Shown here: positions 1-64,000 of the stretch, in pieces
How the letters are laid out: each line of letters starts with the position of its first letter
How positions within the stretch are numbered: the first letter of the stretch is position 1
The notes under the pieces: generated by a model
Seen by the model: the letters and a program-made list of their open reading frames with translations, nothing else
Databases searched by the model: none
Told to the model about the DNA's origin: nothing
Source of the DNA: an uncultured Clostridia bacterium
Lineage (GTDB): Bacteria > Bacillota > Limnochordia > DTU080 > RSA5
Assembly: GCA_964424335.1 (NCBI GenBank)
Contig: CAYRIY010000004.1
Span: forward strand, 9,068 to 73,067
Direction of reading: 5' to 3'
Length of the DNA stretch: 64,000 nucleotides
Made by a program: the position numbers and the translations under genes

Positions 1-441
1 CTGATCGTAGCGATCGATCAGGCGACGAAAGCCTTTGTCCGCCAGGCGCTTTCGCCCGGCGATTCCTTTCCTGTCATTGCAAACATCCTCCATTTGACAT
101 ACGTCCGCAATCCGGGCGCCGCGTTCGGCATCCTACAGGGCAAGCTCGGGCTCTTGATCGCAGCCTCGATCATCATGGTCGCGGTCGTTCTGTTTTACAC
201 GCGCAGCATTGCCCGCTCCGAGCCTTGGCTGGGATTAGGGTACAGCCTTGCATTAGGCGGAGCGGTGGGCAACCTCATCGACCGCATCCGCTATGGTTGG
301 GTCACGGATTTCGTGGACTTTCGCGTCTGGCCCGTCTTTAACGTGGCAGACACGGCGATCTTCCTCGGCGTTTGCATCTTGCTTTGGCGCACCGTGATCC
401 TCTCGCCCAAGACGTTCAAGGAAGGGGAGGAAGGAGCGTGA
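1..441 (+). CDS. lspA: Lipoprotein signal peptidase II (LspA), 5'-truncated at the window edge
   Basis: Frame 1 is open from nt 1 (LIVAIDQATKAFV...NPGAAFGILQGK...FNVADTAIFLG) to the stop at 439-441. The conserved LspA C-terminal motifs NxGAAFG and FNVAD are present. Confidence 0.8.
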   Translation: MIVAIDQATKAFVRQALSPGDSFPVIANILHLTYVRNPGAAFGILQGKLGLLIAASIIMVAVVLFYTRSIARSEPWLGLGYSLALGGAVGNLIDRIRYGWVTDFVDFRVWPVFNVADTAIFLGVCILLWRTVILSPKTFKEGEEGA

Positions 442-1370
442 GGCCGGTTGCGGCCTCACATTCCCTAACCGTCGACTCGGCGGGTGCAGGCTTGCGTTTG
501 GACGTATTCTTGGCCCAGCAGGAAGGTATACGATCAAGAGCCGAGGCGCGGCGTTTGATCGATGCGATGTGCGTGCAAATCAACGGCACGCGCCCTCAAA
601 AGGCCGGTCAACGGCTGGTCGAAGGCGATCGCGTCGACGTGTCGATCCCTGTCGCGGAACCGACCGATCTGGCGCCGGAACCAATCCCTCTGGACGTGCT
701 TTTCGAAGACGAGTGGGTGCTCGTCATCAACAAACCCAAAGGCCTCGTGGTGCATCCCGCCCCCGGACACCAGACAGGCACGCTGGTGCATGCGCTCATC
801 CACCACCTTCCCGAGCTGCCGGTGATTGGCGGCGCCGAGCGTCCTGGCATCGTCCATCGCCTCGACAAAGACACCACGGGCGCATTGGTCGTCGCGAAGA
901 CCGAAGAGGCCCACGTCAAGCTGGCTGCCGATTTGAAAGCGCGGCGCATCAAGCGCGTCTACATCGCTTTGGTCCACGGAAACGTCCGATCTGATGCGGG
1001 CTCTATTGACGCGCCCATCGGGCGTCACCCCACAAATCGAAAGCGGATGGCCGTGGTTCCCGGTCGAGGAAGGCCGGCGGTCACGCACTTTGAGACGCTC
1101 GAGCGCTTTGGGCGGTACACGCTTCTTCAACTCAGGCTCGAGACGGGGCGCACCCACCAAATTCGGGTCCATTTGGCGCACATCGGCCACCCTGTGGTCG
1201 GCGACACGGTCTACGGGCCGAACAAGCCTCATCTCGTCGACGACGGACAGGCTTTGCACGCGGTAGAGATTGCGTTTTTTCACCCGATTACAGGCGAACT
1301 GATCAACGTCCGGGCTCCGATTCCCGAGGGCCTGCAACGTGTTTTGAGCAAACTTCGTCTTGACGGTTGA
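438..1370 (+). CDS. rluD: RluA/RluD-family 23S rRNA pseudouridine synthase
   Basis: The GTG at 438 overlaps the lspA stop (GTGA) and is preceded by GGAGGAAGGAG. The protein has an S4-like N-terminus (LRLDVFLAQQ) and the catalytic motif HRLDKDTTGALVVAKT, ending ...YGP...LHA. Confidence 0.8.
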   Translation: MRPVAASHSLTVDSAGAGLRLDVFLAQQEGIRSRAEARRLIDAMCVQINGTRPQKAGQRLVEGDRVDVSIPVAEPTDLAPEPIPLDVLFEDEWVLVINKPKGLVVHPAPGHQTGTLVHALIHHLPELPVIGGAERPGIVHRLDKDTTGALVVAKTEEAHVKLAADLKARRIKRVYIALVHGNVRSDAGSIDAPIGRHPTNRKRMAVVPGRGRPAVTHFETLERFGRYTLLQLRLETGRTHQIRVHLAHIGHPVVGDTVYGPNKPHLVDDGQALHAVEIAFFHPITGELINVRAPIPEGLQRVLSKLRLDG

Positions 1371-1412
1371 AAGCGCGTGCATGTAAGATGAGACAAATAG
1401 CACGTTCCTTTA

Positions 1413-1432
1413 AACAGGTCCCGTGAGGCCGG
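1413..1432 (+). promoter_or_regulatory. Candidate PyrR-binding loop in the pyr leader (aCAGGTCCCGTGAGGCCgg; matches the UCCNGNGAGG core)
   Basis: The motif lies about 200 nt upstream of pyrR and is followed by an intrinsic terminator, giving a classic attenuator layout. Confidence 0.5.
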
Positions 1433-1524
1433 TAAGGAATGCCAAAATTGACGTTCGCCGAGGTGTGCGCGCCGTACGTGCGCTTATCTAAAGGGAACAG
1501 TCAAATTTAGCATGGTCAATTTGA

Positions 1525-1552
1525 CTCCTGCCGGTCGGGCAGGAGTTTTTTT
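1525..1552 (+). terminator. Intrinsic terminator / pyr attenuator hairpin (CTCCTGCCGGTCGGGCAGGAG followed by TTTTTTT)
   Basis: A perfect GC-rich stem-loop followed by a 7-T run, 60 nt upstream of the pyrR start. Confidence 0.6.
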
Positions 1553-1579
1553 GTGCGCTCGTTTTTGGCTTAAAGCTAG

Positions 1580-2143
<564 letters not shown>

Positions 2144-2191
2144 TCGTGGGGACACAAGCTAGGCGGATTCTTATTAGGGGAGGCGTCGTGC

Positions 2192-3136
2192 GTGATGTTG
2201 CGCCAAAAGGACTTGTTGGGATTGCGGTCGCTTTCCAAAGCCGAGATCGAGCTCGTCTTGGACACGGCAAAGCCGTGTAAGCAGATCTTCGAACGGCCGG
2301 TCAAGAAGTTTCCCACCTTGCGGGGAAAGGTAGTGGTCAACCTCTTTTACGAGGCGAGCACCCGCACGCGAACCTCCTTTGAGTTGGCGGGGAAGTGGAT
2401 GAGCGCCGACGTGATCAACATCAGCGCTTCGTCGAGCAGCGTCGTCAAGGGCGAGAGCCTTGCAGACACCGCCAAAACGCTGGAGGCCCTGGGGGCGGAT
2501 ATCGTGGTGATGCGCCACAGCGCTTCCGGTTCGGCACATTTGCTGGCGCGCTCGATCAAGTCCCGCGTCATCAACGCCGGGGACGGCCGGCATGAGCATC
2601 CTACTCAAGGGCTCCTCGACCTCTTTACGATCCAGGAGCGCAAAGGGCGAATCGAAGGACTCACCGTGACGATCATCGGGGACATTCTCCACAGCCGTGT
2701 CGCACGTTCCGATATTTGGGGGCTCCTAAAGCTCGGTGCGACCGTCCGCGTCGCGGGCCCGCCCACACTTTTGCCCCCGGGGCTCGCAGATTGGGGCATC
2801 GAGATCTACCACGACGTCGACCGGGCGATCGATGGCGCCGACGTCATCAACGTGCTCCGGATCCAAATGGAGCGGCAGGCGAGCGGACTCTTCCCGTCGC
2901 TGCGCGAGTACTCGGCCCTGTACGGGATCACGAAGGAGCGACTCCGCAACGCAAAAGACGACGTGATGATCATGCACCCCGGGCCGGCAAACCTCGGTGT
3001 CGAAATTACGCAAGAGGTCGTAGACGATCCTCGCTCTGTCGTCAGGGACCAGGTGTCGAACGGAGTCGCGGTGCGCATGGCATTGCTCTACCTGATGTCG
3101 GGAGGGGATGTGAGTGAGCTTGAAAACGCTGATTAA
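2192..3136 (+). CDS. pyrB: Aspartate carbamoyltransferase catalytic subunit
   Basis: Carries the STRTR motif ([15 protein letters not shown]), HPTQ and HPGP motifs. Confidence 0.9.
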
Positions 3137-4406
3137 AGGCGTATCGCTCTGGTCTTCGGCCGGATTTATCCACGAGCAGGACGTGTTGATCGGGGACGGA
3201 CGACTTCTCCGGATCGGACGGGGTTTAGCGGAGACAAACGCCGTGACGATCGACGGCCGGGGCTGGGTTGGGCTTCCCGGTCTTGTCGACCTCCACAGCC
3301 ATTTGGGGGAACCGGGGCGGGAGGACCGAGAGACGCTCGAGTCGGGTCTGCTCGCCGCGGCATGGGGCGGATTCACCGCCGTGCTCGGGATGCCCGACAC
3401 GGATCCGGCGCTCGACAGTGAGACGGGAATCGGGTACGTCCTGCGGCGGGGCGACCTGATACGCGGCGCTCGCATTTTGGTATGCGCTGCCGCGACAAAG
3501 GGGCGAAACGGAAAGGAACTCGCTGAGCTCGGCAGGTTGCAAGGCGCAGGCGCGGCCGCGGCAGGCGACGCGAAACCGATCCGTGACGCATCGATCGTCA
3601 GGCGAATCCTCGAGTACACAAGGATGCTCGACATCCCGGTTTTGATCGAAGCTAGAGACGAAGGACTCTCGAGCGGCGGCGTGGCGCACGAAGGCATACA
3701 AGGCGGATGGCTCGGCCTTTCCGGGATTCCTGCCTCGGCCGAGTGGATTGCGCTCGCGCGCGACTTGCTGCTTGCCGAAGAAGCGGGCGGACGCATTCAC
3801 GTACAGGGCGTGAGCACCGGGCGCTCGCTTGCGCTGATTCGTGAGGCGAAGTCCCGAGGCGTGCGCGTGAGCGCAGAGTGCAGTTTCCACCACTTGATCC
3901 TGGATGACGGGGCCTTGGCGGATTACGACACCGCCAAAAAGTTGATGCCTCCTTTGCGGCCAAGGCGCGATGTCGAAGCGCTCATCGAAGGCGTCAAAGA
4001 GGGCGTCATTGACTGCGTCGTCACGGACCACACGCCGATCACTCCGGAGGAGAAAGACGTCGAATTTGACTATGCTCCCTTTGGCGCGGCCGGATACGAG
4101 GCGGCCTTGGTCGCGCTCCACACCCATCTGGTGCGTCCCGGGCTGTTGTCATGGAGTGAACTGGCGAACGCAACGAGCCTCAGGCCGAGAGCGGCGCTTG
4201 GGATCGAGCAGCCGCAGTTTGTCGAGGGCGAGCGGTGCGACATGGTCTTGTTCAATCCGGAGCCCGAGTACACCCTTGACGCGGCAACGTGGAAGTCAAA
4301 AGCTCGCAACACGCCTTTCGACGGAACGCGGGTCGTTGGTCGTGTCGAAGGCGTATTCCTAGGCGATCAGGTATTCGGTCCCCTTGAGACAGAGGTGGAA
4401 GCGTGA
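3114..4406 (+). CDS. pyrC: Dihydroorotase
   Basis: Contains [13 protein letters not shown] (HxH metal site) and the DHOase-like ...VVTDHTP. It overlaps the pyrB end. Confidence 0.85.
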
Positions 4407-5428
4407 ACTTTTCGGACAGGCTGTTTGGAGCATGCCGGGAAAAGGGCAGCGCGGTCGTCGTTGGCATCGATCCGGACCCACTCTTAATCCCCCGATCGTA
4501 TTTTCCCGACCCGTTTCCTGAGATAAATCGTCGAGAGGCATTGGCACGCGGCGTTGTGGATTTCGCGGGGGACGTCATCCATGCGGTGCATGATGTCGCC
4601 GTGGCGATCAAGCCGCAACTCGCGCACTTCGAGCGGCTGGGCGCCCCCGGAATTGCGGCCTTTGAGCAAGTCGTGCAGCTCGGACGCGAAGCAGGCTTGT
4701 TGGTGATTGCGGACGGCAAGCGCAACGATATCGGGTCCACCGCCGAGATGTATGCCGCAGCTTATTTGGGCGCAAGGCGCCTCCAGCGCAAGATCCGATC
4801 AGAGGCGGCCGACTCCTTTGAATCGCTGCTCGCAGGCGCCGAGGCCGAGGGGCCCAAGGCGGACGCGCTGACGGTCAACCCATACCTCGGCTGGGATGGC
4901 ATCGAGCCGTTTCTTGACCGAGGCGAAGGCGCCACAGGCCTGTTTGTCCTCGTGAAGACGTCAAACCCGTCCTCCGGAGAGCTACAGGACCTCGAGGTGA
5001 TCGGGGATCGCGATGGTCGAGGCGCATCGCCGGAAGTTGCTTTGATCGGGGGATCCGATGGCCCGTACTCGGTTGCGGACGTGGTGGCCGCCTCCCTCGA
5101 GCGGGCGAGCGCGGCGCGCCAAGGAGCGCTCGGGTACGGCCCCGTGGGCGCCGTCGTGGGAGCGACGTACCCTGCAGAACTCGAGCGCCTCCGCCGCCTT
5201 ATGCCGCACGTGCCGATCCTCATTCCGGGGTTTGGCGCTCAAGGCGGGACGGCAGACGATGTGGCGCTCGGGTTTGACTCAAATGGCCTCGGCGCGGTCG
5301 TCAACGCATCGCGCAGCATCTTGTACGCCTATCGGGCAGGCGGGACAGTGGCAGAGGCCTCGCGGCGCGCAGCGGTGGAGATGCGCGACGCGCTGAGCGC
5401 GGCAATCGACCGCAGGCGGCCGGTGTAG
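4403..5428 (+). CDS. pyrF: Orotidine-5'-phosphate decarboxylase, long (type 2) form
   Basis: VVVGIDPD...IKPQLAHFE...VIADGKRNDIGST matches type-2 OMPdecase motifs. The gene overlaps the pyrC stop. Confidence 0.75.
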   Translation: MNFSDRLFGACREKGSAVVVGIDPDPLLIPRSYFPDPFPEINRREALARGVVDFAGDVIHAVHDVAVAIKPQLAHFERLGAPGIAAFEQVVQLGREAGLLVIADGKRNDIGSTAEMYAAAYLGARRLQRKIRSEAADSFESLLAGAEAEGPKADALTVNPYLGWDGIEPFLDRGEGATGLFVLVKTSNPSSGELQDLEVIGDRDGRGASPEVALIGGSDGPYSVADVVAASLERASAARQGALGYGPVGAVVGATYPAELERLRRLMPHVPILIPGFGAQGGTADDVALGFDSNGLGAVVNASRSILYAYRAGGTVAEASRRAAVEMRDALSAAIDRRRPV

Positions 5429-5529
5429 CAATTCGATTTGGCAACAGGCGCGTGGAGTTAGTCCACGTCGGTTACTTTGTGAACAGCGATCGTGAGATCA
5501 TGGCTTTTTTAGAAAACGAGGTGGCGTGT

Positions 5530-6621
5530 GTGAGCAAACAGGTGCGGGCCGTGTTGGCGCTCGAGGACGGAGCCTATTTCGAAGGGCGTTCGGTCGGAGC
5601 GGAAGGGCGCGTCTTTGGCGAGGTCGTTTTCAACACGAGCATGACCGGTTATCAAGAGGTCTTGACTGACCCCTCATACCGAGGGGAGATCGTCGCGATG
5701 ACGTACCCGCTTATCGGAAACTACGGCGTCAACGATGAGGACATCGAGTCGGCCCGCCCCCACGCCCGAGGGTTTGTCGTCCGAGAGCTCGCTGGCAACC
5801 CCAGCAACTGGCGCTCCAAGTTTCGCTTGGCTGACTTTTTAAAGCAGCACGGCGTCGTGGGAATCGAAGGCGTCGACACGCGCGCGCTGACGCGGCGCAT
5901 CCGCGAGCAAGGCGCGATGCGGGGCGTGATCGCATCCGGCGACGTCGATCCGAACGAACTCGTTCACGCCGCACGCAGCGCGCCCGACCTTTCGAGCCAA
6001 GACTTGGTCAGCGAGGTGAGTGTAAAGGAGCCTTACGTCTACGCTGATCTCGCCGGGCCGAGCGTCACTGTCGTGGACTTTGGCACAAAGCTGAACATCC
6101 TGCGCTCGCTAAAAAATAGAGGATGCCGCGTGACCGTGGTGCCGGCCAAGAGCACCGCGGCCCAGGTCATGGCAACGCGGCCGGACGGCGTCATCTTGTC
6201 GAACGGCCCGGGCGACCCGATCGGGGTGCCGTACGCCGTCGATACGGTCAAGGATCTGCTCGGCCATGTGAGCATCTTTGGCATTTGCTTTGGGCATCAG
6301 ATCCTCGGTCTTGCTCTCGGAGGCTCCAGGTTCAAGATGAAATACGGGCATCGCGGCGGAAACCATCCCGTAAAAGAGCTTGCGACGGGACGTGTGTACA
6401 TTACGTCGCAAAACCATGGATTTGCGATCGAAGATGGGAGCTTTAGCGATCCGAACGTCGTGGTCACGCACAAGAACGTCAACGATCAGACCGTCGAAGG
6501 CCTTGCGCACCGAAGCGTGCCGGCGTTTTCCGTTCAATATCACCCTGAGGCGTCGCCCGGTCCCAACGACTCGGGGTACCTCTTCGATCGGTTCATCGAA
6601 GGACTCACGCGCCCGGCGTAG
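5530..6621 (+). CDS. carA: Carbamoyl-phosphate synthase small (glutaminase) subunit
   Basis: A GTG start preceded by GAGGTGG gives VSKQVRAVLALEDGAYFEG, a typical CarA N-terminus. The protein has MTGYQEVLTDPSY and the catalytic GICFGHQ. The gene runs directly into pyrK with no carB. Confidence 0.85.
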   Translation: MSKQVRAVLALEDGAYFEGRSVGAEGRVFGEVVFNTSMTGYQEVLTDPSYRGEIVAMTYPLIGNYGVNDEDIESARPHARGFVVRELAGNPSNWRSKFRLADFLKQHGVVGIEGVDTRALTRRIREQGAMRGVIASGDVDPNELVHAARSAPDLSSQDLVSEVSVKEPYVYADLAGPSVTVVDFGTKLNILRSLKNRGCRVTVVPAKSTAAQVMATRPDGVILSNGPGDPIGVPYAVDTVKDLLGHVSIFGICFGHQILGLALGGSRFKMKYGHRGGNHPVKELATGRVYITSQNHGFAIEDGSFSDPNVVVTHKNVNDQTVEGLAHRSVPAFSVQYHPEASPGPNDSGYLFDRFIEGLTRPA

Positions 6622-6631
6622 GGGCGGCTAG

Positions 6632-7465
6632 GTGGTGCAAAAGCGATTGCCTGAAGTGATTCGATTACCTGTGTTGGACCACCGCGAAGTGGCAGAGGGC
6701 CATTGGGAGCTCATCCTTCCCCTCGAAGGGGGACTCGCCGACGTCGTACCCGGGCAGTTCGTCAACGTCCTCTGCCGGGACATCGCAGCTTACGACCCCC
6801 TGCTCAGACGGCCCTTCAGCGTTTACTGGGCGAACGGCGATAGGTTTGGTGTGATGTACCGAGTGGTTGGCCGGGGGACGCGCCTGCTTTCTCGCCTCAA
6901 GGCTGGCGATACGGTCGACTTGGTAGGACCGCTCGGCCGTGGATTCGATTGGCTGCCGTTTAAGGATCGCCAAGGTGGTAGGCTCGTCCTCGTCGGAGGC
7001 GGGGTAGGCGTACCGCCGATCTACTTCCTGTCCGAGCGGCTCAAGGCAGATGGCTTGAGCCATACGGCGCTCGTTGGATTTGCGGGCGCTAAGCAGATTG
7101 TGGCCGTCGATCGGTGGCGCGCTGGAGGCGTCGAGCCCCGCATCGCCACGGTCGACGGCTCCGTCGGTCACCCTGGTTTCGTCACGGACCTCCTGCAGGC
7201 GGCGCTCGAGCAGCGGGACTTCGGCGCCCCGGTTATGGGCGTGTTTGCATGCGGCCCTGCTGCGATGCTTGCCGCCGTTTCCGAAATCTGCAAACGCCAC
7301 GAGGTGCCCTGTCAGGTCGCGCTGGAAGAATGGATGGGATGCGGCCTCGGGGTTTGTCTGAGCTGCGTTTGCAAAGTCCAAGGAGAAACTGGCGAGCCCG
7401 AGTGGGCTAGAGTGTGCCGAGAGGGGCCGGTCTTTGACGGCGCGAAGGTGGTGTGGGGCGGATGA
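6632..7465 (+). CDS. pyrK: Dihydroorotate dehydrogenase electron-transfer subunit (PyrK)
   Basis: FNR-like fold with a C-terminal Fe-S motif CGLGVCLSCVC. Confidence 0.85.
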   Translation: MVQKRLPEVIRLPVLDHREVAEGHWELILPLEGGLADVVPGQFVNVLCRDIAAYDPLLRRPFSVYWANGDRFGVMYRVVGRGTRLLSRLKAGDTVDLVGPLGRGFDWLPFKDRQGGRLVLVGGGVGVPPIYFLSERLKADGLSHTALVGFAGAKQIVAVDRWRAGGVEPRIATVDGSVGHPGFVTDLLQAALEQRDFGAPVMGVFACGPAAMLAAVSEICKRHEVPCQVALEEWMGCGLGVCLSCVCKVQGETGEPEWARVCREGPVFDGAKVVWGG

Positions 7466-8403
7466 ACAAACAAGCGCAATTGCCCAAACCCGATTGCGAC
7501 CTTTCGGTGCAAATCGGCGACGTCGTATTCAAGAATCCGGTCATGGTCGCATCGGGAACGTTTGGCTACGGCGCCGAGTACGCGGAACTTTTCGACCTCG
7601 AACTCCTCGGGGCCGTCATGGTGAAAGGCGTATCGCTCGAGCCGTGGACCGGCAATCCGCTTCCTCGCATCGTCGAGACGCCGGCCGGGATGTTGAATGC
7701 GATCGGATTGCAAAATCCGGGGGTCGAGGCGTACGTCGAGCGTTACCTCCCGGCCTTGCGCGGCCGCGAGGTGCGCGTCATCGTCAACGTAATCGGAAAG
7801 ACCGTCGACGAGTACGTCGGCGTCGTCCGGCGACTGGAAGAGGTCGAAGGAGCCGACGCGTACGAGCTCAACATCTCATGCCCCAACATCAAAGAGGGAG
7901 GCATCGCGTTCGGAGTCGACCCCAAGATGGCCGCGGAGGTTGTAGGCGCCGTGCGCAAAGTTACGACTCGGCCGGTCATTCCAAAACTCTCACCAAACGT
8001 AACCGACATCAAAGTGATGGCGAAAGCGTGCGAAGACGCAGGGGCCGACGCGGTATCCGCCGTGAACACGTTTTTAGGCATGGCGATCGATGTGCGCTCC
8101 GAGCGGCCGGTGCTTGCCAACGTCGTCGGCGGGCTTTCCGGGCCGGCAATCAGGCCTTTGGCGGTGCGAATGGTTTGGGATGTGTACGAGGCGGTCGACA
8201 TTCCGATCATCGGCATGGGTGGCATCGCGAGCCTAGAAGACGCCATCGAATTCACGCTCGCCGGCGCTTCGGCGTTCGCCGTCGGCACCGCAAACTTCAC
8301 GAGTCCCACGCTGAGCGCGGAGATTGCCGAGAGCCTTCCCCAACTGTTGAGAGAGAAGGGCGTGTCTCGATTTGGCGATCTTGTCGGGCGCGCCCACGCT
8401 TGA
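7453..8403 (+). CDS. pyrD: Dihydroorotate dehydrogenase catalytic subunit (class 1B)
   Basis: NPVMVASGTFGYG...NISCPN...GGI TIM-barrel DHODH motifs. Confidence 0.9.
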   Translation: MGRMNKQAQLPKPDCDLSVQIGDVVFKNPVMVASGTFGYGAEYAELFDLELLGAVMVKGVSLEPWTGNPLPRIVETPAGMLNAIGLQNPGVEAYVERYLPALRGREVRVIVNVIGKTVDEYVGVVRRLEEVEGADAYELNISCPNIKEGGIAFGVDPKMAAEVVGAVRKVTTRPVIPKLSPNVTDIKVMAKACEDAGADAVSAVNTFLGMAIDVRSERPVLANVVGGLSGPAIRPLAVRMVWDVYEAVDIPIIGMGGIASLEDAIEFTLAGASAFAVGTANFTSPTLSAEIAESLPQLLREKGVSRFGDLVGRAHA

Positions 8404-8449
8404 ACGCCCTGGAGATTTGTGCGTTTTTGAAACTGGAAGAGGGGAATGA

Positions 8450-9034
8450 TTGAGCGTGAATCAAGAGGAAGTCGCAAGGCTGTTCGAAGAGTCCGACGCC
8501 CTCCTTCGAGGCCATTTCTTGCTTACATCCGGCCTTCATTCGGACAAGTACTTCGAGAAGTTCGCCGTGCTGCAACGGCCTGAGAAGACCGAACTCCTGT
8601 GCAAAGAGATTGCCAGACGATTTGAGCAGGACGGGGTGGAAGTCGTGATCGGGCCCGCCGTCGGTGGAATCTTGCTTGCGCACGAAGTGGCTAAGGCCTT
8701 GAAGACACGGGCCCATTTCACCGAACGAGAAGGCGGGCGCATGGCGCTTAGGCGCGGCTTTACGGTGGCGCCGGGTGAGCGGGTGCTCGTGGTCGAAGAT
8801 GTGACGACGACCGGGGGATCCGTCAGGGAAGTCCTCGACTGCGTGCGCTCGAGCGGAGGAGACGTAATCGGGGTGGGCCTTTTGGTTGATCGTAGCGAGC
8901 AGGGGATGGATTTTGGCGTCAAGACCGAGGCTCTGCTCAGGATGCCCGTTTCCGCCTATCCTCCCGCCGAGTGCCCTCTATGCAGGGACGCAGTCCCACT
9001 CACTGCCCGCGGCAGTCGCCACACGGCGAGTTGA
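8450..9034 (+). CDS. pyrE: Orotate phosphoribosyltransferase
   Basis: LLTSGLHSDKYFEK...VLVVEDVTTTGGS PRTase motif. Confidence 0.85.
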   Translation: MSVNQEEVARLFEESDALLRGHFLLTSGLHSDKYFEKFAVLQRPEKTELLCKEIARRFEQDGVEVVIGPAVGGILLAHEVAKALKTRAHFTEREGGRMALRRGFTVAPGERVLVVEDVTTTGGSVREVLDCVRSSGGDVIGVGLLVDRSEQGMDFGVKTEALLRMPVSAYPPAECPLCRDAVPLTARGSRHTAS

Positions 9035-9143
9035 TCGATCGGGCGCTGATCATACGAGTCGATAGGGTCGCCTTCTGACTTGGCCGGGCCGACGAGCTCG
9101 GGCGGCCAAGGGGGGCACACGCCAAAAAAAGGAGAATCCGAGC

Positions 9144-9668
9144 ATGTCCGAATCGACCGAGCCTCGCCCCACGATCGGGGTCGTTCTTGGCAGCAAATCC
9201 GATCTTCCCGTCGTCGCCAAAGGCCTCGAGATCTTCGATGAGCTTCGCATCTCGTACGAAGTTCGCATTCTTTCCGCACACCGCACGCCCGACGAGGCGG
9301 TCGCGTACGCGAGGAGCGCAGCCGATCGCGGGTTGCACGCGATCGTTGCCGCTGCCGGCCGCGCCGCGCACCTGCCCGGCGTGCTGGCAAGCCACACTTT
9401 GGTGCCCGTGATCGGCGTGCCGATCGGCGGGGGGCCACTTGCCGGCGTCGACGCCTTGTACTCGATCGTGCAAATGCCAAGCGGCGTGCCGGTCGCTTCG
9501 ATGGGCATCGACGGCGCCGCCAATGCCGCGCTGTACGCGGCCCAAATCCTCGGTCTGCACGATGCGGCCGTACGGGAGCGCCTTGCGGCCTGGCGGCAGG
9601 GGCGGGCGGAAGTTTCGCTCAACGACGACGCCAAGGCGCGCGATCATGGCTGGCGTTCACTGCTTTAA
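9144..9668 (+). CDS. purE: N5-carboxyaminoimidazole ribonucleotide mutase / AIR carboxylase catalytic subunit
   Basis: PTIGVVLGSKSDLPV...VIGVPIGGGPLAGVDALYSIVQMPSGVPVASMGIDGAANAA matches PurE. It is preceded by the RBS AAAGGAGAA. Confidence 0.9.
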   Translation: MSESTEPRPTIGVVLGSKSDLPVVAKGLEIFDELRISYEVRILSAHRTPDEAVAYARSAADRGLHAIVAAAGRAAHLPGVLASHTLVPVIGVPIGGGPLAGVDALYSIVQMPSGVPVASMGIDGAANAALYAAQILGLHDAAVRERLAAWRQGRAEVSLNDDAKARDHGWRSLL

Positions 9669-9671
9669 AGG

Positions 9672-11045
9672 TCAATGCGCTCTACTTGCCAGCGCGCCCT
9701 TCGCTCGGGGCGCGCTGGGGAGTTGAAACCCGCCTACCGTAAAGCAATACCGCACGAGGCGGCGGCGCGCGTGTTTGCGAATGGCGGGCTCGTCGAAGAC
9801 CATGGGCTTTGCATTCAGCTCCAAGATCCACGGGTGGCCGCTTCGATCGAGCGCCACATCCATCGAGAGTTCCCCGTGCGTCCCGCCCGTCGCGGCATCG
9901 AAGGCCGCAGCCGCCGTGACGATCGCATTTTCTAGATTTCTGACGACTTGATCGACGCGGTCAGCGCCCTTTAGCACGCGGCGGAGGAGCGGGATGAGTT
10001 TGGCCCTCGATCCTCCCCGAGGACGGTGGGTTGTGATCTGCCGCGGTCCTGCGATGCGCGCGGCCATCCCCGTCACGGTCCACCCTTTGACCGGATCGTT
10101 TTGGACCAATGCTCGGATGTCAAAGGGACGCCCGTGGTAACGCAGGAGAGGGATGGCCTGTTGTATCAAGTAGCGCCTTCCGGCCTGAAATCGGTCCAAC
10201 TGGGCCGAGAATGCGCCGATGTCGTAGTACGTCGCGGCCCTGATCCGCCCTTTTCCCAAGGTCGATCGCCAGAGGATTCGGCCGTTTGGGTGCAGATCGA
10301 TGCGGGCCGTTCCATTGCCAAGGCTGCCGCCGGCCCGTTTCATGTACACTTCGTGGTGCTTGCGCAAAAACTCCATCAAAGACGTTGCATCCCGATACAT
10401 GAGCGTCTCGGGGAGGTGCGCCTTGACGGCTTCGTGGTCCTTGAGGATGTTGTGCACTTCCCACTTGTCGAGCAATTTCGGGTTGAAAAAGTGGACGTCC
10501 GACTCTTCAATAAACCGCTTGCGGGCTGCGTCGACGCTCGCCCGCCGCTCAGCGTTGCGGTTGGGCACTCGGTTGTAGATGACGTGGGGAAATGGGAAGC
10601 GGCCGCGAACCCAGGCGCCGCTGCGGCCGCTGATCGTATACCCCGCGATGGTCCGATCACTCCAATTCACGCCTTCCGGCGTAAATACGTACGCGATCGC
10701 TCCCATCTCCTTGGCGACGAGGATCAAACGGCGAAACTGCCCGGAGCTCGCCGCAAACCGGCGCTTAGGATTCTTGCGTGAGGACGATGTGAAGATTGCG
10801 ATGACGGGGCCAAGTGACAAGCCGTGCTCGCTCGTACGCACGGAGACTCGCCAGCGACCCGGTAGGTGTAGGCCTTTTCGCTGAGAACTCACCAAGGCCA
10901 CGCGGGCTCCCGATGTCTTGAGTTCGATGGGCGTCAGACCGATCGTCACGCTGCCGGCCCGCCTGACCGCTTGGATCGCGTCGGATGTGGATTTCAGCTT
11001 TAGCATCCGACCGGGGCCGTTTTTTATTTCAAATTGCATGGGCAA
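9672..11045 (-). CDS. YheC/YheD-family ATP-grasp protein (paralog 1) with a ~90-aa N-terminal extension
   Basis: Shows the family signatures LGPVIAIF, VHFFNP..DKW, YMKRAGGSLGNG, PFDIRALVQ, TGMAARIAG, SMDVALDRSGHPWILELNAKP. It is the last gene of the minus-strand block. Confidence 0.7.
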   Translation of the reverse strand: MPMQFEIKNGPGRMLKLKSTSDAIQAVRRAGSVTIGLTPIELKTSGARVALVSSQRKGLHLPGRWRVSVRTSEHGLSLGPVIAIFTSSSRKNPKRRFAASSGQFRRLILVAKEMGAIAYVFTPEGVNWSDRTIAGYTISGRSGAWVRGRFPFPHVIYNRVPNRNAERRASVDAARKRFIEESDVHFFNPKLLDKWEVHNILKDHEAVKAHLPETLMYRDATSLMEFLRKHHEVYMKRAGGSLGNGTARIDLHPNGRILWRSTLGKGRIRAATYYDIGAFSAQLDRFQAGRRYLIQQAIPLLRYHGRPFDIRALVQNDPVKGWTVTGMAARIAGPRQITTHRPRGGSRAKLIPLLRRVLKGADRVDQVVRNLENAIVTAAAAFDAATGGTHGELSMDVALDRSGHPWILELNAKPMVFDEPAIRKHARRRLVRYCFTVGGFQLPSAPRAKGALASRAH

Positions 11046-11078
11046 TTCCTCCCGAAAGGCGCGTGCGCTTTTTCGTGT

Positions 11079-12425
11079 TCAAAACCCGGCAATGTAGTTT
11101 GCATAGGCCATAGGCCGGTGGAATGAGCGCCACACTTGGCGCTTGGGGCCTGCGTCCGTAATCTTTCGGAACGGCTTGGCGTTCACTTCGATCAGCCAAA
11201 CTTGCCCTTTCCGATCGACGCCAAGGTCGAGGCCGACCTCGCCGAGCGGGCCGTCGAGCACTTCTTCAAGGGCGGTCACGATCTCGAGCGATGCGGTGCG
11301 GATCTTGGCCGCCACGCGCCGACCGTTCCTCTTGAATCGCTTGCGCAAGACGTAGGCAAGACCAAAGGCCGTTCCACCACGGCTCAGATTGGACGTGACC
11401 CTGCCTTGCGGAGCCACTCTGGCGTACGTCTTGGTCCGCGCCCACTCGCCATCGCCCGTCTTTTGCATGAGAATTCGCACGTCGAACGGGGCGCCGCCGA
11501 AGGTAGCAAGGTGAAGATCTTGCTGGACGATGTATCGCCGCCCGCGTTGAATGCGAGTAATTCCTTTGTATAGTGCATCAAACCGAGTCGTCCCATGGAT
11601 TCTGCGACCGTGCCGCCACTCGTATCCCGTGTGCGTCCGTCGCACCCGCACGACGCCTTTGCCTTGGCTGCCTTCGGTAGGCTTTACGTAGACGGAGCTG
11701 TGTTGGTCGAGAAACGCCTGCAGACTGGCGGGCCCGGTCAGTTGCCGCGTCTCGGGGATGTACCGAACCAGGCGTTCGTGCCGGGACATGCGCTGATAGA
11801 TCGACCACTTGTCAAAAAATCCTTCATTGAAATAATGGACGTCGGGGATGGCCTGCAAAACTGCTTTCGCACGTTGCGTGCTGGCACGCCGCTCCCAACT
11901 GCGCGCTTGCACGCGATCGTACACCACGTCGGGGAGGGGAAGGCGCCTTTTGACCCAACGCTTTCCGGAGCGAACGTACCCCTCCACGTAATCGGCGCCT
12001 TCCTCGATTCCGTCCGGGGCCGCGACGAACGCCACCATGCCCAAAGCCCTGCCATGGGCGATCAGGTGTTTGAGGTCCCCAGTGCGGACACCAAAGAGCG
12101 CCCGCCTTCCGCTGCGCCTCTTTTTGGCTGCAAAGATCGCGACGATCGGGCCGAGGCAGAGCGCCTGGCGCTCTGGCTCCCATCGAATGCGGAGCGTTTG
12201 CGGGAGCGAGAGGTAAAGGTCACTTGCGACCTTGGGACTGATGGCGACGACGTCAGAGCCTCGTTTGTTCGAAACAGGCACGGAGACGCTCTTAGCCCCA
12301 ACTTTTAGCGTCGCTTGATCAAGGCGCGGGGCGCCAAGCGACTCGAGAAGCGCCTCTGAAACGGCGATCCCGTCGACCCCCTCTTGGGCCCGCGTCAACT
12401 TGACCTTTGCGCTCTTGTATGGCAT
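11079..12425 (-). CDS. YheC/YheD-family ATP-grasp protein (paralog 2) with a related N-terminal extension
   Basis: LGPIVAIFAA, VHYFNEGFFDKW, VYVKPTEGSQGKG, PFDVRILMQ, GLDLGVDRKGQVWLIEVNAKP. The N-terminal ~95 aa parallel those of paralog 1. Confidence 0.7.
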   Translation of the reverse strand: MPYKSAKVKLTRAQEGVDGIAVSEALLESLGAPRLDQATLKVGAKSVSVPVSNKRGSDVVAISPKVASDLYLSLPQTLRIRWEPERQALCLGPIVAIFAAKKRRSGRRALFGVRTGDLKHLIAHGRALGMVAFVAAPDGIEEGADYVEGYVRSGKRWVKRRLPLPDVVYDRVQARSWERRASTQRAKAVLQAIPDVHYFNEGFFDKWSIYQRMSRHERLVRYIPETRQLTGPASLQAFLDQHSSVYVKPTEGSQGKGVVRVRRTHTGYEWRHGRRIHGTTRFDALYKGITRIQRGRRYIVQQDLHLATFGGAPFDVRILMQKTGDGEWARTKTYARVAPQGRVTSNLSRGGTAFGLAYVLRKRFKRNGRRVAAKIRTASLEIVTALEEVLDGPLGEVGLDLGVDRKGQVWLIEVNAKPFRKITDAGPKRQVWRSFHRPMAYANYIAGF

Positions 12426-12505
12426 CGACTTCTTCCCTTTCTCGGAGCTGCTCTTTAGGCCGTAGGGCCCGGGAAAGGCCCGCCGATCGGCGTGGCCGCC
12501 CCACG

Positions 12506-13897
12506 TCAGCGCCGCTTACGCTTTTGGGGTCGTCGGCGGACCAATCCCCACCGCAACTTTAGGTCGCGGTTTTCGCTCCATTCTTTACCCTCACGCACCC
12601 ATTCAGGAATGACTTGCAGATGCTCTTCCATCCTCGAATAGTCCGGTAGGGTCTCAAGGTCGGACCAGATTGCCTCAAAGGCAGGGCGCATGACCTCTTT
12701 GTCGGATCGGTAAAATGCGCGGCAAATCTCGTTATGCGCAAACATATCGAGACGCAGGCGCTCGTAGTTCTCCGCGACCAGCTTTGCCAGGCATGCGATG
12801 GCGTGGGCGAAGTCGGGCGCTACGATCCAACTCGACGGGACTCGGTACTCAAAGCCGTGGCGCTGCCAGCGAAACTCGCCGAGGTATCCGTAGCGGGGGC
12901 GCCGCCGACGGGCGCGCTTTGGATCCTCGAGCATCGCCACGGGGAGCGCGAGGTAGTTGTCGAGCGCCCGGAGCAATTCCGTCGTGAGCGGCACGTCGCT
13001 GAAGTGGATGTGGCCGCCGATCGGGTAGCTGCGCACGGGGAGGCTTCCCGCCTGCCAACTCGAATCTTTGGGCGCGCGGCGAGCGGCCCTGCGGAGCAGA
13101 TCCTTGATGTTTGAAACGAGCACGACCGGGTCGGACGAAGGCGAAGGGCGCACCTCGACGATGGGCTTTGCCCCCCGGCGATATCGACTGCCCTGCTGGT
13201 CGTAACCGACCCGGCCGTGCCTGCTGAAATATCGAGACGCGTAAACGATCCCTTTGCCTCGGCGCATGATGAACTCGATGTCGGCGCCGAGCGTGACGGG
13301 CTTGCGGGCAAAGTCGAATCGGGAGCGCCGACGAGCGACGAAATGGGAGGCGGAGCGGGCATACAACCTGCCCGTCGTCGGTGTGAGCTCCGGGGTGGGA
13401 TCGACCCGCGTCGGCGCCGCTTCGTCCTTGCTGAGCGAGATGACGTCCACCGAGCCGAAATGCAGCCCGAGGGCGTAAATGCAGCGGACGGCCATCGCCC
13501 GGACCGCCCGCATTCGCTTTGAACCACCGTGTATCCGCTTGAGCTTCTTTCCGCTTCGCCGGTAAAGGCCAAGGACTCGCAAGTCGCATACGTGCACTCT
13601 GTAGCGGCCCTTTCGTCCATAGTACCGGGTGCGGATCCCGTGTGCGCGCAGGCGCTCAACGACTCTTTCTTTGTCTTGAGCGGCGCGGAGCGCTTCGGGC
13701 GGGTTGAGGACCCACTCGGCGCCGATGGGATCGAAATCCGTGGCGCCCCAGGACATGACGGCATCCCACGGTCCGGGTAGGTACTCGGAGTCAAACGTGA
13801 TTTTCCCTTCATTATCGTTGGGAAACTTCAGCCGCTTCGGTTTTCCTTTGGGCGGATGAATGGCAAGGAGGTTCACCGCGTCCGGGCCTCCTTCCAA
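12506..13897 (-). CDS. Uncharacterised ~460-aa protein (paralog A): degenerate ATP-grasp-like N-terminal half plus a C-terminal domain with GADIEF / GYDQQ / GGHIHFS motifs
   Basis: Shares YxLGLHFGSVDV, GAD[IP]EF, IVYASRY, GYD.Q, SNI..ALRRAA, GGHIHFS, LRALD.YL, RRR.RYG, FEYRV.SW with the ORF at 15382..16770. The N-terminal YRVHVCDLRVLGL...MAVRCIYALGLHFGSVDV resembles the ATP-grasp central and C-terminal sheets. No confident family assignment is possible from sequence alone. Confidence 0.6.
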   Translation of the reverse strand: MEGGPDAVNLLAIHPPKGKPKRLKFPNDNEGKITFDSEYLPGPWDAVMSWGATDFDPIGAEWVLNPPEALRAAQDKERVVERLRAHGIRTRYYGRKGRYRVHVCDLRVLGLYRRSGKKLKRIHGGSKRMRAVRAMAVRCIYALGLHFGSVDVISLSKDEAAPTRVDPTPELTPTTGRLYARSASHFVARRRSRFDFARKPVTLGADIEFIMRRGKGIVYASRYFSRHGRVGYDQQGSRYRRGAKPIVEVRPSPSSDPVVLVSNIKDLLRRAARRAPKDSSWQAGSLPVRSYPIGGHIHFSDVPLTTELLRALDNYLALPVAMLEDPKRARRRRPRYGYLGEFRWQRHGFEYRVPSSWIVAPDFAHAIACLAKLVAENYERLRLDMFAHNEICRAFYRSDKEVMRPAFEAIWSDLETLPDYSRMEEHLQVIPEWVREGKEWSENRDLKLRWGLVRRRPQKRKRR

Positions 13898-13969
13898 ACG
13901 ATCCGCCAGGTCGAGTCCAAACGAGGAGTTACGTCACATAAACGAGGGTAGCGGTCATCACAACACGGT

Positions 13970-14170
13970 CTAGCAGCGCATCGTGAGTATGAGTACAAAG
14001 ATGAGTCCCCCGAGGAGCACGACGTCGAACGGATTGGGAACGATCAGCACCTTGAGGAGTTCGATGCAGATCATTGCGACAATGACGACGAACGTCACGT
14101 CGAGGTTTCGCATTTTGCGCGACATGGATCGTTTCACCCTCACCGTGCAGGCTCGCTCGCCTGCTTTCAA
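13970..14170 (-). CDS. Possible small two-TM membrane protein (66 aa)
   Basis: Lies in the gap between two block genes on the same strand. It has hydrophobic segments VTFVVIVAMICIELLKVLIV and VVLLGGLIFVLILTM, and local GC content is lower. The coding evidence is weak. Confidence 0.3.
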   Translation of the reverse strand: MKAGERACTVRVKRSMSRKMRNLDVTFVVIVAMICIELLKVLIVPNPFDVVLLGGLIFVLILTMRC

Positions 14171-14268
14171 AGGAGTCGTGGCGTCAGTTCTTTCCCGCTA
14201 TCCTACGAGCCTCGGCGGAGGCTGGGAATAGTACTGAGTTCCCTAGTTCCCAGGTGGTAAGCGCATCC

Positions 14269-15363
14269 CTAGGAGTCTGTTGATTTCTTGCTCAAGTACC
14301 AAGCGTATTGAACGACACGGATGCGCGACGTCCGCCACGATTTCGTCAGGCGCGCTCTGGAGAAGAGCGCCCGTCCGGGTTGCCGGTTGACCTCGATGAT
14401 CCACAGTTTTCCTGTGCGGTCGAGGCCAAGATCGAGGCCGAGTTCGCCAAGGGTTGGGTGGGCGCTGGACATTTGGGCGGCGCATTTCAGCGCAAGGGCC
14501 CGAACCATTGCAGCGAGCGTCTTTGCTTTCGGGGCGCGGGGAAGACCGCGCACGAGGCGCTGCAGCGTCATTGCGGTTCCCCCTGCGTGCAGGTTGGAGA
14601 CAAACCCTCCGGGACGCCCGACACGCGCGCCGATCGCCGAGACGCGCCAGCGGCCTTCAATGTCACGTTGGACGATCGCACGTATGTCGACGGCAGACCG
14701 CCCTCGACGCATCAGGTCGAGGTCCTGCTGTACCAAGTATTCGTCAGGCGGTTGCCCGTCGACGGCAAATGCGACGAGCTGCGCTGCGTCTTTTAGGGAT
14801 CGCTTGACGGCAGCGCCTGATTCGGATCGTCTCGCCGCTTTCCAACCCGACTCGGATCGCACCGCCTTGACGATCCCCTTGCCCTGGCGGCCGCGCACCG
14901 GCTTGATGTAAAGCGCTCGGTGGGACTCGGCGATCCGCTCGATGGCATCGGCGCTCAGGGGTAAGGTTTCGGGGAGGTGAAGGGCGAGCTTGGGATCTTG
15001 AGCAAGGAGCGCATGGACCTCGAGTTTGTCCCCGAAGTCCGGGTTGAACACGGCAACCCCATATTCGCTCTCCAGGCGCCCAAGCGCGAGCCTGCACTTT
15101 TCGGCCTTCTCTTTGCCTAGGCCCCAAAGACGGTCGTGGACCACGTGAGGAAATCCTCGTTGAACGACTTTCCATCCCCCGTTCGTCGGGACGTACGCTT
15201 TGACGCGCCTGCGTTCCCAGTCGATGTCGAGGGGGGAGAAGACGTACCCTTCCATGTGGTGCCGTCTGGCGATCCGGATGAGTCCTCGCAGGTACGAGGT
15301 TTGCTCTCCAAACAGCCGCTTGTGAAACCGGCGCGCTGCAATTGCAAACACGGTGCGGGCCAT
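14269..15363 (-). CDS. YheC/YheD-family ATP-grasp protein (paralog 3, no N-terminal extension)
   Basis: VAVFNPDFGDKLEVH, LYIKPVRGRQGKG, AVDIRAIVQ, NLHAGGTA, ELGLDLGLDRTGKLWIIEVNRQP. Confidence 0.7.
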   Translation of the reverse strand: MARTVFAIAARRFHKRLFGEQTSYLRGLIRIARRHHMEGYVFSPLDIDWERRRVKAYVPTNGGWKVVQRGFPHVVHDRLWGLGKEKAEKCRLALGRLESEYGVAVFNPDFGDKLEVHALLAQDPKLALHLPETLPLSADAIERIAESHRALYIKPVRGRQGKGIVKAVRSESGWKAARRSESGAAVKRSLKDAAQLVAFAVDGQPPDEYLVQQDLDLMRRGRSAVDIRAIVQRDIEGRWRVSAIGARVGRPGGFVSNLHAGGTAMTLQRLVRGLPRAPKAKTLAAMVRALALKCAAQMSSAHPTLGELGLDLGLDRTGKLWIIEVNRQPGRALFSRARLTKSWRTSRIRVVQYAWYLSKKSTDS

Positions 15364-15381
15364 GGCAACCGCCTCCCTTAG

Positions 15382-16770
15382 TCAGATCTCCCAAGCCGCC
15401 TTGATGTCCCGATCCTCGTGCCACTCCTCGCCGGCCTCGATCATTTTGGTGAAGTAGGATAGCTCCGCTCGGTATTTGCGCCCTGTTTCGGTCCGAAGCA
15501 CGTTGTGGATCAGGCGCGGGTAAAGTGTGCGGAATCGCCCTTTTTTGGATAGATAAAACTCCTTGCTCGCCTGCGTCGAGGAGAGGTAGTTCCGATTCAA
15601 CCGCGGCCACTCGGCGGCCACCGTCTTGGCTAGGGCAAGCGTCGCCGTCGTGGCTTCAGGCGAGACGAGCCAGCTTGGCAGCACCCGGTACTCAAACCCG
15701 CCGTGTTCCTTGCGGCGAAAGTCGCCCGCACGGCCATACCGGCGCCTGCGTCTTTTGGCCCGGTGTCTTTGCTCGAGCAGCATGATCACAACGCCCAAAT
15801 AGCTGTCGAGGGCCCGCAGAAACGGGGTGGTCAGCGGCGCTCCACTGAAATGGATGTGGCCGCCGGTCGGGTACTTTCCCATGGGGTAGCTGCCGGCGAG
15901 CCACGAAACGCCCTTTGTCGGCAGGAGCTCCGCCGCTCGCCGCAATGCCGTCTCGATGTTTGCGACAAGCGTGAATGGGGAAGGGCTCGGATTTGGCCGC
16001 AGCTCCGCCAAGGGAAAGACCGACCCCCGGTTCGCGCGGCTTTGTCGGTCGTATCCCACGAGTCCGGAATGGGTCACATACCGGGACGCGTATACGATTT
16101 TCCCGCCCGCTTTGACCAGCGCAAACTCGGGATCGGCGCCAAGCGCCGCCTCGCTGGAAGGCTCCGGGGGCTCAACCCAGGATTCGGCCATGTCGGCAAT
16201 GCTCGCGCCATAAGCCCGGGCGAGGTCATCGTCCGCTGAAGGTTGAGCGTCGACTCGACCGACGTACCAGCGTCCGGATGGATGCACCATGACGTCGACC
16301 GACCCAAAGTGCAGTCCGAGGACGTATACGGCACGGCATGCCCCCTCGGCAATTCTTTGGTACTTCCAGCGCGAAATCGAGCGCATGGCTCCGCGGGCGT
16401 CATCGACCGCCAGGATGCGCAGGTCGGCCACGTGGACGCGCACAAGGGCGTACTCATCCCTCAATGGCGGCATGACCGGGCGCACAGCGTCGCGGGGCAG
16501 GCGCTCGGGATCCACGGGGATGCCATGCAGGTGAAGGAGGAGGGAGGTCTTCTCTGGTGAGTCGGCGATCCTTACCGCATTGACCGGATTGATCACGACG
16601 GCTGCCTTGGCAAGGGATGCGCTTTTTCCCCAACAAATGACCACGTCCGACTCGTTCGAAGACGCGCGGGCGCGCCGCTCGACGGTAAATCCCCGCTTGT
16701 CGAGCGCGTCGGCTACGGCCAAGACCGCGCTCGAGCGAACTTCTTTCGGGGCTAACAGTATCGCCTTCAT
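15382..16770 (-). CDS. Uncharacterised ~460-aa protein (paralog B of the 12506..13897 family)
   Basis: The N-terminus (VINPVNAVRIADSPEKTSLLLHLHGIPV; LVRVHVADLRILAV; AVYVLGLHFGSVDV) looks like an ATP-grasp N-terminal/central part. The C-terminal domain carries GADPEF, IVYASRY, GYDRQ, GGHIHFS, RRRRRYG, FEYRVLPSW. Confidence 0.6.
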   Translation of the reverse strand: MKAILLAPKEVRSSAVLAVADALDKRGFTVERRARASSNESDVVICWGKSASLAKAAVVINPVNAVRIADSPEKTSLLLHLHGIPVDPERLPRDAVRPVMPPLRDEYALVRVHVADLRILAVDDARGAMRSISRWKYQRIAEGACRAVYVLGLHFGSVDVMVHPSGRWYVGRVDAQPSADDDLARAYGASIADMAESWVEPPEPSSEAALGADPEFALVKAGGKIVYASRYVTHSGLVGYDRQSRANRGSVFPLAELRPNPSPSPFTLVANIETALRRAAELLPTKGVSWLAGSYPMGKYPTGGHIHFSGAPLTTPFLRALDSYLGVVIMLLEQRHRAKRRRRRYGRAGDFRRKEHGGFEYRVLPSWLVSPEATTATLALAKTVAAEWPRLNRNYLSSTQASKEFYLSKKGRFRTLYPRLIHNVLRTETGRKYRAELSYFTKMIEAGEEWHEDRDIKAAWEI

Positions 16771-16811
16771 AAGGACAAATCGCCATCCTGTAGTAGATCT
16801 TGCAAGATCGA

Positions 16812-17690
16812 TTACTGAACGTTCATGATTCGTCGGCGCATGGAGTCCATGACGCTTCCCGCAATGTCAGCGCCCGTGGCCGCTTCGACGTGTTGAAAGC
16901 CGGGGCAAACGTTGACGTCGATCACCAAAGGGCCCTCGGCCGTTTCGAGGATGTCGACAGCGGCAAAATCGGCTCCGACGGCGCGGGCCGCACGTACTGC
17001 CGCGTCCGCCGTCTCAATCTCTGCTTTGACAGGCATTGCTCGCGCGCCGAGCGACAGGTTGGCGCGCCATTCGCCCGGAGGAGGCGTCTTAGCCACTGCC
17101 GCAAGGACGCTTCCATCCAAGATGACGAGTCGCAGCTCCCGCTTTGCGCCGCTTACGAAGGACTGAACCAACATCGGCGATCCGTTCTCCTTTAGCAGGC
17201 GGAGCAGCTCTCGGGGCCCCGCTGCCTTGGAGACGAGAGCGCCTTTTCCGCCGATCAAGGGCTTGACGACGACCGGGTAGGAAACATGGCGCAGGTGGTC
17301 GACGGTGAGAGCGCTCATGATTCGGCTCTCCGGCTGAGGCACCCCGTGTTCAGACAGTGCGAGCGCGGCGAGCGCCTTGTCTCGGCCGTTTCGGACCGCC
17401 GCGGGTCCGTTTATCGTGGGCACGCCGACACGAGCGAGGACTTCGAGGACTCGAAGGCCCGCGAGGAGCGCGTCTTGGTCAATCCGCCCGATGGCGCCGA
17501 TCATGCTTGGATCTTGGCGGATCAGGCCCTTGGAGATTCCTTCGAACCGGGCGTGCTGCACGTCGAAGGCCCAGCGCATGGGATCGATCCGCACGAGGGA
17601 GATGCCCCGTGCCCGCGCGGCCCTGTGGAGCGCCTTCATCTCCCATGTCACGAAGTTGTCCCTGGTGATGACGGCCACGGCCCCTCTCAC
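16812..17690 (-). CDS. RimK-like ATP-grasp alpha-L-glutamate/peptide ligase
   Basis: A GTG start at 17690 overlaps the upstream glycosyltransferase stop (GTGA). The N-terminus VAVITRDNFVTWEMKALHRAARARGISLVRIDP parallels RimK MKIAILSRD...ILDP. Also present are PVVVKPLIGGKG, LVQSFV, ELRLVILDG, GADFAAVDIL. The longer ORF from 17786 is rejected as an antisense extension. Confidence 0.75.
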   Translation of the reverse strand: MRGAVAVITRDNFVTWEMKALHRAARARGISLVRIDPMRWAFDVQHARFEGISKGLIRQDPSMIGAIGRIDQDALLAGLRVLEVLARVGVPTINGPAAVRNGRDKALAALALSEHGVPQPESRIMSALTVDHLRHVSYPVVVKPLIGGKGALVSKAAGPRELLRLLKENGSPMLVQSFVSGAKRELRLVILDGSVLAAVAKTPPPGEWRANLSLGARAMPVKAEIETADAAVRAARAVGADFAAVDILETAEGPLVIDVNVCPGFQHVEAATGADIAGSVMDSMRRRIMNVQ

Positions 17691-18682
17691 GAAGGCCACG
17701 TCCTTATCGCATCGCGGTACACTTCGACCACCGCCTCGGCCATTTTCTCGATGGGAAACGTTCGGCAGGCGAACTCGCGACTCCAAGCGGCAAGGCGGCC
17801 GCGAAACGCCGCGTCTTGGGTGAGTCGGAGAATGTCCGTTCGGATGGTTTCCGATCGGGGCAACACACCGTCGTAACCGCTAAAGGAAGGGAACGCCTGG
17901 CCGTCGTAGCGATCGGGCGTGACCGGGCCCCCGTATTTGGCGCCCAAGACGAGGCCGATTGCGCCGCACGCGAGCCCTTCGCGAATCGCTCGGCCGGTGC
18001 CGCAGACGATGTGGCTCTCGGCCAACAGTTTTGAGACGTCGTCCACCCATCCGAGGGCGGTCAAACGAGGTCCGACCGGACGGTCGTTTGATGCGACCGC
18101 GAGGTGGGCGTGGGGAATGGCTTCGGTCGCTCTGATCAGTTCGTTTAAGCCGCTTCTCTTGGTTTCGTCAACCCTGCCGACATAGGCGATGCGAAGGCTG
18201 GGGCCCTTTGCGCCCGGAGAGAACCGCTCGGTGTCAACTCCGTTTTGGATGATCACCGAGGCGATGGAGTGCTTCATTAGGTCCTGCGCGACATTGGGCC
18301 CCACGGCAATGCACCGATCGACCTTGGCGACGTCCGGAAATCGACCCGCCACGCCCAAACCGTGACATGTGATCACGCACGGAACGCCGTGCGTCTCGCG
18401 CAGGCGAAGGAGACACGGGACGGCGACTGACGAATGGCCGTGCGCAATGTCGGGGGCGAAGGCCTCGGCCATTTTGAAGAACTGGCTCGATTTCACCGCA
18501 TGCCGACACGGAATCGCGTGTTGGTGCAACATGTCGGCGCAGGCCTTGACTGCGAGGGGCAATGATCGTCCGAGCGCAATCACGCAGACGTCGTGGCCCA
18601 TGTTGCCAAGAGCCCTGGCAAGCTCGACGAGGTGCGTCGTCTGGCCGCTTTGATGGAACTTAGCCGTGAGCAAAATGCGCAA
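17687..18682 (-). CDS. GT-B fold glycosyltransferase (family 1 / GT4-like)
   Basis: The N-terminus MRILLTAKFHQSGQTTHLVELARALGNMGHDVCVIA is typical of GT4 enzymes. The C-terminal half has the E-x7-E-like region (GRVDETKRSGLNELIRA ... GLACGAIGLV). Confidence 0.7.
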   Translation of the reverse strand: MRILLTAKFHQSGQTTHLVELARALGNMGHDVCVIALGRSLPLAVKACADMLHQHAIPCRHAVKSSQFFKMAEAFAPDIAHGHSSVAVPCLLRLRETHGVPCVITCHGLGVAGRFPDVAKVDRCIAVGPNVAQDLMKHSIASVIIQNGVDTERFSPGAKGPSLRIAYVGRVDETKRSGLNELIRATEAIPHAHLAVASNDRPVGPRLTALGWVDDVSKLLAESHIVCGTGRAIREGLACGAIGLVLGAKYGGPVTPDRYDGQAFPSFSGYDGVLPRSETIRTDILRLTQDAAFRGRLAAWSREFACRTFPIEKMAEAVVEVYRDAIRTWPS

Positions 18683-18724
18683 AGCCGCTCGAGTCCCCCT
18701 TCATCGAAACGCCGACGATGAGAT

Positions 18725-19888
18725 TCATCCTATGGCAATGGGGCGCGCTCCGTTCTCCTTTGGTCTCCACGCGTATTTGAACAAGCGGCGAGCGGCGAGA
18801 GTACGGATTTCATCTTCGTCAAAGGGAAAGGGCTTGGCGTTCATCTCGAGGATCGCAAGGCGCCCGTCCGCTGTCGGAGCGATGTCTGCCGAGAACTCGA
18901 AAAACTCTTCTCCGCGGCTTTCTTCGATGGCTAAAGCCGCACGGCAGACGAGCGATTCGACCGCGCCGCGGTCGATGCCGCACATATCGGCGACCTCGGC
19001 GAAGGGAACAATATGGCCGCCGCGAACCGTGTGAGTCGACACGTGACCGGGAGGCGCCGCGCGGCCTGTTACGCCCGTCAGGCTCCAGCCGGCCTCGGTA
19101 CGTTGGACGAGCGCGCGCAGGTCGACTCGGCAGCCGTCGATCGACGGGAGATCGACGCCCTCTTGAGCAATGTACGGCGTGGAACGGACGAGGTCGCCTA
19201 AGAGCTGAGAAAGCGTTCGGCGTCCGCACAAGGTCTGTAAGGGGGGATCCGGAGTTGCCCGGTTCGACGTGATCAAATAATTTCCGCGGCCTTGAGCCGT
19301 ACCTGGTTCGATTCTGACGATGCCTCGCCCAAGGCTGCCGTCCTTGGGCTTGAGGTAGACGACGCCCCACGATCGCAAGGCGCTCATCGCGTCGTCCACG
19401 TCTTGAACAACCGCAAATCGGGGGGTCGCAACTTGCTTCGCGCCCAATGCGGATAGCGCCTCGTCTTTGGCCAAAAAGCCGGGATTAAAAAGGAGGCGAT
19501 TTATTCGAATTTGATCTAGGAGCCGCTGCATGGTCGGGCGCCTTTCGAGCGATCGGCGAGCCAGTCGGTTGTAGATGGCGTTTGGCAGCGGCGCCGTCAT
19601 CCGCTTCCACTCGGATCCGTCGAAATGCCATCCCGCCACCGAGTTTTCGCGCACGTTTATGCCGTTGGGGGTGAAAAACAAGGTGCGTCCCCACGTGGGG
19701 CCGAGGAGGCCTAGGTGCGCGTACGTGTGCTCAGGTGGGCGCCCAAGCTCAAACTCCCGTTCCGATAGTGGATCGATCAATACGCCAAGCGCGCGCTCAC
19801 AGTAAGTCACGGGAAAATCAACCTCCACCAAGCATTGATATGCCGGCGGGGCCCACCGAGGTGACCTGGCTTTTTTTAGTCCAGTCAT
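18725..19888 (-). CDS. YheC/YheD-family ATP-grasp protein (paralog 4)
   Basis: LLFNPGFLAKD, VYLKPKDGSLGRG, RVDLRALVQ, GVTGRAAPPG, EFSADIAPTADGRLAILEMNAKP. Confidence 0.7.
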   Translation of the reverse strand: MTGLKKARSPRWAPPAYQCLVEVDFPVTYCERALGVLIDPLSEREFELGRPPEHTYAHLGLLGPTWGRTLFFTPNGINVRENSVAGWHFDGSEWKRMTAPLPNAIYNRLARRSLERRPTMQRLLDQIRINRLLFNPGFLAKDEALSALGAKQVATPRFAVVQDVDDAMSALRSWGVVYLKPKDGSLGRGIVRIEPGTAQGRGNYLITSNRATPDPPLQTLCGRRTLSQLLGDLVRSTPYIAQEGVDLPSIDGCRVDLRALVQRTEAGWSLTGVTGRAAPPGHVSTHTVRGGHIVPFAEVADMCGIDRGAVESLVCRAALAIEESRGEEFFEFSADIAPTADGRLAILEMNAKPFPFDEDEIRTLAARRLFKYAWRPKENGARPIAIG

Positions 19889-19909
19889 TCGATTGTTATC
19901 TACAGTGCT

Positions 19910-21031
19910 TCATACGACGCTCTCGGCAACGCCTTGTGCGACGCCGCTCTTTTTGTACGCAAGGTGTCTTGCAAACTCGGCCGGAGAGCGATCCGCCATG
20001 CTTGCAGCCTCCGTCTCGCCGGCCCGGTGAAAGGAGATCCGTCCGGTCCGGGAGTTTGCCTCCAGGAGCCAGCATCTGTAGTCTTTATCGATTGCAAAAT
20101 CGATGCCGAGTTCTGCTACGAGGCGGGTCGTCTTGCTCGTCGCCTCCGCGGTTTCGATGGCGAGGCGCTTGATGCTCTCGATGATCTCTGCGACTTGATG
20201 ATCATCCGCGCCGGTTTCGGCCAAGATTTCGTGCAATTTGCGTGCGCTTCCCCCGGCGTGGATGTTTGTGACTTTGCTCCGTCGACCGCCAAGCCGTGCG
20301 ACGACTCCGGTGACGCGCCATTCTCCGTCGCCATGACGCTGAACGAGCGCCCGGATGTCGAAAGGCCTGCCGTCGTACTTTAGGACGTCGATCGCCATCT
20401 GGACGATGCGCGGCCTTCCGCCGCCGCAGCGTGCGCTCACGGCGCCGATCGTGCGGACCATGCCCGATCGGACGCCGCGCCCTCCATGAATCCGGTACCG
20501 ATACCCTCCGGGCACGCGCTTGACCCACGCCACGCCCTTTCCCTGACCGCCGTTGATCGGTTTTACGTATACTTCACCGTACTGTTTGAGCATCGAGTAG
20601 AGCGTCGTTTTCGTCAGCACGCGGGTTGGGGGGAGGATCGGGGCGAGGGTCGGGTTTTTCCGCCATACCTTGTACATGCCCCATTTGCCCGTGAGGCGGG
20701 TGTTGAACATCGGTATCTTCATGCGCGCAAAACGACGTCGGACCGAGGGAATGCCGGCGAGGTCCGCTCTGCCTTTGGGCGACACGCGGTCGAAGACGGC
20801 GTCGGGAAATCGGTAGATTCCTTTTCGCCATCGCCCGTTCACCATTGTCCAGCCTCGAATCCGCCTGCGCGACCAGAGGACGTCGCGCGGAGAGAAGATG
20901 AACACTTCGACCCCGATGGTCCTTGCTTCCTTGATCAACCTGCGAAAAAACGTGGTCTGCTCCTGATAGGGACGGGTCTTGGATGAACGCCTGGCACAAA
21001 GGACACCTAAATAGACGTCGGGTTGTGACAA
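19910..21031 (-). CDS. YheC/YheD-family ATP-grasp protein (paralog 5), first gene of the block
   Basis: A TTG start at 21031 is preceded by AAGGGGAG; the ORF as tracked from 21223 is probably over-extended. Signatures: YLGVL, MFNTRLTGKW, VYVKPINGGQGKG, PFDIRALVQ, NIHAGGSA, ELGIDFAIDKDYRCWLLEANSR. Confidence 0.65.
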   Translation of the reverse strand: MSQPDVYLGVLCARRSSKTRPYQEQTTFFRRLIKEARTIGVEVFIFSPRDVLWSRRRIRGWTMVNGRWRKGIYRFPDAVFDRVSPKGRADLAGIPSVRRRFARMKIPMFNTRLTGKWGMYKVWRKNPTLAPILPPTRVLTKTTLYSMLKQYGEVYVKPINGGQGKGVAWVKRVPGGYRYRIHGGRGVRSGMVRTIGAVSARCGGGRPRIVQMAIDVLKYDGRPFDIRALVQRHGDGEWRVTGVVARLGGRRSKVTNIHAGGSARKLHEILAETGADDHQVAEIIESIKRLAIETAEATSKTTRLVAELGIDFAIDKDYRCWLLEANSRTGRISFHRAGETEAASMADRSPAEFARHLAYKKSGVAQGVAESVV

Positions 21032-21247
21032 ACTGGAGCTCCCCTTGAGGCGGGCAGCGCCCTGGCGACACGAAACCTTTTTCGAAAACACGCGGCGAGG
21101 GCAGGGCGCGGCGAGCACGCGTTTTGGCTGTGGCAGGAGCAATGTACGCTTGAGCGAAGGCTGTTGGATACAACCCGGCGCTCCTATTTTCGAGAAGTTC
21201 GACTTCCGAACAATGGGGCGCAAACAACGTTAATGTTCGTCTTTTGC

Positions 21248-21276
21248 TTGACGCATACCGGACAACGTGCTAACAT
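21248..21276 (+). promoter_or_regulatory. Candidate sigma-A-type promoter for purB and downstream genes (TTGACG, 17-nt spacer, TAACAT)
   Basis: The motif sits ~95 nt upstream of purB in the divergent intergenic region shared with the minus-strand block. It is flanked by two inverted ACGAACATT(A/C)AAC PurBox-like motifs at 21229-21240 and 21298-21310. Confidence 0.3.
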
Positions 21277-21368
21277 TGGGCCGTATCGCCACGAAAACAC
21301 GAACATTCAACCGGGACCTTACGTCCCTCGTCACGTGAGCGAGCTGGGCCCGGTGAGGAGGTAGACCT

Positions 21369-22763
21369 GTGGAGCGCAACGTGTTCTCCTCCATCAGTCC
21401 ACTCGACCATCGCTATTACGTCAGCTCGCCCGAGCTGTTTGACCGTTTGTCACAATACTTGTCCGAAGAAGCCACGATTGCATATCAGGCCCGGGTCGAG
21501 GCCGCGCTCGTCAAGGCGCTGGTCCGCAAGGGGATTTGTCCTCAGTCTGTGAGCGACGAGGTGGAGGCGGCGATCAGAGCCGTTCGTCCCGACGAGGTCT
21601 ACGAGGAAGAGCGCAAGACTCACCACAACATCCGAGCGCTCGTCAATGTCATCCGCTCCAAGGTCTCAGACGAGGCCAAGCCTTTCGTTCACTTCACCGC
21701 CACGTCCATGGACATCACGGACACAGCCCGATCGCTTCAGTACCGCGACGTGACCGAGCACGTACTGCTCCCGCAGCTCAAAGAGCTGATGAACGTGTTG
21801 ATCGCGCTCGCAAGACGAGAGGCGGACCGCGTCCAAGTGGGCCGGACACACGGTCAACACGCCGTGCCGATCACCTTTGGCTTTGCCGTGGCGGAGTACG
21901 TGAGCCGCCTTGGCGGTCGCATCGAGCTGATCGCACGGAGCGCGGCGGCGCTAAGAGGCAAGATGGCCGGGGCGGTCGGAGCGTACAACGCCTCGCGGCT
22001 CTTTTTTGACGACCCGGAGGCGTTTGAGGCCGATGTCCTCGGAGAACTTGGAATGGAAGCCGCCGATCACGCGACGCAGATCGTCGAACCCGAGTACGTC
22101 GCGGATTTCATCCATGCGATCGTCAGCGCATTTGGCGTTCTCGCCAACTTCGCAGATGACATCCGCCACTTGCAGCGCACCGAGATCGGAGAAGTGGGCG
22201 AAGCGTTCGACGTCCACCAAGTCGGATCGTCGACGATGCCTCACAAGCGAAATCCTTGGAACTACGAGCACGTGAAGAGTTTGTGGAAGACGTTCGCACC
22301 GAGGATGCAGACGATCTACCTCGATCAGATCTCCGAGCACCAGCGGGACCTTACCAATTCGGCGTCGGCCAGATTCACGGCCGAGCTGATTGCGGGCTTC
22401 GCGGCGGCCGTCGACCGGTTGACCCGGGTGACCAAAAAACTCGTGGTCGACCATGGTCGTATGGAGCAAAACTTCCAAAGCACCCAAGGGTACGTCATCG
22501 CGGAGCCGCTCTACATTCTCCTCGCCGCGTGCGGCCATCCCGATGCACACGAAGCGGTGCGCAAACTCACCCTCAAGTCAGAGCAAAACGAAGGCTCCCT
22601 CTACGACTTGGCGAAAGCGGACCCGGAGTTGCGGCCGTACGTAGAGCGTTTCACGCCCGAACAGGCGCGGGTGCTGCAGGACCCCAGAGAGTACGTGGGA
22701 ATCGCGGCGAGTAAAGCGCGGAAAGTCTGCGACCGGTGGGAAGCCCGGATGGCAAGCATCTAG
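21369..22763 (+). CDS. purB: Adenylosuccinate lyase
   Basis: SPLDHRY (compare E. coli PurB SPVDGRY) and the fumarase/lyase signature region GSSTMPHKRNP. Confidence 0.9.
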   Translation: MERNVFSSISPLDHRYYVSSPELFDRLSQYLSEEATIAYQARVEAALVKALVRKGICPQSVSDEVEAAIRAVRPDEVYEEERKTHHNIRALVNVIRSKVSDEAKPFVHFTATSMDITDTARSLQYRDVTEHVLLPQLKELMNVLIALARREADRVQVGRTHGQHAVPITFGFAVAEYVSRLGGRIELIARSAAALRGKMAGAVGAYNASRLFFDDPEAFEADVLGELGMEAADHATQIVEPEYVADFIHAIVSAFGVLANFADDIRHLQRTEIGEVGEAFDVHQVGSSTMPHKRNPWNYEHVKSLWKTFAPRMQTIYLDQISEHQRDLTNSASARFTAELIAGFAAAVDRLTRVTKKLVVDHGRMEQNFQSTQGYVIAEPLYILLAACGHPDAHEAVRKLTLKSEQNEGSLYDLAKADPELRPYVERFTPEQARVLQDPREYVGIAASKARKVCDRWEARMASI

Positions 22764-22823
22764 GCCTCTTACATGGCGCGAAGTTCAGGCGCCCACAGCG
22801 AACAACAAAGGAGCGCTGCCAGC

Positions 22824-23075
22824 ATGACGTATCGAGCGAAAGTTTACGTGACGTTGAAAGAAGGCGTGCTCGACCCGCAGGGAAACGCGGTTCGACAAGG
22901 ATTGAACTCGTTGGGTCACTCGGTGCAGGACGTTCGGGTCGGACGGTTTATCGTGCTCACCCTAGAGGCCGAGGATGAAGCGTCGGCCAAGGCCCAGGTC
23001 GAGGAGATGTGCCGCCGCCTCCTGGCAAACCCTGTAATCGAAGATTACACGTTCGATACGCCCGAGGAGGTGTAG
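22824..23075 (+). CDS. purS: FGAM synthase PurS subunit
   Basis: The ATG at 22824 is preceded by AAAGGAG. MTYRAKVYVTLKEGVLDPQG...VGRFIVLTLEA matches PurS. Confidence 0.85.
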   Translation: MTYRAKVYVTLKEGVLDPQGNAVRQGLNSLGHSVQDVRVGRFIVLTLEAEDEASAKAQVEEMCRRLLANPVIEDYTFDTPEEV

Positions 23076-23081
23076 CGCGCC

Positions 23082-23798
23082 TTGCGATTTGCGGTTTTGG
23101 TTTTCCCCGGTTCAAATTGCGATTCGGACTGTTTCAACACGCTCAAAGAGTTTGAGGGCGCCGAAGTCGAGTACGTGTGGCATCAGGAGACCGACATCGA
23201 CCGCTTTGACGCCGTAATTTTGCCCGGTGGATTTTCGTACGGCGACTATTTGAGACCGGGGGCGATTGCGCGCTTCTCACCGGTCATGGGCGCCGTAGCG
23301 AAGTACGCCGATCGGGGCGGGCTGGTCCTTGGAATTTGCAATGGCTTTCAGATTTTGTGCGAAGCCGGGCTGCTTCCTGGGGCGTTGGTTCGCAATGCGT
23401 CGCGCCGGTTTCACTGCGAGATGCGCCCGATACGGGTCGAGCGAAACGACACGCCGTTTACCAATGCTTGTGCGGATGGCGAAACGCTCCTCATGCCCAT
23501 CGCTCACGCGGAAGGGCGGTACTACGCAGACCCGGAGACGCTTGCTCGCTTGGAGGCCAATCGGCAAGTCATCTTTCGCTACGTCGACGAAAACGGGGAG
23601 GCGACGCCTGCCGGAAATCCGAACGGGTCGCTCGCAAACATCGCCGGCATTTCGAGCGAGCGCGGCAATGTGGTCGGACTGATGCCTCATCCCGAACGAA
23701 ACGCGGACACGATTTTAGGCGACGGGAGCGGCCGCAAAGTCCTCTTGTCGCTCGCAAGGGCGGTTTCTGGAGTTGAGAGGGGGCAGTTTGTCCGATGA
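23082..23798 (+). CDS. purQ: FGAM synthase glutaminase subunit
   Basis: [14 protein letters not shown]...GGFSYGDY...GICNGFQ...HPER is a class-I GATase. Confidence 0.9.
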
Positions 23799-26059
23799 GC
23801 TACCCGGACGGCGCTTGGAGAGAGATGGGCCTCAAGGACAGCGAGTTTGAGCTCATTATTGAGGCGCTCGGCAGGCGGCCCAACTGGACTGAGCTCGGCA
23901 TGTACGCCGTGCTTTGGTCCGAACACTGCGCGTACAAACACTCGCGGCCGCTCTTTCACCTTTTCCCGACGGAAGGGGAACAAATTCTTCAAGGCGTCGG
24001 CGAGAACGCCGGCGTCGTAGACATCGGAGACGGCCTTGCCGTCACGTTCAAGGTGGAGTCCCACAACCACCCGTCGGCCATCGAGCCGTACCAAGGGGCT
24101 GCGACCGGCGTCGGCGGCATTTTGCGCGACATTTTCACGATGGGCGCTCGGCCCATCGCGGTCCTCAATTCGCTCAGGTTTGGACCTCTAGACAGCGATA
24201 GGGTGCGTTATCTCTTTGAGGGCGTCGTCTCCGGCATCGCCGGCTACGGCAACGCGGTGGGTGTGCCGACGGTCGGCGGAGAGATCGCATTCGACGATGC
24301 GTACGCCGGCAACCCCCTCGTCAATGCGATGGCCGTCGGGCTCGTCCCTCACAAACACGTGCAGACGGCCGCGGCAAAAGGCGTAGGCAACCCTGTGATG
24401 GTCGTGGGCGCACGGACCGGTCGGGACGGCATCCACGGCGCGAGCTTCGCCTCGGCGGAACTCACCGAGGAGTCCGAGTCCAAGCGGCCCTCCGTCCAGG
24501 TGGGAGATCCCTTCACGGAAAAGCTCTTGATCGAGGCGTGCATGGAGTTAATCGAGTCCGGCGTCGTCGTCGGCATTCAGGACATGGGCGCCGCCGGCCT
24601 TACGAGCTCGTCGGCGGAGATGGCGGCGCGGGCCGGTTCAGGCATCGAGATGGACATCTTGAAAGTGCCAAGGCGCGAGCCCGGCATGAGCGCGTACGAG
24701 ATCATGCTCTCCGAGTCGCAAGAGCGCATGCTGGTCGTTCCCAAGAAAGGCGCCGAGGACGAGGTAAAGCGGATCTTCGCGAAATGGGGCCTCGAGGCGG
24801 TCGTGGTCGGAAGAGTGACCGATGACGGGATGCTGAGGATCAAAGAGGGCGATCAAGTGGTCGCGGAGGTCCCGGCAAAGTCCTTGTCGACGGATGGCGC
24901 TCCGAGCTATCGCCCGGAGGAAAGGCGACCCGCCTACATCGATGAACTGGTCAACGCTCCCATTCCCGACGACATTGAAGGAGACGCGGGTCAGATCCTC
25001 AAGACGCTGCTCTCCGATCCGAACATCGCAAACAAAGCGTGGGTTTACCGACAGTTCGACCACATGGTGCAGACCCGCACTGCGGTGCCGCCCGGCGTCG
25101 CAGACGCAGCGGTGCTGCGGCTGCGAGAGAGCGGGAAAGGGCTCGCCATGAGCATCGACTGCAACGCGCTCCACTGCTATGTCGATCCCAAGACGGGCGC
25201 AGCGGCGGCGGTCGCCGAAGCGGCGCGAAATCTCGTGTGCACCGGCGCTCGGCCTCTTGCTTTGACCGATGGGATGAACTTCGGCAATCCGGAAAAGCCC
25301 GAAGTGTACTGGCAGCTTCATCGATCCGTCGAAGGGATTGCGATGGCGGCGCGCGCGCTCGGCACGCCGGTGACGGGCGGCAACGTGAGCCTTTACAACG
25401 AGTCGGAAGGGAGCGCGATTCCTCCGACGCCCATCATCGGTATGGTCGGCTTGCTCGAACGGGTCGAGGCGCGCCTTACGCAAGGGTTCAAAGAGCCGGG
25501 AGACATCGTTTACCTGCTTGGCGAACACTGCGGCGAGCTTGGCGGCAGCCGCTATTTGAAAGCGCTCCACGACGTCATCAAAGGTCCTCTCCCGCCGCTT
25601 GACCTCGAGCTCGAGCGGCGCGTCCAAGAGGCCTGTCTTGCGGCGGCCGGCAAGGGGTATTTGAAGTCCGCTCACGACTGCTCCGAAGGCGGGCTTGCCG
25701 TGGCGCTTGCGGAGTCTTGCCTCACGGGACGATTGGGCGTGCGCGTGCAGTGGGAGCCGGCGGCGGGTCTTCGTTTGGATGCTCAGCTCTTTGGGGAAGG
25801 GTATAGCCGCATCGTGGTCACGGTAGCGCCTTCCGACGTCGAGGCGTTCGAGTCCCTTTTGGCGGACGCAGGCGTTCCCTGGAGCCGCATCGGTGTCGTC
25901 ACCGCCCTCGAGGACGGTTACGCGCTTGAGGTTGGCGGTGTGCACATCAAGGAAGGTCTGGCCGACCTTGCAGACTGTTGGTACGGCAGCCTACCCCGGG
26001 CGATGGATGGCGCCGAGGCCGCGAGCGGCTTTGTGCCTCCGGCGCTTGCAAGAGCGTAG
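23795..26059 (+). CDS. purL: FGAM synthase large subunit
   Basis: 754 aa with a PurM-like duplicated fold ([21 protein letters not shown]). Confidence 0.9.
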
Positions 26060-26126
26060 TGTAGACCGGCGCCTCTTTCACGTTTGATGAGGAGGCGCGC
26101 TTTTCGTTGCAAAGGGAGGGCCTACC

Positions 26127-27557
26127 ATGTGCGGCATATTTGGGATGTTTAGTCGTGGCCCGGTCGACGCGGCCGGATTGACGTACCTTGGACTTTACGC
26201 CCTGCAGCACCGAGGCCAGGAGAGCGCCGGCATCGTGGTCTCCGACACGCAGCGCATGCGGCTCCACAAGGCGATGGGGCTCGTTCCCAACGTCTTTGAC
26301 GACGCCGCTTTGGAATCAATGCCGGGCCGGATCAGCATCGGTCACGTCCGCTATTCGACGACCGGCGCCCCGCACATCGCGAACGCGCAGCCGCTCCTTG
26401 CTTTTTCGCGCCACGGGCAATTGGCGCTCGCCCACAACGGCAACCTGACGAATACCAACCTGCTCCGACATGAGCTTCTCGCGTCGGGATCGGCCTTTCA
26501 GACGACGACGGACAGCGAGGTAATCATCAATCTCATCGCGGCCGGAAACCACGACGAACCGCTCGAAGATGCCGTGCTCCGGACGGTGCGGCGGATCTCC
26601 GGAGGGTTTGCCATCGTGTTGATGACGAACGACGCGCTGATCGGCATCCGTGATCCCCTTGGCATCCGGCCGCTTTCGATCGGACGCATGGGGGACGATT
26701 GGTTTTTCTCCTCCGAGTCGTGCGCCTTCGACATCGTCGGCGCAGATCTCGTACGAGACGTGCGGCCCGGCGAGATGGCGATCATCGACGAGCATGGATT
26801 GCGGTCTGTTCAGTTTGCTCCCGCGAGCAAAGACGCGTTTTGCATTTTCGAATTCATCTACTTTGCGAGGCCCGACAGCGTGATCGACGGAAAGAGCGTC
26901 CATGAGGTGCGCAAGGAGATCGGCCGACGCCTTGCAGACCAGCGCCGGATCGACGCTGATCTCGTCGTGCCCGCGCCCGACTCCGCCATGTCGGCGGCCC
27001 TCGGTTACGCGGAGCGATCGGGCATTCCATTTGACATTGGACTTGCGAAAAACCGGTATGTGGGGCGCACATTCATTCAACCGACGCCGTCGATGCGTCG
27101 GACAGGCGTGCGCATCAAGCTTAATCCGATTTCCGAAACGGTGCGGGGTAAGCGCGTCATCCTCGTCGATGACTCGATCGTGCGAGGAACGACGAGCCAA
27201 AAGACGATCCAGCTCCTGCGCGAGGCCGGCGCCGCCAAGGTTCACATGGCCGTCGCGTCGCCTCCGTTTTCCCATCCGTGCCTTTATGGAATCGACGTGC
27301 CCACCGGCGACGAACTGATCGCATACCACCGTTCCGTCGATGAGGTCTGTCGACTGATCGGCGCGGACTCGCTCGATTACCTCAATTTCAATTCGCTGTA
27401 CGAAGCGGTCGGCATTTCGGGCGATCGACTGTGCACGGCATGTTTTGGCGGCGGATATCCGACTGAGATCGAACCTGAGCATTTTGACGTCCCGGATCTC
27501 CTCGAGGACAAGAGAGGACGCGCCGTATCGGCGCCCATGGACGGAAGTAACCGGTAG
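26127..27557 (+). CDS. purF: Amidophosphoribosyltransferase
   Basis: N-terminal MCGIFG (Ntn Cys) and a PRTase domain (VILVDDSIVRGTT). Confidence 0.9.
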   Translation: MCGIFGMFSRGPVDAAGLTYLGLYALQHRGQESAGIVVSDTQRMRLHKAMGLVPNVFDDAALESMPGRISIGHVRYSTTGAPHIANAQPLLAFSRHGQLALAHNGNLTNTNLLRHELLASGSAFQTTTDSEVIINLIAAGNHDEPLEDAVLRTVRRISGGFAIVLMTNDALIGIRDPLGIRPLSIGRMGDDWFFSSESCAFDIVGADLVRDVRPGEMAIIDEHGLRSVQFAPASKDAFCIFEFIYFARPDSVIDGKSVHEVRKEIGRRLADQRRIDADLVVPAPDSAMSAALGYAERSGIPFDIGLAKNRYVGRTFIQPTPSMRRTGVRIKLNPISETVRGKRVILVDDSIVRGTTSQKTIQLLREAGAAKVHMAVASPPFSHPCLYGIDVPTGDELIAYHRSVDEVCRLIGADSLDYLNFNSLYEAVGISGDRLCTACFGGGYPTEIEPEHFDVPDLLEDKRGRAVSAPMDGSNR

Positions 27558-27594
27558 ATGTTCAACGACTATTTGCAAAGGAATCGGTGCGCAT

Positions 27595-28629
27595 ATGAAC
27601 GACCAGACCAGCTATAAGGCTTCAGGCGTCGACATCGAGGCCGGATACGAAGCGGTCCGCCGTATCCAAGAGCACACGAAATCTACGTTTCGCCCCGAAG
27701 TGCTGCGGGGCATCGGGTCATTTGGCAGCTTTTTCGCGCTCGATACGGCTAAGTACAAAGAGCCCGTGCTCGTCTCCGGCGCGGACGGCGTCGGAACGAA
27801 GTTGAAGATCGCATTCATGATGGACAAGCACGACACCATCGGCATCGACGCAGTCGCCTACTGCGTGAACGACATCGTCTGCCAAGGTGCCGAACCCCTC
27901 TTCTTCCTGGATTACCTCGCACTCGGGAAGCTGGACCCCATGATGGTCGAAGCGATCGTATCCGGTGTGGCAAAGGGGTGCCGCGAAGCCGGCTGCTCTT
28001 TGGTAGGAGGTGAGACGGCGGAAATGCCGGGCTTTTACGCGACTGGCGAGTACGACTTGGCGGGCTTTGCCGTGGGCGTGGTCGAGCGCGACGCCGTGAT
28101 CGACGGCAGCCGCGTGCGCGCAGGCGACGTCGTGGTAGGCATCGCCTCGACCGGACTGCAAAGCAGCGGCTTCTCGCTCGTGCGCCACATCTGCTTCGAG
28201 CGGGCACGGCTCAGCGTTGAGACGCATGTCGAGGCGCTCGGGCGGACGCTCGGCGAAGAGCTCTTGGAGCCGACGGGAATTTATGTGCCCGCAATTTTGA
28301 GCCTCATTTCCAAGTTTGACGTGAAAGGCATTGCCAACATTTCCGGCGGCGGATTGCCGGAAAACCTGCCCCGATCGGTCGGACAAGGGCTCGAGATCGT
28401 CGTGCGAAAAGGTTCGTGGGAGACGCCTCCGGTCTTTCCCTGGCTCCAATCGCTCGGCAACGTCGACGAAGCGGAGATGTTCAAGACGTTCAACATGGGC
28501 GTCGGCATGGCTGTCATCGTCTCACAAGGAGACGTGGATGCGGTCATTGCACAGCTTGCTTCGCTGGGCTGGCGATCATGGCCGATCGGTGAGATTCGGG
28601 CGGGCGAGGGAGGCGTCGTGTTCTCGTGA
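27595..28629 (+). CDS. purM: AIR synthetase
   Basis: Start at MNDQTSYKASGVDIEAGYEAV. Also DAVAYCVNDIVCQGAEPLFFLDY. Confidence 0.9.
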   Translation: MNDQTSYKASGVDIEAGYEAVRRIQEHTKSTFRPEVLRGIGSFGSFFALDTAKYKEPVLVSGADGVGTKLKIAFMMDKHDTIGIDAVAYCVNDIVCQGAEPLFFLDYLALGKLDPMMVEAIVSGVAKGCREAGCSLVGGETAEMPGFYATGEYDLAGFAVGVVERDAVIDGSRVRAGDVVVGIASTGLQSSGFSLVRHICFERARLSVETHVEALGRTLGEELLEPTGIYVPAILSLISKFDVKGIANISGGGLPENLPRSVGQGLEIVVRKGSWETPPVFPWLQSLGNVDEAEMFKTFNMGVGMAVIVSQGDVDAVIAQLASLGWRSWPIGEIRAGEGGVVFS

Positions 28630-29285
28630 GCGCTTCAGAGGAGGTCATTCGCCTCGGGCGAAAAGCGGACGCAAGCGATCCGCTCAAAGTCGGCGTCCTC
28701 GTCTCGGGCAGAGGGTCCAACATGGAAGCGATCATCGACAGCGCAAAGTTGGGCGAAATCCCGGTTTCCGTCGAAATCGTCCTCTCCGATCGGGAGGATG
28801 CGCCCGCGCTCGAGAAAGCGGCAAGGCGAGGCATCCCGGCGCGAGGGTTTCGCTGCCCGCCGCCGGGACCGGAGCGCGATGCGTTCTACGATCGAGTGCT
28901 CGAGGCGCTGCGCTCGCACGGAGTCGAAATGATCGCGCTTGCAGGGTACATGCGCATCTTACCCGCCGCCGTCCTCGAGGCATACCCTCATCGGATCCTC
29001 AACATCCACCCCTCGTTGCTCCCGTCATTTCCGGGCTTGCATCCGCATCGCCAAGCGCTCGAGCACGGCGTCAAGGTATCGGGTTGCACCGTGCACTTAG
29101 TCGACGGCGGGGTCGATACGGGGCCCATCATTTTGCAAGAGAGCGTGCCGGTGCTCGAGACCGACGACGAAGAGAGCTTGGCCGCGCGGATTCTTGCCGT
29201 TGAGCACAGGCTTTACCCCAAGGCGCTCGGCCGCTTGGCGTCGGGACGGCTGGCATTGTCCGGGCGCCGGGTGATCGAAGCGTAA
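28626..29285 (+). CDS. purN: GAR formyltransferase
   Basis: VGVLVSGRGSNMEAII...NIHPSLLP...VSGCTVHLVD formyltransferase motifs. Confidence 0.85.
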   Translation: MSASEEVIRLGRKADASDPLKVGVLVSGRGSNMEAIIDSAKLGEIPVSVEIVLSDREDAPALEKAARRGIPARGFRCPPPGPERDAFYDRVLEALRSHGVEMIALAGYMRILPAAVLEAYPHRILNIHPSLLPSFPGLHPHRQALEHGVKVSGCTVHLVDGGVDTGPIILQESVPVLETDDEESLAARILAVEHRLYPKALGRLASGRLALSGRRVIEA

Positions 29286-29315
29286 CTCTGTTACTTTGGA
29301 GGCAGGCGTTTCATC

Positions 29316-29915
29316 TTGATCAAGCGAGCAATCTTGAGCGTGTTCGACAAGACGGGCATCACCGAGTTTGCGAAGGCGCTCGCCCGACACGGCGTCGAGA
29401 TCATCTCGACCGGCGGAACGTATCGCACCCTCGAAGAGGCGGGCGTCCCCGTTACATACATCAGCGACGTAACAGGCTTTCCCGAGATTCTGGGCGGCCG
29501 CGTGAAGACGCTCCATCCAAGAATTCACGGGGGCATTCTCGCGCGCAGGCAGATTCCTTCGGACCAAAGCGACCTCGAAAAGATCGGAGCGCAAGGGATC
29601 GATCTCGTCGCCGTAAACCTTTATCCGTTCGAAGAGACGATAAGAAAACCCGGGGTGAGCGTGTCCGAGGTCCTGGAGAATATCGACATCGGGGGCCCGA
29701 CGATGGTGCGGGCTGCCGCCAAAAACTATCCGGATGTAGTCGTCGTGGTTCGGCCTGATCGTTACCCGGAAATTGTCGAGCGACTCGACCAAGGCAATCC
29801 GATCGATTTGGCGACTCGAGAGGTGCTCGCCAAAGAGGCGTTTGCCCATACGGCCGCGTACGACGCGGCGATCGCCCGGTGGTTTTCAAGGCGCGGGGAA
29901 GGAGAGGCGACTTGA
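29316..29915 (+). CDS. purH: IMP cyclohydrolase domain of PurH only (MGS-like, ~199 aa); the AICAR formyltransferase domain is absent
   Basis: [15 protein letters not shown]...[20 protein letters not shown]...[10 protein letters not shown] aligns with PurH residues ~1-200. The stop at 29913-15 is followed two nt later by the purD start. Confidence 0.75.
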
Positions 29916-29916
29916 C

Positions 29917-31197
29917 GTGAAGGTCCTTGTAGTAGGAAGTGGAGGGCGTGAGCACGCCCTTGCCTGGAAGCTCGCGCAAAGCCCAACCGTCGCCAAAGTG
30001 ATCTGCCAAAGCGGCAATCCGGGCATGCGCTCCGTGGCCGAGTGTCTTCCTGAGCCGGAGGGCGGGATCGAAGAGATCGCAGCGTGGGCAGCGCAGGAGC
30101 GCGTCGACCTTGCGGTCGTGGGCCCGGAAGCATACCTGGACCTCGGCCTCGTGGACGCCTTCGAACGTCGGGGCGTAAAGGCCGTGGGACCCACGAGGAG
30201 CGCGGCCATGCTGGAAAGCAGCAAGAGCTTTGCCAAGGAATTGATGGCCAAAGCACAGATTCCGACCGCGCAGTTTGTTGTGTGCGACGCGCCCGAAGCG
30301 GCCCGCAAGGCGGCGCGGCGTTTCGGCGCTCCGGTCGTCGTGAAAGCCGAGGGACTTGCCGCAGGCAAGGGCGTCACCGTCGCGTTCACCCTCGAGGAGG
30401 CCGATCGAGCGATCAGCCAAGCGATGGAGGAGCGCATTTTCGGGGACGCGGGGCGGCGCGTCGTCATCGAAGAGTTTTTGCGCGGCGAAGAGGCGAGTGT
30501 CCTCGCGTTCGTCGACGGCGAGCGCGTGATGCCGATGCCCGCCGCTCAGGACCACAAGGCCATCGGGGAGGGGGACACGGGTCCCAACACCGGGGGCATG
30601 GGCGCTTATTCGCCTGCGCCGATCATCACGCCCGACCTCGAAGCGCGCGTGGTGCGTGAGATTTTGGAACCTGTCGTGCAGGCGATGGCCAGCGAGGGCC
30701 GCCCTTATCGCGGCGTGCTTTACGCAGGCCTCATGGTCACGAACGATGGCCCAAAGGTGGTCGAGTTCAACTGCCGGTTCGGAGACCCGGAGGCCCAGGC
30801 CGTTTTGCCGCGCCTAAGGTCCGATCTGGTGGAGCCGCTCATGGCCACTGTCGAAGGGCGGCTTGACGAAGTGACGCTGGAATGGGACGAGCGGGCCTGC
30901 GTCTGTGTCGTGCTCGCCTCCGGAGGGTACCCGTCCCGCTACGAAACAGGGTTTCCCATCGAAGGCCTCGCTGAAGCCGAAGCGATCGAGGACGTCATGG
31001 TGTTTCACGCAGGCACGCGCGCCGAGGGCGATGCGATCCTCACCGACGGCGGGCGCGTGCTCGGCGTGACGGCGCTCGGCGAGACGCTCGCCCAGGCGAC
31101 CGAAACGGCCTACTTGGCGGCTGACAAGATTCGTTTCCAAGACAAGTACTTGCGGCGAGACATCGCATGGCGAGCCCTGGAACGGTTAAACCAATAA
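29917..31197 (+). CDS. purD: GAR synthetase (ATP-grasp)
   Basis: The GTG at 29917 is preceded by GAAGGAGAG. VKVLVVGSGGREHALAWKL is the classic PurD N-terminus. Confidence 0.9.
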   Translation: MKVLVVGSGGREHALAWKLAQSPTVAKVICQSGNPGMRSVAECLPEPEGGIEEIAAWAAQERVDLAVVGPEAYLDLGLVDAFERRGVKAVGPTRSAAMLESSKSFAKELMAKAQIPTAQFVVCDAPEAARKAARRFGAPVVVKAEGLAAGKGVTVAFTLEEADRAISQAMEERIFGDAGRRVVIEEFLRGEEASVLAFVDGERVMPMPAAQDHKAIGEGDTGPNTGGMGAYSPAPIITPDLEARVVREILEPVVQAMASEGRPYRGVLYAGLMVTNDGPKVVEFNCRFGDPEAQAVLPRLRSDLVEPLMATVEGRLDEVTLEWDERACVCVVLASGGYPSRYETGFPIEGLAEAEAIEDVMVFHAGTRAEGDAILTDGGRVLGVTALGETLAQATETAYLAADKIRFQDKYLRRDIAWRALERLNQ

Positions 31198-31261
31198 GCA
31201 TATAACCGGAGCGGGCACTCGGCCAATTTGCGGCCAATTTGTAAGTGGCCGATCGCCCGCG

Positions 31262-33073
31262 CTAGCCCTGTTTCAACCGCTGGGCGAGCCCCTCGTCAGG
31301 TGTGACGTAGACGGTCTTGTGGTTATCGTAAATGACCATGCCAGGCCTTGCGCCGCGGGGTTTTCGCACATGGCGACACAAGGTGTAGTCGACCGGAACG
31401 TTGCTCGAGTGCCTCGCCTTGCTGTGCAGCGCTGCGAGCATCGCCGCCTCTTTGATGGTAACCTCCGAAACCTCGGCCCCCTTGGAAAAGACGACGACGT
31501 GCGCCCCGGGGATCTCTTTCGTGTGGAGCCAAAGGTCGTTTGGGCGGGCTAGGTGGAGGGTGAGTCGATCGTTTTGCTTGTTGTTGCGGCCAACGGCGAT
31601 CTCAAACCCTTCAGATGAACGCCAGCGAAGCGGCTCCGGGGCCGCGCCGGCGCGCTTTTTTCCCCGCTGCTCGGTTTGTTCGCTCGCATACCCTTCCTTG
31701 ACGAGTTCGTCGTAGACCTCTTCGAGGTCCGCCACCGTCCGGGCGAGGTCGAGGGAGCTTTCCACCGAATCGAGGTACGCAAGCTCCGATTCCGAGTGGC
31801 GGAGTTGCTCCGCTGCTTTCTCGAGCGTCTTTTTTGCCCTTTGATATCGCCTGTAGTAACTTTGCGCGTTGTCCGACGCCGTGAGCCGGGGATCGAGCTC
31901 GACCGTCACGGGAGGGGCATCGGTGTCGAAATCGTCGAGTTCGATGCTTGTTTGACCGGGCGGCAGGCCGCGCAAGAGATAAAGGTTGGCGGTGAGCAGG
32001 TCTCCGGCCTTGCGAAACTTTTCGGCCTCACCTGCTTCCTTGATCGACGCTCGCTGCCGATCCATCTTCTTTTCGATACGAGCGCGGTTTTGGCGCAAGG
32101 CGCTCTCGATCTTTTGCGTGAGGGATCGCATCGCCTCTTCTTCGTCGACGGCCTCAAAATGGCGGTCGAGGAGTTGTTGGGCGCTATTGTACGATGCGCC
32201 GTCGCCCTTGCCTACCACACTTGGAAAACACCAAAACTCGGGCTTTCCGCCCAGCATGAATCGGGAGGGCTCGCTTCGGCCCGCGTCGATCGCGATGACG
32301 AGTTCACGGATGACGTCCCACAGAGAACGCATATCATTCTCGGTTAGCTCGGCCCTCGTTTTTTCAGGCTCGACACCGGCCCTAAGCGCCGCCTCTCGAG
32401 CCGCGAAGGGACTTAGGCCCATCACCGCACGTTGGACGGCCCGATCGACGCTCGTCTGCACGCCCATGTGCCTGATCGCATCCTCGAACGCTTCGAACGT
32501 CGCGGCGCGGGGATCAAGCTTGTCTTGCGGCGGGGGAGGAACATAAGGACGACCCGGTACGATCTCACGGTACGCATTCGCATCACCATGGATCCGCTTT
32601 AGCGCGTCGATCACAACGCCTTCGCCTGGATCGATAAGGAGCAGGTTGCTGTGGCGGCCCATCACTTCAGCCGTAAGGATGCGCTCCACCCGCCCGCCGT
32701 GGGAACCGTACCCTTCGATCACGATCTGGAGCACGCGCTCAAACGGCGGTTGGCGCACGTCCACGATGCGGCCGGGAATCAGGTGCTTTCGGAGCAATAG
32801 ACAAAAGGCCGGCGGTGAGATCGGATTTTCAAAGGCGCGCGCCGTCAAATGGATTCTGGCCGCCGCCGGGTGGGTGGAGATGAGTAGGTGGAGCGTCTCT
32901 CCGGGCTTTCGCAGTCCGAGGAGAACATCCGTGCTCTTAGGTTGGTGCACGCTTTGAATGCGGGCGTTGATCAGCTCTTTGGAGAGCTCCGCCGCTACGG
33001 CGGTGAAAAAGAACCCGTCGATGGGCACATTCGTCCCCACTTTCATATAAGAGATTCCGGCGCGTTCTTGCAA
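31262..33073 (-). CDS. rqcH: RqcH / fibronectin-binding protein A family (NFACT-N, coiled coil, NFACT-R; YloA homolog)
   Basis: 603 aa with a central coiled coil and C-terminal ...FEIAVGRNNKQNDRLT...WLHTKEIPGAHVV (NFACT-R). Confidence 0.8.
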   Translation of the reverse strand: MQERAGISYMKVGTNVPIDGFFFTAVAAELSKELINARIQSVHQPKSTDVLLGLRKPGETLHLLISTHPAAARIHLTARAFENPISPPAFCLLLRKHLIPGRIVDVRQPPFERVLQIVIEGYGSHGGRVERILTAEVMGRHSNLLLIDPGEGVVIDALKRIHGDANAYREIVPGRPYVPPPPQDKLDPRAATFEAFEDAIRHMGVQTSVDRAVQRAVMGLSPFAAREAALRAGVEPEKTRAELTENDMRSLWDVIRELVIAIDAGRSEPSRFMLGGKPEFWCFPSVVGKGDGASYNSAQQLLDRHFEAVDEEEAMRSLTQKIESALRQNRARIEKKMDRQRASIKEAGEAEKFRKAGDLLTANLYLLRGLPPGQTSIELDDFDTDAPPVTVELDPRLTASDNAQSYYRRYQRAKKTLEKAAEQLRHSESELAYLDSVESSLDLARTVADLEEVYDELVKEGYASEQTEQRGKKRAGAAPEPLRWRSSEGFEIAVGRNNKQNDRLTLHLARPNDLWLHTKEIPGAHVVVFSKGAEVSEVTIKEAAMLAALHSKARHSSNVPVDYTLCRHVRKPRGARPGMVIYDNHKTVYVTPDEGLAQRLKQG

Positions 33074-33162
33074 GGCGAGCGCCCACCGGGCTTGTTTTCT
33101 ATTATGAAGCTTTTTAAAGGCGGGAAGGATGCGAACGAGCGCGCAGAGAAAACTCCTTACCC

Positions 33163-34074
33163 ATGGCTATAAAAGCAGAGGTGCGCAACGTGAAGCGATC
33201 GAGGCAATCCCCTAAAGCCCTCGGAGCACGCTCCAAAGCGGCGATAGCCGTCATCGCTCTCATATTCTTCTTGCGTTTTGTCCCTTCCTTTTCTCCTTTC
33301 CTCCTCGCTAAAGGAGCCTTTGACCTTTCCGTCCCGTTTCGATACATAAGCATCGGCTGGGTGGACTGGGCCGCCGTTCAGTTGCAGGAGATGTCCGAAC
33401 AAACCGCGCCGGATGAGGAGTTGCTTGCAGTGCTCGGGCTCGCACACGAATCGCTCGGCGATTACGACGAGGCCCTCGCAGCGTACGAAAGGATCGCCCT
33501 GAGTTACGCGGACGATCCACTTGCCGTGAGCCGGGCAAAAGCCCTTGCAGCCAATGTATACTTGCGACAAGGGCACATCGAGGCGGCGCGCGAGCGCTTC
33601 TTGGAATCAAACCGCCTAAATCCCGATCAGGCGTTCGTTACGTTCAACCTCGGCATCCTCGCCGAGTCGGATGGCGACTTGAGCGCCGCCCTCGAATGGT
33701 TTGAACGCTCGATGCAAGCATCGCCGCAATGGGTTGATCCGGCCGTGCGAGCGGGCGCGGTGTACAATCGCTTGGGCGACCCTGTCGCGGCGGTTACCCT
33801 CCTTCGCCCGCACGAGGCCGGCGCGAGCCGACTCGTGGACCTACACCTGCAGATTTCCACCGCGTATGCCGCCTTGGCGCAAGCAAGCGCCAGGGGCGAG
33901 CTCGACGAGCAGCAGCTCGGCGCCCTCGAATCAGTGGGAATCGTCGGAGACGACATCACCGTCGTCCTCTCGGACCTCGCGCTCCACGCGCTCGACCGGA
34001 CGCGTCAACTCGATCCACAGCATCGAGGTCTTGCCGACCTCGAACGCCTCATCGACCGATTGCCCATCCGCTAG
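33163..34074 (+). CDS. TPR-repeat protein with an N-terminal hydrophobic anchor
   Basis: Repeated A..Y......P TPR-like helices (LGDYDEALAAYERIAL..., GDLSAALEWFERSMQASP). The exact start is uncertain. Confidence 0.5.
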   Translation: MAIKAEVRNVKRSRQSPKALGARSKAAIAVIALIFFLRFVPSFSPFLLAKGAFDLSVPFRYISIGWVDWAAVQLQEMSEQTAPDEELLAVLGLAHESLGDYDEALAAYERIALSYADDPLAVSRAKALAANVYLRQGHIEAARERFLESNRLNPDQAFVTFNLGILAESDGDLSAALEWFERSMQASPQWVDPAVRAGAVYNRLGDPVAAVTLLRPHEAGASRLVDLHLQISTAYAALAQASARGELDEQQLGALESVGIVGDDITVVLSDLALHALDRTRQLDPQHRGLADLERLIDRLPIR

Positions 34075-34133
34075 ATCGTGTCAAGATGCTCGAACCCATA
34101 AGTATGGATTCGCCGTTCGTCTCATACGGATAG

Positions 34134-36941
34134 GTGATGGCAGGCAGGCTGTCGCTTTGGCCTGCATCATCTTTCGAAGACGACGGGGTGAAACAAACGT
34201 CGATGCCGAATCCATGGCACTCTCTCACGCTGGAACAAGCTCTCTCGAAGGCGCACGTCTCGTCCACCCGTGGACTGAGCGACCAGGAGGCGGCGAAGCG
34301 CCTTCGGACCTACGGTCCAAACAGGCTCGAAGAGCGCTCCGGCCCAAGCCCGCTCGCCTTGCTCTTCAAGCAGTTCACCGACTTTATGGTCGTCGTGCTC
34401 ATTGCGGCGGCCATCATCTCATTCTTGCTCGGTGAGCGAATCGATGCGACCGCGATCCTCGCGATCGTCGCGCTCAACGCGCTGTTCGGATTTTTCCAGG
34501 AGTACAAAGCGGAACGCTCTCTTTCGGCGCTAAGGGAGATGACCGCGCCACAGACGACCGTGAAAAGGAACGGCAAACTCAAGGTCTTAAAGGCGACAGA
34601 GCTTGTTCCAGGAGACATCATCCACCTCAAAGAGGGCGATCGGATCCCCGCGGACGCGCGCCTTTTGGCTCAGTCGTCCCTTGCCGTCGACGAAAGCGCG
34701 CTGACCGGCGAGTCGGTCCCCGTCCGCAAGGATGCGACATGGGTCGGAGACCCTAAGACAGAGCTCGCCGAGCGACGAAACATGCTCTATATGGGAACCA
34801 GTGTCGCGCGGGGGCGGGCTGAAGCCGTCGTCGTCGCCACAGGGATGAACACGGAGATCGGAGATATCGCCGCCCTCATCAAGGATGTCGGAGACGAGCA
34901 GACGCCGCTTCAACGGCGCCTCGAGCAACTGGGTCGATGGCTGGTCGTTGCCTGCCTGGCGATCGTCGGGCTCGTCTTTGCTGCCGGGCTGTTGCAGGGG
35001 TTGCCGTTTTACAGCATGTTCCTGACGGGGGTCAGCCTTGCCGTAGCCGCGATTCCAGAGGGACTTCCTGCCGTGGTGACGGTCGCTTTAGCCCTTGGCG
35101 TACAAAAGATGATCCGCCGCAACGCGATCGTGCGCAAACTGCCGGCGGTGGAGACGCTTGGGTGCGCGACCGTCATTTGTTCCGACAAGACGGGAACGCT
35201 CACCCAAAACCAGATGACGGTGACCCGGATCGTACTGCCGACGTCCGAGATCGAGGTGACAGGCAACGGCTATGACGTCGATGGCCGATTCCTGGCTGAC
35301 GGCAAGGAGATCGATCCCGACCCGAACTCAGACCTCGGGATGGCGCTGTTGATTCAAGGGCTCTGCAACGACGCGACCGTCATCGAGGCTCGCCGTGGCA
35401 AGAGCGCCGTCCAAATTTCCGGCGATCCGACGGAAGCCGCGCTCCTCGTGTGCGCATACAAGGGCGGGCCGGCCGTGCGGGCAGCGATCAAGGGCGCTGA
35501 GCGTTTAGGCGAACTTCCATTCGACTCGGATCGCAAGCGAATGAGTGTCGTTGCCCGGGTGGGCGACTCGCGGCTTGTACTCGTGAAAGGGGCTCCGGAT
35601 GTCATCCTCGCGCGCTGCACGCACGTTCGCCGGATGGGGCGGGTGGCGCCGATGAGCCCTGCCGACCGCGGGCACGCGCTCAAGGCAGCGGAGCGTTGCG
35701 CCGATGGAGCTTTGCGCGTCCTGGCGCTCGCGTACAGGGAGGCGAAGCCAGGCGACGAGCGAGCGGGGGAGCGGGACGTGGGGGACGATCGGGTCGAAAG
35801 CGACCTCGTCTTCGTGGGATTGTCGGCAATGATGGATCCGCCGCGCCCCGAGGTCGCACGGGCCATCTTTCTCGCGAAGCGAGCGGGAATCGAAACAAAG
35901 GTCGTGACGGGGGATCATCCAAAAACTGCCGAGGCGATCGCCGCTAAGCTGGGGCTTGGACGGACACGGGCGATTACCGGTCGGGAGCTCGACGAGATGA
36001 GCGACGAGGAAATGGACAGGGCGGTCCGGGAGGGAACGGTCTTTGCCCGCGTCTCGCCAAGGCACAAGTTGCGGATCGTACGGGCGTTGAAAAAGCAAGG
36101 AGAGGTCGTCGCGATGACGGGCGACGGCGTAAACGACGCTCCCGCCGTGAAGGAGGCGGACATCGGCGTTGCGATGGGCAAGTCGGGCACGGACGTGACC
36201 CGGGAGGCATCCTCCATGGTGCTCGCGGACGACAACTTCGCGACGATCGTCTCGGCGATCGAAGAAGGGCGCGGCATATACGACAACGTCAGGAAGTTCA
36301 TTCGATACCTGCTCGCCTGTAACACGGGAGAAGTGTTGGCCATGTTTTTTGCCGCCTTACTCGGATGGCCGCTCCCGCTGCTGCCGATTCAGATACTTTG
36401 GGTCAACCTCGTCACAGACGGGTTGCCCGCAATTGCACTCGGCGTCGATCCCACCGACAAGCTGGCGATGGCGCGGCCGCCGCGCCGACCAAGCGAGGGT
36501 GTGTTTACCCGGGGCCTCCACATCAAGATCGCCGTGCGGGGGTGTCTGATCGCCGTATGCACGATCGTCGCATTTGCCGTGGGCATCATGATCGGTCCGC
36601 AGGGCGATGCAAACATCGCTTACGCGCGGACGCTCGCGTTTTGCACGCTGGTGGCATCGCAGCTCATTTACGTATTTCAATGCCGCTCGGAGTACAAGTC
36701 GCTCCCGGAAATCGGCATATTCGGGAATAAGTGGCTTGTCCTCGCCGTAGCCGCATCCTTTGGCATGCAGCTTGCGGCCGTCTACTGGCAGCCTGCCGCA
36801 GCCATTTTTGAGACGGTCCCCCTTTCGGGCCTCGACTGGATCATTGTGTTTGCGCTATCCGGTTGGTCACAGGCGCTCGAATCGACGCTCATCACCCTAC
36901 GAAGGGCCGTATTGAAAAGGATATCGCTCCTTCGCGTCTAA
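34134..36941 (+). CDS. P-type Ca2+-transporting ATPase (SERCA-like, YloB homolog)
   Basis: Phosphorylation site DKTGTLT, hinge [10 protein letters not shown], ten TM segments. The true start is probably the internal M at ~34203 ([14 protein letters not shown]). Confidence 0.85.
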
Positions 36942-37058
36942 GCTGCAGTTCGTAAGGGGAATCTTCAGTCGATTCGGGACCCTGATTCGCGAGGCGATGT
37001 TGAGGGGCCGCGCCGGTCCGTGTAAAACGCCCCGTAGACTGCTTGGAGTTGACGATTC

Positions 37059-37934
37059 GTGCTCGTGAGTATGACAGGCTTCGGCAGCGCTGCCGTATCC
37101 GATGCCGATTACAGCGTAAAAGTAGAAGTGCGGTCCGTGAACCACCGGTACTGCGAAATCGCCGTTCGGGCGCCCAAGGGGTATCAGGCGGTCGAAGACG
37201 GAATCCGCCGCTTAGCAGGGGAGTTTGTGGAGCGGGGAAGGACGGAAATTTTCGTTTCAGTAGAGGAATTTCATGGCAGGGAGAGAACGGTCAGGTTAGA
37301 TAAGGGACTGCTCGAAGGGTATCGGCACGCCTTTCGTGAGGCGGGCGAGGCGCTCGGCTTAGGTGGGTCGCTTACCTTGGACATGCTCCCGGCGATCGAG
37401 GGCGTTTTCCTTGTCGAAGAGGCCGAGGTCGATTTGGACGCCGTTTGGCCCCTCATCGAGAGCGCGGTGCGAGAGGCGCTAGGTGGGCTCCAAGCGATGC
37501 GATCGGCCGAGGGGAAAAGGCTCGAGGAGGACATGTTGCTTCGACTGCTTCACGTCGAGTCTCTCTTGGGATCGATTTCGAGGAGATCGCCCGAAGTGGT
37601 CGAATCTTACCGGAAGCGCCTGACTGAGCGGACCCAGCAGATGCTCTCGCAAGGCATCGACGAACAACGCATCGCACAAGAAGTTGCACTCTTTGCAGAT
37701 AAATCTAACATTGACGAAGAGATCACGCGGGCCAGAAGCCACATCGAGGAGTTCCGATCCGCCTGCAACCTCGGAGGGGCCGTCGGACGAAAACTCGACT
37801 TCCTGCTGCAGGAGCTAAACCGCGAAATCAACACGATTGGGTCCAAAGCCCAAGACGGCGAGATCGCGAAGCTGGTAGTCGATGTCAAAGCCGAGCTGGA
37901 GAAAATCCGAGAACAGGCCCAAAACATTCAGTAA
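37059..37934 (+). CDS. yicC: YicC-family stress-induced protein (YloC homolog)
   Basis: N-terminal MTGFG and C-terminal DUF1732 region (EELNREINTIGSKAQ). Confidence 0.8.
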   Translation: MLVSMTGFGSAAVSDADYSVKVEVRSVNHRYCEIAVRAPKGYQAVEDGIRRLAGEFVERGRTEIFVSVEEFHGRERTVRLDKGLLEGYRHAFREAGEALGLGGSLTLDMLPAIEGVFLVEEAEVDLDAVWPLIESAVREALGGLQAMRSAEGKRLEEDMLLRLLHVESLLGSISRRSPEVVESYRKRLTERTQQMLSQGIDEQRIAQEVALFADKSNIDEEITRARSHIEEFRSACNLGGAVGRKLDFLLQELNREINTIGSKAQDGEIAKLVVDVKAELEKIREQAQNIQ

Positions 37935-37958
37935 TCATTATTAGGAGGTGACCGGAAG

Positions 37959-38267
37959 ATGGCGTTGCCCAAGCTGACTCCAGACGAGAAGATGCGGGCG
38001 CTCCAAAAGGCCCAGGAAATGAGGACCAAGCGAGCCGAAGTTCGCGAGCAGCTCAAAAAAGGCAAGATCAGCTTGAAAGAGGTCCTCGAAAACTCGGAAG
38101 ATGAGGTTGTCGGTCGGATGCGAGTGGCATACCTCTTGCAGTCCTTGCCCCAAGTCGGCAAGGTTACGAGTCAAAAGATCATGAGCGAGATCGGCATTCA
38201 CGAAAGCCGACGCGTCCAAGGTCTTGGAAAGCGACAAATCGGGCTGCTACTCGAGAAGCTTGGTTGA
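37959..38267 (+). CDS. Actinobacterial-type integration host factor (mIHF/sIHF-like nucleoid-associated protein)
   Basis: [11 protein letters not shown]...[13 protein letters not shown]...[19 protein letters not shown]...[19 protein letters not shown] closely parallels mycobacterial mIHF (recalled from memory). The RBS AGGAGG lies 8 nt upstream. Confidence 0.6.
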
Positions 38268-38328
38268 TGGCCGTAGAGCGTCAATAGATGTGGGGCCCGG
38301 ATCGCGAATGGGAAGAAGTGCGAACCCC

Positions 38329-38598
38329 ATGGACATCAAGCTGATCAACATTGGTTTTGGCAACATCGTTACAGCAAATCGCATCGTCGCAATCGTCAGT
38401 CCCGAGTCCGCTCCCATCAAAAGGATCATACAAGAAGCGAGGGAGCGGGGAATGTTGATCGATGCCACGTACGGTCGGCGCACGCGAGCAGTCATCGTTT
38501 GCGATTCGGACCACGTCATCCTTTCGGCCGTTCAACCGGAGACTGTCGCTCACCGCGTTGCAAATCGGGAAAGTGGAGCCGTTGACGCAAGTTCGTGA
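38329..38598 (+). CDS. remA: RemA (DUF370) extracellular-matrix regulatory protein
   Basis: [76 protein letters not shown] is near-identical in pattern to B. subtilis RemA. Confidence 0.8.
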
Positions 38599-39223
38599 AT
38601 CACTGTTCAACAAGGGTCGGGGAAGTCACTTTTGGCCGGTAAATCGGCGAGGCTTTCTCATCGTATTGAGCGGTCCATCGGGCGCAGGCAAGAACAGCCT
38701 CTTGGCAAAGGTCTTGCCGCGTGTCCCCGACCTGAAGTATTCTGTTAGTGCAACCACAAGACCGCCGCGCCCCGGCGAAATCGATGGAGTCGACTACTTC
38801 TTTGTGGGAGAGACTGAGTTTCAGCGGATGGTCGACCAGGGCGACTTGCTCGAGTGGGCCGAGTTTGCAGGCTACCGCTACGGCACCCCGCGAAGGTTCG
38901 TCTTGGAGTCGATCGAAAAGGGACTCACCGTCATCACCGACATCGATATTCAAGGCGCGCGGCAGATCAAGCAAAATCTCCCTGAAGGCGTCTTCGTGTT
39001 TTTGTTGCCGCCGTCCGAGTCCGAGCTCAGAAAGCGGTTACAAGGGCGCGGCACGGACAGCGACGACGCCATTCGGCGCAGGATGAAGATCGCCGAAGAG
39101 GAGATCAAGGCAGTCGTCGACTACGACTACTGGATCATGAACGAGGACTTGGACGAGGCGTCCGACGTCCTACTTGCCATCATCAAGGCAGAACAGAGCA
39201 AAGTGCGGCGCGCCGACTTTTAG
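38582..39223 (+). CDS. gmk: Guanylate kinase
   Basis: [13 protein letters not shown]-loop and ...[26 protein letters not shown]. The start (TTG at 38582 or CTG at 38603) is uncertain; the tracked ORF from 38462 is over-extended into remA. Confidence 0.75.
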
Positions 39224-39265
39224 CGGCCTTGCGCGGGCGCTTTGGGAGGATTGAAGAACAGAGCG

Positions 39266-39472
39266 ATGAATCAACCGCCGATGGAAATGTTGAGCGAGAA
39301 AGTAGACAGCAGGTACAGCCTTGTGGTGTGCGCCGCAAAGCGAGCGCGCCAACTCCTCGAGGGAGCTCCGCGGCTGGTCGAAGTCGAATCAAACAAACCC
39401 GTCACCATCGCCCTGCACGAGTTGGGCGCGGATAAGCTCGTCTACGAACGGGCGAGCGCGAGCATCAAGTAG
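39266..39472 (+). CDS. rpoZ: RNA polymerase omega subunit
   Basis: MNQPPMEMLSEKVDSRYSLVVCAAKRARQL matches the RpoZ pattern. Confidence 0.8.
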   Translation: MNQPPMEMLSEKVDSRYSLVVCAAKRARQLLEGAPRLVEVESNKPVTIALHELGADKLVYERASASIK

Positions 39473-39517
39473 CGGGGAGTCTTATCCATTCCGCCCATCG
39501 CAGAAGTCATCGTCGAC

Positions 39518-41710
39518 TTGCACGTACACGACGTCGACCGCGTGTTTCATTACGCTGTTCCCGCACATCTTTCCGATCGCTTGGCGATCGGTCACAGAGT
39601 CGCTGTGCCTTTTGGCCATCGTGACCGGGTCGAAGGGTATGTCGTCGGCCTCTCCGAGTCGAGCGACCGCTGTGACCTAAAGGCGATCGGAGAGATCTTG
39701 GACGACGATCCGCTGCTCTCGCCCGCTGCGATTGCCGCTGCCAAGTGGATGCGCGACTTTTACCTGTGTACGCTCTCACAAGCGCTGCAGTGCTTCCTGC
39801 CTCCAGGAGCCAGCCTGCGGTCGAAACAAAGGGCCAACGAGCAGACGCTCCTGGCCTACCAGGTCGATCGAATTGAACAGGCGGAGGCCGCCTTGCCTGA
39901 GCTCGAGCGCCGTGCCCCAAAGCAGGCCGCGGCGTTGAGATTGCTCCTTTCTCAAGGCCGACCCTGTGAACTGAAAATGCTCAGGCAAGCGGGCATCGGT
40001 CGGGATGCATTGGTGCGCCTGGTCGAAAAGGGACTCGTCGCTCCCGTCCGCATTCGTGTAGGAAGGAGCCCCGTAGAAGCAAACTCCAGGCCAAGCCGTG
40101 CGCCGTACCGGCTCAGCTCCGTTCAAGACGCGGCCTTGCGGCGGATCGTCGGCAGCATAGAGCGGGGCGTCGCACAGTCCCACGTGCTTCAGGGCGTCAC
40201 GGGGAGTGGCAAGACGGAAGTTTACCTCCAGGCGATCGACGAGGCGATGCGCCGAGGCCGTGGGGCGATCTTGCTCGTGCCAGAGATCGCCCTAACCGAG
40301 CAGACCGTGAGCCACCTCCAGGCGTATTTTGGATCAAAGCTCGCAGTGCTTCACAGTCGCCTCTCCCTTGGCGAGCGGTTCGATCAGTGGCACTCGATCC
40401 ATCGGGGAGAAGTCTCCATCGTGGTCGGAGCGCGATCCGCCGTCTTCGCGCCGGTGCAAAACCTCGGCCTGATCATTCTGGACGAAGAGCACGAGACGTC
40501 GTACAAGCAGGAGGAGGCGCCGCGATACCACGCCAGAGAGGTGGCATGGACGCGAGCGAAAGAAGAGAATGCCACGCTCGTACTCGGCTCCGCGACGCCC
40601 GCGCTCGAATCCCGCTTGGCGGCCGAGCGCGGCGAGCGATCCCACATCCTCCTTCCTGAGCGGATCGACGGCAGGCCGCTTCCGAACGTCGAAGTTGTAG
40701 ACATGCGCAAGGAGCTCGCGGCGGGAAATCGGTCCGTCTTCAGCCGCTTGCTTTTCGACGGTTTGACCGCGGCCATCGCCCGAGGCGAGCAAGCGGTCTT
40801 GTTCATCAACCGCCGGGGCTTCGCTTCGTTTCTTCTTTGCCGTGAGTGTGGCTATGTGCCGGTGTGCGACCAGTGTGAAGTGAGTCTCACGTTCCATCAA
40901 CCCGACTCGCTCCGCTGTCACTATTGCGATGCTCACGCGACGCTCAAAGGCGCGTGTCCCGTTTGCAAGGGACCCTACTTGCGGCCATTTGGCGGGGGCA
41001 CCCAGCGCGTCGAACACGAGTTGAACACCGTGATGCCACATGTTCGCACGATCCGCATGGACGTAGACACGACGCGGCGCAAGGGTTCGCACGGACGCAT
41101 CCTGAGGGCGTTTGGCGAGGGCGCGTACGACGTGCTCATCGGCACGCAAATGATCGCGAAAGGGCTTCACTTTCCGGAAGTGACCCTCGTTGGGGTGGTG
41201 TCCGCGGACACCGGATTGCACTTTCCCGACTTCAGGGCCGCCGAACGCACATTTCAGCTCCTGACGCAGGTCGCAGGACGCGCCGGGCGGGGCGAGCGGG
41301 AAGGGCGTGTCATCATTCAGACCTACGCGCCCGATCACTACGCGATCAAGGCTGCAATGGGTCACGATTATGAAGGGTTTTACAGGTTTGAGCTCGGATT
41401 TAGGAAGCGGGCAGGCTATCCTCCGTACACCTCGCTCGTGCGGTGTGTGTGGAGCGGCGAGGTCGAGGAGAACGTGATCCGGGCCGCGCAGGAAGGATGG
41501 GCGTCCCTCCATGCGATCGTCGGAGGTCCGGAGGTCGTGGGACCATGTCCCGCGCCCTTGGCGCGACTAAAGGGAAGGTACCGGTGGCACCTTTTGCTCA
41601 AAGGATCGCCAAGCGAGGTAAGGGAGGCGGCGCACGCCTTGCGCACCTCTGAGCGGCGAAGAGACGACGTCCGTCTCGTTCTCGACGTCGACCCTGCGAA
41701 CATGCTGTGA
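39518..41710 (+). CDS. priA: Primosomal protein N' (PriA helicase)
   Basis: 3'BD N-terminus (HYAVP), Walker A GVTGSGKT, DEEH, and the Cys-rich zinc-binding region CRECGYVPVCDQCEVSLTFH...CHYCD...CPVC. Confidence 0.9.
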   Translation: MHVHDVDRVFHYAVPAHLSDRLAIGHRVAVPFGHRDRVEGYVVGLSESSDRCDLKAIGEILDDDPLLSPAAIAAAKWMRDFYLCTLSQALQCFLPPGASLRSKQRANEQTLLAYQVDRIEQAEAALPELERRAPKQAAALRLLLSQGRPCELKMLRQAGIGRDALVRLVEKGLVAPVRIRVGRSPVEANSRPSRAPYRLSSVQDAALRRIVGSIERGVAQSHVLQGVTGSGKTEVYLQAIDEAMRRGRGAILLVPEIALTEQTVSHLQAYFGSKLAVLHSRLSLGERFDQWHSIHRGEVSIVVGARSAVFAPVQNLGLIILDEEHETSYKQEEAPRYHAREVAWTRAKEENATLVLGSATPALESRLAAERGERSHILLPERIDGRPLPNVEVVDMRKELAAGNRSVFSRLLFDGLTAAIARGEQAVLFINRRGFASFLLCRECGYVPVCDQCEVSLTFHQPDSLRCHYCDAHATLKGACPVCKGPYLRPFGGGTQRVEHELNTVMPHVRTIRMDVDTTRRKGSHGRILRAFGEGAYDVLIGTQMIAKGLHFPEVTLVGVVSADTGLHFPDFRAAERTFQLLTQVAGRAGRGEREGRVIIQTYAPDHYAIKAAMGHDYEGFYRFELGFRKRAGYPPYTSLVRCVWSGEVEENVIRAAQEGWASLHAIVGGPEVVGPCPAPLARLKGRYRWHLLLKGSPSEVREAAHALRTSERRRDDVRLVLDVDPANML

Positions 41711-41762
41711 CACCGACGGATTTATGGCGAGGCACGGGTTTTTGGAAAGCGAGTGAGCCGAC

Positions 41763-42275
41763 ATGGCTGTACTGGAAATACGCAAGGAAGGCGACCCCGT
41801 ACTGCGGGAGAAGGCGGCCCCGGTCGAGAAGGTGACGAAGCGGATCGCCAAGCTGATCAAGGACATGGAGGAAACGATGTACGCCGCCGACGGCGTCGGT
41901 CTGGCAGCGCCTCAGGTCGGGGTCCTCCTCAGGATCTTCGTGGCAGACGCCGGCGAAGGCCCCATGACCTTTATCAATCCGGTGCTCGTCGAGGGCAAGG
42001 GGTCCCAGGTGGACAGCGAGGGGTGCCTGAGCATCCCCGGAGTATACGGGTACGTGGATCGATACGAGTCCGTGGTCGTGACGGCGCAGGACGCCAAAGG
42101 AAAGTCCCGCCGCATCGAGGCGAGCGGCCTCATGGCTCGGGTGATTCAGCACGAGATGGACCACCTTGACGGTATACTTTTCACGGACAAGGCCACGGGC
42201 GTCAGCCGTCCGGGCGATCAAGGTTCCCAGTCGGCGGCCGATGCCGACAGCGAACAACCTGCCGGGGGCGCGTGA
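41763..42275 (+). CDS. def: Peptide deformylase
   Basis: GVGLAAPQ, EGCLS, HEMDHL motifs. Confidence 0.9.
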   Translation: MAVLEIRKEGDPVLREKAAPVEKVTKRIAKLIKDMEETMYAADGVGLAAPQVGVLLRIFVADAGEGPMTFINPVLVEGKGSQVDSEGCLSIPGVYGYVDRYESVVVTAQDAKGKSRRIEASGLMARVIQHEMDHLDGILFTDKATGVSRPGDQGSQSAADADSEQPAGGA

Positions 42276-43204
42276 TGGGCTTGGACATCGTGTTCATGGG
42301 GACGCCGGAATTTGCCGTGCCGGCGCTCGAGCGACTTTGCAAGTCGCCTCACACCGTGCGCGCGGTCGTGACCGCTCCGGATCGCCCAAGGGGCCGCGGA
42401 CACGCCGTGCAGCCGACGCCGGTGGCGCGTGCGGCAAAGTCGCTCGGGCTCGAGGTGTGGAAGCCTGAGAGCGTAAGAGATGAAGGCTTTTTGGACAGGC
42501 TGAAATGTACGGGGGCGCACGCCGTTGCGCTGGTGGCTTACGGCAAGATCATCCCCCCGAGCGTCTTGGAGTGGCCGGAATTTGGCTGCATCAACGTCCA
42601 CCCGTCGCTCTTGCCCAAGTATCGAGGCGCGTCGCCGATTCACGCCCCTCTTTTGCACGGCGATTCGACGACGGGTGTTACCACCATGTTCATGGACGAA
42701 GGATTGGACACCGGGGATATTCTACTCCAAGAGGAAATCCCGATCGAGCCGGACGACAACGCGGGCGATCTCCATGATCGGCTTGCAGCGCTTGGCGCTG
42801 ATTTGTTGCTCACAACATTCGACGGACTCGAACAGGGCTCGCTGCGGCGCGTGCCGCAAGACGACGAAAAGGCAACTTACGCGCCGAAAGTCGTGAAGGA
42901 GCAGATTCGCTGGGACATGCCTTCCACCCAGGTTGCCGCCCGCATTCGGGGTCTTTCGCCTTTTCCCGGAGCGTACACCTATATGGGTATGGCGCGGCTC
43001 AAGATTTTGCGGGCGGTCCCAGGACCTTTGGAGGTTTCCCTACCGCCAGGCGCGGTGGTCTCCCTATCGGAGGACGGCGTGGTCGTCGCTTGCAAGGAAG
43101 GTTCCGTCGTGATCCTCGAAGCGCAACCCGAAGGCAAATCGCCGTTGACCGCCGGGGTGTTTGTGGGGGGTTATGCTGCTCAAATCAAGGCAGGGTTTGC
43201 TTGA
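42272..43204 (+). CDS. fmt: Methionyl-tRNA formyltransferase
   Basis: MGTPEFAVP...NVHPSLLPKYRGASPI formyltransferase N-terminus. Confidence 0.9.
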   Translation: MMGLDIVFMGTPEFAVPALERLCKSPHTVRAVVTAPDRPRGRGHAVQPTPVARAAKSLGLEVWKPESVRDEGFLDRLKCTGAHAVALVAYGKIIPPSVLEWPEFGCINVHPSLLPKYRGASPIHAPLLHGDSTTGVTTMFMDEGLDTGDILLQEEIPIEPDDNAGDLHDRLAALGADLLLTTFDGLEQGSLRRVPQDDEKATYAPKVVKEQIRWDMPSTQVAARIRGLSPFPGAYTYMGMARLKILRAVPGPLEVSLPPGAVVSLSEDGVVVACKEGSVVILEAQPEGKSPLTAGVFVGGYAAQIKAGFA

Positions 43205-43318
43205 CAGAGCAAACCGCGCCAAGGTATTTTCTAGAGTGGAGGAGCGGTTTCAAGGCTCCTCATAGGTTTCCATCGCCCTTTGGACTTTTATGATGTTTAT
43301 ATGGAGGTCATGGGAAGC

Positions 43319-44023
43319 ATGTCATTCATTGACTTTATCGATCCAATCGGATTTATGCTCCTGATCCCCGCCTTCGCGCTCGCGATGTACGCCCAGTTCA
43401 AGGTGCAGTCGACGTTTGCCAAGTACCTACAAGTGCGGGCAAAAAGCGGAATCACGGGAGCGCAGGTGGCCCGGACGCTTCTCAACGACGCCGGATTGCA
43501 CGACGTGCCGGTAGAGGTGATTCCGGGACGGCTGACCGACCACTACGATCCCAGGTCGCGCACAATGCGACTGTCGCCGGACGTGTACCACGGCACCTCC
43601 GTCGCATCGCTCGGCGTTGCCGCGCACGAGACAGGGCACGCGCTCCAGCACGCGGAAAACTACGTCCCGCTGACGATTCGCAATCAGATTTTCCCGATCG
43701 CCGCCTTCGGTTCGCAGCTTGCGATGCCGCTCTTTCTCATCGGCCTGATCTTTGCGTCTCCAGGTGTCAGTGGTTGGTTCATGGATCTTGGCATTTGGTT
43801 GTTCACCGCAGCCGTCGCGTTTCAAGTCGTCACGCTGCCGGTCGAGTTCAACGCGAGCTCGAGGGCCATGAAGCTCTTGGTCGATCGAGGCTTCATCGAT
43901 CGGGATGAGGCCCCGCGCACGCGCGCCGTCTTGAGCGCTGCGGCCCTGACCTATGTGGCGGCCGCGGCCGTGGCGGCGCTGCAGTTGCTCCGGCTCGTCC
44001 TCCTGCGTAATTCGAGGGATTAA
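43319..44023 (+). CDS. YugP-like membrane zinc metallopeptidase (Zn_peptidase_2 family)
   Basis: HExxH motif in AAHETGHALQH, flanking TM helices, and the FDPT-like N-terminus IDFIDPIGF. Confidence 0.6.
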   Translation: MSFIDFIDPIGFMLLIPAFALAMYAQFKVQSTFAKYLQVRAKSGITGAQVARTLLNDAGLHDVPVEVIPGRLTDHYDPRSRTMRLSPDVYHGTSVASLGVAAHETGHALQHAENYVPLTIRNQIFPIAAFGSQLAMPLFLIGLIFASPGVSGWFMDLGIWLFTAAVAFQVVTLPVEFNASSRAMKLLVDRGFIDRDEAPRTRAVLSAAALTYVAAAAVAALQLLRLVLLRNSRD

Positions 44024-45426
44024 TGCGGGGGCCAAGTCGGGCGCGCCTCGCGGCGGCGCATGTGCTCGAGCGGGTCGAAACGAAAGGGGCCTTTGCTCCG
44101 ATCGCGTTGACTTCGGCCATCCAGTCGCACGACCTCGCGCCTATGGATCGCAATTTGGCTACGGAAATCGTGTATGGCGTCCTCCGCTGGCGAGGACGCC
44201 TTGATTTTTACCTCTCGCGCTTTTCAAAGCGCAGGATCGGCTCCCTTTCGCCTTGGGTGCGAAACGCCATGCGGATCGGCGCCTTTCACGTTCTTTTCCA
44301 CGACTCGGTCCCTATACCAGTGGCGCTCAGCGAGAGCGTGGAGCTCGCGAAGGTGAAAGAGCGCTACGCTGCGGGCTACGTGAACGCGGTCCTCCGAGCA
44401 TTCGTGCGGGGGCGCGCCTCGGTGCGTTTCCCAGATCCAGACAAGGACATTGCCTCCTACCTCGAGACGTGGGAATCCCATCCAAGATGGCTCGTAGAGC
44501 GCTGGCTCGCCGCGTGGGGAAATGAAGGCGCCAGGTCTCTTTGCGCTACGAACAACGCGCCCGCCGACATCACCTTGCGGGTCAACGTCGCCAAAACTTC
44601 CGTCGAGGATGTGAGGGCGGGGCTGCTCAGTGTGGGAATCGAACCGAGCATGGGGCGTTTGACTCCGCATGCGCTCCGGGTTCGGGCCGCGGGCTCGGTC
44701 GAGGGCCTACCAGGCTTTGAGCAAGGTCTCTTCCACATTCAGGACGAGGGCTCTCAACTTGTCGGTTGGGCGGTGGCCCCGGACGGGCGCGGCCCCATCG
44801 CCGATGTTTGCGCCGGGCCGGGAGGGAAGACGACACACTTGGCCGAGCTTTGGCACGTTCGCTCAGGCCGAACCGAGCCCCCTGTGAGCGCCCCGATCGT
44901 CGCGTTCGACCTCCACGACCATCGCACAGCGCTCATAACAAGCAGTGCGGCCCGCCTGGGGCTGGATCGGCTCATCCGCGTCCACACAGCCGATGCGCGT
45001 GCGATCAGCCCCGATGTGTACGGCACGTTCTCTCGGGTGCTCGTCGACGCGCCCTGCACAGGGACAGGCGTCCTGCGTCGCCGCCCCGATCTGCGCTGGC
45101 AAAAGTCGCCCGAGGACGTCGCAGCGCTCGTCCAAACGCAGCGGGAGATCCTTACCGGCGCCGAGCGGCTGGTAGCAAAAGGAGGCACGCTGGTCTACTC
45201 CACGTGCAGCCTCGAGCCCGAAGAAAACATCGAAAACGCACGGTGGTTCCTGGCACGGTTCCCCGAATTTCGGCCCGAGTCGATGGCGGACGACCTCCCA
45301 TCGCTCGCGAACCTTGCAAGAGATCGATTCGCGCTCGATGGAGCCGCGCTGCAACTTGCGCCACATTTGGACGGGACGGATGGTATGTTTATTTTCCGAG
45401 CGATTCGACGAGAAGTTGGAAAATGA
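44023..45426 (+). CDS. rsmB: 16S rRNA m5C967 methyltransferase (NusB-like N-terminus plus SAM-MTase)
   Basis: DVCAGPGGKTTHLAE, ...DAPCTGTGVLRRRPD..., TLVYSTCSLEPEENE. Confidence 0.85.
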   Translation: MRGPSRARLAAAHVLERVETKGAFAPIALTSAIQSHDLAPMDRNLATEIVYGVLRWRGRLDFYLSRFSKRRIGSLSPWVRNAMRIGAFHVLFHDSVPIPVALSESVELAKVKERYAAGYVNAVLRAFVRGRASVRFPDPDKDIASYLETWESHPRWLVERWLAAWGNEGARSLCATNNAPADITLRVNVAKTSVEDVRAGLLSVGIEPSMGRLTPHALRVRAAGSVEGLPGFEQGLFHIQDEGSQLVGWAVAPDGRGPIADVCAGPGGKTTHLAELWHVRSGRTEPPVSAPIVAFDLHDHRTALITSSAARLGLDRLIRVHTADARAISPDVYGTFSRVLVDAPCTGTGVLRRRPDLRWQKSPEDVAALVQTQREILTGAERLVAKGGTLVYSTCSLEPEENIENARWFLARFPEFRPESMADDLPSLANLARDRFALDGAALQLAPHLDGTDGMFIFRAIRREVGK

Positions 45427-45499
45427 AGGAGTGATTGGAATCGCGGGGAATTCTTGACAAAATTTACTGGCGACCGCTATAAGGAGGATCTCCATAAGT

Positions 45500-46294
45500 A
45501 TGGCTTCACGACCGATCCGAGTGATGATCGCCGACAACAACGTCGAGCTGTGTCGAACGATCCAAGAGTTCTTGACCACGCAAGGGGACATGGAGATCGC
45601 TGCAATCGCGCACGACGGCAAGGAAGCGTTGGACCGAATGGAGGAGGCGAGGCCCGACGTCGTCGTGCTCGACATCACGATGCCCAACCTCGACGGCATG
45701 GCCGTCCTGGAAAGGATGGGGAGCCTCAACCTAAACCCACGGCCGACGGTCATCGTGCTGACCGCCATGGGGCGGGAGGACATCATCCAAAGGTTTACCG
45801 AGCTTGGGGCTGAGTATTTCATTATCAAGCCATTCGACCTCGAGCTGCTCGCCGAACGCATCCGACAATTTTCGAGCGGGTCCGGATCGGCGCTCGTGGG
45901 CGAGGCGAGGGGTGATCGGGGCCTCGTCCGGGGCGTAGAAGATGCCTCACTTACCGTCACGCAGCTCCTTCACCGCATGGGCGTCCCGCCGAATTTCAAA
46001 GGTTACAACTACTTGCGTGACGGCGTTTTGATGGTGCTGCGCGACACGCAGTTGCTTGGCGGCGCATTGACAAAGCGGCTCTACCCCGAACTTGCGGAGA
46101 AGTATCGCACGACGCCCGGCGGGGTGGAAGCGGCCATTCGAAACGCGGTGCTGGCATGTTATGAGCGCGGCAATCGCGAGTTTATCGACGAGCTGTGCGG
46201 CCAGGGACCGAGAGCAAAAAAGACATGTCCCACTAACTCGATGGTCATCGCAAAGCTTGCCGACCACATTCGCTTGCAGCAAAAGGTCGGGTAA
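45500..46294 (+). CDS. spo0A: Sporulation master regulator Spo0A (receiver domain plus Spo0A-specific DNA-binding domain)
   Basis: Receiver VMIADNNVELC...DVVVLDITMPNLDGMAVLERM...YFIIKPFDLELLAERIRQ. The C-terminal domain LLHRMGVPPNFKGYNYLRDGV...LTKRLYPELAEKYRTTPGGVEAAIRNAV matches B. subtilis Spo0A [20 protein letters not shown]...[25 protein letters not shown]. Confidence 0.85.
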   Translation: MASRPIRVMIADNNVELCRTIQEFLTTQGDMEIAAIAHDGKEALDRMEEARPDVVVLDITMPNLDGMAVLERMGSLNLNPRPTVIVLTAMGREDIIQRFTELGAEYFIIKPFDLELLAERIRQFSSGSGSALVGEARGDRGLVRGVEDASLTVTQLLHRMGVPPNFKGYNYLRDGVLMVLRDTQLLGGALTKRLYPELAEKYRTTPGGVEAAIRNAVLACYERGNREFIDELCGQGPRAKKTCPTNSMVIAKLADHIRLQQKVG

Positions 46295-46308
46295 TAACCA
46301 GCGACGCG

Positions 46309-46662
46309 CTACTCACCGGGCGGCGGGCTCGCCAAGCGCCGCCCCGATCTTGAGTATTGCTCCATCTCTCTGAGCAAGTCGTCCAAGAGCTTGATTTGTT
46401 GTTCTTTGAGCCGCACGATCCGCAGCACTTTCTGGTGCAGTTGGGGGGCGCGCGTGCTTAGCATGAGGTCTTGATAGTCATTTCGCAGGAGAAGGCGTTC
46501 AAGGAGCAGGAGCTTTTCAGTAAGGTGCTCGTGCACTTTGCGTTCCCACACCCTTGTCGTCCGTGGCCTATCGCACGCGGGACGGATGACGTTTTCTACA
46601 ATCACACTATGCATCGGCCGTGCGAAAGGCGCGGGCAAAGCCGCTCCATCTTGATTACTCAA
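46309..46662 (-). CDS. Hypothetical 117-aa protein (coiled-coil-like; low confidence)
   Basis: The ORF is convergent with spo0A in a locally lower-GC stretch. No recognisable motif was found. Confidence 0.25.
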   Translation of the reverse strand: MSNQDGAALPAPFARPMHSVIVENVIRPACDRPRTTRVWERKVHEHLTEKLLLLERLLLRNDYQDLMLSTRAPQLHQKVLRIVRLKEQQIKLLDDLLREMEQYSRSGRRLASPPPGE

Positions 46663-46684
46663 GGCCCAATCGGCTACACTATTG

Positions 46685-46724
46685 AATGAGAAAGAGCCCA
46701 GCGCTATATTCCGCCGGGCTCTTT
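46685..46724 (-). terminator. Candidate terminator downstream of tRNA-Pro on the minus strand (AAAGAGCCC / GGGCTCTTT 9-bp stem, then a U-rich tail on the minus strand)
   Basis: Inverted repeat 46691-46699 / 46716-46724 with a 16-nt loop. On the minus strand it is followed by CUCAUUCAAU. Confidence 0.35.
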
Positions 46725-46772
46725 CCCACTAAAAAACCGCCTATGGGCGCCGCCACGAAGGGGCGACGATGT

Positions 46773-46850
46773 TGGTCGGGGCGGCCAGATTTGAACTGGC
46801 GACCTCTGCGTCCCGAACGCAGCGCTCTAGCCAAGCTGAGCCACGCCCCG
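46773..46850 (-). tRNA. tRNA-Pro (anticodon CGG), CCA encoded
   Basis: The reverse complement reads CGGGGCGTGGCTCAGCTTGGCTAGAGCGCTGCGTTCGGGACGCAGAGGTCGCCAGTTCAAATCTGGCCGCCCCGACCA. Acceptor 7 bp CGGGGCG/CGCCCCG, D-stem GCTC/GAGC, anticodon stem CTGCG/CGCAG with loop TTCGGGA, T-arm GCCAG-TTCAAAT-CTGGC. Confidence 0.85.
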
Positions 46851-46880
46851 ATGCAACATCAATAATTCTAGCCCAACGTC

Positions 46881-47252
46881 TTAGGGGTTGTCAATGGGCG
46901 TTGCACCTGGTTGAGTCATAAATGGATCGTTGGTGACGTCGAGACGCTCGGCCGCAAATGCGTAAAACTTTTTGAGCGTCATCGCAAGCCTGCGGCGGTA
47001 TGCAGCAGACGACGATGTCGAAAGGAACGCCTGGATGTCCTCAGGCCTGCTGTTTTGGATGAGAAATCGCAAGTAGCGGCTTGCGTCGCCGACATAGTAA
47101 TACTCAGACTTGATTCCTTGATCGTATAGGTACTCGAGGTACGCCGTTAGAAAATGTACCCTGGCTTGTTTGCTCACAGGTCGACCACACACCTTTGATT
47201 GGCGAAAAAGCCTTGCGTATGTGGTAGTGTTGCCGCAGAGGCCTTGGCACAT
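46881..47252 (-). pseudogene. Possible remnant of a tyrosine-integrase N-terminal (SAM-like core-binding) domain with no catalytic domain
   Basis: LTAYLEYLYDQGIKSEYYYVGDASRYLRFLIQN...EDIQAFLSTSSSAAYRRRLAMTLKKFYAFAAERLDVTNDPF resembles the XerD/phage-integrase N-terminal helical domain. The ORF stops where the catalytic domain would begin. It lies 31 nt from tRNA-Pro and its start abuts the rlmN start, which makes it suspect. Confidence 0.35.
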
Positions 47253-47283
47253 TTCCCAGCACTCGATTCCTCGCTCGGCAGAA

Positions 47284-48345
47284 ATGGGGAAGTTAATGTC
47301 TACCGTCTCGTCAACTCAATTACTCAACATCGTGGGGATGGATCGGGCCGAATTGCGCGACCTCATCGAGCGCGCAGGTGAACCGTCTTACCGGGCGGAG
47401 CAGATCATGCGCTGGCTGCATCAGCGGGACGTCGACTCGATCGATTCGATGACCAACCTTTCCAAGGGATTGCGCTCAGCCTTGGCCGACCAATATCGCG
47501 TCGACCGGCTGGAAACGATCGCGTGCGAACGTTCGCAAGACGGCGTCACTAAGTTGCTGATGAAGCTTTGTGACGGGTTGACGATCGAATCCGTGCTCAT
47601 ACCCGAAGGAAAGCGTCAGACCGCGTGCATATCCTCACAGGCCGGTTGCGGGATCGGTTGCGCATTTTGCGCGACGGCCCTGGGAGGGTTTAACCGCAAC
47701 CTTGCGGCAGGCGAAATCGTCGATCAAGTGCGGGCGCTGGAGGAGAGCTCCGGCCACAAAGTGACCAACGTCGTCTTCATGGGAATGGGCGAACCGTTCC
47801 AAAACTACGCCAACGTGATCAAGGCGGCCAAACTATTGAATGACCCTTGGGGAAAATCGATCGGCGCACGTCACATCACGATCTCAACCTCGGGTGTTGT
47901 GCCGATGATCGAGCGCTTTACCGAGGAACGTTTGCAGTTTGTGCTCGCGATCTCCTTGCACGCCGGCACGAATGACGTGCGTGACCGACTGGTGCCGCTC
48001 AACCGCAAGTACCCGATCGAGGCGTTGATCGATGCGTGCAGACGGTACGTGACGACGACCGGCCGGCGCGTCACGTTTGAGTACGTCATGATCGACGGCG
48101 TCAACGACGGGCTCGACCAGGCCGAGGGCGTACTAAAGCACGCGCATGGGCTCATGTGCCACGTCAACTTGATTCCCCTCAACGCGGTGCCGGAGACGGG
48201 TCTCCTTAGATCGCGCGACGATGCGATCGAAAGGTTTGCCGAGCGCTTGCGCAAGGGCGGCCTGCCGACGACGATCCGGCGAGAGCGGGGGGCCGACATT
48301 CAGGCGGCGTGCGGACAGTTGCGCAGGAGCCGTCCACGAGCTTGA
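47284..48345 (+). CDS. rlmN: 23S rRNA/tRNA m2A2503 methyltransferase (radical SAM)
   Basis: The ATG at 47284 (MGKLMSTVSSTQLLN...) is used; the tracked ORF from 47170 is probably too long. Radical-SAM Cys triad ISSQAGCGIGCAFCAT and the conserved GMGEP. Confidence 0.9.
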   Translation: MGKLMSTVSSTQLLNIVGMDRAELRDLIERAGEPSYRAEQIMRWLHQRDVDSIDSMTNLSKGLRSALADQYRVDRLETIACERSQDGVTKLLMKLCDGLTIESVLIPEGKRQTACISSQAGCGIGCAFCATALGGFNRNLAAGEIVDQVRALEESSGHKVTNVVFMGMGEPFQNYANVIKAAKLLNDPWGKSIGARHITISTSGVVPMIERFTEERLQFVLAISLHAGTNDVRDRLVPLNRKYPIEALIDACRRYVTTTGRRVTFEYVMIDGVNDGLDQAEGVLKHAHGLMCHVNLIPLNAVPETGLLRSRDDAIERFAERLRKGGLPTTIRRERGADIQAACGQLRRSRPRA

Positions 48346-48420
48346 AACTTGCGGCCGGCGCGCTTTCTGCGGTGAATTCTCGTAACTCTTTGCAAAGGTC
48401 GTTTGTGAGGTGATCGCCAG

Positions 48421-49248
48421 ATGGGCTTGCTCTCCGACGTCGAACAACGGATCGACGCCTTAGTGCGCCGGGTCTTTCCAAAGCGCGCCGGGGATCGGGT
48501 TCAGCCGCTCGAGATCGCCCGCGAGATGGCAAAGGCGATGGAGCGACAGCGAACCCTCAGCGTCGATACCGTGTATGTCCCAAATGTGTTCCATGCCACG
48601 GTCCACGAGGACGACCTTGAAGCGTTGCGTCCCGTGTTAAACACCGTGAAGCGGGACGCCGCAAACTACGTAGAGCGTATCGCCGCAAAGCGAGGGTACT
48701 CATTTGCAGGCGCCGTTCGGCTCGAGATCTCGGCCTCCGAGCGCGCCGAAGCGGGCCGAGTCGTCGTCACGGCAAGCTTTGACGAGTCCGGAAAGGCGGC
48801 GCCAAACCGATCGGACCATACAAACGTCCAGGCGCCCGCAGGTGATGGCGCGGACTTCCAGACGAGGCGTTACGACGCACTCGTCGCGAAGACCGCGTCA
48901 CCCTCACCTCGTGTGAGCGGCGCTTCGGCGATCTTGGAAGTGGTGAGCGGCCCGGAAACCGGAAGACGATTGGAACTGAAGGGGGAGCGCACGTACCTGA
49001 TCGGGCGTCTGGAGGAGGCAGACTTGGCCTTGAGCGACACCCGCGTCTCGAAGCGGCACGCCGAGATCAGCTATCGGGATGGCGTCTGGTGGCTCACAGA
49101 TCTCGACAGCACCAACGGCACACGCAAGAATGGAAGGTCCATCGTGCAGGAGACGTTGGCTGACGGCGACCAAGTGGCCGTTGGCCTTACTACGCTCGCA
49201 TTCACGCTCGAATCGGAGCGCACCAAGATTGGACTCGATCGGGTATGA
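48421..49248 (+). CDS. FhaA-like protein: N-terminal DUF3662-like domain plus C-terminal FHA domain
   Basis: N-terminus MGLLSDVEQRIDALVRRVF...LEIAREMAKAME. C-terminal FHA (TYLIGRLEEADLALSDTRVSKRHAEISYRDGVWWLTDLDSTNGTRKNG). Confidence 0.7.
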   Translation: MGLLSDVEQRIDALVRRVFPKRAGDRVQPLEIAREMAKAMERQRTLSVDTVYVPNVFHATVHEDDLEALRPVLNTVKRDAANYVERIAAKRGYSFAGAVRLEISASERAEAGRVVVTASFDESGKAAPNRSDHTNVQAPAGDGADFQTRRYDALVAKTASPSPRVSGASAILEVVSGPETGRRLELKGERTYLIGRLEEADLALSDTRVSKRHAEISYRDGVWWLTDLDSTNGTRKNGRSIVQETLADGDQVAVGLTTLAFTLESERTKIGLDRV

Positions 49249-49715
49249 CCATGGGATCCGTGCTTTGGTGGCTCGGGCGCATGGCGTTCCTTGCCGTGCT
49301 CCTCGGTTTTATCCTCCAACTATATCGCGCGCTGGCCGCCTCGAGCCCGACGATCGATGCTCGTCGTCGCGGGCGGTCGGGACGCCTGATGCTGGAAGAG
49401 GTTGCCGAGAGCGCCGAGGTATGGTTAAAGGAGGGAACCGGCGAACAGCGAAGGCTAACCCCAGGCGCGAGGATATCCGTAACCGACTGCATCCAGATCG
49501 GACGCGGGCCCGAAAATCAACTGCGCATCGTTGATCCTTACGTCTCAACAAGGCACTGCGTGGTGCGAGAAGTGGGTGGGCAATTCATCGTAACCGACCT
49601 TGGAACGACGAATGGAACGCGCGTTGACGATCGACCTTTGACAGGCCGCGCATCCCTCGATTCGGGAATGACAATTGAAGTGGGCCGGGCGCGGTTTCGC
49701 TTTGAGGTGAAGTAA
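49245..49715 (+). CDS. FhaB/FipA-like membrane-anchored FHA-domain protein
   Basis: N-terminal TM (VLWWLGRMAFLAVLLGFIL) plus FHA (IQIGRGPENQLRIVDPYVSTRHCVVREVGGQFIVTDLGTTNGTRVDDRPL). Confidence 0.7.
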   Translation: MTMGSVLWWLGRMAFLAVLLGFILQLYRALAASSPTIDARRRGRSGRLMLEEVAESAEVWLKEGTGEQRRLTPGARISVTDCIQIGRGPENQLRIVDPYVSTRHCVVREVGGQFIVTDLGTTNGTRVDDRPLTGRASLDSGMTIEVGRARFRFEVK

Positions 49716-49719
49716 GCGT

Positions 49720-50460
49720 ATGCGAGTTGGGTACGGGACCGATGCCGGCCGGGTAAGGCCGATCAATGAAGACTGTCTGTGGGCGGACGATAAGCTCCTC
49801 GTACTGGCCGACGGCATGGGCGGGCACCAAGCAGGAGAAGTCGCGTCCCGGCTTGCCGTGGAATCGGTCGTAGCCCACTTTCAAGATCACGAGGCGCCCG
49901 CGGATTGCGAAAAATCCAGCGTGGCGATCGATCTTGTGCGCGCGTCGGTCCGCGCCGCCAATGCGCTCGTCTACTCCAAGTCGCTCCAAGCCCCCGAACT
50001 CAAAGGCATGGGCACGACGCTAACCGTCGCGCTCCTCGTCAATGGGGAAGCGGTCCTCGGCCACGTGGGAGACAGCCGCGCTTATCTCGTCCAGCCCGAG
50101 TCGATCGTCCAACTTACCGAGGACCATTCGGTCGTGTGGGAGCTCATGCGAAGCGGCAGCCTGAGCAGCCAGGAGGCGCACGTCCATCCGTACCGCAACA
50201 TGCTCACCCGCGCGCTCGGCACCGCGATGACGGTCGAAGTGGACACCGTGAGGCTTCGTTTGAAACCAACGGACGGGCTGCTGCTCTGTTCCGACGGCTT
50301 GACGGGCGTGCTCTCTGATGAGGAGATTCACGCGATCATCTCGAGCAACTCCGATCCACAAGCCGCCGTCGACGCGCTGATCGAGCAGGCAAACGCCCGC
50401 GGCGCTCCGGACAACGTCTCCGCGATCCTAGCTCTTCCGGAGGGAGACGTTCGTGGATAG
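49720..50460 (+). CDS. prpC: PP2C-family Ser/Thr phosphatase (PrpC/PstP homolog)
   Basis: RVRPINED, DGMGGHQAGEVAS, GDSRAY, SDGL motifs. Confidence 0.85.
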   Translation: MRVGYGTDAGRVRPINEDCLWADDKLLVLADGMGGHQAGEVASRLAVESVVAHFQDHEAPADCEKSSVAIDLVRASVRAANALVYSKSLQAPELKGMGTTLTVALLVNGEAVLGHVGDSRAYLVQPESIVQLTEDHSVVWELMRSGSLSSQEAHVHPYRNMLTRALGTAMTVEVDTVRLRLKPTDGLLLCSDGLTGVLSDEEIHAIISSNSDPQAAVDALIEQANARGAPDNVSAILALPEGDVRG

Positions 50461-51730
50461 ACTCGTCCTGTGGGCGCTGGGCGCGGGCAACGCGGCGATC
50501 CTCCTTGCCGAGCTAGGCCGTGACGGCGCGCTCCACCTCAGCCACTTGGCACTCCCGGTCCTGTATACGATCGCCTATGTCGGTTCCATTTGGTTTTTGC
50601 GCGCGCGCGGTCGCCCGGTCGATCCGATGTTGCTTGGCGTCGTGTGCGCCCTGACCGGGATCGGCCTTGCAGCGCTCGTCCGCCTCGACGCTGACTTGGC
50701 GTTTCGCCAGGTCAGGTGGATCATCCTCGGGATCGGTTTGTTTACGTGGATCTCCCTTGTGAGCCCGTGGAACTGGGTGAGGCGTTATCGGTACGTCTGG
50801 GCGATCGGTGGACTTGCCCTCCTATCGCTCACCGCCTTGTTTGGCGTTCGGTCAGGGGGGGCGCGCTCTTGGCTCGATCTTGGTTTTTTTAGTTTTCAGC
50901 CCGTAGAAATAGCAAAGATTTGCGTCGTCTTTTTTCTCTCGTCGTATTTGGCCGAAAATCGGATGTTCTTGACCGGCGCCCCTGGAAGAGTCGGAGGCGT
51001 GCCGGCGCGCCTTGAGCATCTTGGACCGATCGGCGCCATGGCGCTGCTTTTTGCGCTGGCCCTTGTCGCGCAAAGGGACCTTGGCGCGGCGCTCATTTTG
51101 GTCGGGCTGTGCGTTTGGATGCTCACCGCTGCGACCGGCAGGCTGTTTTACGCCGTGATTGGGGGCGGTCTCGCCGCTGCCGGCGGCGCAGCGGCCGTCT
51201 TCCTCTTCGATCACGTGCGGATCCGATTCAAAGTCTGGCTCGACCCTTGGAGCATGGCAGACGGTCCCGGCTATCAAATCGTCGAGAGCATGTTCGCACT
51301 GGCCGGAGGCGGCTTTTTCGGCTCTGGGTGGGGACACGGGTTAGCGCACCGGATTCCCGCCGTCGAGACCGACTTTATCTACAGCCTCATCGTTGAAGAG
51401 GTCGGGTTCATCGGCGCCGCAGGCCTGCTCTTTTTGTTTGCAGTCTACTGTATACGGGCGCTTCACCCCGCACTCGACCCCAACGTGGAGGACTACGTCC
51501 GCCTAGGGACAGCGGGTCTTTCCGTATTGGTGGCCATGCAAACTTTTTTGATCGTGGGCGGCGTGACGCGTCTGTTGCCTGTCACGGGTGTGACGCTCCC
51601 CTTCGTCAGTTACGGGGGGAGCTCGATGATCTCATCCTTCGTACAGCTTGGCCTTGTCAATTGCGCGCTTGTCGCAAAGGAACGAACCCTCGATGAAGTA
51701 AGCGAGGCGCCGCGATGGAACGAGGGTTGA
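50453..51730 (+). CDS. rodA: SEDS-family peptidoglycan polymerase (RodA/FtsW)
   Basis: The GTG at 50453 overlaps the PP2C stop. Multi-TM protein with the conserved FQPVEIAK and the C-terminal LPVTGVTLPFVSYGGSSMI. Confidence 0.85.
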   Translation: MDRLVLWALGAGNAAILLAELGRDGALHLSHLALPVLYTIAYVGSIWFLRARGRPVDPMLLGVVCALTGIGLAALVRLDADLAFRQVRWIILGIGLFTWISLVSPWNWVRRYRYVWAIGGLALLSLTALFGVRSGGARSWLDLGFFSFQPVEIAKICVVFFLSSYLAENRMFLTGAPGRVGGVPARLEHLGPIGAMALLFALALVAQRDLGAALILVGLCVWMLTAATGRLFYAVIGGGLAAAGGAAAVFLFDHVRIRFKVWLDPWSMADGPGYQIVESMFALAGGGFFGSGWGHGLAHRIPAVETDFIYSLIVEEVGFIGAAGLLFLFAVYCIRALHPALDPNVEDYVRLGTAGLSVLVAMQTFLIVGGVTRLLPVTGVTLPFVSYGGSSMISSFVQLGLVNCALVAKERTLDEVSEAPRWNEG

Positions 51731-53112
51731 AATGGACCAAGCGCTTGATCGTCGGAGCATTCGCCCTGCTTACAGTCTGGACTGCGTACTGGAGCGTCGT
51801 CGCCGCCCCGGCGCTTCGGGTCGATAGTCGAAACGTGCGGACTTTGCGGGAAGAGCGCTCGGTTTTGAGGGGCGAGATACTTGCTGCCGACATGCAGCCG
51901 CTCGCGGTGAACGACCCGGTGACCGGGCGCCGGACGTACGTCGGCCCGTTGTCGCTTGCCCACTTGGTGGGATACTCCGACGTGCGCTACGGCAAGTCCG
52001 GAATCGAGCGGGCTTACAACGGTGAACTGCTCGGCATGACGGATCAACTCGATCGAGCGCTCGACAAGGCGATGGGAAGGCCGCTTAGGGGCTGGGACGT
52101 CGTCACTACCATCGACCTTGAGATTCAGCGTGCGGCTCATGAAGCGCTGGGCGATCGAAAAGGGGCCGTCGTCGTACTCGATCCAAACGACGGATCGGTG
52201 CTCGCGATGGTGAGCAGCCCCACGTTCGATCCAGGTCGCCTGGGCGATGTGATCGGCCTTGCGGATGATGGCGAAGGGCCGCTCTACAATCGAGCGACGA
52301 TGGGGCAGTACCCGCCCGGCTCCGCGTTCAAGCCCGTGATCATGATCGCCGCGCTCGAAACCCGCGCCGCGGATCCGGGGTACGTTTTTGACGATCAAGG
52401 TTACGTCGTCATCAACGGCAAGCGGATTGAGAACTCCGGGCAGACGGCATACGGCCCGATTGCGCTCGACGATGCGCTTGTAGTCTCTTCGAATGCCGCG
52501 TTCGCGCATTTGGCCGTGGAAACCGGCGCTCGGGCCATCCTGGAGACCGGATGGGCGCTTGGGATCGGGATGAGGCCAAGCTTGTCGATCCCGGCGGCAG
52601 GTGGACGACTTCCCACGGCCGAGGAGGTCGCGGACGAGGCGGCGCTGGCGGCCATGGGCATCGGTCAAGGATCGCTGCTCGTCACGCCGATGCAAATGGC
52701 CATGGTCGCAGCGGCGATTGCAAACGGCGGATGGGCCGTGGAGCCGCGTGTCGTGCGCGCTTTGCGCGCGCCCGGCGGCGCGGTAAATGAGGCGCCTCAT
52801 TCCACCCCGGTGCGGGCGATCTCACCGGGCGTGGCGCACATCGTGCGTGAAGCGATGATTCGTGCCGTAGAGAGCGGAACCGGCGCCCAAGCGAAGGCGC
52901 CCGGCGTGCTCGTGGCAGGGAAGACGGGCACGGCGGAGAACCCTCACGGGCGGCCCCATGCGTGGTTCATCGGCTTTGCCCCTGCTAGATCGCCTCGCAT
53001 CGCGTTTGCAATCGTCGTTGAAAACGGCGGAGGCGGGGGCGCGCAGGCGGCTCCGATCGCACGCGCGATCGTTTCGAGCACGCTGCGTTCCAGCGCCGAA
53101 GGAGATTATTGA
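51715..53112 (+). CDS. pbpA: Class B penicillin-binding protein (transpeptidase; PbpA-like short form)
   Basis: SxxK (PGSAFKP), SxN (VSSNAAF) and KTGT (GKTGTAE) motifs, with an N-terminal TM. Confidence 0.85.
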   Translation: MERGLKWTKRLIVGAFALLTVWTAYWSVVAAPALRVDSRNVRTLREERSVLRGEILAADMQPLAVNDPVTGRRTYVGPLSLAHLVGYSDVRYGKSGIERAYNGELLGMTDQLDRALDKAMGRPLRGWDVVTTIDLEIQRAAHEALGDRKGAVVVLDPNDGSVLAMVSSPTFDPGRLGDVIGLADDGEGPLYNRATMGQYPPGSAFKPVIMIAALETRAADPGYVFDDQGYVVINGKRIENSGQTAYGPIALDDALVVSSNAAFAHLAVETGARAILETGWALGIGMRPSLSIPAAGGRLPTAEEVADEAALAAMGIGQGSLLVTPMQMAMVAAAIANGGWAVEPRVVRALRAPGGAVNEAPHSTPVRAISPGVAHIVREAMIRAVESGTGAQAKAPGVLVAGKTGTAENPHGRPHAWFIGFAPARSPRIAFAIVVENGGGGGAQAAPIARAIVSSTLRSSAEGDY

Positions 53113-53115
53113 TAC

Positions 53116-55083
53116 GTGGGTGATTTTTTGACGGGCCGGATATTGCGGGACCGCTACCAATTGCGCGATAAAGTGGGCGAAGGCGGCATGGCCGTCGTCT
53201 ACCGAGCTCAAGACATGCTGCTGGAGCGCGTCGTCGCGGTCAAGATCCTGCGCGAGCAATTCGCATCCGACCGAGAGTTTGTCGAACGCTTTCGCCTCGA
53301 GGCGCTCTCTGCCGCGAGTTTCAACCATCAAAACGTGGTCAACATCTACGATGTCGGCGAGGACGACGGCGTTTACTACATCGTGATGGAGCACGTCGAA
53401 GGGGAGACGCTCAAGGAGATCATCCGCCGCAGAGGGCGCATTCCAGAGCGCGAAGCCGTCGAGATCGCAATCCAGATCGCGGAAGGGCTCGGGGCCGCGC
53501 ACCGGCGCAACCTCGTCCACCGGGACATAAAGCCGCACAACATCCTGATCACGGACGACGGGGCCGTCAAGGTGACCGACTTCGGCATCGCCCGCGCATC
53601 GAGCGCGGCGTCGCTGACGCAGACCGGCACGGTGATCGGGTCGGTTCACTACTTCTCGCCCCAGCAGGCGCGGGGTGAGGCCGTAGACAGCGCCTCCGAC
53701 ATTTACTCCCTCGGCGTCGTGTTGTTCGAGATGTTGACCGGAAGGCTCCCGTACACGGGCGAGAGTCCCGTCGCGGTCGCGCTAAAGCACATTCAAGAGG
53801 AGCCGCCCCACGTGCGATCGATTGCCCCGGATGTGTCGATCGAAGTCGACCGGCTCGTCGCAAAAATGATGTCGAAAGAAAAGGAGCACCGCCCCGCATC
53901 GACCGCCATTTTGCTCAAAGAGCTCGACGCCGTGCGTAGGGCGTTGCCCGATCGGGCCCCTGAGTCTACGATGGATGTTGCGGGCGATACACAGGTGATG
54001 CCGGCGCTCGGCGATGACGAGAAGACGCTGGTGCGCCGCTTGGGAGAGGACGAGATTGGAATGCCCCGACCGCGCCAAAAACCCGAAAAGAGGAGAAAGC
54101 GGCGTTGGCTGTTCGCCCTGATCGTTTTTGTCGGCTTCGTGGGCGGGCTGGCCTGGGCGGCACAGCAGTTGCCGGCGCTGATCTTTCCGGAAGTCGTCCA
54201 AGTGCCCCGCCTTGCGGGACTCGACCTGGAAACGGCGCGTGAACGCCTGGCCGAACAGGGCCTACGGCTCGACCCCGACATCCAGTACACCTATAGCCGT
54301 GAAGTGGAAACGGGCTTGGTGATCCGCCAAACCCCGGACGGTGGGGCGGAGGTGCGCAAAGGCCGTGCGATACGAGTCACGGTGAGCCAAGGGCCGCGCT
54401 ATGTGGTCGTGCCGGAGGTCGTGGGACTGCGAAAGACGGAAGCGCAGCTCTCCATCACGCAGCAGGGACTCACGATGGGTGAGGTTGTCGAGGAGTTTAA
54501 TCCGAACGTCCCGCCAAATACCGTCATCGGGCAGGATCCGCCTGCCGGAACGCGGCTCGAGGAGGGACGGGCCGTCGACATCCAAGTGGCGCGTGGGAGT
54601 CAGCCGCTGACGTTGATTACGGTCCCCGACGTGCGCGGACAGACGCTCAGCCAGGCTCAGTCGCTGCTCGAGTCATTGGGGCTCGTGGCCGGGACGATCC
54701 ACGGCGAACCCAGCGTGTCGATCCAGCCCAACACAGTGATCGATCAGCATCCTAGGCCGGGAGATCAAGTCGAAGTAGGCTCCACGTTCGGCCTGATCTA
54801 CTCGGTGAGACCCGAGGAGCCGGTCGGCAGAGAAGAACCCGCAATTGCGGAGACGGCCGACAAAAACTGGGAGATTCCGGTCTTGATCGCTGTTCCCGAG
54901 GGTCCGTCACAACTCGTCGTCGTGATGGTGACGGACGATTGGTCGCCGCGCGTCGTCTACAGCGAAGTGCACCGGGGCGGATCGCGCTTTACGCACACCG
55001 TTCACGTGCGGGGCGACGAGGCGATGGTCCAGGTATGGTTTGACGGAGTGCCTCAAATGAACGAGGTGTTCCGCAGGCCGTAA
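53116..55083 (+). CDS. prkC: Ser/Thr protein kinase with a TM segment and three extracellular PASTA domains (PrkC/PknB homolog)
   Basis: GEGGMAVVYRA, HRDIKPHNIL, DFGIA, a TM (WLFALIVFVGFVGGLAW), and three repeats of ~65 aa beginning VPxVxG... Confidence 0.9.
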   Translation: MGDFLTGRILRDRYQLRDKVGEGGMAVVYRAQDMLLERVVAVKILREQFASDREFVERFRLEALSAASFNHQNVVNIYDVGEDDGVYYIVMEHVEGETLKEIIRRRGRIPEREAVEIAIQIAEGLGAAHRRNLVHRDIKPHNILITDDGAVKVTDFGIARASSAASLTQTGTVIGSVHYFSPQQARGEAVDSASDIYSLGVVLFEMLTGRLPYTGESPVAVALKHIQEEPPHVRSIAPDVSIEVDRLVAKMMSKEKEHRPASTAILLKELDAVRRALPDRAPESTMDVAGDTQVMPALGDDEKTLVRRLGEDEIGMPRPRQKPEKRRKRRWLFALIVFVGFVGGLAWAAQQLPALIFPEVVQVPRLAGLDLETARERLAEQGLRLDPDIQYTYSREVETGLVIRQTPDGGAEVRKGRAIRVTVSQGPRYVVVPEVVGLRKTEAQLSITQQGLTMGEVVEEFNPNVPPNTVIGQDPPAGTRLEEGRAVDIQVARGSQPLTLITVPDVRGQTLSQAQSLLESLGLVAGTIHGEPSVSIQPNTVIDQHPRPGDQVEVGSTFGLIYSVRPEEPVGREEPAIAETADKNWEIPVLIAVPEGPSQLVVVMVTDDWSPRVVYSEVHRGGSRFTHTVHVRGDEAMVQVWFDGVPQMNEVFRRP

Positions 55084-55128
55084 CACACAGAAACTCTAAG
55101 CCCCAATCAGAAAGGCTGATCAAATTCG

Positions 55129-56022
55129 GTGGCAGGTGACGAAAGACGGATCGGTACGGTAACTAAGAGCGTGGGCGGGTTTCATATGATCGCGCTGCCC
55201 TCCGGCGAAGAGGTGCGGGCGGTTGCCCGGGGGCGGATCAAGCGGAAAGGGGCGATCCTCGCCGGTGATCGCGTGCTCGTGCACGTCACGAGCGAAGGCG
55301 ACGCCGTGGTTGAAGACGTCCTCGAACGCAGCTCGGTGCTGATCCGGCCGCCTGTGGCCAATGTAAGCCTTGCAGTCGTCGTCATGGCGTGCGCAAATCC
55401 CCCGCCCAACATGGAGCTCCTCGATCGAATCCTGCTCCAGGTCGAGCGGGAGGGAATTCGAGCGCTCCTCGTCTTTTCCAAGGTGGACCTGATCGCGCAA
55501 GACGAGGCCAAAAGACTTGCTGCGGCGTACGAAAAGGCGGGTTATCGAGCCGTCTTTACAAGCGTACATACGATGATTGGGATTGACGACCTCGCCGAGG
55601 AGCTGGTCGGCGAGGTGTCCGTCTTGGCCGGACCCTCCGGGGTAGGCAAGTCGAGTTTGCTAAACGCGCTCATACCGGGGGCGAACCTCGAGACGGAGGC
55701 GGTCAGCGTCAAGACCCAGAGGGGACGGCACACGACGAGAGAAGTCACCTTACTCCCACTCCCAAAGGGCGGCTGGGTTGCCGATTCGCCGGGTTTTTCG
55801 ACGCTCGCCGTTCCTGAACTCGATCCCCGCGACCTCCCAAACCTTTATCCAGAGTTTCGCGATGTCGGAAACAGTTGCCGGTTTCCTGGGTGCTTGCATC
55901 GAAAAGAGACGGGGTGCGCCGTCCAAGATGCGCTCGAGCGGGGCGATGTCGACGCCGAGCGGTATCGCCGGTACTTACGCATATTGAACGAGGTGGAACT
56001 CAACTTTGAACGCCGGTATTGA
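55129..56022 (+). CDS. rsgA: Ribosome small-subunit biogenesis GTPase RsgA/CpgA
   Basis: Circularly permuted GTPase: ...LVFSKVDL..., GPSGVGKSSLLNAL, and the C-terminal zinc finger CRFPGCLHRKETGCAV. Confidence 0.85.
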   Translation: MAGDERRIGTVTKSVGGFHMIALPSGEEVRAVARGRIKRKGAILAGDRVLVHVTSEGDAVVEDVLERSSVLIRPPVANVSLAVVVMACANPPPNMELLDRILLQVEREGIRALLVFSKVDLIAQDEAKRLAAAYEKAGYRAVFTSVHTMIGIDDLAEELVGEVSVLAGPSGVGKSSLLNALIPGANLETEAVSVKTQRGRHTTREVTLLPLPKGGWVADSPGFSTLAVPELDPRDLPNLYPEFRDVGNSCRFPGCLHRKETGCAVQDALERGDVDAERYRRYLRILNEVELNFERRY

Positions 56023-56683
56023 TATAACGAACGTAAAGATTGCGCCGTCCCTGCTTGCTGCAGACTTCACCAGGTTAGCCGATTCACTCGATTCGGTGCG
56101 ATCGGCCGATTGGCTGCACCTCGATGTGATGGACGGCTGCTTTGTTCCCAACATTTCCTTTGGGCCCGGAATCATCAAGGCGCTGCGCCCGATCTGCGAT
56201 CTCTTCTTTGACGTGCATCTCATGATCGTCGATCCTGAGCGGTACATCGCCGACTTCGTCGATGCCGGCGCCGACAGGATCACCGTCCACGCCGAAGCCT
56301 GTCGACACTTGCATTCGACGCTTCAAAAGATCAACGAGGCGGGCGTCAAGGCTGGTGTGGCTCTCAACCCGGCAACGGGCATCGAGGCGGTCAAACACGT
56401 GGCGCACCTCGTCGATTTGATCCTCGTGATGACGGTAAATCCGGGGTTTGGCGGGCAGCGCTTTCTCCAGGAGACACTCGTCAAGGTGGAGGAGGCGGCG
56501 AGGCTTGCGAGCGATATGAACTTAAAGCTCGAAATCGAAGTGGACGGCGGCGTCGGACCGGACAACGCTGGACTTTGCGCCCGCGCCGGCGCGACCGCCC
56601 TCGTAGCGGGGACTGCAGTCTTTCAATCGCCTGATCCAGCAGGCGTAATCCGTCTCATGAGAGAGCGAACCCGTGAGCGCTAA
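56006..56683 (+). CDS. rpe: Ribulose-phosphate 3-epimerase
   Basis: KIAPSLLAADF...LHLDVMDG...FVPNISFGP, VMTVNPGFGGQ. Confidence 0.9.
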   Translation: MNAGIDITNVKIAPSLLAADFTRLADSLDSVRSADWLHLDVMDGCFVPNISFGPGIIKALRPICDLFFDVHLMIVDPERYIADFVDAGADRITVHAEACRHLHSTLQKINEAGVKAGVALNPATGIEAVKHVAHLVDLILVMTVNPGFGGQRFLQETLVKVEEAARLASDMNLKLEIEVDGGVGPDNAGLCARAGATALVAGTAVFQSPDPAGVIRLMRERTRER

Positions 56684-57045
56684 GTAGCCGGAACAACGTC
56701 ACGATCTGTAACCTAAATCAAAACTGCAAATTGAGTTAAGTATAACTTGACTACAAGGTGTGCAGAGGTATATATTGGGACCAAGCGACACGGTCTCCGG
56801 GCGGTTCCACTTTAGACAGGGGGCGGCGCTTCACGGACAAGTAAAATCTCCGGGTGATCCCGAAGAGCGCGCCCAGCGCGCACACACAAAAGACTGAAAA
56901 GAGCGATTCAAAACAAAATAAAAACTTCCCCTCATGGGCATGGCTGGTGACGAACCTGGGCAGAGATCGACACATCTAAAAGGCGGACGCCCGGGGGCCG
57001 TTGTCGACTTTCAAACAGTGGGCGTGCGAAAGGGGAACGAGAAGC

Positions 57046-57495
57046 GTGGCACTCATCTTGGTGGGGTGGCGGACCGATGGGCGAATGTACGAAGTGCTGT
57101 CGGATCTCGACATCCCCGAGGGACTTCAATGGTATCCGGGAAACGAGGTGCGAAGCGAACAGGAACTGACGTTGACGCTCAACTTGCTTGGATCTGAGCC
57201 GATGCTGATCTTTGCGCGGGCAAACGAGCGCGACATCAAAGCGCTCGGCTCGTGGCTGACGGATCACGCGCCATCCCTAGATCGGGTGGAAACCGCGGTG
57301 ATCGGAGATGATTGGAAAGAGATTTTGCACTCCCTGGAGCCGACGCTCGACTGGCCGAAATGGCCGCTCGCTTGGTTTCCGTTTTATAAGGAATCAAGCG
57401 AGCTGCAAGGAAGGCTTGAATACCTGGCTCGCCGTGTCCAAGCAGGCGGGCGGGTCGAAAGGGCGGCAGTGGAGGCGGGCCAATCTATTAGTTAG
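57046..57495 (+). CDS. Hypothetical protein (~149 aa), no recognisable motif
   Basis: A GTG at 57046 is preceded by AAAGGGGA. It follows a ~300-nt untranslated, relatively AT-rich region with a promoter-like TTGACT...TATATT at ~56748-56777. Confidence 0.35.
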   Translation: MALILVGWRTDGRMYEVLSDLDIPEGLQWYPGNEVRSEQELTLTLNLLGSEPMLIFARANERDIKALGSWLTDHAPSLDRVETAVIGDDWKEILHSLEPTLDWPKWPLAWFPFYKESSELQGRLEYLARRVQAGGRVERAAVEAGQSIS

Positions 57496-57683
57496 ATGGC
57501 CCGCTCGATCTTGCCCGATTTGATGCACGTGGTGCAGACGTACGCTCTCCTTGGACGACCGTCCAGGACGATGCGGATCCGCTGCAGGTTGGGCAACCAT
57601 ACCCGGTTGGTCTTGCGATTTGAGTGCGAAACATTATGCCCTGTCTGCGTGCTCTTCTCACAAACCACGCAACGCCTTGCCAT
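57492..57683 (-). CDS. rpmB: Ribosomal protein L28
   Basis: MARRCVVCEKSTQTGHNVSHSNRKTNRVWLPNLQRIRIV...CTTC. The start is chosen at the internal Met, giving a 63-aa L28-sized product. Confidence 0.8.
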   Translation of the reverse strand: MARRCVVCEKSTQTGHNVSHSNRKTNRVWLPNLQRIRIVLDGRPRRAYVCTTCIKSGKIERAI

Positions 57684-58054
57684 AGGTACTTCCTCCCAAT
57701 CGTATCGAGCATCACTTGACATGCGCCGAAAATCCCTCTAAGTTTAGCACACAGCCCTAGCGTGTGTCCAATATTGATTGCGTCATTCCATGACAAGTAT
57801 CCGGCCTATGAACTTTCATCAAGTAGATGTGCGCCGCCGAAGCCGAGTATGGGCGCTGTTCAACCGCTCTCGAACGAGGCGGTCCTTTAGGAGGCTCTGT
57901 ATAGGGCAAGGTAGGGGCGCGGCAAGAGGATAGGCACTATACGCCACGAAGTATAGTGCGTGTTATGTCCAGCTAAAGTTGATCACTTGGGTCGGGACCC
58001 GGTGGGCTGGTTACGTTTTTATTATGTGTCCAGCGGATCTGGAGGTCTTATTCT

Positions 58055-59776
58055 TTGTTAGAGTGGTTGACCGGGGCAAGGATGGCGGAAATGGCGCGCG
58101 CCATGGCGTCCTCGTTGGAGCGAGAAAAGGGGAGAATCGACCAACTCAACGTTTTCCCTGTTCCCGACGGCGACACGGGCACCAACATGTCCCTCACGGT
58201 GCGGGCCGCCGTCATGCGCTTGAATGGGGAAAACGGGGATCGTGAGGAGTCCGACCTTTCGCACGTGTTGTCCACGTTGGCGGAAGGGGCGCTCCTCGGG
58301 GCAAGAGGCAACTCGGGAACGATATTGTCGCAATACTTCCAAGGGCTCTACGACGGAGGCAAGGGGCGCCAAAAAGCGGGGCCTCACGACCTCGCCCACT
58401 GCTTGAGCAGGGCGTCAGAGGCTGCGTACCTTTCGGTTGAGACGCCTGAGGAAGGGACCATTTTGACGGTCGCTCGAGCCGCTGCGGAGGCGGCAAAGGA
58501 GTCCGCTGCGCGCGGCGCGGACGTGATCGGGGTATGGGCGTCCGCACTCGAACGGGCACGCGTCGTCCTGGACGAGACTCCGACGATGCTTCCCATATTG
58601 GGAGAAGCCGGGGTCGTCGACGCCGGCGGCGAGGGATTGGTCGTCATGCTGGACGCTGCTTTGCGCGCTTTGCGGGGGGAGTACGTTGCAAGCGACCTTG
58701 GCCGCGCCGCGGACTCACGCAGCAATGCGTCCCCCCATGTAGCGCACTCGCCGCACGGTGACGTAGGCCATTTGACTGCCGGCGACGCCCACAATCGCCA
58801 CGCCATCACGGCGAGCGAGATCGAGTACGGCTACTGTACGGAATTCCTCATCCGCGGCGAGAGGCTTTCAAGGGACGCCATTCGGGCTCGCCTTGCTCCT
58901 TTGGGAGACTCACTCATGGTGGTAGGCCAAGAGTCCCTCGTCAAGGTGCACTTGCACACCAATAACCCGGGCCTCGCCCTCGAAGTAGGATGTGAGCTCG
59001 GCCAGATCTCATCGGTGAGCGTTGGCAACATGTGGGAGCAAAATACGGCCGCAGCGTCTGACGCACACGCCGCCGCCAGGAACAACGTCCCGCGTCCGTC
59101 GCCAAAGTCGGCCCAATCCGGTGAATTCGGAGTGCTCGCTGTCGTTTGGGGCGCCGGCTTTGCAGAGATCTTGGAAAGTCAGGGCGTTTCGACGCTCCTG
59201 CAGGCACATGGCGGCTCCAAGCCGAGTACGGGCGAGATCCTCGAGGCGATCGAGCAAATGCCGCAGGAGCACGTCATCCTCCTTCCAAACAGCAAGGACG
59301 TCGTGCTTAGCGCGCAGCAGGCGGCAAAGATAACGCAAAAAGCCGTGCGCGTGCTGCCGACATCTAATGAGGCGGAAGCCGTAGCCGCCTCCGTCTGCAT
59401 CGTTCCGGGCGCGTCTGTCGACGACGTCTGGCGCGAGATGAGCTCGACCATTGCGGAGCTTAAAGTAGCAGCCCTCACGCAGGCGATTCGCGATGCCAGC
59501 GTGGGAGGGGTCCCGGTGCAGGAGGGCGCGTTTATCGGCTTGGTGTCGGGCAAAGTATTGGCTTCAGGTATCGAGCTCTCTCCCGTCCTTGTCGATCTGA
59601 TCCGATCGCTGGACCCCGACCCCGGTCAGTTGGTAACGCTCTTTCACGGCGCGAGCGTCGACCCATCCGATGTCGAAGCGCACCTTGCGGCGCTGCGCTC
59701 CCGGTGGGACGATGTCGAGTTTGAAGCCTATTACGGAGGACATCAAATCTACCACTACGTGCTCAGCGTGGAGTAG
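58055..59776 (+). CDS. DAK2/DhaL-domain protein with a C-terminal DegV/DAK1-like domain (YloV homolog)
   Basis: N-terminus NVFPVPDGDTGTNM (DhaL ADP-binding). 573 aa. Confidence 0.8.
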   Translation: MLEWLTGARMAEMARAMASSLEREKGRIDQLNVFPVPDGDTGTNMSLTVRAAVMRLNGENGDREESDLSHVLSTLAEGALLGARGNSGTILSQYFQGLYDGGKGRQKAGPHDLAHCLSRASEAAYLSVETPEEGTILTVARAAAEAAKESAARGADVIGVWASALERARVVLDETPTMLPILGEAGVVDAGGEGLVVMLDAALRALRGEYVASDLGRAADSRSNASPHVAHSPHGDVGHLTAGDAHNRHAITASEIEYGYCTEFLIRGERLSRDAIRARLAPLGDSLMVVGQESLVKVHLHTNNPGLALEVGCELGQISSVSVGNMWEQNTAAASDAHAAARNNVPRPSPKSAQSGEFGVLAVVWGAGFAEILESQGVSTLLQAHGGSKPSTGEILEAIEQMPQEHVILLPNSKDVVLSAQQAAKITQKAVRVLPTSNEAEAVAASVCIVPGASVDDVWREMSSTIAELKVAALTQAIRDASVGGVPVQEGAFIGLVSGKVLASGIELSPVLVDLIRSLDPDPGQLVTLFHGASVDPSDVEAHLAALRSRWDDVEFEAYYGGHQIYHYVLSVE

Positions 59777-59782
59777 CGCGCC

Positions 59783-61741
59783 ATGCCCGATCTCACCGTC
59801 GTTCCTGGCGTCGGTAAAGCGTCCGTCGCCAGGCTCGAACGACTCGGCATCCACGATACGGACGGGCTCCTTTTCCACCTGCCCCGGCGTTACTTGGACC
59901 TGCGACCCGTGGCGATCGGAGCGATCGACGATGATCTCGAGTGGGTAACCGTGAAGGGGCGCGTGGCGCGCGCTCACGCCCGCAGGACCAAGAGGCGCGG
60001 CCTGTGCCTAGCGGAAGCGGAGATCGAGGACGACACCGGTTCGCTCCGATTGGTTTGGTTTTTCCAAGCGCCTTTCCGCCGGGATCCAAAACCGCCGATT
60101 GACGCCGGTTCGAAGTGCATTGTAACCGGGCGCGTTCGCAGGTCGTGGGACGGCGTTCAACTCCATGACGTCATCATTCACCCCAAGACGCCGACCGAGG
60201 CCTTTTTGCCGATCTATCCGCTCTCCGAGGGCCTGAGTCAAAAGCGCCTGCGCACGTGGATCCTGTGGGCGCTCGATCATGCAGCGCCCGAAGAGACGCT
60301 TCCGCATTCTTTGCTCGAGCAGGCCAAGACGCCGACCCTTGCGCAAGCGCTCGACATGGCGCATCGGCCAAGCAGGCCTGAGGACCCGGAGGAAGGGCGG
60401 CGACGTCTCGCATTGGGCGAGCTCTATGCCTATTACAAGGAGGCCGAAGCGGAGCGTCGGCGCGCTGCGTCGGGCATCGCGCTATCTTGTCCCGAGTCGC
60501 TCATGCCGATCGAGGAGTTTGAACGTGCGCTGCCGTTCACTTTGACCGAGGCGCAAAGGCGCGCCCTGGCAGAGGTGTCGGGGGACATGGAGCGAACTCG
60601 TCCGATGCGTCGGCTGCTCAATGGCGACGTGGGCTCAGGCAAGACGGTCGTCGCCGCATACGGGGCGCTGCGCGCGGTCCTTGCCGGAGGCCAGGCGCTC
60701 TTCCTTGCTCCGACACGCCTCCTTGCCGAGCAACACCAGCGGACCGTGCGGTCGTTGCTCTCCCCATGGAGCGTGCGCGTGGAGCTCATCGTAGCGGGGA
60801 TGGACGCAGAAGAACGCCGCAATGTCGTCGACGCGGCGGCAAACGGCGTTCCCATGATCGTTGTCGGCACCCACGCGCTGCTCTCGGCCGAATTTACGGC
60901 TTCAAAGGCGTTTTTTGGCGTCATCGACGAGCAGCACCGGTTTGGGGTGGACCAGCGCGCCGCATTGGATCGCGAAGGGCGCATGCACATTCTGGCAATG
61001 AGCGCCACGCCGATCCCCCGGACGCTCGCCATGGCGCTGTTTGCCGAGATGGATGTCACGTTGCTCGACGAGCGCCCGGTCGGCAGAAAGCCGGTCGACA
61101 CACGCTGGATTCATCCGCAAAAGAGAGAAGAGGTTTACGCGTTCGTCCGCAAGCAGGTCGCGCTCGGTCGGCAGGCCTACGTGGTCTGTCCCAGGGTAAA
61201 CCCTGAGACAGGCGAAGAAGACGACGGCGCAGCGGCCGAAACCTTTGCGGCAAGGCTCGCCTCGACGTGGCTCGCAGACCTCAATGTCGGGCTTGTGCAT
61301 GGCCGCATGTCTGCCCAAGAGCAAGAGACGACCATGCGTGCGTTTTGCGAGGGCGCGCTCGACGTCCTCGTGTCGACGACGGTCATCGAGGTCGGCGTCG
61401 ACGTTCCTAATGCCTCGGTGATGGTCATCGAGCGGGCAGATCTGTTTGGCCTTGCGCAATTGCACCAGCTTCGAGGTCGGATTGGCAGGGGCAATCACCA
61501 AAGTTACTGCCTGCTTGTAACCGACCCACAGACGACGAGCGCGCTCCGCCGCGTCAACGTATTGCGTAAGTACGACGACGGCCGCCGCATCGCGGAGATC
61601 GACCTCGCCGCCCGGGGGCCGGGCGAGTTTTTGGGCCTGAGGCAATCAGGTCGCTCCGACTTTAGGTTTGTCGATTTTACAAAGGATATCGGTTTGATGG
61701 AGTCTTTGCGAGCGTGGCGAGCAAAGAGCGCAAGGCATTGA
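59783..61741 (+). CDS. recG: ATP-dependent DNA helicase RecG
   Basis: Wedge-domain N-terminus, Walker A GDVGSGKT, DEQHRFG, and the C-terminal QLRGRIGRG. Confidence 0.9.
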   Translation: MPDLTVVPGVGKASVARLERLGIHDTDGLLFHLPRRYLDLRPVAIGAIDDDLEWVTVKGRVARAHARRTKRRGLCLAEAEIEDDTGSLRLVWFFQAPFRRDPKPPIDAGSKCIVTGRVRRSWDGVQLHDVIIHPKTPTEAFLPIYPLSEGLSQKRLRTWILWALDHAAPEETLPHSLLEQAKTPTLAQALDMAHRPSRPEDPEEGRRRLALGELYAYYKEAEAERRRAASGIALSCPESLMPIEEFERALPFTLTEAQRRALAEVSGDMERTRPMRRLLNGDVGSGKTVVAAYGALRAVLAGGQALFLAPTRLLAEQHQRTVRSLLSPWSVRVELIVAGMDAEERRNVVDAAANGVPMIVVGTHALLSAEFTASKAFFGVIDEQHRFGVDQRAALDREGRMHILAMSATPIPRTLAMALFAEMDVTLLDERPVGRKPVDTRWIHPQKREEVYAFVRKQVALGRQAYVVCPRVNPETGEEDDGAAAETFAARLASTWLADLNVGLVHGRMSAQEQETTMRAFCEGALDVLVSTTVIEVGVDVPNASVMVIERADLFGLAQLHQLRGRIGRGNHQSYCLLVTDPQTTSALRRVNVLRKYDDGRRIAEIDLAARGPGEFLGLRQSGRSDFRFVDFTKDIGLMESLRAWRAKSARH

Positions 61742-61783
61742 CCGGCCGCAGCCGCTCCGCTAGACCCGAGGAGGAAGACCAAA

Positions 61784-62650
61784 GTGAACGTCCACATCGT
61801 CACCGACTCAACGTCGGACTTGTCGGCTTCGTTGCTTGAGGAGTACGGCGTCGCTCGCCTCATTCACATCGTACCGCTCACGGTACACTTCGGAGACGAG
61901 GAGTTTCAAAGCGGCGTAGATTTGTCCACGTCCGAGTTTTATGCGCGCCTCGAAAAGGCCGAGGTGATGCCGCGCACGTCACAGCCGTCACCTGCGGCCT
62001 TTATCGAGTTGTACAAGACGATCTCAAAGCCTGGCGATACGATCCTCTCCTACCATATTTCAAGCAGGCTGAGCGGTACCTTCCAGTCCGCCCTCCTCGC
62101 AACCAAGCAATTTAGCGACCGCCGGATCGAAGTGGTCGATACAAAGTCTGCCTCGATGGGGCTTGGCATCATCGCGCTCAGAGCCGCGCTCGGCCTCGTG
62201 CAAGGCGAATCGGCCGACGCCGTGCTCAATATGAGCCGTGAGTGGATCGCGAACGGCCGGGTTTACTTCTTGGTCGACACCCTCGATTACCTCCAAAAAA
62301 ATGGCCGCATCGGACGCGCCCAGGCGCTTGTTGGCGGACTACTCAACGTAAAGCCGATCCTAACCCTCGATGACGGCGTGGTCACGCCGCTCGAAAAAGC
62401 GCGCGGCCAGGCCAAGGCGAGGGGGCGCGTCCTCTCGCGCGTGGTTGAGTTTTTGCAGACCCAATCAGGCGGATCGCCCGGGCCGTTTGCCGCCGTGGTC
62501 CACGCCCGAGCGCCCGAAGATGCTGAGGCGCTCCGCGAAAAGCTTCAGTCTGAGTTCCCAAACATTACGTTCCTCATCGGCGAACTCGGCCCCACGGTAG
62601 GCACGCATGCGGGCCCGGGAACGCTTGGCGTCGCTTGTTTCGGCTGTTAG
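61784..62650 (+). CDS. DegV-family fatty-acid-binding protein
   Basis: MNVHIVTDSTSDL...ILSYHISSRLSGTFQSA. Confidence 0.85.
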   Translation: MNVHIVTDSTSDLSASLLEEYGVARLIHIVPLTVHFGDEEFQSGVDLSTSEFYARLEKAEVMPRTSQPSPAAFIELYKTISKPGDTILSYHISSRLSGTFQSALLATKQFSDRRIEVVDTKSASMGLGIIALRAALGLVQGESADAVLNMSREWIANGRVYFLVDTLDYLQKNGRIGRAQALVGGLLNVKPILTLDDGVVTPLEKARGQAKARGRVLSRVVEFLQTQSGGSPGPFAAVVHARAPEDAEALREKLQSEFPNITFLIGELGPTVGTHAGPGTLGVACFGC

Positions 62651-62672
62651 GGATATATAGGGAGGAGCGCCA

Positions 62673-63224
62673 ATGGTTCGAGTGATCTCGGGAAGCGCCA
62701 AAGGCGCGAAGCTGCGCGCGCCCAAGGGCCACGCAACTCGCCCTACCTTAGACAGAATCAAAGAGTCGCTGTTCAACATCTTGGGCGACGTGCAGGGCGC
62801 TCGGGTACTCGACCTTTACGCCGGCACCGGCGCCTTAGGCATCGAGGCGCTCAGTCGTGGGGCAAAGCACGCCGTGTTTGTCGAGCGCGATGGACGCGTG
62901 GCGGCGATCATCCGCGAAAACCTCGCGCACACGAAACTCGAGGCGTCGGCCGTCGTCATTCGGGGCGAGGCGCCGCTTGCCTATGATCGCTTGGCCGCGT
63001 TCGGTCCGTTCGACCTCGTCTTCGTTGATCCGCCTTACGACATGGGCCAAGTCGCGAAAGCTCTCATTTGGCTCGACGAAAGCCCGCTGCTCGCGGACCG
63101 GGCGCGTGTCGTGGTCGAACGGGGAGCCGTGGAGGAGATCCCCCCCAATCTGAAGAACTTGAAATCGTTTCGCGAAAAGGTGTACGGCGAGACGGTCCTG
63201 AATCTATTCGTAAACTCTGATTGA
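62673..63224 (+). CDS. rsmD: 16S rRNA m2G966 methyltransferase
   Basis: MVRVISGSAKG..L..P.G..TRPT.DRIKESLFNIL, VLDLYAGTGALGIEALSRGA, VFVDPPY. Confidence 0.85.
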   Translation: MVRVISGSAKGAKLRAPKGHATRPTLDRIKESLFNILGDVQGARVLDLYAGTGALGIEALSRGAKHAVFVERDGRVAAIIRENLAHTKLEASAVVIRGEAPLAYDRLAAFGPFDLVFVDPPYDMGQVAKALIWLDESPLLADRARVVVERGAVEEIPPNLKNLKSFREKVYGETVLNLFVNSD

Positions 63225-63257
63225 GCAAAATTCGCTCTTTTAGGCGAGAGGGAAGAC

Positions 63258-63755
63258 ATGCGCAAAGCAATTTATCCCGGAAGCTTCGACCCGATCACAT
63301 TCGGGCACCTCGACATCATTCGGCGGGCCGCCAAACTATTTGATCACGTGTACGTCGCCGTGATGACCAACGTTCGCAAGCAATCCCTCTTTACGATTCC
63401 GGAACGTCTCGAGATGCTCGAGGAATCGACCTCCGACTTGCCCAACGTGACGTGTGAAACCTTTGACGGGCTCGCCGTCGAGTACGCCCGGAAGCGCTCG
63501 GCTGTCGCGATGGTCCGTGGACTGCGCGCCGTGAGCGACTTTGAGGAAGAGCTAAAAATGGCAACCGCCAATCGCCATTTGGACCCGGGAATCGAAATGG
63601 TGTATCTGATGACCAACAGCGAACATTCGTTTTTGAGCTCGAGCATTGTTAAAGAGGTGGCCAGCATGGGCGGCTCTGTCGGCGACTGGGTGCCCGAGCC
63701 GGTCGCGCAGCGTTTGAAATCGAAATTCTCCCGGAAGGGGCCCGAATCGCTTTGA
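63258..63755 (+). CDS. coaD: Phosphopantetheine adenylyltransferase
   Basis: AIYPGSFDPITFGHLDII (H/TxGH nucleotidyltransferase motif). Confidence 0.9.
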   Translation: MRKAIYPGSFDPITFGHLDIIRRAAKLFDHVYVAVMTNVRKQSLFTIPERLEMLEESTSDLPNVTCETFDGLAVEYARKRSAVAMVRGLRAVSDFEEELKMATANRHLDPGIEMVYLMTNSEHSFLSSSIVKEVASMGGSVGDWVPEPVAQRLKSKFSRKGPESL

Positions 63756-63760
63756 ACCGA

Positions 63761-64000
63761 ATGAACTTGGTGATCCTCCTCGACCGCTTAGATCAATTGA
63801 TCGATTCGGCTCCCGAAATCCCGCTTACGGGAAAGAGCTTGATCAACGCCGAAGAGGCCTTGGACCTTATCGACAAGATCCGCAACACGCTGCCTGAAGA
63901 GGTGAAACGGGCCGAATGGCTCACGTCCGAGAAGGATCGGATGCTAAAAGAGAGCCAGGTCGAGGCTGAGCGCATCGTCGTTCAGGCAGAAGAGTACGCA
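63761..64000 (+). CDS. Hypothetical protein, 3'-truncated at the window end
   Basis: An ATG at 63761 sits 5 nt after the coaD stop. The open frame MNLVILLDRLDQLIDSAPEIPLTGKSLINAEEALDLIDKIRNTLPEEVKRAEW... is helical and charged and runs to the window end. Confidence 0.4.
   Translation, partial: MNLVILLDRLDQLIDSAPEIPLTGKSLINAEEALDLIDKIRNTLPEEVKRAEWLTSEKDRMLKESQVEAERIVVQAEEYA

Follow-up and report, generated by a model that had tools for sequence, protein, structure and literature searches.

Gene organization of the locus

We analysed a stretch of DNA of 64,000 nucleotides (the window) from an uncultured, spore-forming bacterium of the class Limnochordia (Bacillota), in which the genes of interest lie in the order rqcH (minus strand), yloB, yloC, mIHF, remA, gmk, rpoZ, priA, def and fmt (Table 1). 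The first-pass annotation had read an mIHF-like gene followed by remA, gmk and rpoZ, and family models confirmed each of these genes. It had also stated that remA normally follows yloC. Here yloC does lie directly upstream, with the qualification that the mIHF gene stands as an insert between yloC and remA, not in place of yloC.

Table 1. Genes at and around the mIHF locus, with coordinates in the window and the evidence for each assignment.
Gene	Position	Strand	Evidence and remarks
rqcH/yloA (NFACT)	31262..33073	-	PF05833, 410.4 bits; conserved in related loci; Bacillota-typical upstream context
yloB-like P-type cation ATPase gene	34134..36941	+	Bacillota-typical upstream context; colinear homologue in 60/70 loci (tblastn)
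yloC/yicC-family endoribonuclease gene	37059..37934	+	TIGR00255, 244.5 bits (cut-off 167.5), positions 1-290 of 291
mIHF/sIHF-family nucleoid-associated protein gene	37959..38267	+	NF041260, PF22525, phmmer 4ITQ/6TOB
remA (DUF370), DNA-binding biofilm/matrix regulator gene	38329..38598	+	NF046064, 158.4 bits (cut-off 140); PF04025, 128.7 bits
gmk, guanylate kinase gene	38582..39223	+	TIGR03263, 223.8 bits (cut-off 160.45)
rpoZ, RNA polymerase omega subunit gene	39242..39472	+	TIGR00690, 57.1 bits (cut-off 23.6); PF01192
priA, replication-restart helicase gene	39518..41710	+	NF004066, 860.8 bits (cut-off 813)

The yloB-like gene was called only from its size, the DKTGT phosphorylation motif in its translation and its position between rqcH and yloC. 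The yloC product also matches the Pfam domains YicC-like_N and YicC-like_C. Between this gene and the mIHF gene are 24 nt; the ATG start of the latter has the Shine-Dalgarno sequence AGGAGGTG on its 5' side. RemA carries both R18 and P29 (read from the translation), which were reportedly found functionally critical by Winkelman et al. The start of gmk is uncertain: it is either TTG 38582 or GTG 38573, overlapping the 3' end of remA, and the frame is open back to 38462. The true start of rpoZ is possibly the ATG at 39266. No second mIHF copy was detected in the 64-kb window, and the gene is single-copy there. The Rfam scan gave a single tRNA and, around the locus, no regulatory RNA.

Spo0A, RemA, YloC and RqcH are all encoded in the window. 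A second block of actinobacterial style, fhaA-fhaB-PP2C-rodA-pbpA-PASTA kinase, lies 10 kb downstream of the mIHF locus and occupies the Bacillota rlmN...rsgA-rpe slot of the window.

The 102-aa protein is a full-length mIHF/sIHF-family member by alignment

The product of the mIHF gene has 102 aa (11.6 kDa, pI 10.05) and is basic, with 21 K+R versus 13 D+E. The likeness to mIHF/sIHF proposed earlier for this ORF was borne out by the curated NCBIfam model NF041260 ("integration host factor, actinobacterial type"), which was matched over model positions 1-101 of 102 with 125.5 bits (cut-off 60, E=1e-36). Pfam H2TH_5 (PF22525) was matched with 89.3 bits (cut-off 27, E=1.7e-25). In phmmer searches, residues 1-99 aligned with residues 1-100 of sIHF (4ITQ/6BEK, E=3.5e-25), and residues 1-102 with residues 5-107 of mIHF (6TOB, E=3e-24). 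The end-to-end identity to these solved proteins is 53% for sIHF and 50% for mIHF. These alignments confirmed the ORF product as a genuine, orthologue-grade and full-length member of the mIHF/sIHF family. NCBI already assigns the name "integration host factor, actinobacterial type" to these proteins, and the gene is an ordinary housekeeping gene that is already labelled in databases.

[quoted passage not shown] We compared 70 Bacillota-type with 81 actinobacterial-labelled sequences and found 20 columns in which at least 90% of both groups share the same residue. They include A14, L15, K17, A18, R22, R25 and A26 in the N-terminal helix, P64, G67 and K68 in the H2TH turn, and I80, R84, R85, G88, L89 and G90 in the lid. 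The shared H2TH-turn and lid columns correspond to the DNA-contacting regions of sIHF (PMC3627587). Two near-fixed differences (at least 90% in each group) separate Bacillota-type from actinobacterial proteins: K11 versus R and R55 versus K.

The AlphaFold2 model of the protein (pLDDT 73.5) contains helices at residues 8-34, 39-45, 49-61, 68-78, 84-87 and 91-101. When it was searched against the PDB with Foldseek, sIHF 6BEK chains were the only match with a probability above 0.25 (1.00). Since the model is only moderately confident and the TM score was 0.41-0.46 (rmsd about 8 A), it is chiefly the sequence that supports the family fold, in which a long N-terminal helix packs on the H2TH core.

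The locus is conserved across Limnochordia

All 70 species-level genomes that were recovered share this colinear order, and every one of them is a Bacillota/Limnochordia MAG. The mIHF gene is followed by remA in 70/70 loci and preceded by yloC in 69/70, so that 69 of the 70 related loci, like the window, have it between yloC and remA. Independent metagenome contigs from the same organism and from a related one have this order as well. Of the 329 homologues found in the protein database, those with a name are labelled Limnochordia or Firmicutes.

Pairwise mIHF distances follow those of the neighbour proteins (Spearman 0.70, Mantel p=0.001, all pairs), and the mean pairwise distance is smaller for mIHF (0.29) than for the neighbour proteins (0.45). 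The GC3 of the mIHF gene (0.67) is inside the range of the neighbour genes. A correlation, locus by locus, between the identities of mIHF and of its neighbours to their window counterparts was uninformative, most loci being about equally distant from the window. In conclusion, the mIHF gene is fixed, vertically inherited and strongly constrained across the class Limnochordia.

Comparison with actinobacterial and Bacillota gene orders

The order mihF-gmk-rpoZ is documented in M. tuberculosis (PMC6155035), and in Firmicutes yloC/csiA lies immediately upstream of remA or gmk, followed by rpoZ (bioRxiv 10.1101/2020.02.25.964569). For Olsenella, pyrF-mIHF-gmk is documented. The first-pass annotation had described the locus as a merger of the actinobacterial and firmicute arrangements. 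Both reference orders stand, but the combination is a trait of the whole class (70/70 loci) and not a one-off merger.

Like sIHF of Streptomyces coelicolor (SCO1480; 4ITQ, 6BEK; 107 aa), the protein is small and basic, the likeness extends over the whole chain, and the predicted helix order, the conserved H2TH turn, the RR-x-GLG lid and the conserved face of the N-terminal helix are the same. It differs from sIHF at positions 11 and 55, which are otherwise conserved. The host is a member of Bacillota, with the four proteins named above, and not an actinobacterium; in the locus remA lies between the mIHF gene and gmk, and yloC takes the upstream place of pyrF. With mIHF of Mycobacterium tuberculosis (Rv1388; 6TOB) it shares a full-length alignment and the position upstream of gmk-rpoZ, with which it is probably co-transcribed. 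Essentiality and the stimulation of phage L5 integration are features of the M. tuberculosis protein. E. coli IHF/HU shares with the mIHF family only a name and the general role of a small nucleoid-associated protein, with no relation in sequence or fold.

The flanking genes and their order are those of the Bacillota yloC(csiA)-remA-gmk-rpoZ operon (B. subtilis, Clostridia), as is the wider arrangement rqcH-yloB-yloC ... priA-def-fmt-rsmB-rlmN ... PASTA kinase-rsgA-rpe. An extra gene parts yloC from remA, unlike in the Firmicutes surveyed in the csiA study, and the string has no coaBC. Downstream, spo0A, a Zn-peptidase gene and the fhaA-fhaB-PP2C-rodA-pbpA block are interleaved in the string.

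The junction of rpoZ and priA is the slot that coaBC occupies in B. subtilis and Actinobacteria. In the window this gap is 45 nt long and contains no coaBC, and no CoaBC match was obtained in the whole 64 kb by tblastn with the CoaBC of a related locus (L064) as query, which upholds the earlier statement that coaBC is missing and priA directly follows rpoZ. Consistently, a Pfam scan of 46 ORF translations from the window showed no Flavoprotein/DFP domain. Among the 70 loci, CoaBC was matched only in L064 and L068 and in none of the other 68, and priA starts less than 900 nt past rpoZ in all 63 loci that reach that far. L064 and L068 represent a divergent Bacillota lineage with the order yloC-mIHF-remA-gmk-rpoZ-coaBC(-metK). 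Caloramator and Thermincola were among the matches listed in a homologue search with the L064 CoaBC. The corresponding actinobacterial string is rpoZ-coaBC-metK (within Rv1388-Rv1392 in M. tuberculosis), where the window has priA after rpoZ.

Proposed function and transcription

We consider it highly probable that the gene encodes an mIHF/sIHF-family nucleoid protein of Limnochordia which is fixed in, and probably co-transcribed with, the string yloC-mIHF-remA-gmk-rpoZ(-priA-def-fmt). The sequence data establish the family membership, the conserved DNA-contact motifs, the clade-wide synteny and the co-divergence with the neighbours; DNA binding, nucleoid association and co-transcription are inferred.

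By analogy with the sIHF-DNA complex and the work on mIHF, the small basic monomeric protein would bind double-stranded DNA without sequence specificity. [quoted passage not shown] The outcome would be chromosome compaction, a change of topology and a broad tuning of transcription; in Streptomyces, the topology effect is exerted together with topoisomerase I. The conserved face of the N-terminal helix, which is off the DNA in sIHF and kept across phyla, is probably the docking site of a protein partner that is conserved too. What the actinobacterial proteins do with topoisomerase and in phage integration may not apply to the Limnochordia lineage.

The spacing suggests that the mIHF gene most likely shares a transcript with yloC, remA, gmk and rpoZ. 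The gaps on its two sides are 24 and 61 nt in the window, and the medians across 69 loci are 42 and 28 nt. No terminator-like site was detected on the plus strand between the genes. Positions 36800-39700 gave no sigma-70-like promoter in a consensus scan, and the transcription unit is therefore drawn from spacing only. Deleting mihF in M. tuberculosis has a polar effect on gmk-rpoZ (PMC6155035). A shared transcript would tie the mIHF level to the levels of guanylate kinase and RNA polymerase omega.

Origin of the gene and alternative explanations

The mIHF gene was present in, or entered, the lineage before the sampled Limnochordia diversified. The first course is plausible, though we hold it tentatively. 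An ancestor common to Bacillota and Actinomycetota would have carried the string (yloC)-mihF-(remA)-gmk-rpoZ-coaBC-(metK)-priA-fmt-rsmB; mihF would then have been kept by Limnochordia and lost in other Bacillota, and yloC and remA would have been lost in Actinomycetota. Retention from this ancestor accounts for the same slot upstream of the gmk-rpoZ pair in both phyla, and the coaBC(-metK) of L064/L068 extends the match to the actinobacterial order given above. The position of mihF upstream of remA, and not beside gmk, is unlike an insertion through recombination in gmk homology, and the second actinobacterial-style block in the same window points in the same direction.

The Bacillota-type proteins formed their own clan, free of any actinobacterial-labelled sequence, in 69-77% of 200 NJ bootstraps, which also argues for retention, but this tree is unrooted, was built by NJ only on about 100 columns, has moderate support and includes reference sequences that mostly lack a taxon label; almost none of 150 cluster representatives is named. 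The clan is about equidistant (0.73-0.80) from Streptomyces, Mycobacterium and Coriobacteriia, and these distances exceed those among the three lineages (0.49-0.65). A profile built from 26 divergent representatives found only Coriobacteriia, such as Olsenella and Atopobiaceae. The cost of retention is a loss in all other Bacillota classes, and in other Terrabacteria phyla if they are without the gene.

It is also possible, though we lean on it less, that the stem lineage of Limnochordia and relatives acquired one mihF gene from an early actinobacterium; the gene would have landed in the gmk-rpoZ operon by chance or selection and been inherited vertically since. Such an ancient transfer fits the patchy known distribution of the family, an actinobacterial signature protein in the literature (PMC3627587; PMC4255298), and the grouping of all the recovered Bacillota members in one sequence clan. 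Given the age of the split between two phyla, an identity of 50-53% is high for so short a protein (about 100 aa); this is, however, also explained by strong constraint, as mIHF evolves more slowly than its neighbours. Against the transfer, a chance landing in the homologous slot is improbable, a compositional trace is absent, and the distances single out no specific actinobacterial donor.

Very improbably, the likeness to mIHF is superficial and the protein is a generic nucleic-acid binder of the helix-hairpin-helix or S13-like type, such as one that binds RNA in partnership with YloC. The Pfam family is named "S13-like H2TH domain", a weak match to ribosomal protein S13 was obtained (E=0.0013, below cut-off), the gene adjoins an RNase gene, and some relatives are labelled "ComE-like DNA-binding protein" by JGI. 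However, NF041260 is an equivalog-domain model that was matched full length at twice its cut-off, and the protein is colinear with both solved members from residue 1 to about 100, a stretch that takes in the N-terminal helix specific to the family. Pfam models of the ComEA or HhH type all stayed below threshold; on this ground and the NF041260 score, a generic HhH/ComEA-like protein was rejected. Finally, a recent actinobacterial acquisition by this one organism, or assembly contamination or chimerism, has a negligible chance, as only the name of the best-matching model speaks for it. It is ruled out by the colinear order, which 70 independent assemblies at species level share with independent metagenome contigs. 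Identity to actinobacterial proteins reaches no more than about 53%, and recent transfer is excluded by the co-divergence with the neighbours (Mantel test), the slower change and the matching composition (GC3).

Significance

The mIHF/sIHF family has been described as actinobacteria-specific and counted among the signature proteins of that phylum (PMC3627587; PMC4255298). For Limnochordia and Firmicutes, our literature search on mIHF turned up no relevant paper, and none that reports the family in Bacillota. A conserved orthologue in a whole Bacillota class, in the homologous position, removes this actinobacteria-specific status and, in practice, cautions against relying on the mIHF protein to assign metagenome sequences to Actinobacteria. 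It also provides more organisms for studying this poorly understood nucleoid protein, including its conserved, non-DNA-binding N-terminal helix and the putative partner of that helix.

Limnochordia are a diderm spore-forming lineage, and the mIHF string and the fhaA...PASTA-kinase block offer two linked gene-order characters for placing them among the Gram-positive phyla. As a tentative proposal, the mihF-(remA)-gmk-rpoZ string and this block may be relics of the ancestral gene order of Bacillota and Actinomycetota, kept together only in Limnochordia and relatives. If this is true, mIHF would be an ancestral Gram-positive nucleoid protein lost by most Bacillota and not an actinobacterial invention, and Limnochordia would carry rare synteny characters useful for rooting or ordering the deep branches of Terrabacteria.

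Identity of the 102-aa protein

The 102-aa ORF, which the first-pass annotation had likened to mIHF/sIHF, was identified as mIHF-like by all available sequence tests. It scored 125.5 bits (cut-off, 60) on the NCBIfam model NF041260 ('integration host factor, actinobacterial type'), over model positions 1-101 of 102, and Pfam PF22525 was matched as well. When all PDB chains were searched with phmmer, two proteins only were found, both aligned end to end: Streptomyces coelicolor sIHF (4ITQ/6BEK, E=3.5e-25) and Mycobacterium tuberculosis mIHF (6TOB, E=3e-24). The identity was 53% to sIHF and 50% to mIHF, versus 64% between these two. The family models and end-to-end alignments ruled out the alternative raised at first pass, a generic helix-hairpin-helix protein failing mIHF models.

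With 11.6 kDa and a pI of 10.05, the ORF product is small and basic. An AlphaFold2 model from 30 relatives (pLDDT 73.5, moderate confidence) predicted a long N-terminal helix, as expected, and then four to five short ones. The sIHF chains were the only PDB matches of Foldseek at probability 1.00, but TM-scores of just 0.41-0.46 make this a tentative fold match.

To compare residues, 70 Bacillota-type sequences were aligned with 81 actinobacterial-labelled ones (established members and sequences sharing at least 60% identity with one). In twenty columns, a single residue common to both sets accounted for at least 90% of each, among them A14, L15, K17, A18, R22, R25 and A26 on one face of the N-terminal helix, P64, G67 and K68 in the second turn of the helix-two-turns-helix (H2TH), and I80, R84, R85, G88, L89 and G90 in the 'lid'. 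The H2TH turn and the lid are the regions that touch DNA in sIHF (PMC3627587), and the Limnochordia protein thus retains the DNA-binding parts of sIHF. The conserved N-terminal helix makes no DNA contact in sIHF, where a role as protein-interaction surface has been proposed for it (PMC3627587); judged by the same columns, this putative interaction face is also retained.

Gene order around the mIHF gene

A tight + strand gene run, delineated by ORFs, Pfam and NCBIfam, surrounds the mIHF gene (Table).

Table. Genes and gene groups of the window
Feature	Position	Strand	Remarks
Pyrimidine operon	2192-8453	+	pyrB, pyrC, pyrF, carA, pyrK, pyrD
carA	5452-6621	+	pyrK directly follows; no carB-sized ORF nearby
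Amide-bond-forming enzyme cluster	9000-21223	-	dense; five YheC/D-type ATP-grasp, two phiEco32-like COOH-NH2 ligases, RimK-like ATP-grasp, GT4 glycosyltransferase
215-aa ORF	9000-9647	-	no Pfam match
rqcH/yloA	31262-33073	-	opposite strand to mIHF run
yloB-like P-type ATPase	34134-36941	+	assigned by its size, P-type motif and position alone
yloC/yicC endoribonuclease	37059-37934	+	
mIHF gene (102-aa ORF)	37959-38267	+	ATG start, AGGAGGTG just upstream
remA	38329-38598	+	
gmk	about 38582-39223	+	start uncertain; 5' end overlaps remA end
rpoZ	39242-39472	+	
priA	39518-41710	+	
def	41763-42275	+	assigned by position and by homology in related loci
fmt	42272-43204	+	assigned by position and by homology in related loci
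Putative neutral zinc metallopeptidase (PF04298)	43280-44023	+	between fmt and rsmB; position kept in relative L075
spo0A	45500-46294	+	receiver domain and Spo0A_C; between rsmB and rlmN in housekeeping string
tRNA gene	46776-46850	-	just 3' of spo0A
fhaA-to-PASTA-kinase block	48421-55083	+	between rlmN and rsgA-rpe
fhaA	48421-49248	+	FhaA_N and FHA
Second FHA gene	49245-49715	+	
PP2C phosphatase	49720-50460	+	
FtsW/RodA	50453-51730	+	
PBP-A type transpeptidase	51715-53112	+	
PASTA Ser/Thr kinase	53116-55083	+	

The gaps were 24 nt for yloC-mIHF and 61 nt for mIHF-remA (medians over 69 loci, 42 and 28 nt), remA and gmk overlapped, and gmk-rpoZ were 18 nt apart. In consensus scans, the intervals between the genes had no terminator-like site on the + strand, 36800-39700 had no sigma-70-like promoter, and Rfam gave no regulatory RNA at the locus. 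Co-transcription is inferred as the simplest reading.

In M. tuberculosis, mihF lies directly 5' of gmk and rpoZ, and its deletion is polar on both (PMC6155035). The order in Olsenella (Coriobacteriia; L071/L072) is pyrR-pyrB-pyrC-pyrK-pyrD-pyrF-mIHF-gmk, followed by a 94-aa gene; pyrF adjoins the mIHF gene there, and in the window the pyr genes lie about 30 kb 5' of the mIHF gene. Firmicutes csiA, the yloC orthologue, is reportedly 'immediately upstream' of remA or gmk and always 5' of rpoZ, and B. subtilis yloC and remA share an operon (bioRxiv 10.1101/2020.02.25.964569). The order mIHF, remA, gmk, rpoZ was seen in the window as first described, and its reading as a merger of actinobacterial and firmicute patterns was accurate, since both reference orders are documented. 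Our analysis adds that yloC is present too, which places the mIHF gene after yloC and before remA. The absence of coaBC also held: rpoZ and priA are 45 nt apart, tblastn with the CoaBC of L064 (a related locus) gave no match in the whole window, and Pfam scans of 46 ORF translations from the window gave no Flavoprotein or DFP domain.

Distribution in Bacillota

The protein database held 329 homologues, of which the best 120 were 67-94% identical and came from metagenomes. Among the matches listed, names read 'integration host factor, actinobacterial type [Limnochordia bacterium]' or '[Firmicutes bacterium]'. When each GTDB species was surveyed through one genome, 70 loci emerged, each from a MAG labelled Bacillota, Limnochordia, Limnochordales, Clostridia or 'Peptococcaceae'. 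By tblastn with window proteins the order was colinear in 70/70, with remA 3' of the mIHF gene in 70/70 and yloC 5' of it in 69/70. The sole locus without yloC between yloB and mIHF, L065 (Limnochordaceae MAG Bu26, 5692-6001), has a gap of about 300 nt there, insufficient for yloC. The start of priA lay less than 900 nt past rpoZ in 63/63 loci reaching that far, and 49 loci carried the complete string yloB-yloC-mIHF-remA-gmk-rpoZ-priA-def-fmt.

Three divergent loci (L064, L066, L068; mIHF 55-60% identical) lack yloB and are ordered rqcH(-)-yloC-mIHF-remA-gmk-rpoZ-coaBC(-metK). They represent a more divergent Bacillota lineage, and their source MAGs, from the gut and elsewhere, bear the label 'Peptococcaceae' or Firmicutes. 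coaBC is directly 3' of rpoZ in L064 (5980-9913), where metK comes next, and in L068 (6001-8410); L066 stops after remA, so that only its upstream part is visible. As L064 and L068 keep the coaBC that is missing at this place in Limnochordia, the mIHF slot predates the loss of coaBC from that position.

The best species-representative loci had mIHF 86% identical to that of the window and PriA only 60-62%; the window organism was not among the GTDB representatives surveyed, and none was close (PriA 62% at best). The relative L075 was closer (PriA 72%) and kept the same order from remA through fhaA. Three short JGI contigs, Ga0180216_1051715, Ga0182742_1018736 and Ga0182742_1090265 (L073, L074, L076), showed 99-100% protein identity to the window region rsmB-spo0A-rlmN-fhaA-fhaB-PP2C, so that the window organism is present, with 100% identity, in two public JGI metagenomes.

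A second actinobacterial-style block

The window is unmistakably of Bacillota, with Spo0A, RemA, YloC, RqcH and the run from rsmB and rlmN to the PASTA kinase, rsgA and rpe. In L075, spo0A is equally placed (7123-7911). The fhaA-to-kinase block is a second actinobacterial/Bacillota hybrid arrangement: its genes are arranged like the actinobacterial locus fhaA-fhaB-pstP-rodA-pbpA-pknA-pknB (Rv0014c-Rv0020c), at the position where B. subtilis presumably has prpC-prkC alone. The rlmN-fhaA junction is kept in L075. The PstP locus is described as 'conserved throughout the Actinobacteria' (PMC6554272). That two arrangements of actinobacterial style occur inside 17 kb of a Bacillota backbone speaks more for a lineage-level explanation than for coincidence.

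Elsewhere in the window, the content of the amide-bond-forming cluster suggests that it makes an unusual polymer of peptide or poly-amino-acid type, which may have to do with the spore or the cell surface.

Origin of the mIHF gene in Limnochordia

Over the 70 loci, mIHF pairwise distances followed those of concatenated YloC, Gmk, PriA, Def and Fmt (Spearman 0.70, Mantel p=0.001), with a mean of 0.29 versus 0.45 for the neighbours. The gene was thus inherited with its neighbours and constrained more strongly than they are. This co-divergence, together with a GC3 of 0.67 within the surrounding genes' range (0.60-0.80), ruled out recent transfer.

When 1.84 billion cluster representatives were searched, 2015 clusters passed E<=0.001 and 542 passed E<=1e-10. 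In an unrooted neighbour-joining tree of 217 sequences over about 100 columns, which constrains the history and does not settle it, all 70 Bacillota-type proteins fell in one clan with just two unlabelled representatives, P0121 (the clan's own cluster representative) and P0136. The smallest clan holding all 70 was free of actinobacterial-labelled sequences in 69% of 200 bootstraps, and in 77% for 67 core sequences. Corrected distances from the window protein were 0.73 to sIHF, 0.80 to mIHF and 0.75 to the Olsenella protein, which are 0.49-0.65 from one another; among these three no actinobacterial lineage stood out as donor. P0136 (339 aa) has an N-terminal mIHF domain and a long charged C-terminal extension, and P0215 (402 aa) is apparently PyrF with a C-terminal mIHF domain, which fits the pyrF-mihF adjacency. 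Both could be genuine fusions or gene-calling artefacts.

Our tentative preference, put roughly at somewhat below even, is that mihF was kept from the common ancestor of Bacillota and Actinomycetota. The chromosomal slot is homologous, and the L064-type string also agrees with the actinobacterial order rpoZ-coaBC-metK (as in Rv1388-Rv1392). The separate Bacillota clan, equidistant from the actinobacterial proteins, and the second actinobacterial-style block point the same way, as does the fact that mihF lies 5' of remA, a place to which recombination through gmk would not bring it. However, retention would need many losses. One ancient transfer of mihF would avoid these and suits a distribution that is patchy as presently known; we consider it, again roughly, only slightly less probable than retention. 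The probability left by retention and transfer goes to more complicated histories.

The family is already known, as are its structure and probable mechanism, and Limnochordia proteins are already labelled by the NCBI pipeline. mIHF/sIHF has been described as actinobacteria-specific (PMC3627587) and listed as a signature protein (PMC4255298), and our literature search for the family in Limnochordia or Firmicutes found no mention. Alone, the mIHF gene in Limnochordia opens no long-standing question; it offers a modest evolutionary angle, with a point absent from the literature: the mIHF/sIHF family is not actinobacteria-specific.

Follow-up and report, generated by a model that had tools for sequence, protein, structure and literature searches.

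The housekeeping genes of Bacillus that are of concern here form the run priA-def-fmt-rsmB-rlmN-prpC-prkC-rsgA. In Bacilli and Clostridia spo0A is canonically found in the order spoIVB-spo0A, downstream of recN, and in B. subtilis the gene has a sigma-H-type promoter, Ps; the sigma-H consensus in that organism is RNAGGAWWW-N11-12-RNNGAAT. Three further groups provide points of comparison: the Spo0E-family proteins, with a helical-hairpin architecture and the signature SQELDxLI; the tyrosine recombinases, with their R-H-R-Y catalytic domain; and the tRNA-targeting mobile elements, which insert at the 3' end of the tRNA. The title of a paper by Watanabe et al. (2016; cited in PMC11456536) describes L. 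pilosa, the type species of the Limnochordia, as a Gram-negative spore-former. We found no description in the literature of the spo0A neighbourhood in this class.

Here we present an analysis of a 64-kb stretch of DNA (the window) from the Limnochordia, deep-branching Bacillota that form spores; in this stretch spo0A lies between rsmB and rlmN. An earlier note on this sequence had listed rsmB, spo0A, a convergent ORF, a tRNA-Pro(CGG), an integrase-like ORF and rlmN, all of which were recovered at or near the coordinates it assigned to them, and had taken the interval for the scar of an integration/excision event at the tRNA. Our analysis leads to another conclusion: positions 45427-47283 very probably represent a conserved, class-wide Limnochordia gene arrangement, in which extra, separate genes are placed between rsmB and rlmN. 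The arrangement is old and working, and is without a present-day mobile-element scar.

The left boundary is formed by rsmB (44023-45426, forward strand), which encodes the 16S rRNA m5C967 methyltransferase (NCBIfam NF011494, 402 bits; Pfam NusB, RsmF-B_ferredox and Methyltr_RsmB-F) and closes a priA-def-fmt-Zn-peptidase-rsmB gene run. On the right, rlmN (47284-48345, forward strand) encodes a dual-specificity RNA methyltransferase (TIGR00048, 421.9 bits; Pfam RlmN_N and Radical_SAM) and starts at the ATG at 47284 or that at 47296; the public call, on a contig that encodes an identical Spo0A, is 349 aa long. The ~1 kb of lower-GC DNA reported to follow spo0A is real, the difference being small, with a GC content of 0.52-0.57 across ~46200-47400, where most of the flanking DNA has 0.58-0.68. 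Nearly all of this DNA is explained by two conserved small genes, here designated orf75 and orf98, the tRNA and the surrounding signals.

The order rsmB-spo0A-tRNA-Pro(CGG)-rlmN recurs across the Limnochordia loci examined, the one exception being rsmB in locus L002. The placement of spo0A is kept in L001, L002, L003, L023/24, L025, L027/28, L036, L037 and L038. The first three are GTDB species representatives with Spo0A proteins 74-77% identical to that of the window, and the last three are distant Limnochordia with ~55% identical Spo0A, namely the cultured Carboxydichorda subterranea (CP141615, L036), a Limnochordales MAG (L037) and L038. The rlmN region of C. subterranea contains an apparent frameshift. 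The same order was found around all orf98 homologues whose context was retrieved (L023/24, L025, L026, L027/28 and L029/30). The tRNA occupies the identical slot and orientation in all nine related loci examined, and the order and orientation of the block persist across loci in which the housekeeping proteins are only 37-60% identical. The left junction does vary, no rsmB match having been obtained upstream of spo0A in L002. We infer a single rearrangement, no later than the Limnochordia ancestor; as the comparison lies within the Limnochordia, the age of the arrangement is bounded, not dated. The rsmB-spo0A-tRNA-Pro(CGG)-rlmN junction can be used as a genomic signature of the class.

The spo0A gene (45500-46294, forward strand) encodes a full-length protein of 264 aa, which scores 277.6 bits against TIGR02875 (equivalog cutoff 200) and contains, as had been proposed, both a receiver (PF00072, Response_reg, 85.9 bits) and the Spo0A-specific C-terminal DNA-binding domain (PF08769, Spo0A_C, 100.6 bits). 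It can be aligned over its whole length with Spo0A domains of solved structure (sequences of PDB 9phz, 1dz3 and 1fc3), residues 151-263 aligning to the sequences of 1fc3 and 1lq1. Its GC3 of 0.75 matches that of the genome's genes (~0.73), so the gene is compositionally native and not foreign. Also in agreement with the earlier note, spo0A stands outside the canonical spoIVB-spo0A context: SpoIVB was not found anywhere within the 64-kb window, and in a control locus from a non-Limnochordia Bacillota MAG (L004) it was found upstream of spo0A.

The receiver keeps the phospho-acceptor region (LDITMP), LTA and KPF. The acidic pocket of the window protein is D12-N13, not D-D; the position of the second acidic residue (D11 in B. 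subtilis) is occupied by Asn in this protein, as it is in all ~120 closest homologues, and Limnochordia Spo0A proteins have ADNN where Bacillus has ADDN. Judged from these alignments, Limnochordia Spo0A appears to be without the second metal-binding Asp throughout the clade (D-D to D-N), which raises the question of the route of Spo0A phosphorylation in this deep-branching class.

A candidate sigma-H-type promoter of spo0A, GAAGGAGTG-N11-GGGGAAT, is located at 45425-45451 on the forward strand and overlaps the rsmB stop codon. A search for such an element had been proposed in the earlier note. All 10 loci compared have a single match to the relaxed motif RNAGGR-N3-N11/12-NNNGAAN in the 220 nt that precede spo0A, where the background rate of the window would predict 0.03. 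The recurrence of this motif suggests that spo0A carries a conserved sigma-H-type promoter, and the gene would be transcribed from this promoter of its own, straddling the end of rsmB, with a predicted transcript start at ~45458-45460. Read-through from rsmB into spo0A is also possible, since the spacer is only 73 bp long and no terminator was detected there. A sigma-70-like TTGACA-18-TATAAG at 45454-45483 was rejected; its -10 overlaps the spo0A ribosome-binding site, and it is absent from the promoter scan output. 0A boxes (TGTCGAA), which had likewise been suggested as something to look for upstream of spo0A, do not occur in the rsmB-spo0A spacer. The window contains 17, with 10.5 expected and 5 of 100 shuffles reaching 17; one of them falls within spo0A (45551) and another within orf98 (47016), and among relatives there is no conserved 0A box upstream of either gene.

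The tRNA-Pro(CGG) (46773-46850, reverse strand; ARAGORN; Rfam RF00005, 63.2 bits) is intact, ends in CCA and is the sole tRNA in the window. Its putative sigma-70 promoter, TTGACA-18-TAGAAT (46865-46894, reverse strand), has 11 of 12 consensus matches and overlaps the last codons of orf98; by eye, TTGACA...TATAAT is kept upstream of the tRNA in L001, L002, L023, L025, L027, L037 (as TATACT) and L038. Past the 3' end of the tRNA is a GC-rich hairpin (46682-46733) with 22-nt arms (46682-46703 and 46712-46733, 82% complementary), and an equivalent hairpin with a T-run was seen by eye after the tRNA in L001, L023, L025, L027 and L038. The hairpin is a likely terminator; the terminator scan of the window called nothing at this position. 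The tRNA, on the strand opposite to spo0A, would be expressed from its own sigma-70 promoter, with the terminator-like hairpin behind it. Between the hairpin and orf75 there is a conserved non-coding element, TAGTGTAGCC(C/G)AT...TAATCAAG (46650-46683, reverse strand), which is found in the window, L001, L002, L003, L023 and L025, and in part in L027, a locus without orf75. Rfam gave no match to this element and, over 44800-47800 at permissive thresholds, returned the tRNA only.

The small gene orf98 (46881-47177, reverse strand) corresponds to an ORF of 123 aa that had been described as an integrase fragment with its start abutting rlmN. The ORF is conserved only from the GTG at 47177 onward, and homologues have their ATG, TTG or GTG start codons precisely there; the real start is therefore this GTG, the product is 98 aa long, and the gene neither abuts nor overlaps the divergent rlmN, from which it is separated by a spacer of ~106 bp. 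The upstream extensions of both small ORFs have a GC3 of 0.52-0.55, against 0.61-0.75 for coding sequence, and are without coding bias. Gene calls of 117/109 aa and 123 aa, here as well as in public contigs, should shrink to 75 and 98 aa.

The proposed kinship of this ORF with the SAM-like domain of integrases was borne out in its fold, and the idea of a fragment was not, as the 98-aa gene is intact. The predicted fold is that of the N-terminal core-binding (CB) domain of tyrosine recombinases, with four helices, and the relationship is clear at this level. The profile search that the earlier note recommended did show a resemblance to Pfam Phage_int_SAM_1, although a weak one at the sequence level (E=0.1-0.17; the 12.6-13.3 bits fall short of the 22.3 required for gathering). 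Seven of 20 family members have sub-threshold Phage_int_SAM matches (best E=0.0024), and P0193, which matches the orf98 profile with E=3e-27, is above the Pfam cutoffs (SAM_4, 32.3 against 27 bits; SAM_1, 28.7 against 22.3 bits). Furthermore, hhalign of the orf98 family with a true integrase gave 90% probability. An hhalign comparison of the orf98 profile with residues 1-122 of E. coli XerD, for which an approximate sequence was used, gave 4% and was discarded. The orf98 and orf75 profiles returned only noise from PDB chain sequences, and a phage database search with orf98 gave no match. Phage_integrase, the catalytic domain, also gave no match in orf98, which ends at residue 98, just past a conserved N(D)P that by eye matches the start of the catalytic domain in Xer-type recombinases; the tRNA follows ~30 bp later. 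The gene, divergent from rlmN, encodes only the four-helix CB domain of a tyrosine recombinase, and its product, with no catalytic domain, is predicted to be without any possible recombinase activity.

All orf98 relatives are short (~45-130 aa) and make up 29 clusters among 1.84 billion representatives; those with a named source or an examined context all belong to Limnochordia-type genomes, always in one chromosomal slot. The family has a constant length and 20 invariant residues, with R34, R37, R63 and K70 as the invariant Arg/Lys, and orf98 is predicted to be a small nucleic-acid-binding protein. It is 57-59% identical in L037 and L038, against 39-44% for rsmB and 44-55% for rlmN, and is absent from C. 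subterranea. Its pN is 0.19-0.27, against a saturated pS of 0.68-0.89 (dN/dS ~0.1-0.16).

The other small gene, orf75 (46309-46536, reverse strand), is convergent with spo0A, from which it is separated by 14 bp, and occurs there in the window's subclade only. A convergent ORF had been reported here and is present; of its 117-aa frame the last 75 codons alone are conserved, and the real start is the GTG at 46536 (ATG in homologues). The 42 homologues (63-121 aa) all come from Limnochordia-type MAGs and share 19 invariant columns, with pN 0.12-0.15 against pS 0.76-0.92. An AF2 model (pLDDT 82) has helices at residues 2-27 and 31-60, a helical hairpin, and no Pfam or NCBIfam match was found. Both orf98 and orf75 are under purifying selection, and they represent two new conserved, uncharacterised families of small proteins. 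As L036 is without orf98, and L027, L036, L037 and L038 are without orf75, both are dispensable to the arrangement. In other Limnochordia the orf75 homologue is found away from spo0A, behind an unrelated conserved 106-aa ORF (orf106) that the window does not encode. What lies beyond the 3' end of the tRNA, toward spo0A, varies by lineage; the slot holds orf75, an unrelated 257-aa ORF or nothing, and in the window's subclade it is filled by orf75.

Several other explanations of this interval must be weighed. Chance open frames in a non-coding spacer might be suspected, because spurious ORFs are frequent in DNA of high GC content (10 kb here contain 100 ORFs of at least 40 aa) and the long N-terminal extensions in public gene calls are indeed non-coding. 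However, the 57-92% amino-acid conservation at saturated synonymous sites, the conserved start position (ATG, GTG or TTG) and the confident, compact folds predicted for both orf98 and orf75 leave this explanation practically no credit. It is also very unlikely that orf75, encoded beside spo0A, acts directly on Spo0A~P as a Spo0E-like aspartyl-phosphate phosphatase or some other modulator. Its position next to spo0A in the window's subclade would suit such a role, as would a hairpin of ~57 conserved residues like the general Spo0E-family architecture, and where helix 2 begins, the invariant Q32 and K36 (Q-L-H/R-Q/E-K-V-L) bear a loose resemblance to SQELDxLI. Against this, eight orf75 members gave no match to Pfam SpoOE-like even at E up to 10, PDB sequences gave no match to Spo0E-like proteins, and the signature Ser and Asp are missing; moreover, orf75 homologues elsewhere in the Limnochordia are not near spo0A, and many Limnochordia keep the spo0A arrangement without orf75.

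The reading of the earlier note was a recent integration/excision at tRNA-Pro, with the 123-aa ORF as a decaying integrase fragment and the ~1 kb of low-GC DNA as a foreign leftover. The slight GC dip, the weak Phage_int_SAM_1 match of orf98 and the adjacency of the tRNA all invite it, yet it is almost certainly wrong. A family-wide conserved placement with no integrase remnant, which that note had itself named as the outcome opposed to a scar, is largely what the relatives present, the placement being class-wide and orf98 an intact gene kept by selection at constant length. The block is conserved in loci with strongly diverged housekeeping proteins, and genes and signals take up almost the whole 1 kb. 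Mobile elements would be recognised by an integrase gene at the tRNA 3' end and by patchy presence; orf98 is on the 5' side, on the same strand as the tRNA, and the block is present in 9 of 9 contexts. The att sites that had been suspected were not found: no other copy of the 26-nt 3' end of the tRNA turned up in the whole window when up to 3 mismatches were allowed, no tRNA word of at least 12 nt is repeated anywhere in the 64 kb, one 11-nt word is repeated against ~5 expected by chance, and a general repeat search gave chance-level pairs only. An ancient event is a more serious proposal, though still an unlikely one: a tyrosine-recombinase element, possibly carrying or dragging spo0A, would have inserted at or near tRNA-Pro, between rsmB and rlmN, in the Limnochordia ancestor, its integrase afterwards losing the catalytic domain and the remaining CB domain being retained for a new role in DNA binding. 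The homology of orf98 to integrase CB domains, its end just past the N(D)P that by eye matches the CB/catalytic linker of Xer-type recombinases, its place beside a tRNA gene and its GC3 of 0.61, below that of its neighbours, are all consistent with this, as are the variable slot on the tRNA 3' side and the different locus of orf75 homologues in other Limnochordia. What argues against it is that orf98 is on the tRNA 5' side, the 3' end being the insertion site of tRNA-targeting elements; that no att-like repeat, no trace of a catalytic domain in the ~30 bp before the tRNA, no other mobile-element gene among the neighbours, all of which are housekeeping, and no phage homologue was found; and that spo0A is compositionally native. 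Such an origin is compatible with the conserved class-wide arrangement that we favour, and the present sequence bears no record of the event.

The apparent mobile-element scar is thus a fixed, class-wide synteny, and the understanding of sporulation is not overturned. Within it, orf98 is a rare case of a tyrosine-recombinase CB domain retained alone under purifying selection, and thus a candidate for domain exaptation. A bolder and rather improbable extension of the conserved-arrangement reading is that the Limnochordia run a modified sporulation-initiation module, consisting of a D-N Spo0A and, in most loci, the exapted CB-domain protein orf98, which could serve the locus as a regulator or as a partner that binds DNA. 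The targets of orf98 could then be spo0A, the divergent rlmN-FHA-PP2C-PknB operon or chromosome handling during sporulation, and orf98, far from being a neutral neighbour, would add a lineage-specific function to the Spo0A circuit.

Compared with known systems, the window combines familiar parts in a different order. Its Spo0A equals that of the canonical Bacilli/Clostridia locus, being equivalog-level with receiver and Spo0A_C, and the canonical B. subtilis gene is likewise behind a sigma-H-type promoter, the window counterpart being a motif match; unlike the canonical gene, spo0A here follows rsmB, is convergent with the tRNA-Pro unit and is embedded in the housekeeping cluster priA...rsgA. 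In B. subtilis the surrounding genes stand in the same order, priA-def-fmt-yloM(rsmB)-yloN(rlmN)-prpC-prkC-cpgA, whereas the rsmB/rlmN junction of the Limnochordia holds spo0A, tRNA-Pro and orf98; in the window and in most related loci, a Zn-peptidase also precedes rsmB, and FhaA/FHA and FtsW/PBP genes follow rlmN. With the Spo0E-like phosphatases, orf75 has only the generic helical-hairpin shape in common. Relative to described CB domains (lambda Int CB, PDB 2oxo; Phage_int_SAM_1 and _4), P0193 is above the cutoffs and orf98 itself below, and unlike the tyrosine recombinases orf98 stands alone, in a very small family. MrpR of SPbeta (PDB 8a0a) and SroF of phi3T (PDB 9rd5) are phage-encoded, integrase-derived DNA-binding regulators which, at ~320 residues, keep far more than a CB domain; orf98, in contrast, is a CB domain alone, chromosomal and in a housekeeping context. 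Finally, the window resembles tRNA-integrated genomic islands and prophages in having an integrase-related gene beside a tRNA and variable DNA on the tRNA 3' side, and differs from them in that it is without att repeats, cargo or mobility genes, its integrase-like gene is on the 5' side, and the block is fixed in the class.

The spo0A gene of the window occupies a placement that is the rule in Limnochordia and most likely reflects a single old rearrangement fixed in that class. Full-length Spo0A (45500-46294; TIGR02875 at 277.6 bits against a cutoff of 200, plus Pfam Response_reg and Spo0A_C) aligned with solved Spo0A structures across its two domains, and its gene follows rsmB (44023-45426), an equivalog-level 16S rRNA m5C967 methyltransferase gene. 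Beyond spo0A, two minus-strand open frames of 117 and 123 aa flank a minus-strand tRNA-Pro(CGG) (46773-46850; ARAGORN and Rfam), the sole tRNA gene of the window, and rlmN starts at ATG 47284 or 47296. All the elements that the earlier note had listed around 45427-47283 were therefore present, including the lower GC content (0.52-0.57 at ~46200-47400, mostly 0.58-0.68 in both flanks), which is accounted for by the promoters, hairpin, tRNA and two short genes found there. The gene boundaries required correction, since homologues of the 123-aa frame are conserved only from V26 (GTG 47177; ATG, TTG or GTG in relatives) and those of the 117-aa frame from V43 (GTG 46536; ATG in several relatives). 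The genes are thus shorter than their open frames: orf98 (46881-47177, minus strand) encodes 98 aa and orf75 (46309-46536, minus strand) 75 aa. GC3 was 0.52-0.55 in the upstream extensions, 0.61-0.71 in the conserved parts and 0.71-0.75 in neighbouring genes. With its corrected start, orf98 does not abut rlmN in the way proposed for the 123-aa frame; a spacer of ~106 bp separates orf98 from rlmN, and there is no overlap.

Scanning the Spo0A protein against one genome per GTDB species gave three close relatives, L001, L002 and L003 (Spo0A 74-77% identical), labelled as Clostridia, Limnochordia and unclassified MAGs. Using tblastn with window proteins, the order in L001 was priA-def-fmt-Zn-peptidase-rsmB-spo0A-orf75(-)-tRNA-Pro(CGG)(-)-orf98(-)-rlmN-FhaA-FHA-PP2C, and L003 had the same order as far as its contig end at the tRNA. 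L002, a Limnochordia MAG, shared this order except that no rsmB match was found between the Zn-peptidase gene and spo0A (9733-10001), so rsmB is apparently absent or relocated there; the remaining block is intact. Furthermore, the block was found each time that the context of an orf98 homologue was inspected (L023/24, L025, L026, L027/28 and L029/30). More distant Spo0A homologues, ~55% identical, were drawn from a large protein search. The complete genome of Carboxydichorda subterranea (L036), class Limnochordia, has rsmB-spo0A-tRNA-Pro(CGG)(-)-rlmN, and two MAGs, L037 (Limnochordales) and L038, have rsmB-spo0A-tRNA-Pro(CGG)(-)-orf98(-)-rlmN. The C. subterranea genome lacks orf98, and its rlmN (CP141615.1, 10087-11209) was matched in two frames with a switch near 10812-10817, the public gene call covering the C-terminal 122 aa only; this pattern reflects an assembly error or else a genuine frameshift, which would make rlmN a pseudogene. 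As a canonical-context control we used L004, a non-Limnochordia Bacillota MAG (Spo0A 44% identical), in which a SpoIVB peptidase is encoded upstream of spo0A, with no tRNA. No SpoIVB is encoded in the window, which bears out the observation that spo0A stands outside its canonical context. From these comparisons, the placement is unusual relative to Bacilli and Clostridia, yet it is the rule in Limnochordia. No description of the rsmB-spo0A-tRNA-Pro(CGG)-rlmN synteny was found in the literature searched.

The integrase-like protein encoded by orf98 has 28 relatives in a collection of 5.8 billion proteins, every one of them 86-162 aa long; when 1.84 billion representatives were searched exhaustively with an HMM, only 29 matched, 27 of them 43-131 aa long. 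The alignment has 20 invariant columns, and comparison with L001, L025 and L027 gave pS 0.68-0.73, near saturation, and pN 0.23-0.27, hence a dN/dS of ~0.10-0.16. In the deepest comparisons, L037 and L038, orf98 retains 57-59% identity, above rsmB (39-44%) and no lower than rlmN (44-55%). Against Pfam, the window protein matched Phage_int_SAM_1 only below threshold (E=0.1-0.17), as did 7 of 20 family members (best E=0.0024). The resemblance to this integrase domain is nevertheless real: P0193, a clear member that matches the orf98 family profile at E=3e-27, scores above the gathering thresholds of both Phage_int_SAM_4 and SAM_1 in Pfam, hhalign matched the family profile to a genuine integrase with a Phage_integrase domain, P0215 (90% probability, E=1.5e-6), and AlphaFold2 with the family alignment gave a confident four-helix model (pLDDT 83.8). 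The C-terminus lies shortly past a conserved N(D)P which, by eye, corresponds to the start of the linker to the catalytic domain in Xer-type recombinases. Together, these features identify a stand-alone core-binding domain without a catalytic domain, for which there is no room because the tRNA lies ~30 bp downstream. The orf98 product is a conserved stand-alone protein that probably binds nucleic acid.

The earlier note had read the locus as the scar of an integration/excision event at the tRNA, with an integrase fragment as its remnant. The integrase-like domain beside a tRNA in lower-GC DNA invites that reading, but it is not supported. Mobile elements that use tRNA genes as integration sites recombine inside the tRNA 3' end, leaving their integrase on that side; orf98 is intact and under selection, and lies on the 5' side, on the same strand, in a block fixed across the class. 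No second copy of the 26-nt tRNA 3' end, allowing up to 3 mismatches, was present in the window as a possible att site, nor did tRNA-derived words of at least 12 nt recur anywhere in it. Also arguing against a scar, the tRNA has its own sigma-70 promoter (46894-46865; TTGACA-18-TAGAAT, 11/12), which is conserved in relatives and overlaps the orf98 stop codon, and a 3' hairpin in the window and most relatives, usually with a T-run in the latter. The GC3 of spo0A (0.75) is typical of the genome, the flanks of the region carry no mobility genes, and no phage homologue of orf98 was found. The observation itself is confirmed, with corrected boundaries; its significance is modest.

What lies between spo0A and the tRNA 3' end varies by lineage. 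In the window's subclade the slot is occupied by orf75, and it is almost empty in L027, L036 and L038; in L037 an unrelated 257-aa ORF with no Pfam match is found there (9737-10510, minus strand). The orf75 family comprises 42 relatives of 63-121 aa, of which the source-named ones are annotated as hypothetical proteins of Limnochordia, Limnochordales or "Firmicutes" MAGs, with 19 invariant columns and pN 0.12-0.15 against pS 0.76-0.92. Its predicted fold is a helical hairpin. A role as a Spo0E-like phosphatase was considered and is unsupported, there being no Pfam match, no SQELD signature and only non-specific structural matches. In other Limnochordia, the orf75 homologue is always directly downstream of a conserved 106-118-aa ORF (MRAAVQRAWVL.NMEKIGPGGFYHLAYA...), forming a two-gene unit (L031 6652-7228, L032 6655-7228, L033 3332-3904, L034 6658-7285 and L035 6657-7228) that lies away from spo0A among variable neighbours. 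Two scanned members of the partner family had no Pfam match, and the partner is not encoded in the window. Comparison of related loci also revealed a conserved ~34-nt non-coding element, TAGTGTAGCC(C/G)AT...TAATCAAG (46650-46683, minus strand), just past the post-tRNA hairpin and at the equivalent position in L001, L002, L003, L023, L025 and L027, the last retaining it partly although it lacks orf75. Rfam gave no match for it, and it shows no clear promoter consensus.

In the 73-bp rsmB-spo0A spacer no terminator was detected. A sigma-H-type motif at 45425-45451, reading GAAGGAGTG-N11-GGGGAAT, spans the rsmB stop codon. Upstream of spo0A, each of the ten loci has a single match to the relaxed sigma-H consensus RNAGGR-N3-N11/12-NNNGAAN within 220 nt, and this also holds for the distant L036-L038, whose sequence around the match is unrelated. 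Given a background of 0.03 per 220 nt in the window, we infer from this conservation that spo0A, like its Bacillus counterpart, retains a sigma-H-dependent promoter of its own; 0A boxes were uninformative.

The Spo0A receiver reads I-A-D-N-N-V-E around D12-N13-N14 (45533-45541), compared with A-D-D-N-R-E in B. subtilis and G. stearothermophilus. The second acidic residue of the pocket, an active-site metal ligand by homology with CheY D13, is Asn in every Limnochordia locus checked. All ~120 closest homologues share the D-to-N change, as do the proteins of L036, L037 and L038, and D-D is kept in the non-Limnochordia proteins of L004, L005 and L006. It therefore tracks the clade with relocated spo0A.

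Downstream of rlmN, the window (48421-53112) encodes an FhaA-N/FHA protein, a second FHA protein and a PP2C phosphatase. Two more long ORFs within 50453-53112 match, in position, the FtsW/RodA and PBP transpeptidase genes that stand before the PASTA kinase in related loci. The actinobacterial operon order is fhaA-fhaB-pstP-rodA-pbpA-pknB, and the layout after rlmN is nearer to it than to the prpC-prkC arrangement of Bacillus.

Follow-up and report, generated by a model that had tools for sequence, protein, structure and literature searches.

Introduction

Why should six genes in the order of the actinobacterial cell-wall growth operon be located between rlmN and rsgA, where Bacillus subtilis has the pair prpC-prkC (yloN(rlmN)-prpC-prkC-cpgA(rsgA)-rpe; PMC8359813)? 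The question was raised by a stretch of 64,000 nucleotides from an uncultured Clostridia bacterium, here called the window. A first, sequence-only reading regarded the cluster as a hallmark of Actinobacteria and considered a deep-branching or mosaic lineage. The comparisons described below point to a different answer, namely that the cluster very probably represents an ancient, conserved operon for cell-wall growth and phospho-signalling in its Bacillota form, inherited vertically and located at the standard Firmicute site rlmN/rsgA-rpe.

The six-gene arrangement as such is already known: complete, annotated genomes from cultured Firmicutes contain it, and it is noted in one sentence and a supplementary figure of a 2019 paper, where the pknB-fhaA cluster is called "conserved in a subset of the Firmicutes", i.e., in a minority of them (PMC6554272). 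Experimental work on the cluster in any Firmicute was not found in the literature. Jones and Dyson are said to have probably described this synteny in 2006.

Results and Discussion

Organization of the cluster

The existence of the cluster at positions 48421-55083 was confirmed (Table 1). The list of open reading frames and the Pfam assignments agreed exactly with the sequence-only reading, which had proposed six genes of these types on the plus strand with overlapping or abutting boundaries. The genes are tightly packed in the order fhaA-like, fhaB-like, PP2C phosphatase, SEDS polymerase, PbpA-type penicillin-binding protein (PBP) and PASTA kinase, with successive spacings of -4 (the fhaB-like start overlaps the fhaA stop in ATGA), +4, -8, -16 and +3 nt; rsgA starts 45 nt after the kinase gene. 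All six domain architectures were present (ORF list, Pfam, NCBIfam), and the catalytic and binding motifs are intact. Scans for promoters and terminators yielded counts at or below those of shuffled sequence, with no internal terminator signal in the cluster above shuffle expectation, and the 75-nt gap between rlmN and fhaA did not contain a clear promoter. The limits of the operon were therefore taken from gene spacing only.

Table 1. Features of the cluster and its flanks, with coordinates counted from the first letter of the window
Feature	Position	Strand	Length	Evidence	Remarks
rsmB	44023..45426	+		Pfam NusB, RsmF-B_ferredox, Methyltr_RsmB-F	Upstream flank of conserved block
spo0A	45500..46294	+		NCBIfam TIGR02875, 277.6 bits (cutoff 200)	Between rsmB and rlmN
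tRNA-Pro (cgg)	46773..46850	-		ARAGORN; Rfam tRNA, 63.2 bits	
rlmN	47170..48345	+		Pfam RlmN_N, Radical_SAM	Left anchor of site
fhaA-like	48421..49248	+	275 aa	Pfam FhaA_N, 84.8 bits (model positions 1-114/115); FHA, 63 bits	
fhaB/fipA-like	49245..49715	+	156 aa	Pfam FHA, 56 bits	One hydrophobic segment, ~residues 5-33
PP2C Ser/Thr phosphatase, Stp1/IreP (PrpC) type	49720..50460	+	246 aa	Pfam PP2C_2/PP2C; NCBIfam NF033484	
SEDS glycosyltransferase (RodA/FtsW family)	50453..51730	+	425 aa	Pfam FTSW_RODA_SPOVE, 240.9 bits	Multiple TM segments
PbpA-type class-B PBP	51715..53112	+	465 aa	Pfam PBP_dimer_2 (PF21922), 39.7 bits (cutoff 27); Transpeptidase PF00905, 202 bits	
PASTA Ser/Thr kinase (Stk1/PrkC/PknB family)	53116..55083	+	655 aa	Pfam Pkinase, 3 PASTA; NCBIfam NF033483	
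rsgA	55129..56022	+		Pfam RsgA_GTPase	Right anchor of site
rpe	56006..56683	+		Pfam Ribul_P_3_epim	

FHA proteins

The first protein of the cluster matched both domains of Mycobacterium tuberculosis FhaA. It consists of FhaA_N (DUF3662) at the N-terminus (residues 1-120), a disordered linker of about 45 aa with a conserved T148-x-x-Y151 motif, and an FHA domain (about residues 168-262), whose pocket for phospho-threonine (G-R ... S-x-x-H ... N-G) is intact; both characters of the FhaA family were therewith found. Its N-terminal domain was without a match in a phmmer search of the PDB. The M. tuberculosis protein is larger than that of the window, with about 527 aa and a long linker.

The second protein has the transmembrane (TM) and FHA layout of M. 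tuberculosis FhaB and aligned end-to-end with FhaB of Actinomycetota, i.e., across phyla. The characters of FhaB/FipA (Rv0019c) were present: a size of about 155 aa, an N-terminal membrane anchor followed by a C-terminal FHA domain (residues 84-147 by Pfam), and a location directly downstream of fhaA. With the NCBIfam model FhaB_Rv0019c (NF049868) a score of 67.1 bits was obtained over positions 6-157 of 158, which is below the cutoff of 125. By this score the protein is to be regarded as a divergent counterpart of FhaB and not as a curated equivalog.

Phosphatase and kinase

The names PstP and PknB, which had been given to the phosphatase and the kinase from the sequence alone, were not supported, as both proteins were identified by NCBIfam as equivalogs of the Firmicute type (Stp1/Stk1) rather than as PstP and PknA-PknB. 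The phosphatase scored 261.8 bits with NF033484 (Stp1/IreP/PrpC; cutoff 230; positions 2-231/232). TM prediction for its 246 aa did not reveal a membrane segment, and it is a soluble enzyme, in contrast to M. tuberculosis PstP, whose PP2C domain is linked via a TM helix to an extracellular domain. The median length of the phosphatase reading frame was 395 aa in loci of the Actinomycetota type versus 237.5 aa in those of the Bacillota type.

The kinase scored 601.5 bits with NF033483 (cutoff 450), which places it with the Stk1/PrkC/PknB PASTA kinases. It contains a kinase domain with the motifs VAVK40, HRDIK135 and DFG155 and an activation loop with TQTGT, a TM segment (330-352), three PASTA repeats and an additional C-terminal domain of about 95 aa, a layout similar to that of PrkC; the counterpart in M. 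tuberculosis has four PASTA repeats. It is the only kinase gene of the cluster, whereas the actinobacterial seven-gene operon possesses pknA and pknB in tandem.

SEDS polymerase and penicillin-binding protein

The SEDS protein scored below the NCBIfam cutoff of every subfamily, i.e., ftsW (229.5; cutoff 337.5), rodA (205.6; cutoff 336.7) and spoVE (180.4; cutoff 448.8). By these scores it is not assignable to one subfamily, and its placement in the SEDS family is by Pfam only; the name RodA is used here because of the synteny with actinobacterial rodA.

The identification of the class-B PBP as PbpA was corroborated by its PBP_dimer_2 domain and its best PDB matches. The protein has a TM anchor and the transpeptidase motifs S203AFK, S258SN and K403TG, and its pedestal is replaced by a PBPA dimerisation domain. 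The best matches in the PDB were PbpA-like chains of 482 and 462 aa, aligned over the full length with E values of about 1e-59, including M. tuberculosis PBPA (3un7/3lo7), which shares the dimerisation domain and was closest to the protein of the window; the value for MrdA in the same comparison was 4e-44. Class-B PBPs with the PBPA dimerisation domain occur mainly in Actinomycetota and Bacillota (PMC12516126). A sporulation-specific pair similar to SpoVE/SpoVD was also considered and was rejected on account of the scores (spoVE, 180 versus a cutoff of 449; spoVD, 158 versus 688) and the PbpA-type dimerisation domain.

Chromosomal site

The flanking genes bore out the proposal of a Bacillus-like block from yloA to rpe. 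Upstream of rlmN, Pfam revealed priA, def, fmt, a Zn-peptidase gene and rsmB, with yloA/NFACT, a yloB-type ATPase gene, yicC and gmk farther upstream in the window, and rsgA-rpe follows downstream of the cluster. The start of rlmN is probably located downstream of the TTG at 47170, since homologues have about 348 aa; on an identical metagenome contig (L002) the gene call was 349 aa.

Between rsmB and rlmN the window contains spo0A and a tRNA-Pro gene, which were absent from the description in the sequence-only reading. A promoter-like site with 11 of 12 matching positions (46894-46865) was present just upstream of the tRNA gene, and an Rfam scan of the window did not show RNA families other than tRNA. 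The same position of spo0A was observed in four other loci (L005, L090, L091, L092); this is a lineage-specific placement, which is common to Limnochordia loci.

Distribution in Bacillota and Actinomycetota

Genome contigs were scanned with the profile of the FhaA_N domain. Thermoleophilia were dominant among the matches listed, which also included Pelotomaculum and two metagenome-assembled genomes (MAGs) with Firmicute synteny. With gene order and rlmN/rsgA-rpe site unchanged, the six genes were found in Desulfofundulus kuznetsovii DSM 6115 (L087; CP002770.1), Pelotomaculum thermopropionicum SI (L088; AP009389.1), the draft genome of P. terephthalicicum, a Thermoanaerobacteraceae MAG, a Limnochordia MAG (L092), other Bacillota MAGs, and the two closest relatives of the window (L090 and L005); the six-gene cluster of the window is identical in arrangement with that in L005, L090, L092, L087, L088, L089, L027 and L012.

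In P. thermopropionicum and D. kuznetsovii the context priA-def-fmt-(DUF116)-rsmB-rlmN-six genes-rsgA-rpe is similar to that of the window, and the Pfam architectures are the same, including PBP_dimer_2 and the short soluble PP2C phosphatase, with protein identities of 30-47% over the six genes. The window differs in having Zn_peptidase_2 where these genomes have DUF116, in spo0A and tRNA-Pro between rsmB and rlmN, and in its class: both genomes are from Desulfotomaculia, whereas the lineage of the window is probably related to Limnochordia, because of its nearest named kinase homologues and the spo0A synteny which is common to Limnochordia loci. A deep-branching position is plausible with such relatives, but the presence of the cluster does not imply one.

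A reduced form was found in Carboxydichorda subterranea, where the same site reads rlmN-PP2C-kinase-rsgA, with spo0A upstream as in the window and rlmN split over two frames (tblastn). The window shares flanking genes and site with C. subterranea and B. subtilis, and its phosphatase and kinase score above the Stp1/IreP and Stk1 cutoffs; it has in addition the two FHA genes before the phosphatase gene and the SEDS/PbpA pair between phosphatase and kinase. The presence of a prpC-prkC form within Limnochordia points to patchy loss.

Among the matches listed, 57 loci of the Actinomycetota type, from a sample skewed to Thermoleophilia, had the six-gene order of the window; rlmN, rsgA or rpe was beside the cluster in none of the Actinomycetota loci among these matches. 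The order of fhaA, fhaB, phosphatase, SEDS, PbpA and PASTA kinase is also that of M. tuberculosis fhaA-fhaB-pstP-rodA-pbpA-pknA-pknB (Rv0020c-Rv0014c). The actinobacterial cluster is located near the replication origin, whereas the window has the Firmicute yloA-rpe block as context. The description as an actinobacterial hallmark is correct with respect to the gene order, but order and site are shared by several Bacillota, and in the lineage of the window itself (L090, L005 and the Limnochordia MAG, all at the same site) the arrangement is standard, which the sequence-only reading had itself named as a ground for refutation.

Origin of the cluster

Unrooted neighbor-joining (NJ) distance trees, which bear on nesting within the sampled Actinomycetota only, placed the Bacillota copies in one clan for PknB (190/200), RodA (117/200), FhaA (83/200) and a four-gene concatenate (155/200), the support for RodA and FhaA being moderate. 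In the trees for PstP and PbpA the Bacillota copies grouped with two Actinomycetota loci, L007 (Ca. Aquicultor) and L040 (concat3, 200/200). Nesting of Bacillota copies inside derived Actinomycetota was never observed in these trees. The GC content was 0.62-0.64 across the cluster, equal to that of the flanks, and GC3 was 0.64-0.77, as in neighbouring genes.

These data bear on a mosaic genome, in which the whole cluster, or else fhaAB and rodA-pbpA as parts of it, would have been brought fairly recently from an actinobacterium into a prpC-prkC locus. Such an event could account for the gene order, which is the same as in Actinomycetota, and for the sites of B. subtilis and C. subterranea, where the four extra genes are missing. 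It is opposed by the occurrence of the same arrangement and site in three or more classes of Bacillota and in all three of the closest relatives, by the Stp1/Stk1 type of phosphatase and kinase (the former soluble and of about 240 aa versus the Actinomycetota median given above, the latter without a pknA neighbour), and by the requirement for two separate insertions, one on either side of the phosphatase gene. Since the Bacillota copies group together, with the proteins of the window among them, and the base composition is uniform, there is no support for a recent transfer or, consequently, for a mosaic genome; this part of the sequence-only reading is largely refuted, and a recent import must be considered extremely improbable.

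Alternatively, the operon could have arisen in one phylum, Actinomycetota or Bacillota, been transferred a single time to an early representative of the other, and been inherited vertically from then on, without descent from the common ancestor. The different genomic sites in the two phyla would fit such a transfer, as would the patchiness within Bacillota (reduced in C. subterranea; a "minority of Firmicutes", PMC6554272) and the grouping of L007 and L040 with Bacillota for PstP and PbpA. On the other hand, the prpC-prkC core is reported to be universal in both phyla (PMC6554272), so that loss is a simple explanation of the patchiness, and no result obtained here favours transfer over common descent. 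The clan structure is compatible with either scenario, and trees of this kind do not tell a very old transfer between the phyla from common ancestry; on balance, such a transfer appears unlikely.

The cluster was thus very probably inherited vertically within Bacillota, with no recent import from Actinobacteria, and is at least as old as the ancestor that Desulfotomaculia share with the Limnochordia-like lineage of the window. The rlmN-prpC-prkC-rsgA locus of B. subtilis is then the reduced form of the same locus, from which fhaAB and the SEDS/PbpA pair were lost, and full and reduced forms exist side by side within Limnochordia.

Possible function and significance

FHA-mediated phospho-signalling from the kinase to the wall synthases can reasonably be inferred. 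By homology, the extracellular PASTA repeats would sense lipid II or muropeptides and thereby activate the kinase, which would phosphorylate its own threonines and those of morphogenetic proteins; in FhaA, the conserved TxxY motif of the linker is a possible target. The cytoplasmic FhaA-like and the membrane-anchored FhaB-like proteins could then dock on these phospho-threonines through their intact FHA pockets and tune the supply of lipid II as well as the SEDS/PbpA pair of peptidoglycan synthases encoded with them; the soluble Stp1-type phosphatase would reset the system. The targets are conjecture, because the genome is known here from the window alone and because the MviN pseudokinase domain, the partner of mycobacterial FhaA, is not known from Firmicutes. 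In mycobacteria FhaA has a role in peptidoglycan synthesis via phosphorylated MviN and CwlM, and binding of FhaA to these phosphorylated PknB substrates (MviN pseudokinase, CwlM) is known for mycobacteria only (PMC11898655).

A more far-reaching interpretation, which we consider doubtful as a whole, would combine these points: the six-gene operon would be ancestral to Bacillota and Actinomycetota, and prpC-prkC of Bacilli a twice-deleted remnant; in thin-walled, deep-branching Bacillota, the lineage of the window among them, SEDS/PbpA could act as the principal synthase of elongation, under FHA/phospho-threonine control via the TxxY motif of FhaA, and the upstream spo0A could perhaps couple the module to entry into sporulation.

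The value of the cluster is in its context, and it is of little value as a discovery. The operon which has been taken for an actinobacterial hallmark is rather a feature common to Gram-positive lineages, which was reduced in Bacilli, and the full and reduced forms within one class, the Limnochordia, provide natural pairs for comparison.

Gene cluster and chromosomal surroundings

The six open reading frames which the sequence-only reading had placed between rlmN and rsgA were all found in the ORF list, with identical coordinates. Their junctions are, in order, -4, +4, -8, -16 and +3 nt, the first of them (fhaA/fhaB) being an overlap of the type ATGA; fhaA is preceded by GAGGTG as ribosome-binding site, and a scan against shuffled sequence yielded no terminator signals above expectation inside the cluster. 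Upstream of the cluster are priA-def-fmt-Zn peptidase-rsmB, then rlmN, and farther upstream NFACT/yloA, a P-type ATPase gene, yicC and gmk; downstream are rsgA-rpe and later a DAK2/FakA-like gene. The genes for Spo0A and tRNA-Pro had not been mentioned in the sequence-only reading. Unannotated ORFs in the rpe-rpmB slot are likewise present in relatives.

Positions of features in the window
Feature	Position	Strand	Properties
ATP-grasp block	9672-21223	-	between pyr and pur operons
spo0A	45500-46294	+	TIGR02875, 277.6 bits (cutoff 200); between rsmB and rlmN
ORF	46309-46662	-	117 aa; GC3 coding-like; no NCBIfam match
tRNA-Pro(cgg)	46773-46850	-	between spo0A and rlmN
Promoter-like site TTGACA-18-TAGAAT	46894-46865	-	directly upstream of tRNA-Pro; 11/12 consensus matches
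FhaA-like	48421-49248	+	275 aa; FhaA_N and FHA (Pfam)
FhaA linker motif	48862-48873		T148-R-R-Y151
FhaB-like	49245-49715	+	156 aa; one N-terminal hydrophobic segment, then FHA
PP2C phosphatase	49720-50460	+	246 aa; PP2C
SEDS protein	50453-51730	+	425 aa; SEDS
Class-B PBP	51715-53112	+	465 aa; PBP_dimer_2 and transpeptidase
PASTA kinase	53116-55083	+	655 aa; kinase and 3 PASTA
ORF	57001-57495	+	164 aa; GC3 coding-like; no NCBIfam match; rpe-rpmB slot

The ATP-grasp block contains a GT4 glycosyltransferase gene and seven ATP-grasp paralogues, of which five are YheC/D-like (PF14398) and two belong to COOH-NH2 ligase type 2 (PF14395). YheC and YheD of B. subtilis are associated with the spore coat.

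Properties of the proteins

Both FHA proteins proved to be true counterparts of FhaA and FhaB, as had been proposed. The FhaA_N match spans the entire Pfam model (E 7.7e-24), and in an AlphaFold model with 30 homologues as input (pLDDT 84.8) the two domains are ordered, whereas residues 129-161, the linker, are disordered. The FhaB-like protein and FhaB of Actinomycetota could be aligned over their whole length, membrane anchor and pocket residues (G-R/S-x-x-H/N-G-T) included; since it scored 67 bits on the NCBIfam equivalog FhaB_Rv0019c, below the cutoff of 125, it is regarded as a divergent positional counterpart. A linker motif, [E/D]-x-T-x-x-[Y/F], was kept in 27 of 30 FhaA-like proteins, which were from Bacillota and some Actinomycetota, and a second, D/N-T-[A/S]-P, occurs in many. 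Judged from sequence, these motifs are candidate kinase targets (phospho-acceptors) or FHA-docking (ligand) sites.

The class-B PBP is PbpA-type: the solved structures closest to it were PbpA-like chains, M. tuberculosis PBPA among them (full length, E about 1e-59; MrdA 4e-44). Its motifs SxxK, SxN and KTG are intact. PBPs with a PBPA_dimer domain are mainly from Actinomycetota and Bacillota (PMC12516126). The SEDS protein scored below all three NCBIfam subfamily cutoffs (ftsW, rodA, spoVE). The soluble phosphatase exceeded the Stp1/IreP equivalog cutoff (261.8 vs 230) and the kinase that of the Stk1 PASTA kinases (601.5 vs 450); by these profiles, both are Firmicute-type parts. Besides its PASTA repeats, the kinase has a domain of about 95 aa at the C-terminus. 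The median phosphatase ORF was 237.5 aa in 8 Bacillota-type loci, compared with 395 aa in 57 Actinomycetota-type loci. The actinobacterial operon contains pknA, whereas the window cluster does not.

Distribution and origin

The block Zn peptidase-rsmB-spo0A-...-rlmN-six genes-rsgA-rpe was present in one of the closest relatives (L090, an ENA contig; 59-85% identity); the other (L005, GCA_041686855.1; 43-78%) had the same order, but rsmB was missing at that position. A Limnochordia MAG (L092) also contained the block. The identical set of six genes, with rlmN and rsgA-rpe on either side and priA-def-fmt-rsmB upstream, was found in the complete genomes of Desulfofundulus kuznetsovii DSM 6115 and Pelotomaculum thermopropionicum SI, and in P. 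terephthalicicum JT, a Thermoanaerobacteraceae MAG (L089) and a Bacillota MAG (L012). A profile search with 8000 scored candidates gave at least 2141 FhaA_N+FHA proteins at E<=1e-10, with Desulfotomaculum, Desulfofundulus, Pelotomaculum, Desulfocucumaceae, Thermoanaerobacteraceae and several "Bacillota bacterium" MAGs among the named sources. PMC6554272 describes the pknB-fhaA cluster as conserved in a subset of Firmicutes, and its S1 speaks of a "minority of Firmicutes"; the arrangement is thus already known and not unusual for a Firmicute. The proposal that an actinobacterial-style cluster in a Bacillus-like block indicates a mosaic or unusual lineage therefore falls by its own test, the same order being present in the closest relatives and other Firmicutes.

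Two labels look like mis-binning or mis-classification: a "Deltaproteobacteria" MAG (L009, JAGUVT010000033.1) carries the full Firmicute-type block, in which the six genes follow priA-def-fmt-rsmB and precede rsgA-rpe, but its fhaA is interrupted by a frameshift and rlmN gave no match; an "Acidobacteriota" MAG (L030, JBGUDX010000042.1) carries an Actinomycetota-type cluster with long PstP.

In unrooted neighbor-joining trees (64 loci, 200 bootstraps), the eight Bacillota-type loci formed one clan in those of PknB (190/200), RodA (117/200), FhaA (83/200) and a four-gene concatenate (155/200). In the PstP and PbpA trees this clan also included the Actinomycetota loci L007 (Candidatus Aquicultor) and L040, a grouping obtained in 200/200 replicates with a three-gene concatenate. 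Window copies were never inside derived Actinomycetota. Among the matches listed, none of the Actinomycetota clusters was next to rlmN, rsgA or rpe. The GC content of the cluster is 0.62-0.64, and GC and GC3 resemble those of the flanks. Recent transfer into the window lineage is therefore rejected; common descent and very ancient transfer are not separable in unrooted trees.

The Candidatus Aquicultor MAGs L007 and L008 possess a short, Firmicute-like PP2C of 255 aa. Together with the grouping of L007 and L040 with Bacillota, this is compatible with a soluble phosphatase as the older state.

Lineage and possible function

Among named kinase homologues, the nearest was from a Clostridia MAG (59%), followed by those of Limnochordia and Limnochordales MAGs (about 48%) and of Carboxydichorda subterranea (L091; 44%), which belongs to the class Limnochordia. 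In the housekeeping block upstream of rlmN, spo0A is also found in both close relatives (L005 7064-7864, L090 7123-7914) and two Limnochordia genomes (L091 7046-7891, L092 586-1380), directly after rsmB in the window, L090 and L091, and after the Zn peptidase gene in L005 and L092. It is absent from this place in the Desulfofundulus, Pelotomaculum and L089 loci, and its placement is a possible class-level marker of synteny.

Carboxydichorda subterranea has the reduced form, rsmB-spo0A-rlmN-PP2C-kinase-rsgA-rpe, with none of fhaA, fhaB, SEDS and PbpA at its rlmN/rsgA site. Its rlmN is split between two frames (tblastn, 8222-8857 and 8862-9215 of L091, from the complete genome CP141615.1), and no more than a fragment of 122 aa had been annotated by gene calling; either the gene is a pseudogene with a frameshift or the assembly is in error. 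Limnochordia thus include both the full and the reduced form, which is most simply explained by loss, because the gene order of the full form equals that of Actinomycetota.

Judged from homology to the mycobacterial system (PMC11898655, PMC6554272), the PASTA kinase would phosphorylate threonines of morphogenetic proteins, and the catalytic and binding motifs required are all intact. Both FHA proteins would act as readers of the phospho-threonine marks and as modulators of lipid II supply and of the SEDS/PbpA synthase encoded beside them, and the Stp1-type phosphatase would remove the marks.
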